Below, one piece after another: positions 1 through 21,978 of a stretch of 21,978 nucleotides of DNA (its first letter is position 1; each line of letters begins with the position of its first letter). The notes below the pieces were generated by a model that made no database searches, had not been told where the DNA came from, and was given only the letters and a program-made list of their open reading frames with translations. Made by a program: the position numbers and the translations under genes. This DNA comes from Macrostomum lignano (Eukaryota), in assembly GCA_002269645.1 (NCBI GenBank), contig NIVC01000243.1:1-21978 (forward strand). The letters are read 5' to 3'.

Positions 1-763
1 AATAGCAGGTTTAGTACCATCAACAGCAGGTTTAGTGCCATTAACAGCAGGTTTAGTACCATTATCAATACAGTTTAGTGCCATTAACAGCAGGTTTAGT
101 TCCATTAACAGCAGGTTTAGTCATTCAACAGCAGGTTTAGTGCCATTATTAATAGCAGGTTTAGTACCATCAACAGCAGGTTTAGTACCATCAACACAGG
201 TTTAGTGCCATTAACAGCAGGTTTAGTGCCATTAACAGCAGGTTTAGTGCCATCAACAGCAGGTTTAGTGCCATTATTAATAGCAGGTTTAGTACCATTA
301 ACAGCAGGTTTAGTACCATCAATCAACAGTTTTAGTGCCATTAACAGCAGGTTTAGTGCCATTAACAGCAGGTTTAGTACCATCAACAGCAGGTTTAGTT
401 TAGTACCATTATTAACAGCAGGTTTAGTACCATCAATCAACAGTTTTAGTGCCATTAACAGCAGGTTTAGTGCCATTAACAGCAGGTTTAGTACCATCAA
501 CAGCAGGTTTAGTGCCATTAAAGCAGGTTTAGTGCCATTAACAGCAGGTTTAGTGCCATTAACAGCAGGTTTAGTACCATCAACAGCAGGTTTAGTGCCA
601 TTAATAGCAGGTTTAGTACCATTATTAACAGCAGGTTTAGTACCATCAACAACAGTTTAGTGTCATTAACAGCAGGTTTAGTGTCATTAACAGCAGGTTT
701 AGTGCCATTAACAGCAGGTTTAGTGCCATTAACAGCAGGTTTAGTGCCATTAACAGCAGGTTT
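1..763. repeat. 21-bp minisatellite (consensus TTAACAGCAGGTTTAGTGCCA) with 24-bp and other length variants; runs off the window start
   Basis: About 35 tandem units are directly visible. Variants include gtgcca/gtacca, tta/tca and the 24-nt unit ttattaatagcagg. The variant atcaatcaacagtttt occurs twice, about 114 bp apart. Confidence 0.97.
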
Positions 764-795
764 AAGTTCCTCCGTATTGGAAACTTTACCGTTAC
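1..795 (-). CDS. Candidate exon of a minus-strand gene encoding (N/D)GTKPAV repeats; partial and frameshifted
   Basis: Minus-strand acceptor gtgctttag|GT at 796/795 opens into unique sequence (NGKVSNTEELKPAV) that runs in frame into the repeat. Main units are 21 or 24 nt. A few units break the frame. Confidence 0.4.
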
Positions 796-1264
796 CTAAA
801 GCACAGCTGAACTGCACATAAACATGCTTTCAAATTCCTAACCTTGTCATTTTAAGTCCAATTCAACCGACCGGTTAAATTATTTTCTGCATTTTAGACT
901 GTCTTCTCCGTTGCTAAAACCATTATTTGTCTAGTTTATTAGTTTTAAAACCCAGCAATAAGAGTGGTTTGCACGCGTATGTTTTATTATTCTTAAACGA
1001 AAACAACGTCGCCTGATTAGTTTTTTGCTGTGTTAATAACTGCAATCAATAAAGTATCTATATAATAATTGTTGGTGCCGTAATTTACCGTGACTAAGTC
1101 CGATATTTTATTAAATAAACAAAACTAATTTGCTTGCATTATTAATTATTTTCAATTTTAAATTAACAAGGTCAACAGCAAGCATTTGAAAATAATATCA
1201 TTTTCTTGTAGTCCTTTGTTAATCTTTTTTCTTTTTTCAATTTCTATTTTAGATAGAATTTTAC

Positions 1265-1331
1265 CTAACTTGTCTTGATGGTTTTTTCCGGTTCTGGTGT
1301 TAGAAAGCTTTTCGTTGCGATAAACGATGGG
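1265..1331 (-). CDS. Candidate 67-nt internal exon (PIVYRNEKLSNTRTGKNHQDKL) of the same minus-strand gene
   Basis: Acceptor ttcttatcacttcag| and donor TTAG|gtaaaa. The phase-1 donor matches the phase-1 acceptor at 795. No homology was recognised. Confidence 0.35.
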
Positions 1332-1778
1332 CTGAAGTGATAAGAATTGAATCACATGACTTTTTCCAGGGGTTGTTTATTGTTTCAGACTGATATTGGG
1401 TGTCCGGCCAGTCCTTTTATGAACTAGCTAAGGCTAAACAGGTTTTACTGCTAAGCAACTTTGTTCGGTACTGCAAGAACTTTGAAGTCAGGTGTTAGTC
1501 ATCTGATTGTCGATTAACTTAGCATAGATTAGCAAACGATCAGGTAGTAGCAAGATATGGGGACCACGAGAAACGATCTATGAATTTTCTAGGAATAGTC
1601 AGATGGGTCATAAGACCGTTTTTATGTCTTTCTTTTGGGAATAGGTCAGCTGATCCTTTGATCTCAATGAATCCAGCATGGCTTACAGTATTGATTTTTC
1701 ATTGCTTCATGGCCCCCTATAAATCGTGGACTTACCGAGGTGCTTTGAAAGATAAATGTTGTACCTGACGGTGTTGAA

Positions 1779-2111
1779 GCGGTGTTGAGAGAAGCAGCCA
1801 TGCCCTGACAGGACCATGCTGACTGCTCTAAGATCTCCTGCCAAGACCAGGGCAAAGGCATCTGCTGGGAGACCTCTCACAACCCGTTCCCACTCGTTCC
1901 TGACTGAGTTACCACCAACCAGAAAACTCCTTACGCTTGCTACTGAATGGACAAGCGCATTAACCCAATGGAAAACCATTCCTGCAAGTGGACAGGGCCG
2001 ACAGAGGCTGAATTCGCTTGCCATTTCCTCAATTGTTACACGACGGTCCGACTCCACTGCTGTCTGAACAGCAGCAATTGTCTCCTGGTTGAACTTCCGT
2101 CTGTCTTCGGT
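1779..2111 (-). mobile_element. Degenerate transposon relic: mariner/Tc1-like HTH fragment (2004-2111) in frame with a non-LTR-like C-terminal motif (1779-1835)
   Basis: FNQETIAAVQTAVESDRRVTIEEMASEFSL resembles the mariner second HTH (V...DRR.T..EIA). DLRAVSMVLSGHGCFSQH resembles the LTGHGCF motif of some non-LTR elements. Motif similarity only, with no termini seen. Confidence 0.35.
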
Positions 2112-2793
2112 ATCAAATCGTCTTTTACCTGCCGGATTAGAGGGGAGGGCTTAGATCTGTATTTCCGGTAGCTATCCTCCTAATTGGGGACATGGCCTCC
2201 TTGATTTCCTTCAAGAAAAGGAGTAAACTTAAAGCTGATTGTGCTAAGACGCGTCAGTAATTTTTACAGATCTTAACACATTTTACTCAAAATGTTGCCA
2301 TATAAAGTGGTAATAAATCAAGTCAGACTCGTATCATTTTCCGCTCATCCTTGATGAATCAGACGTGTGCTGGTGTGCATCCAGGGTCTTAAGCAGCAGC
2401 AGGGTCTTGCAGGCATTAACAGCAACAATTAGCAGAATAATCAATATTGAGCTTAACGTTGCAAGTGAAAGCCGGAATTCTTGCTTTATCAAAACTTTCC
2501 AGGCTGCAACAAAGTGCGCACAGACTTGCTGATAATGTAACATGCGCGAAGCTTGTGCCCGGCAAATGCGCTTGCGCAAGCTTTGCTTATAAACTAGCTT
2601 GTTGGTCCTTTGGCGATCAAACGAAGCGATATGCAGCTGCAGCTTTACGTGTAAGGTATAAATGTATATATAGTGTCATGCGTTATAAAATGCTTATGCA
2701 AAGATTGTTGCTGGCTTGACTTAACTAGGCTCGGCTTTAGGTGTTAGCAGCAAAGCTGGATATCTACTTACTAGTTACAGATATTTCGAAGAA

Positions 2794-2827
2794 ATGCGTT
2801 GTCTAGGCTTAGTCATAGTGAGCTTTG
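2794..2827 (+). CDS. Cysteine protease gene, coding exon 1 (signal peptide start MRCLGLVIVSF)
   Basis: ATG at 2794 and strong phase-1 donor TTTG|gtaagt. Joining to 3228 gives the hydrophobic leader MRCLGLVIVSFVLLQISGCASA. Confidence 0.8.
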
Positions 2828-3227
2828 GTAAGTTTTGACTGTCTCTAAATGAGTATAATAATCGTTAAATCAATGTTGAGCTTGTACTGAAACAGAGTTG
2901 TCGTATCGCTAGTGCATTTAGTATGCTCTATAGAGAGAACACAGCTCTGAATATGCATCGCGTTTCTCAATGGACCAATTCGGTCGATAGATAGTAATTC
3001 GCTCTAGAAAAGTCCAATTTCTCTAATATACATTCGTTATCAGTCTCCAGCATCCTACTTCAGTTTTCGAATATATGTACATGTTATCCGTGGGAATTAA
3101 GTATAAGTTACCTATAGAGTAATAAATATTGGAGCTCAGTCGATGGATATTCTGATGTCGCTCTGTTATTTCGGCATAAGAAGCTTAAGTTATTTTACTC
3201 ATTCGCCATTTTATTTTCCTATTCCAG

Positions 3228-4037
3228 TCCTGCTCCAGATCAGTGGATGCGCCTCAGCGGACGCAGTGCTGCGTCACGAGAGTCAGGGTCCACCTACGCC
3301 GCCGCCGATGCCGAAGTTCTACACCGTCAGCGGAACCATCGAGCTGCCGTACGCCGAAATCTCCGAGCCGTTCTCCGCTTACGTTGACAATGAGAAGCAG
3401 CTATCTAGGATCGACTATTACTCGGGCATGGTGCAGAGCTTCAACTTTGCTAACGCTTCGCACTCTGGCTACTTGCTTCATCCGGTATCTACAGAGACTG
3501 AGAAGAACAAGCGAGACTGCTACCAACTGGCCGGGGTGTACAATGTCCAGAATGTACTGCCAGACGCCAGCTACTTCACCTATAGCCGCGCCGAGGAAGT
3601 TCGCGGTGTGATGTGCAACGTCTTTGTTAACAAGACTGTCTTCGCCGACAAGGTGAACACTTACACTCTGTGGGTCGGGCAGAAAGACAACAGGCCCTAC
3701 CGCTACGACATGATTGGCTACGATTCTTTGCTTGGCTCGCACTACGATCGCTACTATGTTGAGTACATGGAGTATGACGATAAGACGCGGCCGCAGGCTA
3801 AGGACTTTGAGGTGAAGGCGCCGAAACCTGCCATCCGGCGCCTCCGAGTGACGGCGTCGCTGCTTTGAACCCGCTGTCGGAGCTGGTTAGCGGCGGCGAT
3901 CATCGCTCGGTCGACGCTCATTTCCAACGATTCCAGACCGTTCATCGCCGCTTCAAGCCCTACGACAGCCAGGTAGAAGAGAGGAGACGAACTCATGCAT
4001 TTCGTCAGAATCTGCGCTACATCCATTCGAAGAACAG
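3228..4037 (+). CDS. Cysteine protease gene, coding exon 2 (26/29-kDa proteinase N-terminal domain and start of I29 prodomain); 1-nt deletion near 3822
   Basis: Acceptor ttttcctattccag|. Reads YTVSGTIELPYAEISEPF...SRIDYYSG...YDMIGYDSLLGSHYDRY. After a -1 shift at gcgccgaaacc it reads ETCHP...NPLSEL...FRQNLRYIHSKNR. Phase-2 donor AACAG|gtgaat. Confidence 0.9.
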
Positions 4038-4500
4038 GTGAATTCACATTCATACTTACTCAAAGTGTGATTCACAATCACCAGGTTTCGGTCCGGTTCA
4101 CACGAAAAACTTGAAAGTTTGGTATTCAGGCTAGCTTTTAGGTTACCCTTAGCTGGACCTGAGCCAAATCAGACTCAAACGATGTAAACCTATCTGGATT
4201 TTTGTATAGTAGCTTGCCAAGCATCTAAGGGTAAGTTATAGGGTATTCTGGATGTCGATGCTCAAAGGGGTGTTGATATCTTAAGCTAGTAGAAAGCTTG
4301 ATAATCGGAGTAATTCTTTACTGCTTTAAAAAATCTCAAGCTCTAGGAAACAAACAATAGAAAAGTATTTACCTTAGTGGTAAAGTAGTTTCCCTTCTTT
4401 TGTTGCCGCCACCTTTAGTAGTGTTAAACCGCCTACATGAATTTCTCTCGTATACTGTTACATCATGTTAGCATAGTTGCATTTGTTCAACATTTCACAG

Positions 4501-5313
4501 GGCCGGTCTGCCCTACAAGCTGGCTGTGAACCACCTGGCCGACCAGTCCAGGGACGAGCTCCGCACTCGATCGCGTTGTCGCAAGAGCCGCGGCGGCGTA
4601 TTGGAATCTGCCGGCAGGGCAACTCGACATCCGTTTACTGTGCCCAGCTCTGGAGACAGTCTGCCGGACAACTGGGACTGGCGAATCCTGGGCGGCGTGT
4701 CGCCAGTCAAAGACCAGGGAATCTGCGGCTCGTGCTGGTCGTTCGGCGCTGCCGGAGTGTTGGAGGGCGCCTATTTTGTTAAAACTGGAAAACGAGTCCG
4801 CTTCTCTCAGCAGCAGCTGGTTGACTGCTCCTGGGGATTCGGCAACAACGGCTGCAACGGTGGTGAAGACGTTCCGTCCTACTCCTACATGCAGAAGCAT
4901 GGCCTGGCGTTCGAGGAGGACTACGGGCCTTACCTTATGCAGGACGCGTACTGCCACGCAGAGAAGGTGAACTCGTCTGTCAACGTGACTGGCTACATCC
5001 AGGTGCCGCCGAACAATATTACGGCGATGAAGGCTGCTCTATTCACAGTGGCCCTATTAGCGTTTCCATCGACGCGTCGCACCTGTCCTTCGTGTTCTAC
5101 AGTTCGGGTGTCTATTTTGAGCCGGCCTGTAGCAGCACGGATTTGGACCACTCCGTCTTGGCTGTTGGATACGGCGTGCTAAACGGCGAGCCCTACTGGC
5201 TGGTGAAGAACAGCTGGAGCTTCTACTGGGGCAACAACGGCTACGTTCTGATGTCGACGAAGAACAACAATTGCGGCGTTACAACTGATGCCACCTTTCC
5301 TACATTGGCTTAA
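4501..5313 (+). CDS. Cysteine protease gene, coding exon 3 (papain-family C1A catalytic domain, 26/29-kDa proteinase/CfaD-like); 1-nt deletion near 5045
   Basis: Acceptor catttcacag|. Contains [30 protein letters not shown] (catalytic Cys), [13 protein letters not shown], then after a -1 shift [21 protein letters not shown] (His), YWLVKNSW (Asn). TAA at 5311-5313. The repaired spliced CDS is 1659 nt (552 aa). Confidence 0.95.
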
Positions 5314-5578
5314 CTTATTGGAGTCTACGAGCGTATCTTGCTTCTAGTAGACGTTTGACCGTTTTCTAATGCAGTAAAGCAAATCATTAGGCTAGAGACT
5401 GACAAGAAGCAGCAATACTTTGATGCGTTAAGTATAGAAGCTATCTACTTGATTTTAATTTCCATTTTCCACCCATTTTACTAATTGATCATCCGTATTG
5501 CAAAAGGAATGAGTGAAACAGATCATTGTTGCGCTAATTCTAAAATAATTTTTGGCACTCAAGTTGAAGATTGATTAA

Positions 5579-5584
5579 AATAAA
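5579..5584 (+). promoter_or_regulatory. Candidate polyadenylation signal AATAAA for the protease gene
   Basis: AATAAA about 265 nt after the stop codon, followed by AT-rich sequence. It is a common hexamer in this composition. Confidence 0.4.
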
Positions 5585-6002
5585 GTTGAAAATGGTACTC
5601 CTATACATGTACTAAAAATTGTATTTTAATTATATTGTTTGTCGATTTCTAAATTGCCCAGCCAGTCTGAAAAGAGTCAAGCATTTTGATTTCTCCAATG
5701 GAAATAACTTTCTGGAAAGCTTCTTATCTTACGATATGTTGGTAGTTCAACCGCCGAGTCCCTACACTGGCCCAACGACTCCCGTAAATCTAGCCGCATC
5801 CATCCTCATAAAAAATTTAAATGTTTGCGACAGCTATAAATCTGGGTAATTTGCAAAGATTTAGACACTTTATTTATGCATCAGAAGGTTCAAAGCGTTC
5901 CATGTACTTGGCTTGTCTGTGGGGAGGCGTTAAAAATTAGTTACGTGCGGATAGCGTGCGGATGGCTTGTTTTTGGGGCTTAGGAATTTTAAGCTTTGGG
6001 CA

Positions 6003-6359
6003 ATTCTTGCGACAGTTGCTGATTCTTATAGTCCATCAAGTCCTGTAACCAAGGACAAATTCTCACAACTGGAAGTTCAATGGTTCGGTCAGCAGAGGAC
6101 TTTATATCCTTGCAAAAGAAGCTGTCGCAAATGCGCCAGTTTCTCAATTATACTCTTTGGACATCTGGCAATTGAAAATGCCAGCTGTCGCAATGTACAG
6201 CTCTGAAAAAGTCGAGTGTCGCAAGCGAAATAAAAAATTCGACATTTTTTAAAGTTTTAAAGTCCTCTGCTGACCGAACCATTGAACTTCCAGTTGTGAG
6301 AATTTGTCCTTGGTTACAGGACTTGATGGACTATAAGAATCAGCAACTGTCGCAAGAAT
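6003..6359. repeat. Perfect 102-bp inverted repeat (6003-6104 and 6258-6359) around a 153-bp spacer; foldback/MITE-like
   Basis: Base-by-base comparison shows the right arm is the exact reverse complement of the left arm. Confidence 0.95.
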
Positions 6360-6786
6360 GATCGAGACCGTCCTCTTATACAACGCCGAGACCTGGACGC
6401 TGATAGACTCGCTCGAGGCTCAAGTCGACGCGGCGGCGCCTTCAAGATCGGCAACGAGCGAGTCACCAACACGGCGCTCTATCATCGCGCTGGCCTGGCC
6501 CGTCCTAGCGATCTGCTGCGCCGTCGGCGACTCCAGCTGGTAGGCCACGTCATCCGCGCCGAGGCCTACTGTCCGGAGCCGGTGCAGGAGGTGCTGCTAC
6601 TTACGTTGCAGGCACCCTACCGGCGGGGACAGGCGAGGACTCGGCGCTACGTCGACTGTCTGCTGGCTGACGCCGGCGCCCCGGACTCTGCCGGCGGTGC
6701 GGCCTTTGTTCGCGCCCAAGCTTCGAAGCGCGCCATCTGACGCTGCTTTTGCGAACTGACAGCGTACTCTGTTGTTGTTGTTGTTG
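6360..6786 (+). mobile_element. 5'-truncated RTE-like non-LTR retrotransposon (ORF C-terminus, 3' UTR, (GTT)n tail)
   Basis: IETVLLYNAETWTL matches the post-RT motif of RTE-clade elements. After a small internal deletion the frame reads AFKIGNERVTNTALY...LLRRRRLQLVGHVIR...TGA (6738-6740). The tail tgttgttgttgttgttg spans 6770-6786. Confidence 0.85.
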
Positions 6787-8611
6787 GAATTGACATTGCA
6801 ATTTACACAGTAACCTGTGCATGAAAAAGAATATTTAATTTATTCCTTATCAACACATCCCTGCATTTATTTGCTGGCTATATAGTAAATATTTTCTGCA
6901 TTTTTGTCCTAAAGTTAAAAACTAGAGGCAAATGGGACTCTTGAATAATGCCGCGCTAAGTCACCGATTCAAACAAATTGTTTTTAGTGTTGCAGATTGT
7001 GAGGTTGATTTTCGATCAATTTTCAAGCCGGCACGAGAGTAAGTTCAAAGAATTTAATTAGTTATTGCGCTAAATTTCTGCAACAAATATTAGACCTTTA
7101 TAGCTTTTTAAAACTAAAGCTAAGAAAACAATCAAATTTTATTTTACCCTCCTCTACAGCGCTAAAAATTATGTACAAAATATTTGTTTGAAATGAAGCC
7201 TCCTAAAATCTTGCAAACGGAGGTTTCATTTTCTATGAAACAATCATTAAGTGTAGGCCTAATCCACGTGCAGCATTGTGACAGCAAGTAGGCCCAACGA
7301 CAAAAGTTAGCATTCTTAATATTTAGCTAAGTCTGCATTTCTGCTTTTCAAAATTGACCTAACAATCAAAATAAATCTGTAATAGGACATCATTCTGTGT
7401 ATAGTGTATCAAAGCAATATCAAAACAAGCAAAAAGCAAATGAGCAGAGTCACATAGTGCAATAGTCATACTATACTATAGTCATATAGGCTTTTCATAT
7501 TACCGTCATAATACCGATTCCAGAACCAGAATCGTGCAAATTAATACATCGTCTGACTTTTTCACTTTGGTTGTACATCATTGGATGTGTGTGCTAGGCC
7601 CTAGGGGCCTACCTAGTCAAATTACCAAGTGTAACTTTTGAAACAAGGCATTGGAGGATGATAGGCCTAGTCATGTTTGTTAGTTGCTTGATATTTAGGT
7701 GATGTTTTGATGATTCATATTAATTTTGTGATTGCAAAAATAATCAATTGATAATTGCTTGTTTAAAAAAAGACATGCAAAGTGCAAACATGTTTTATGA
7801 TAAATTTTATAATTGATTAGGCCTAATACTTAATAGGCTTTTCATATTACCAATTCCAGAACCAGACATGGTTCAAAGCTTTTCATATTGTCTATTCCAT
7901 TTTTAGAATCAGTTCCTAAATTGTGATCCAATTCTGGAATTCAGTTTGAGAAATTTACTCAATCCTGGTCAGATTGTCATATTCCATTTTGTCATATTGG
8001 ATGACGAAGTGACCAGAAGCAAAGTATCTTGAAAAATTAATTTGACAAAGTGACCAAATATTTAGTTATTCTAGATACTTCTTCATCAACCAATTAATCT
8101 GTGTGAGATCCGAGTTAGTATAAACCATTTTTTGTTTTTATTAACCACACTACTATTAAGCTGCAGCAAACAGAACTGATCGATTGATAGGTTTTATCAA
8201 TCGAGATGACAAAATGACTGGGATCATTAGGATTTCCAAGTAAATATGTTTGATTGCCACATTAATTCACTTGAATTTGGAACTATTGGTGGAAGACAAA
8301 AATGACTCTCTTCAGGTAGGCCTAGTGTATGCTAATTAGGCCTAAGATGATGAAGTAACCAAAGTTGAGGTGAACATTCCAGACACCCAGATGATGAAAT
8401 GGCAGATAACAAAATGACTAGGAACCTTCAAATAAGTCTTCCAATTGCAATTCTTATCCAATTATTCCAATTGGATACCATCTGGCATGGCAGTGCACCT
8501 AAGAAATTTGGTAGGTGCAGGTATAGGCAGATGTGTGCATGCGTAAGTGTGCTTAGTTATAGGTATCCCCATGTATATGTGGGCATGCGCACATGAGTGC
8601 ATGGCCTATGC

Positions 8612-8827
8612 CAGTAGTTCTCAACCTTTTTTCAGGTGACCTTAATTTATTCACTTGCAACTTGCATTGCATCATTTTTTAATGTTTGTAACCCCTTTTA
8701 TAATCAATATAATGCATCATTAAGTATGATATACTCATACAATGTTTATTATTTCTTAGTGTTGCAACCTCAAAAATGGTTATATAACCCCACTGGGGGT
8801 CATAACCCACAAGTTGAAAAACTACTG
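8612..8827. mobile_element. hAT (Charlie-like) MITE, 216 bp
   Basis: Termini CAGTAGTTCTCAACC and GTTGAAAAACTACTG. Subterminal GGGGTCATAACCCACA. 8-bp TSD GCCTATGC/GCCTATGT (7/8). These are typical hAT hallmarks. Confidence 0.88.
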
Positions 8828-9388
8828 GCCTATGTTCTATTTGCAAAATGAAAAGGCAAATGTTAAAATCTTAAAAAGTAATTAAAAATCCTAACATTCA
8901 ACATTATTAGCCAAATAGGGTTATTGTTTAGCCATTCTTTTTATCTCATACAATAAATGCTTAGATATAAAAATTTATTAATACTTAATTTATTAGGGAG
9001 GGCCTAATACTAAAAATGTAAATATAGTACAATTATTATTTATAATAAATTTTGTTAAATTGTATCATGTTTTTTAGAAATCATACATGCAAAACTGCTA
9101 GCTAATCTGGCCACTGTAAATTGTATTGGACTAGCAAGAAGTCACAAAAATGCTTACCCAAAAATAATATAGAGGTAGTACTAATTAGATAATGAGGCAT
9201 TTAGCCTTAATAAGACAGTTATAGTTGACTCTAGCCATTTACCTAGTTGCAAATGCACATAAGTAACTTAACTCTTTTCAGTCTTGCACAAGTGTCCAAG
9301 CCATTTATTCTGATATGCTGTGCAGGTGCAGCCCTTTGAAGTACCCCTGCATGGTGTCTATGGGTTTTGGTGATTATATTCCAATAGG

Positions 9389-9750
9389 GAGCCTCTTCAC
9401 GGCAATTGGTTCTAGAACCAGAATAAATTCGAGTTCTAGAACCAGAACCAGTGTGAAATAAGGAGCTTTGAACCCATTTTATGTTTGACAGTCTTTACAA
9501 TTTAATTTTGTCATTCTTTGACTTTGTTTCCTTTTGGATATGACAAAAAAGGATAATTTTATAACAATAATAAAAAAATTGATGATTTCAAATATATTTT
9601 ACTGTTAAAGTGTAAACATGACAACGGTTCAAGAAAATTTCTTGAACCATATTCTAGAACCAGAACCATGTTCCAGAACTGATTCTGTTTTTCAAACCAT
9701 CAATATGAAGAGCGTCGAACCAGTTTGGAACCGGCGATATGAAGAGGCTC
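9389..9750. mobile_element. MITE, 362 bp, with 11-bp TIR GAGCCTCTTCA and 3-bp TSD AGG
   Basis: Perfect 11-bp inverted ends flanked by agg on both sides. The interior is rich in GGTTCT/AGAACC motifs, including the palindromes GGTTCTAGAACC and ggttcaagaa-aat-ttcttgaacc. Confidence 0.6.
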
Positions 9751-10242
9751 AGGGTCAATCCTTTGTCATATTTCTTTCGAAACAATAGCCAATAGGACAA
9801 ATTTAAAATAATATTTCAAACATTTCAAAAAGAATACTGAAAGCTCAAAAGTGTAGGTCATAGTTTATAAAAAAAATGTTTTTTAACTTTTGAGAAGTAC
9901 TATAATTAAATACAAATAAAAAAATTGATGCTTTTCATTTTCCTACCAATTCTGGTTTTGGAATTGGAATTAATGTGGTTCTGGAACCAATCTTTGTGAA
10001 AAGCCTAATATAATATTTTTCTTGATCTTGGTTTGTTTCAAAAGCAAAAGTAAACATATTTATAATATATATAACAAGGCTGAATAGATTTGGATTGGGC
10101 CTAGCTAAATGTATTTCTAGAAAATAGCCAAACATGATTCTTTATATTGCCATCCTACTTACTAGGCCTAGGCTACTTACCTACTATAGAATATTAATGT
10201 ATAGGAGGGGCTACCTAACCTATGTTTTTAGATAGAGAAAAT

Positions 10243-10356
10243 AGTTTTTATTAGGTCTTATCCTACTGTATTTGTATTTATTTGTGTCTATATGTATTTA
10301 TAGTGTATTATATTTATTATAATACAAATACAATAGGATAAGACCTAATAAAAACT
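10243..10356. repeat. 36-bp inverted repeat (35/36 identical) with a 42-bp AT-rich spacer
   Basis: 10243-10278 agtttttattaggtcttatcctactgtatttgtatt pairs with 10321-10356, with one mismatch. Confidence 0.9.
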
Positions 10357-11303
10357 TTTTTATAAGAAAAGGTTTTTATTATTGTAAACAAGTTTTGACA
10401 ACAAAAAATCTATTTTTTTTAACACTACAAGTATACTTATATATACTATCCATATTATTTTATAGTCATTTTGTATAAATTTAAACGCCATAGTCAGGAA
10501 GAAGACATGTATGCTTTTTTCTAGAGTATATTCAAGAATTTTAGCATATATGTTTATACAAAAAGTTATTTTGGGCTTTTTGTATATGTATTTAATATTT
10601 TGATATATGATGTACCAAAAATACATTATCATTTTATCTATAATCTAGTCACAATAGTTGTCTAGATGCATATATATTATATAATCTTAACATTTGATAA
10701 CTATTTAACACTAAACTAACTTCCATGTTTTTACAAAGTAAGGATTTAAAAAATTAACAAAAAATGCACCAATTTTACTTTTGTTCTTTATTGTTTATAT
10801 AAAACATTATACAAAAATAACTATTATTTTTATTTTTAACTTTGTCTAATTGACAATTTAGAGCTTTGTGTAAGGTAATGTCTGTGTGTATCAGTGTAAA
10901 CCAAAAAAAAAGATTTTTTTCTACTTTCTACTTTTTCTACATATAGTGTTCTAAACTATAGATTAATTAATCTATTCCAAATGCATATATTAGCCAAATT
11001 GACCACACTAATCTATGTGGTATTGTACATAATGTATATAAGTCACACTTAAATCCATTATATATGCTAAAAATTATAGTTTATAAGCCATCTTAGAGAT
11101 TCTAGTCTAAAAATTAAAATCTCACTGAGATGCAGAACAATAGAAGTATTGGATGACTACATGTGTTGAGTGTCAGACTAGAAAAAGTTGAGCTAGACAT
11201 ATTTGGCAACTGTCTCATATTCCCTGCCTCTGTAACACCAAGAATACGGGAATCGCTCAGCGGCCCAAGACGGCAGGCAGGTCTTCCTTCACATCCAGCA
11301 CAA

Positions 11304-12201
11304 ATGGCCGACATATTTGTTGGCTGCGAGTTTCCAACCTATCGCGAACTGCAGGCAGCGGCGGATTGCCTGTCTGACGCCACTGGCAGCCGCCTAGTGA
11401 AGAGCACAGGCACCCGCAGCGCCGGCTGCCACAATTCCATAGTCAAAGCGCCCTACATGCGCATTGATGAGGCCAGTTTGCGCTACAGCTTCCTTAACTT
11501 GGCCTGTCCGCTGGCGCCAGACTGCCAGTTTGGCCTACGCGCCAAAGCCTGTCCGAAGCGCCAGGCGCTGGTTATTGTCCAGCTGTGCCTGGCGCACTCC
11601 GGACACGATTCCCCGGCCCTGTCGGCTGTCGGCCTGCGCGCTCTTGGCTCCATGGCGCTTCGGGAGGCCAGTCTGTGCGGCGACTTGCCAGCGGCGCGCC
11701 GCCTTCTGACTAGCGGCTATTCGGCCGACTCCGCCTGCCCCGCCACGGGCCTGGCGCCGTTGCACTGGGCCGCTATCGGCTGTCAGCCGGGCGCTATCCA
11801 GCTACTGTTGAAGGCCGGCGCCGATCCCGGCCAGACTGATTCGGCGGGACTGACGCCGAGAGATCGAGCTCGGGACCAAGCTACAATAGAGGCGCTGATG
11901 GTGGAACGACAGCCGTGCCTTAGTAGCAGCAGCGGGAGCTCCACGCCGACTGTGAGAAGAGCGGAGACACCGACCGCTGCTACGGCTTCCATCCAGGCTT
12001 CGTTCGCGGTGGAATCAGGCTCCGCTGGGGCTGACGTCACCGCTCCAGCGGCTCATGAGCAGCCGGATGCTGAGCTGCTGATGATGCTGAATCGCTGTCT
12101 ACAATGGCCTGTCTGACTGTGCCTGATTCATCGTTGGCTTTGCCAACCACTCCGCAGGCGGATACCAGTCAGTTGACAGATGGGCGACCAAACAGCGCCA
12201 G
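11304..12201 (+). CDS. Gene 2 exon 1: FAR1/WRKY-GCM1-type (ZSWIM3-N-like) zinc-finger domain, two ankyrin repeats and Ser/Ala/Thr linker; 1-nt deletion near 12074
   Basis: caaATGG start. VGCEFPTYREL...LRYSFLNLAC-x5-C-x23-H-x2-H (11304-11606). Ankyrin consensus LREASLCGD...LL..G and GLAPLHWAA..CQPGAIQLLLKAGADP...GLTP (about 11650-11900). The -1 frame from 12074 is open to the phase-2 donor GCCAG|gtgaga. Confidence 0.8.
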
Positions 12202-12998
12202 GTGAGATTTTGGTCTCAATTCCCACCCTAGTATGTAAGACCTATATATTATGTATAACAAAACCTACTTTTTTAATCGGGTAGTTTGGCCTTAAATCTT
12301 TATTTTTGTATCATTTATAAGTATTGTCTATCCACAGATAGCTAAAACCTATCCGATGAGAGGTTGTGTCACAATATGCATCTATTTTGGCTCCTTTTTA
12401 TTGAGACAGCCGGTATATTGCGCTAAAAAACAGTTACAACAATTATTGATTTTTTTCTTTTTCGCTTCCTCGCTCAAAATAACTGCTATTTTCTTTCCTT
12501 ACTACTGAATAGAATCTTGAACCTAAGAGCCTTAAATTATTTACAAATAGTATCCCGTGCTCATAAAGGTCTTATGTTTTATTGGGCCCAGGATTGCAAC
12601 AAGTTCATAAGCTGTGCTTTGTGGGACTTCGTCTATAATATTATATATTACTATTATTATTGTATGCAACTCACCATGGCAGTGGTCAATGACACCAATG
12701 GTTCCCCATAGCCACGACGAGGTAAAGCGGAAAGGAAGTGAAAGAAAACAAAAGGAGAGAATGGAAGGCGAACAAGACAAAGGAAAAAAGCCAAATGCTT
12801 CCATAATTTACAGTGTGCGGGGATGAAGCACTGCTTCTGTGGCTCTGCTCTAGAGAAAGGAAGCCTAAAGGAGAAGCTGGGCTGTTTGCTGCTAGAACGG
12901 AGACCATTAGGTGTGATTGTGGAGAGAGGAGCTGCTAGAGTTCACTGGAGCCTTTATTCTATAAGCATGATTTAATAAAATCTAATCCGTAACAACAG

Positions 12999-13381
12999 GC
13001 GTTCCAGCTCGAATTGTGGCGGCGAAATCAGGCAGCAGCGTCTGCGGCAGCCGCATTGCTCAGCCGGCAGCGGCAGCAGGCGCCGGCGCTGCCTGACGCC
13101 GTTCGAAATCGACCCCGAACGGCATTTGCGCTGTCCGGCCGCTGTCGCCGGCCATCCGACCGCGCTCCTTGCCGCTTGGCGGGCCGAGGCGCCTCGTTTA
13201 TTGGCTGAACGAGTCGCCGCGGGTGCCAGCGGTGCTGCCGGGGCGAACAAGGCCAGCCTGATCTGCTGTTGGCAGTGCGCCGGCGCTCTGCTAACTGGCC
13301 TGGAGGCCGCCACCGGGGCCAACCTGCTAGTGACTAACTCTGTGTCGATTGAGAGCTACTTATCCAGGCATCCGGGCTCTG
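12999..13381 (+). CDS. Gene 2 exon 2: linker and N-terminal half of a second FAR1/ZSWIM3-N-like domain
   Basis: Acceptor aacaacag|, GC-rich. The phase-2 entry gives an open frame throughout (RRSSSNCGG...LLTGLEAATGANLLVTNSVSIESYL). Phase-1 donor TCTG|gtaatt. Confidence 0.75.
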
Positions 13382-13464
13382 GTAATTGCTGGTTGTCTGT
13401 TGATGGTATTGAATTCAATAGCCAGTTACTATCAGTATCTGTTTTAGCTCGTTATGGTCTAACT

Positions 13465-13480
13465 CAGGGGTCGGCAAACC
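13465..13480 (+). mobile_element. Orphan hAT-like terminal inverted repeat CAGGGGTCGGCAAACC
   Basis: Matches the typical Charlie/MER58-type terminus and is preceded by the Charlie-like target gtctaact. No partner end was found. Confidence 0.45.
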
Positions 13481-13489
13481 CCGGGTTTG

Positions 13490-13568
13490 TCTCTTCTCGG
13501 CTCTCTTCTGTCTCCTCTTCTCTCTTCTCTCTTCTCCTCTTCTCTCTTCTCCTCTTCTCTCTCTCTCT

Positions 13569-13604
<36 letters not shown>

Positions 13605-16012
13605 TCCTCTTCTCTCTCTTCTCTCTTCTCTCTTCTCCTCTTCTCTCTTCTCCTCTTCTCTCTTCTCCTCTTCTCTCTTCTCTCTTCCCTCTTCTCCTCT
13701 TCTCTTCTCTCTTCTCCTCTTCTCTCTTCTCTCTTCTCCTCTTCTCTCTTCTCCTCTTCTCTCTTCTCTCTTCTCCTCTTCTCTCTTCTCTCTTCTCTCT
13801 TCTCTCTTCTCTCTTCTCTCTTCTCCTCTTCTCTCTTCTCCTCTTCTCTCTTCTCTCTTCTCCTCTTCTCTCTTCTCTCTTCTCTCTTCTCTCTTCTCTC
13901 TTCTCTCTTCCTCTTCTCTCTTCTCTCTTCTCTCTTCTCTCTTCTCTCTTCTCTCTTCTCTCTTCTCTCTTCTCCTCTTCTCTCTTCTCTCTCCTCTTCT
14001 CTCTTCTCTCTTCTCTCTTCTCTCTCTCTCTCTTCTCTCTTCTCTCTTCTCTCTTCTCCTCTTCTCTCTCTCTTCTCCTCTTCTCTCTTCTCCTCTTCTC
14101 TCTTCTCTCTTCTCCTCTTCTCTCTTCTCCTCTCCTCTTCTCTCTTCTCTCTTCTCTCTTCTCCTCTTCTCTCTTCTCTCTTCTCCTCTTCTCTCTTCTC
14201 CTCTTCTCTCTTCTCTCTTCTCTCTTCTCTCTTCTCCTCTTCTCTCTTCTCTTCTCTCTTCTCCTCTTCTCTCTTCTCTCTTCTCTCTTCTCTCTTCTCT
14301 CTTCTCCTCTTCTTTCTTCTCCTCTTCTCTCTTCTCTCTTCTCCTTTCTCTCTTCTCTCTTCTCTTCTCTCTCTTCTCTCTTCTCTCTTCTCTCTTCTCC
14401 TCTTCTCTCTTCTCTCTTCTCTCTTCTCTCTTTCTCTCCTCTTCTCTCTTCTCTCTTCTCTCTTCTCTCTTCTCTCTTCTCTCTTCTCTCTTCTCTCTTT
14501 CTCTTCTTCTTTCTCTTCTCTCTTCTCTCTTCTCTCTTCTCTCTTCTCTCTTCTCCTCTTCTCTCTTCTCTCTTCTCTCTTCTCTCTTCTCCTCTTCTCT
14601 CTTCTCTCTTCTCTCTTCTCTCTTCTCTCTTCTCTTCTCTCTCTCTCTTCTCTCTTCTCTCTTCTCTCTTCTCTCTTCTCCTCTTCTCTCTTCTCTCTTC
14701 TTTCTTCTCCTCTTCTCTCTTCTCTCTTCTCTGTTCTCTCTTCTCTCTCTCTCTTCTCTTCTCTCTTCTCTCTTCTCTCTTCTCTCTTCTCCTCTTCTCT
14801 CTTCTCCTCTTCTCTCTTCTCTCTTCTCTCTCCTCTTCTCTCTTCTCCTCTTCTCTCTTCTCTCTTCTCCTCTTCTCTCTTCTCTCTTCTCCTCTTCTCT
14901 CTTCTCCTCTTCTCTCTTCTTCTCTTCTCTCTTCTCTCTTCTCCTCTTCTCTCTTCTCTCTTCTCCTCTTCTCTCTTCTCCTCTTCTCTCTTCTCTCTTC
15001 TCTCTTCTCTCTTCTCCTCTTCTCTCTTCTCCTCTTCTCTCTTCTCTCTTCTCTCTCCTCTTCTCTCTTCTCCTCTTCTCTCTTCTCTCTTCTCCTCTTC
15101 TCTCTTCTCCTCTTCTCTCTTCTCCTCTTCTCTCTTCTCCTCTTCTCCTCTTCTCTCTTCTCCTCTTCTCTCTTCTCTCTTCTCTCTTCTCTCTTCTCCT
15201 CTTCTCTCTTCTCTTCTCTCTTCTCCTCTTCTCTCTTCTCTCTTCTCTCTTCTCTCTTCTCCTCTTCTCTCTTCTTTCTTCTCTTCTCTCTTCTCTCTTC
15301 TCCTCTTCTCTCTTCTCTCTTCTCCGCTTCTCCTCTTCTCTCTTCTCTCTTCTCTCTTCTCCTCTTCTCTCTTCTCCTCTTCTCTCTTCTCTCTTCTCTC
15401 TCCTCTTCTCTCTTCTCCTCTTCTCTCTTCTCTCTTCTCTCTTCTCCTCTTCTCCTCTTCTCTCTTCTCTCTTCTCCTCTTCTCTCTTCTCTCTTCTCCT
15501 CTTCTCTCTTCTCCTCTTCTCTCTTCTCTCTCTCTCTCTCCTCTTCTCTCTTTTCCTCTTCTCCTCTTCTCTCTTCTCCTCTTCTCTCTTTTCCTCTTCT
15601 CTCTTTTCCTCTTCTCTCTTTTCCTCTTCTCTCTTCTCTCTTCTCCTCTTCTCTCTTCTCTCTTCTCCTCTTCTCTCTTCTCTCTTCTCCTCTTCTCCTC
15701 TTCTCTCTTCTCCTCTTCTCCTCTTCTCTCTTCTCTCTTCTCCTCTTCTCTCTTCTCTCTTCTCCTCTTCTCTCTTCTCCTCTTCTCTCTTTTCCTCTTC
15801 TCTCTTTTCCTCTTCTCTCTTCTCTCTTTTCCTCTTCTCTCTTCTCTCTTCTCTTCTCTCTTCTCCTCTTCTCTCTTCTCTCTTTTCCTCTTCTCTCTTT
15901 TCCTCTTCTCTCTTCTCTCTTCTCCTCTTCTCTCTTCTCTCTTCTCTTCTTTCTTCTCTTCTCTCTTCTCTTCTCTCTCCTCCCCTTCTCTCTTCTCCTC
16001 TTCTCATCTCTC
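13490..16012. repeat. About 2.5-kb homopyrimidine CT satellite (mixed TTCTC, TTCTCTC and TTCTCCTC units) in intron 2 of gene 2
   Basis: Directly visible. Only two purines (G14733, G15326) were spotted between 13511 and 16005. Confidence 0.99.
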
Positions 16013-16310
16013 GCTGTACACCCTGTGTGAGCGTGTATGAGTGCCGTGCCTGCGTACAGTATTAGAGGGCTTGTATTGTGCTCAGGAGTCAGCGGAATGG
16101 GCAGAATTGCCTCAGCGATCTCGTCGAAGGCGTTAGGCCAGGGTGTCCGCAGCCTTGCCATTGTTGTGAGGCCTCCCATCTTCTAGCTTTCTTATTGTAG
16201 CAAGTCCGCTATCTTCCCAGTGTGACCCATTGTTTTGACATCGCTATCCCCCAAATTCCCCATTTTCATCGGTTAAAATAATTTTTTTACTGTCTTTCAA
16301 AATTTCACAG

Positions 16311-16518
16311 GTAGATTGGCCGATCTAATTCATCTAAAATATGCCCAGGTGTTTGTGCTGTGCGATCATTCGCCTAGGCTGGGCCATCGCAGGCCTACTA
16401 GGCTGCCCAGGGCCAGGCTGAACTGTCCATTTCAGCTGGTGCTACGCCTTGCCGCTGCTCAGCGGGCTCTGTACGTGGCGGCTCACAGCAGTTTGGAGCA
16501 CAACCATCCTGTGGGCAG
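16311..16518 (+). CDS. Gene 2 exon 3: zinc-ligand half of the second FAR1/ZSWIM3-N-like domain
   Basis: Strong acceptor ctttcaaaatttcacag| in phase 1, matching the donor at 13381. Reads LKYAQVFVLC-x20-CPFQLVLRL...LYV...EHNH (C-x20-C-x24-H-x-H). Phase-2 donor GGCAG|gtgaga. Confidence 0.82.
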
Positions 16519-16529
16519 GTGAGATTTTT

Positions 16530-17885
16530 GGCCGCTATCTGCCAGTGTCCATTGTAGTGAGGCCGCTATCTGCCAGTGTCCATTGTAGTGAGGCCGCTAT
16601 CTGCCAGTGTCCATTGTAGTGAGGCCGCTATCTGCCAGTGTCCATTGTAGTGAGGCCGCTATCTGCCAGGGTCCATTGTAGTGAGGCCGCTATCTGCCAG
16701 TGTCCATTGTAGTGAGGCCGCTATCTGCCAGTGTCCATTGTAGTGAGGCCGCTATCTGCCAGTGTCCGTTGTAGTGAGGCCGCTATCTGCCAGTGTCCGT
16801 TGTAGTGAGGCCGCTATCTGCCAGTGTCCATTGTAGTGAGGCCGCTATCTGCCAGTGTCCGTTGTAGTGAGGCCGCTATCTGCCAGTGTCCATTGTAGTG
16901 AGGCCGCTATCTGCCAGGCGTCCATTGTAGTGAGGCCGCTATCTGCCAGTGTCCATTGTAGTGAGGCCGCTATCTGCCAGTGTCCATTGTAGTGAGGCCG
17001 CTATCTGCCAGTGTCCATTGTAGTGAGGCCGCTATCTGCCAGTGTCCGTTGTAGTGAGGCCGCTATCTGCCAGTGTCCATTGTAGTGAGGCCGCTATCTG
17101 CCAGGGTCCATTGTAGTGAGGCCGCTATCTGCCAGTGTCCGTTGTAGTGAGGCCGCTATCTGCCAGTGTCCATTGTAGTGAGGCCGCTATCTGCCAGTGT
17201 CCATTGTAGTGAGGCCGCTATCTGCCAGTGTCCGTTGTAGTGAGGCCGCTATCTGCCAGTGTCCATTGTAGTGAGGCCGCTATCTGCCAGTGTCCATTGT
17301 AGTGAGGCCGCTATCTGCCAGTGTCCATTGTAGTGAGGCCGCTATCTGCCAGTGTCCGTTGTAGTGAGGCTGCTATCTGCCAGTGTCCATTGTAGTGAGG
17401 CCGCTATCTGCCAGTGTCCATTGTAGTGAGGCCGCTATCTGCCAGTGTCCATTGTAGTGAGGCCGCTATCTGCCAGTGTCCATTGTAGTGAGGCCGCTAT
17501 CTGCCAGTGTCCATTGTAGTGAGGCCGCTATCTGCCAGTGTCCATTGTAGTGAGGCCGCTATCTGCCAGTGTCCGTTGTAGTGAGGCCGCTATCTGCCAG
17601 TGTCCATTGTAGTGAGGCCGCTATCTGCCAGTGTCCATTGTAGTGAGGCCGCTATCTGCCAGTGTCCGTTGTAGTGAGGCCGCTATCTGCCAGTGTCCAT
17701 TGTAGTGAGGCCGCTATCTGCCAGTGTCCATTGTAGTGAGGCCGCTATCTGCCAGTGTCCATTGTAGTGAGGCCGCTATCTGCCAGTGTCCGTTGTAGTG
17801 AGGCCGCTATCTGCCAGTGTCCATTGTAGTGAGGCCGCTATCTGCCAGTGTCCGTTGTAGTGAGGCTGCTATCTGCCAGTGTCCA
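16530..17885. repeat. 31-bp minisatellite, type A (GAGGCCGCTATCTGCCA-GTGTCCATTGTAGT), about 43-44 copies
   Basis: Near-identical tandem units. Recurring variants are ccgttg, gggtcc and ggctgct. Confidence 0.99.
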
Positions 17886-18406
17886 TAATTGAGAGGCCGC
17901 TTTCTCCCATGATCCCTAATTGTGAGGCCGCTATCTGCCATGATCCCCAATTGTGAGGCCGCTATCTGCCATGATCCCCAATTGTGAGGCCGCTATCTGC
18001 CATGATCCCCAATTGTGAGGCCGCTATCTGCCATGATCCCCAATTGTGAGGCCGCTATCTGCCATGATCCCTAATTGTGAGGCCGCTATCTGCCATGATC
18101 CCCAATTGTGAGGCCGCTATCTGCCATGATCCCTAATTGTGAGGCCGCTATCTGCCATGATCCCTAATTGTGAGGCCGCTATCTGCCATGATCCCTAATT
18201 GTGAGGCCGCTATCTGCCATGATCCCTAATTGTGAGGCCGCTATCTGCCATGATCCCTAATTGTGAGGCCGCTATCTGCCATGATCCCTAATTGTGAGGC
18301 CGCTATCTGCCATGATCCCTAATTGTGAGGCCGCTATCTGCCATGATCCCTAATTGTGAGGCCGCTATCTGCCATGATCCCTAATTGTGAGGCCGCTTTC
18401 TCCCAG
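17886..18406. repeat. 31-bp minisatellite, type B (GAGGCCGCTATCTGCCA-TGATCCC(T/C)AATTGT), about 16-17 copies
   Basis: Same 17-bp core and period as type A with a different second half. The sub-array is bounded at both ends by a ctttctccca variant. Confidence 0.98.
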
Positions 18407-18432
18407 CGTCCCCAAGTATGAGGCTGCCCCAG

Positions 18433-19351
18433 GCACACATGTACACACGAGCCGCAAACCACAGCATCGCCGACCCTACTGAAACCGCCTGCCCGCAGGC
18501 CAGCCGACCGGCTCAGCCGCCGGGTTGGCTACAGCCGTCTCGGCACCCAACGCTTGCAGCCGTCGAGGTCGTCGCAGCCTCGGTCACCACCACCGGAGGA
18601 TGTCGGCGTCGATTTCAACCTGGCCGACGGAGACTCCGCCGTCGACGACACCGAAGGCGTGGCCAACATTGGCGTCTGCTTTGACTTGGCCGCCGCCGAT
18701 GACCAACGGCGTAGAATGAAGACAGCCTACCCCATTGTGCCGTTCGCGCCGCCAGAGATGCGTATAGTAAAGTTTATGGCTATGGGATTTCGTCAGGATG
18801 GGCGCCAAGATGAAGCTACGCAGCAGGTGCTGCAGCAGCGTCCAAGGCCGCCGAGGAAACCGCAGCAGCAGCAGCAGCCGTCGCCGTGGCCGGCTGCTTC
18901 AGTCCGTTGGAGCGATCGAGCGGGTTTCCCGTGCCTAAAAGTTTATCGCGGCGGAGCGGCACAAAGCGGAGCCGCTGTCCCGGCTGTTGTGACTGCCGTT
19001 CCGGGCCGATGCGGTGCAGCTCAGCAGCAGCCGGGTGTCTCCCAGAGACCTGGTGCGCTCAGCCTGTTGGCAACTGCTCAGAAGCAGCCAGTTGATCCTC
19101 AGATTCAGAAGCTCTGGGACATCGGCGAGTCCGACTTAACGGCAGCTACAGATTCCGCGGCCACGGCGACAGTCCGTCTGAAGTGGCCGGATCCGACTTG
19201 TCCGCTTGGATTGTCCGCCTGTCTGACAGTTGAGCAAATATTAATCAACAAAATCATTTTTGGCGCCTCGCATTTCTGCTGCCGATTGGCCTGTATGTAC
19301 AATATTAACTTAATTGCATGCAGTAGCAGCAGACTTCTACAGACTTCCTAG
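18433..19351 (+). CDS. Gene 2 probable last exon: low-complexity Pro/Gln/Ala-rich and acidic C-terminus
   Basis: GC-rich frame open from 18422 to TAG at 19351. The AG at 18431-18432 gives the phase-2 join required by exon 3, but its pyrimidine tract is weak. The repaired four-exon CDS is 2409 nt (802 aa). The last ~40 codons are AT-richer and doubtful. Confidence 0.55.
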
Positions 19352-19579
19352 TCTTTCAGTGACACTGCCAGCCTGAGAACTGCTTTGCTGGTGCATAGTT
19401 TTGCTTTCAAAATGCTTTTCATAACTCCTGTTAATTTATTTCTCTACAGTTGCATTTTGGTGTATAGTTGCAGCATTAAAGTACAGAACTAATTTTCATT
19501 TGAATTTCTTTCGCTTGTCTTTTTCTTTTCAGTTTTTCTGCCAAGAAGAAATACATCCTTTTTTCTTGTATTGAGTACA

Positions 19580-20638
19580 AGATCCCCAGTTGCTGGGCCA
19601 GCCTCCCAGATCCTCAGTTGCCGGGCCAGCCTCCCAAATCCTCAGTTGCCAAGCCAGCCTCCAAATCCTCAGTTGCTGGGCCAGCCTCCCAGATCCTCAG
19701 TTGCCGGGCCAGCCTCCCAGATCCTCAGTTGCTGGGCCAGCCTCCCAGATCATCAGTTGCTGGGCCAGCCTCCCAGATCATCAGTTGCTGGGCCAGCCTC
19801 CCAGATCATCAGTTGCTGGGCCAGCCTCCCAGATCAGCTGGGCCATCTCCCAGATCAGCTGGGCCAGCCTCCCAGATCAGCTGGGCCAGCCTCCCGGATC
19901 CTCAGTTACTGGGCCAGCCTCCCAGATCCTCAGTTGCTGGGCCAGCCTCCCAGATCCTCAGTTGCTGGGCCAGCCTCCCAGATCCTCAGTTGCTGGGCCA
20001 GCCTCCCAGATCCTTAGTTAACTGGGCCAGCCTCCCAGATCCTCAGTTGCTAAGCCAGCCTCCCAGATCCTCAGTTGCTAAGCCAGCCTCCCAGATCCTC
20101 AGTTGCTAAGCCAGCCTCCCAGATCCTCAGTTGCTGGGCCAGCCTCCCAGATCCTCAGTTGCCGGGCCAGCCTCCCAGATCCTCAGTTGCTGGGCCAGCT
20201 CCCAGATCATCAGTTGCTGGGCCAGCCTCCCAGATCATCAGTTGCTGGGCCAGCCTCCCAGATCATCAGTTGCTGGGCCAGCCTCCCAGATCATCAGTTG
20301 CTGGGCCAGCCTCCCAGATCATCAGTTGCTGGGCCAGCCTCCCAGATCATCAGTTGCTGGGCCAGCCTCCCAGATCATCAGTTGCTGGGCCAGCCTCCCA
20401 GATCAGCTGGGCCAGCCTCCCAGATCAGCTGGGCCATCCCCAGATCAGCTGGGCCAGCCTCCCAGATCAGCTGGGCCAGCCTCCCAGATCAGCTTGGCCA
20501 GCCTCCCAGATCCTCAGTTGCTGGGCCAGCCTCCCAAATCCTCAGTTGCCGAGCCAGCCTCCCAAATCCTCAGTTGCTGGGCCAGCCTCCCAAATCCTCA
20601 GTTGCTGGGCAGCCTCCCAGATCCTCAGTTACTGGCCC
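19580..20638. repeat. 28-bp minisatellite (GCTGGGCCAGCCTCCCAGATCCTCAGTT) with 22-bp deletion variants, about 40 copies
   Basis: Directly visible. Variants are catcag, caaatc, gctaag and the 22-mer GCTGGGCCAGCCTCCCAGATCA. Confidence 0.98.
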
Positions 20639-21215
20639 GATTTTCAGACATTTAAATTAAACTATTTGTAAAAAAACGAACGGCAAAAAGGCTTTTATTT
20701 GTGTTGTATCAGCAACAAAACAAACATAAGTATATGCAAAACTAGCATTTGTAGCTGTGGCATTCAAGAATTTATTCAAACTAATATCAATCAAGATCCA
20801 CCTTGACACCTTTCAATCATTTGTCATTTTACATTCGCAGCCAAGTCTGCTTGATTTGGCGGAAAAGTTCAATTTTGTGGGTTAAGCGAAAGTTAAATGG
20901 CTGAGCGTGAACGATAGGTAATGCTTAGTAAAATTCAGACGCGGCCGATATGTGCAGTTTTTTTCTTTACGCGTCAAATGAAAATGCATGGCAATTTGAA
21001 TCAATTTGTCGTAGTTTTTGCCTGCGGCTTCTTATCTGTAAACTTGTAGCACGGAAGAACTGAAGGGCACTCTTGGCGGTCAGTCGTGATGGTGCTCCTT
21101 GCCGGATACTTCTGAAATTAATGGGATTGAAGAGTTTGTCCTTCAGTTGTACGATTCTTTACATTTCTATCATTGAGTCTGCTGGATTTATGTAGTTTTA
21201 GTCCAGGGTCTAGAT

Positions 21216-21531
21216 AGGATCAGCGTCTGGTAGCATCTTTGTACTTTTGCCCAGGGTAGCACTTTTGTACTTTTACTCAAGGACAATAGCATTTTCGTAC
21301 GCTCGTACTTTTACCCCAGGATCAGCTGGTAGCATTTCGTACTTTTACCCAGGATCAGCTGTAGCATTTTCGTACTTTTACCCCAGGATCAGCTGCTAGC
21401 ATTTTCGTACTTTTACCCAGGATCAGCTGGTAGCATTTTGTACTTTTACCCCAGGATCAGCTGGTAGCATTTTCGTACTTTTACCCCAGGATCAGCTGCT
21501 AGCATTTTTGTACTTTTACCCCAGGATCAGC
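21216..21531. repeat. About 35-bp minisatellite (TAGCATTTTCGTACTTTTACCCCAGGATCAGCTGG), about 7 good copies plus degenerate 5' copies
   Basis: Directly visible. Units differ mainly in T-run and C-run length. Confidence 0.93.
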
Positions 21532-21978
21532 AGTATTTTTCAGGACAGGAATTTTCAGGGTTCACCCAGTCTCAGGTTGTTAATTATGGGAGGTAGCGCA
21601 TGTGTCGCCGCAGATGTGTGCAGTCAGTTAAACGCTATTAGAACAAAACCAAATTCAATCTAGTTATTTAAACCACAAATTTGCTATAGTCTACAATTAT
21701 TTCAAATTGTTTACGCTCGTATTAGTACACAAATTCCAAACTCGCCTATTATAGTAAGCCACTGCAAGTTCTACGAGCGTGGTTGCCTCACCTTGTGGCC
21801 TATTTATTAATTGGTGACACCTGTGAAAAATAATTTTTACAGGTAAAATAATAACTTACATATTGCTGCACAGTTGTTCTGGTTTATTATATGCTTTATT
21901 TGCCCCGTGCTCCCCGAGTTCAATTTTTCCTGAATATCATGCGACATCACGAGCGGGTCGAATAATTGGAGAAGTGGG

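What the first reader, a model, noticed from the sequence alone, without database searches (positions are those of the whole stretch)
11304..19351. Spliced gene encoding two Mutator/FAR1-type zinc-finger domains flanking ankyrin repeats: candidate new domesticated-transposase regulator
Seen: four exons whose splice phases chain correctly (2, 1, 2) after one base is restored, giving about 802 aa. Domain 1 has G.EFPTY.EL...T...L...Y..L.L.C-x5-C-x23-H-x2-H. Two ankyrin repeats follow. Domain 2, split by the CT-satellite intron, has LE..TG..L...NSVSI...LKY..V...C-x20-CPF.L.LR...LYV...EHNH. The tail is Pro/Gln-rich and acidic. Established: this C-C-H-H pattern ending in HxH characterises the WRKY-GCM1 fold of MULE transposase N-termini, FAR1/FHY3 and ZSWIM3. 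Inference: no DDE or SWIM region and no TIRs are visible, so this looks like a host transcription or chromatin factor built from duplicated transposase DNA-binding modules plus ankyrins. I do not recognise this architecture from any named gene, but novelty is unverified. ORF callers would report only an unrelated 317-aa ankyrin ORF.
Basis: partly seen in the sequence, partly recalled or inferred. Interest (0 to 1): 0.85.

Follow-up and report, generated by a model that had tools for sequence, protein, structure and literature searches.

The report
Flatworm gene with two transposase-derived zinc fingers
The window holds one of four near-identical copies of an expressed Macrostomum lignano (flatworm) gene, already in GenBank as a "hypothetical protein", whose product joins two DNA-binding zinc-finger domains of the kind used by Mutator transposases to ankyrin repeats; it is probably a lineage-specific gene regulator, an ordinary kind of transposon domestication in an unusual arrangement.

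Summary
The window is a whole 21,978-bp contig of Macrostomum lignano (GCA_002269645.1). One of these, PAA87201.1 (766 aa as deposited), carries the full architecture. The restored base after 12073 is present in all three other copies.

Two corrections apply:
- Exon 4 starts at 18499, not 18433.
- The window copy has further indels (18920, 18934, 19166), so the true end is ...RLSDS* at 19233. The protein is 742 aa, not 802.

Both Cys/His domains match a profile of DUF5575_N/ZSWIM3_N/FAR1-type repeats (hhalign 89% and 74%; 0 of 2000 shuffles reach either score). Models of both have yeast Aft2, a WRKY-GCM1 DNA-binding domain, as top PDB match, but with weak E-values. Curated Pfam models find only the ankyrin repeats. 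No transposase core, SWIM or TIRs were found. All four copies are collinear with the same cathepsin neighbour, and pN/pS is about 0.37.

Best reading: a lineage-restricted host gene for a DNA-binding regulator built from MULE-derived modules. Function is inferred, not shown. It is a new variant of a known kind, of moderate interest.

The parts
11304..12201 (+). Exon 1. Starts at ATG 11304 and ends at donor CAG|gtgaga. Encodes zinc-finger domain 1, the ankyrin repeats and an acidic Ser/Thr/Ala-rich linker. The window copy lacks one G after 12073, which creates the false stop at 12114-12116.
   Evidence: tblastn of P0125; exon mapping in four copies; indel located
11304..11609 (+). Domain 1 (aa 1-102): WRKY-GCM1-like zinc finger with short Cys spacing, C68-x5-C74-x23-H98-x2-H101. 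It resembles DUF5575_N/ZSWIM3_N.
   Evidence: phmmer hit to P0122, E 1.9e-7; HMM 20.6-26.3 bits with 0 of 2000 shuffles reaching it; hhalign 88.9%, E 2.4e-6, 93 columns; AF2 pLDDT 59 with top fold hit Aft2 4LMG
11634..11900 (+). Ankyrin repeats (aa ~111-199): two full repeats plus a capping half-repeat.
   Evidence: Pfam Ank 27.1 bits, E 4.6e-6; Ank_4 25.9 bits; the same in P0125
12202..12998 (+). Intron 1 (797 nt, AT-rich, gt..ag). In paralog L002 an A>G change 6 nt upstream of the acceptor creates a second AG, which the annotated transcript uses (Ser-Asn insertion in P0125).
12999..13381 (+). Exon 2: basic/Ala-rich linker and the N-terminal half of domain 2 (from 13258).
13382..16310 (+). 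Intron 2, which splits domain 2. It contains the (CTCTCTT)n satellite at 13501-16005.
   Evidence: TRF; junction confirmed by P0121 and P0125 spanning it
16311..16518 (+). Exon 3: C-terminal half of domain 2 (to 16510). C-x20-C with a basic insert (6 Arg, 2 His), then CPFQLVLRL...EHNH. This is the insert-containing, FAR1/Aft-type WRKY-GCM1 finger.
   Evidence: hhalign 73.7%, E 2.9e-5; HMM 15.1 bits with 0 of 2000 shuffles reaching it; AF2 pLDDT 77.7, pTM 0.69; Foldseek top hit Aft2, prob 0.97; insert composition; no substitution among the four copies
16519..18498 (+). Intron 3, almost entirely a 31-bp minisatellite (about 60 copies, 16530-18411). The annotated acceptor is cgcag|G at 18498/18499.
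18499..19233 (+). Exon 4: tail with an acidic block, a Q/P-rich stretch and no recognised domain. The stop is TGA at 19231-19233 once the window-specific indels are allowed for (-4 nt after 18920, +1 at 18934, -1 after 19166).
   Evidence: no Pfam hit; no homologs found

Best explanation
The locus is one of four near-identical subgenomic copies of a single expressed host gene of Macrostomum lignano. The intact form is PAA87201.1 on locus L002: 742 aa from the first Met to the stop, in 4 exons.

Architecture of the protein:
- an N-terminal WRKY-GCM1-type zinc finger of the short-spacer DUF5575_N/ZSWIM3_N kind;
- two to three ankyrin repeats;
- a ~190-aa low-complexity linker;
- a second, more basic WRKY-GCM1 finger of the insert-containing FAR1/Aft kind (pI 9.6);
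- a ~230-aa tail with an acidic block and a Q/P-rich stretch.

Both fingers are the DNA-binding module that Mutator-like (MULE) transposases carry at their N-terminus. The catalytic RNaseH-like/DDE core, the SWIM finger and the TIRs are absent.

Most likely mechanism (inferred, not shown). The two fingers each chelate a zinc ion through C,C,H,H and bind DNA through their beta-sheets, as Aft2, WRKY and FAR1 do. The ankyrin repeats recruit protein partners. The acidic/Q-rich tail acts as an effector (activation-type) region. The protein would then be a lineage-restricted, transposase-derived transcription or chromatin factor.

The window copy itself reads as broken, with four small indels in this gene and two in the neighbouring cathepsin gene. 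This is more likely consensus error in a small PacBio-based contig than true pseudogenisation, but the question is not settled.
For: Shown: identity and gene model.
- The window equals a 21,978-bp M. lignano contig.
- Exon structure and junctions are identical to the RNA-seq-derived models P0121 and P0125. The GenBank annotation is StringTie/RNA-seq-based, and transcripts overlapping repeats were removed (PMC5730564).
- A copy-specific A>G change creates the alternative acceptor used in P0125.
- L002 has an intact 742-aa CDS.

Shown: host-gene behaviour.
- All four loci are collinear at ~98-99% identity through intergenic DNA, with the same upstream I29+C1 cathepsin gene.
- This matches the three ~98%-alike subgenomes of this assembly (PMC10733133).
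- No flanking inverted repeats were found.
- Among the copies there are 15 synonymous and 16 nonsynonymous changes. pN/pS is 0.37, binomial p=0.006 against neutrality. Domain 2 has 0 changes and domain 1 has 2 synonymous and 1 nonsynonymous.

Shown: domain identity.
- phmmer over 1.84 billion representatives finds, outside M. lignano, only a caecilian protein built of DUF5575_N/ZSWIM3_N/FAR1 + RNaseH-like units.
- A profile of those repeats hits both domains at the C..C..H.H cores. The scores exceed all 2000 shuffles.
- hhalign gives 88.9% and 73.7% probability.
- The AF2 models have a beta-alpha-beta...beta-beta-beta topology.
- The Foldseek PDB top hit for both is the Aft2-DNA complex 4LMG, prob 0.82 and 0.97, TM about 0.45.
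- Aft2, FAR1 and MULE transposases form the insert-containing WRKY-GCM1 family, with a basic insert between the two Cys (PMC1702500). Domain 2 has exactly such an insert (20 aa, 6 Arg).
- Ankyrin repeats are found by Pfam.
- An HMM of the whole MULE-derived unit finds no RNaseH-like or C-terminal remnant.
- MULEs occur in Platyhelminthes (PMC6446971).
Against: - Curated Pfam models (FAR1, ZSWIM3_N, DUF5575_N, FLYWCH, WRKY) give no hit to either domain, even at E<=10.
- Foldseek E-values are 0.1-0.3 and TM about 0.45. The AF2 inputs were 7-8-row alignments made from the hypothesised family, so the fold result is not independent. Domain 1 has a mean pLDDT of only 59.
- The phmmer E-value to P0122 sums seven similar repeats.
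- Domain 1 has an atypical H-x2-H.
- No ortholog outside M. lignano was found, so there is no deep conservation.
- The pN/pS rests on 31 changes between very recent copies. Some of them may be sequencing errors.
- Three of four copies are frameshifted as assembled.
- No expression pattern, DNA-binding or phenotype data were found.
Confidence: 0.6

Rival explanations
1. A young, transcribed but functionless or decaying lineage-specific gene. It would be a chimera of MULE DNA-binding fragments and an ankyrin fragment that is expressed and spliced but has no selected role. The frameshifts in three of four copies would be real.
For: - It is an orphan. No homolog outside M. lignano was found except a distant caecilian MULE-derived protein.
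- Three of four copies are frameshifted as assembled.
- More than half of the protein is low-complexity.
- The exons carry more substitutions per base than the flanks.
Against: - One copy is fully intact over 742 codons and 3 splice junctions.
- All indels are private to single copies. They also hit the conserved neighbouring cathepsin gene. They pile up near a contig end in L001. This is the pattern expected of long-read consensus errors.
- There is an excess of synonymous changes, p=0.006.
- Both finger domains are nearly invariant.
Confidence: 0.2
2. The gene is functional, but the WRKY-GCM1-like modules no longer bind DNA. They would serve as protein- or RNA-binding zinc modules in an ankyrin scaffold protein.
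For: - Domain 1 is nearly neutral (pI 8.2), has the atypical H-x2-H and gives a low-confidence model.
- Ankyrin repeats are protein-interaction modules.
- No curated DNA-binding family model matches.
Against: - Domain 2 is basic (pI 9.56) and has the Arg-rich inter-cysteine insert that is proposed to contact the DNA backbone in this family.
- The best structural match for both domains is a DNA-bound Aft2 domain.
- All characterised members of the family named here bind DNA (established knowledge; PMC1702500).
Confidence: 0.1
3. The locus is part of an unrecognised mobile element, for example a non-autonomous or Pack-MULE-like element or an accessory gene of a large transposon. The four copies would then be transposed copies.
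For: - The DNA-binding modules are of transposase type.
- The genome is very repeat-rich, and the region contains satellites and a 115-nt hairpin repeat.
- Two copies lie on one scaffold.
Against: - All copies share about 10 kb or more of collinear flanks on both sides, including the same cathepsin gene.
- The copy number equals what subgenome redundancy predicts.
- No TIRs flank the gene and there is no transposase core.
- The annotation pipeline discarded transcripts that overlap repeats.
Confidence: 0.05
4. The four-exon model is an annotation artefact. Two adjacent genes, an ankyrin gene and a downstream zinc-finger gene, would have been merged from a polycistronic, trans-spliced precursor.
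For: - M. lignano has polycistronic precursors; about 7% of transcripts are of this kind.
- The models P0121, P0123 and P0124 each cover only part of the gene.
Against: - In L002 one ORF runs in frame through all three junctions without a stop.
- P0123 and P0125 both join exon 1 to exon 2.
- Each partial model ends or starts exactly at a frameshift in its own copy.
Confidence: 0.03

Closest known systems
Stand-alone MULE-derived WRKY-GCM1 transcription factors (yeast Aft1/Rcs1 and Aft2, Candida Rbf1), the 'insert-containing family' of Babu et al. 2006 (PMC1702500)
   Same: - A WRKY-GCM1-type C..C..H.H finger without any transposase domain.
- Domain 2 has the basic 20-residue insert between the two cysteines.
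- The Aft2-DNA complex (4LMG) is the best PDB fold match of both domains.
- The origin is lineage-restricted and recent.
   Different: - There are two fingers of different subtypes in one protein, separated by ankyrin repeats.
- The host is an animal (flatworm).
- No sequence-level match to Aft or Rbf was found.
- No iron-sensing Cys motif or other known effector region is present.
- The function is untested.
Vertebrate DUF5575 / ZSWIM1 / ZSWIM3-type domesticated MULE proteins (e.g. Rhinatrema LOC115080765, XP_029441023.1)
   Same: - This is the only detectable sequence relative of domain 1 outside M. lignano (E 1.9e-7).
- The whole N-domain aligns, with F10, L59, Y61, C68, C74, P84, L89, H98 and H101 invariant.
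- Several fingers occur in one polypeptide.
   Different: - Those proteins keep the RNaseH-like core and the C-terminal domain after every finger. The flatworm protein has neither.
- Identity is only about 20-27%.
- Pfam models of these families do not reach the flatworm domains.
- Those proteins have no ankyrin repeats.
Plant FHY3/FAR1/FRS transposase-derived transcription factors
   Same: - A FAR1-type finger with a long C-C spacer and a terminal HNH, as in domain 2.
- A domesticated MULE origin.
- An activation-type region elsewhere in the protein.
   Different: - FHY3/FAR1 retain the MULE core and the SWIM finger. Neither is present here.
- Pfam FAR1 gives no hit.
- The kingdom is different, so the domestication event is independent.
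FLYWCH-type multi-finger proteins (Mod(mdg4), vertebrate FLYWCH1, C. elegans PEB-1)
   Same: - The same superfamily.
- Tandem or multiple WRKY-GCM1 fingers occur in one animal protein, combined with a protein-interaction module (POZ there, ankyrin here).
   Different: - No FLYWCH signature and no Pfam hit.
- The fingers here carry the N-terminal beta-alpha-beta extension of the MULE/FAR1 type.

Membership tests
WRKY-GCM1 zinc-finger superfamily | Two Cys around the strand 2/3 turn and two His (or His/Cys) at the end of strand 4, as zinc ligands. | tested here: met
   Domain 1 is C68-x5-C74-x23-H98-x2-H101. Domain 2 is C-x20-C-x24-H-x-H. All four ligand columns are invariant in alignments with DUF5575_N repeats. 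The H-x2-H of domain 1 is atypical.
WRKY-GCM1 zinc-finger superfamily | Four-stranded antiparallel beta-sheet core, and a structural match to solved members. | tested here: inconclusive
   The AF2 models show the expected strands: domain 1 pLDDT 59, domain 2 pLDDT 78. The Foldseek top hit for both is Aft2 4LMG (prob 0.82 and 0.97, TM about 0.45), and WRKY18 appears lower in the domain 1 list. However, E is 0.1-0.3, and the input alignments came from the hypothesised family.
MULE/FAR1-type ('insert-containing') WRKY-GCM1 family, including ZSWIM3_N and DUF5575_N | Significant match to the curated family models (Pfam PF03101 FAR1, PF21599 ZSWIM3_N, PF20783 DUF5575_N). | tested here: not met
   hmmscan finds no hit for either domain at E<=10.
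MULE/FAR1-type ('insert-containing') WRKY-GCM1 family, including ZSWIM3_N and DUF5575_N | Profile-level homology to bona fide members over the whole domain, including the N-terminal beta-alpha-beta extension. | tested here: met
   The reference was a profile of caecilian repeats that Pfam itself calls DUF5575_N/ZSWIM3_N/FAR1. hhalign gives 88.9% (93 columns) for domain 1 and 73.7% (70 columns) for domain 2. The HMM scores are 26.3 and 15.1 bits, against a shuffle maximum of 9.6 and 6.8 over 2000 shuffles each.
MULE/FAR1-type ('insert-containing') WRKY-GCM1 family, including ZSWIM3_N and DUF5575_N | A 20-70-residue positively charged insert between the two Cys (PMC1702500). | tested here: met
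   Domain 2 has a 20-residue insert with 6 Arg, 2 His and 1 Asp. Domain 1 has only 5 residues there, like the caecilian DUF5575_N repeats.
WRKY-GCM1 zinc-finger superfamily | Zinc binding and sequence-specific DNA binding. | not testable with these tools
   This needs biochemistry (ICP/PAR assay, EMSA, DAP-seq).
Mutator-like transposable element (autonomous or non-autonomous) | A DDE/RNaseH-like transposase core. | tested here: not met
   There is no Pfam MULE, ZSWIM1-3_RNaseH-like or DUF5575 hit in the 766-aa protein. An HMM of the whole caecilian unit matches only the finger segments.
Mutator-like transposable element (autonomous or non-autonomous) | Terminal inverted repeats (and TSDs) bounding the unit. 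| tested here: not met
   An inverted-repeat search of 9000-21978 finds only short AT-rich pairs. None brackets the gene.
Mutator-like transposable element (autonomous or non-autonomous) | Dispersed copies in unrelated genomic contexts. | tested here: not met
   The four copies found are collinear with the window over their whole fetched length and share the neighbouring genes. A whole-genome nucleotide search could not be run.
FHY3/FAR1/FRS and ZSWIM1/3 domesticated transposases | Finger + MULE core + SWIM zinc finger in one protein. | tested here: not met
   Only the finger part is present. No MULE core and no SWIM domain were found.
Ankyrin-repeat proteins | At least one repeat above the Pfam gathering score. 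| tested here: met
   PF00023 scores 27.1 bits against a cut-off of 21.1. PF13637 scores 25.9 against 22.7.

The most novel reading that the evidence does not exclude
A recently born, Macrostomum-restricted transcription or chromatin regulator. It would have been assembled from two independently captured MULE DNA-binding fingers (one DUF5575_N/ZSWIM3_N-like, one FAR1/Aft-like) and a host ankyrin module. It would be kept under purifying selection in all subgenomes. This would be a fresh animal example of transposase-to-regulator domestication, in an organism where transgenesis and RNAi can test it. One possible role is recognition of the sequences of the donor transposon family or of the abundant satellites.
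Probability: 0.4. Interest if true: 0.5.

Novelty: new variant of a known kind. Interest (0 to 1): 0.38.

Why it matters
Transposase DNA-binding domains repeatedly become host transcription factors (FAR1/FHY3, Aft1/2, Rbf1, ZSWIM, FLYWCH). Animal cases are mostly uncharacterised. This gene shows an arrangement not listed in the superfamily survey consulted (PMC1702500): two different MULE-type fingers around ankyrin repeats, with the transposase core gone. It belongs to a flatworm model that has RNAi and transgenesis, so the step from transposon module to regulator could be tested directly.

It also has practical value. The GenBank entries are unannotated 'hypothetical proteins'. Three of the four are truncated by single-base indels that probably reflect assembly errors.

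The claim is limited. There is no ortholog, expression pattern or binding data, so the function is inferred only.

Tried and rejected
1. The search for homologous proteins with the whole exon-1 ORF. Ankyrin proteins swamped the list, so it was uninformative.
2. The same tool with the alignment of domain 1 plus caecilian repeats, and with the 246-aa tail. Neither gave a hit. The tool did not return even the M. lignano cluster, so these negatives are weak.
3. Pfam on every segment at E<=10. Only Ank was found.
4. PDB sequence search with both domains. Nothing relevant was found.
5. BLASTP of domain 1 against domain 2. There was no alignment, so an internal duplication was not shown.
6. Exact look-up of the 317-aa ORF. 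It is not on record, because the annotated product starts at a different residue.
7. Literature and supplement searches for Mlig022608, Mlig016874 and Mlig004464, for DUF5575, and for WRKY-GCM1 plus ankyrin. No expression or functional data were found, and no prior description of the architecture.
8. Pfam on putative TE-like ORFs at 1710-2150(-) and 6327-6737(+). There were no hits, so they are not called.
9. Transposon reading. Rejected on synteny, absence of TIRs and absence of a core.
10. Merged-gene artefact. Rejected on the continuous ORF in L002.

Full report
**What the window is**

[quoted passage not shown] A 295-aa NCBI protein (P0124) identical to the exon-1 ORF sits on a contig of exactly this length. 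Its cluster mates are M. lignano proteins PAA87197.1 (P0121), PAA87224.1 (P0123) and PAA87201.1 (P0125).

The window also holds other features:
- a papain-type cathepsin gene with an I29 propeptide at about 3143-5310;
- AT-rich intergenic DNA at 23-34% GC, against 54-59% GC in the exon-bearing stretches of the target gene;
- several satellites.

**Checking the observation**

- P0125 (766 aa as deposited, 5'-partial) carries the whole architecture: domain 1, ankyrin repeats, linker, domain 2 and tail.
- tblastn of P0125 and exon-by-exon mapping place exons at 11304-12201, 12999-13381, 16311-16518 and 18499-19233 in the window. All introns are GT..AG.
- With the equivalent coordinates, locus L002 gives an uninterrupted 742-codon CDS from MADIF to RLSDS*.
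A G present in the other three copies is missing after 12073.
- The phases 2, 1, 2 are right.

Two corrections are needed.
- The annotated exon-4 acceptor is 18498/18499, not 18432/18433.
- The window copy has three further indels in exon 4: -4 after 18920, +1 at 18934 and -1 after 19166.

Other elements of the observation hold.
- Ankyrin repeats are confirmed by Pfam (27.1 bits).
- Intron 2 carries a 2.5-kb (CTCTCTT)n array. Intron 3 is a 31-bp x 60 minisatellite.

**Are the junctions real?**

The GenBank annotation of Mlig_3_7 was derived from a genome-guided RNA-seq assembly (StringTie/TACO plus TransDecoder). Transcripts overlapping repeat annotation were removed (PMC5730564). The models therefore reflect transcripts, not ab initio prediction.

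One detail supports this. In L002 a copy-specific A>G change 6 nt upstream of the exon-2 acceptor creates a new AG. The L002 model (P0125) uses it, adding Ser-Asn, whereas P0121 uses the acceptor found in the window.

The partial models are explained by frameshifts private to each copy:

| Copy | Indels in the CDS |
|---|---|
| L001 | seven single-base indels in exon 1, which lies 1.2-2.1 kb from a contig end |
| L003 | one indel in exon 2 |
| Window | four small indels |

In the window the neighbouring, conserved cathepsin gene is also broken by two 1-bp gaps, at 3825 and 5043, relative to L002. Between the window and L002, small indels are as frequent as substitutions (49 each in 12.2 kb). 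This pattern suggests consensus errors in a PacBio/Canu assembly rather than decay, but I could not test it with reads.

**Host gene or transposon?**

- All four loci are collinear with the window over their whole fetched length at about 98-99% identity, including intergenic DNA and introns.
- L002 and L003 have the same I29/C1 cathepsin gene upstream. L001 and L003 share a 266-aa gene downstream.
- The assembly is known to contain three subgenomes about 98% alike at small scale (PMC10733133) and 180 Mb of duplicated non-repetitive blocks. Three to four copies is the expectation for a single-copy gene.
- No inverted repeats bracket the gene.
- Pfam finds no MULE, RNaseH-like or SWIM domain.
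- An HMM of the complete caecilian MULE-derived unit matches P0125 only at the two finger cores.
- Among the four copies there are 15 synonymous and 16 nonsynonymous changes. pN/pS is 0.37, and the excess of synonymous changes has p=0.006. Domain 2 is invariant and domain 1 has 2 synonymous and 1 nonsynonymous change. The numbers are small and the copies very young, so this is supportive only.

**What are the two Cys/His domains?**

Curated models fail. No Pfam family other than Ank hits, even at E<=10, and PDB sequence searches are empty.

An exhaustive phmmer search of domain 1 plus domain 2 against 1.84 billion representatives found only two proteins:
- the M. lignano cluster, matched across the exon 2/3 junction;
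- a 3186-aa protein of the caecilian Rhinatrema (P0122), E 1.9e-7, matching domain 1 residues 57-104.

Pfam shows P0122 to be a tandem array of DUF5575_N/ZSWIM3_N/FAR1 finger + RNaseH-like + C-terminal units, that is, domesticated MULE units.

Further tests with the caecilian repeats gave consistent results.
- A profile of its finger repeats hits both flatworm domains exactly at the C..C..H.H cores.
- Domain-only scores are 26.3 and 15.1 bits. The maxima over 2000 composition-matched shuffles are 9.6 and 6.8.
- hhalign gives 88.9% (E 2.4e-6, 93 columns) for domain 1 and 73.7% (E 2.9e-5, 70 columns) for domain 2.
- MAFFT aligns both domains end to end with the repeats, with the four ligand columns invariant.

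Structure prediction points the same way, weakly.
- AlphaFold2 on these small alignments gave a low-confidence model for domain 1 (pLDDT 59) and a fair one for domain 2 (pLDDT 77.7, pTM 0.69). Both have a beta-alpha-beta...beta-beta-beta topology.
- Foldseek against the PDB ranks the yeast Aft2-DNA complex (4LMG) first for both (prob 0.82 and 0.97, TM about 0.45, 92-106 columns). WRKY18 appears lower in the domain 1 list. E-values are only 0.1-0.3.

Babu et al. 2006 place Aft2/Rcs1, Rbf1, FAR1 and related MULE transposases in one 'insert-containing' WRKY-GCM1 family. Its mark is a 20-70-residue basic insert between the two cysteines (PMC1702500). Domain 2 has such an insert (20 aa, 6 Arg) and is basic (pI 9.56).

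I conclude that both are MULE-type WRKY-GCM1 fingers. Confidence is good for the sequence relationship and moderate for the fold. The fold evidence is not independent of the family hypothesis, because the alignments fed to AlphaFold came from that family.

**Are they duplicates of each other?**

This is not shown. BLASTP finds no alignment between them. They share 18% identity in the family alignment. They differ in Cys spacing (5 vs 20) and His spacing (H-x2-H vs H-x-H). Domain 1 looks like the short-spacer DUF5575_N/ZSWIM3_N type and domain 2 like the FAR1/Aft type. Two captures or one old duplication are both possible.

**Mechanism (inferred)**

- Two zinc-stabilised beta-sheet fingers bind DNA.
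- The ankyrin repeats between them bind partner proteins.
- An acidic block (net -8 over residues 521-560) and the Q/P-rich tail provide an effector region.
- Linker residues 241-280 are also strongly acidic, and 281-330 are basic (RRRR), possibly a nuclear localisation signal. This last point is unverified.

None of this is tested. No paper or supplement I could search mentions these gene ids.

**Comparison and novelty**

The kind is well known: a stand-alone, MULE-derived WRKY-GCM1 protein that has lost the transposase. Examples are Aft1/2, Rbf1 and many uncharacterised animal proteins (PMC1702500). MULEs occur in flatworms (PMC6446971).

Three things differ here:
- the combination of two different finger subtypes with ankyrin repeats, which is absent from that survey ('ankyrin' occurs 0 times);
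- the failure of curated models to recognise either finger;
- the apparent restriction to M. lignano.

The gene is not undiscovered, because the full protein is in GenBank as 'hypothetical'. I rate it a new variant of a known kind, with moderate interest (0.38). The best explanation has confidence 0.6.

Noticed in passing
window 3143-5310 (+): A cathepsin-like cysteine protease gene: a long N-terminal extension, the I29 propeptide and Peptidase_C1, with one intron at about 4041-4500. The window copy is broken by two 1-bp gaps (after 3825 and 5043) relative to the intact 595-aa gene in L002. This is the same indel problem as in the target gene.
   Followed up: partly
window 1251-13480 vs L002: Substitutions are about 4x denser in exons 1-2 of the target gene (16 in 1281 bp) than in the rest of the aligned 12.2 kb (33 in about 10.9 kb). 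Nine of them fall in 140 bp (11846-11984), just after the ankyrin repeats. The cause is unexplained: CpG-rich coding DNA, gene conversion of the flanks, or a chimeric assembly.
   Followed up: no
window 16530-18411 and 13501-16005: Two introns of the gene are almost wholly satellites: a 31-bp unit x about 60 at 97% identity, and 2.5 kb of (CTCTCTT)n. BLAST offsets suggest that the array lengths differ between the paralogous copies.
   Followed up: no
window 4-764; 19580-20635; 21303-21531: Further tandem arrays: a 21-bp unit x 35 (higher-order periods 128 and 327) at the contig start; a 28-bp unit x 40 starting about 350 bp after the stop codon; and a 35-bp unit x 6.7.
   Followed up: no
window 6003-6117 / 6245-6359: A 115-nt inverted repeat, 96% complementary, with a 127-nt spacer. 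It looks like a MITE or hairpin. It lies directly upstream of a GC-rich ORF fragment (6327-6737) that resembles the C-terminus of a retroelement protein by eye but has no Pfam hit.
   Followed up: partly
L002 11753-11758 (equivalent to window 12993-12998): A copy-specific A>G change creates a second AG acceptor 6 nt upstream. The annotated L002 transcript uses it, adding Ser-Asn. The subgenomic copies therefore differ in splicing.
   Followed up: yes
tail, window ~18740-18830 (aa ~575-605 of the 742-aa protein): The segment PPEMRIVKFMAMGFRQDGRQDEATQQVLQQ contains an 'MGF' motif reminiscent of UBA domains. No Pfam hit was found at E<=10, so this is only a lead.
   Followed up: partly
P0122 / P0126 (Rhinatrema bivittatum LOC115080765): A caecilian protein of 3186-3768 aa consists of seven tandem complete MULE-derived units (finger + RNaseH-like + C-domain). 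This is an unusual concatenation of domesticated transposase units in one ORF.
   Followed up: no
tool behaviour: the search for homologous proteins never returned the M. lignano cluster P0121/P0123/P0124/P0125, although these proteins are in its collection. Its negative results for this gene family should be read with caution.
   Followed up: no
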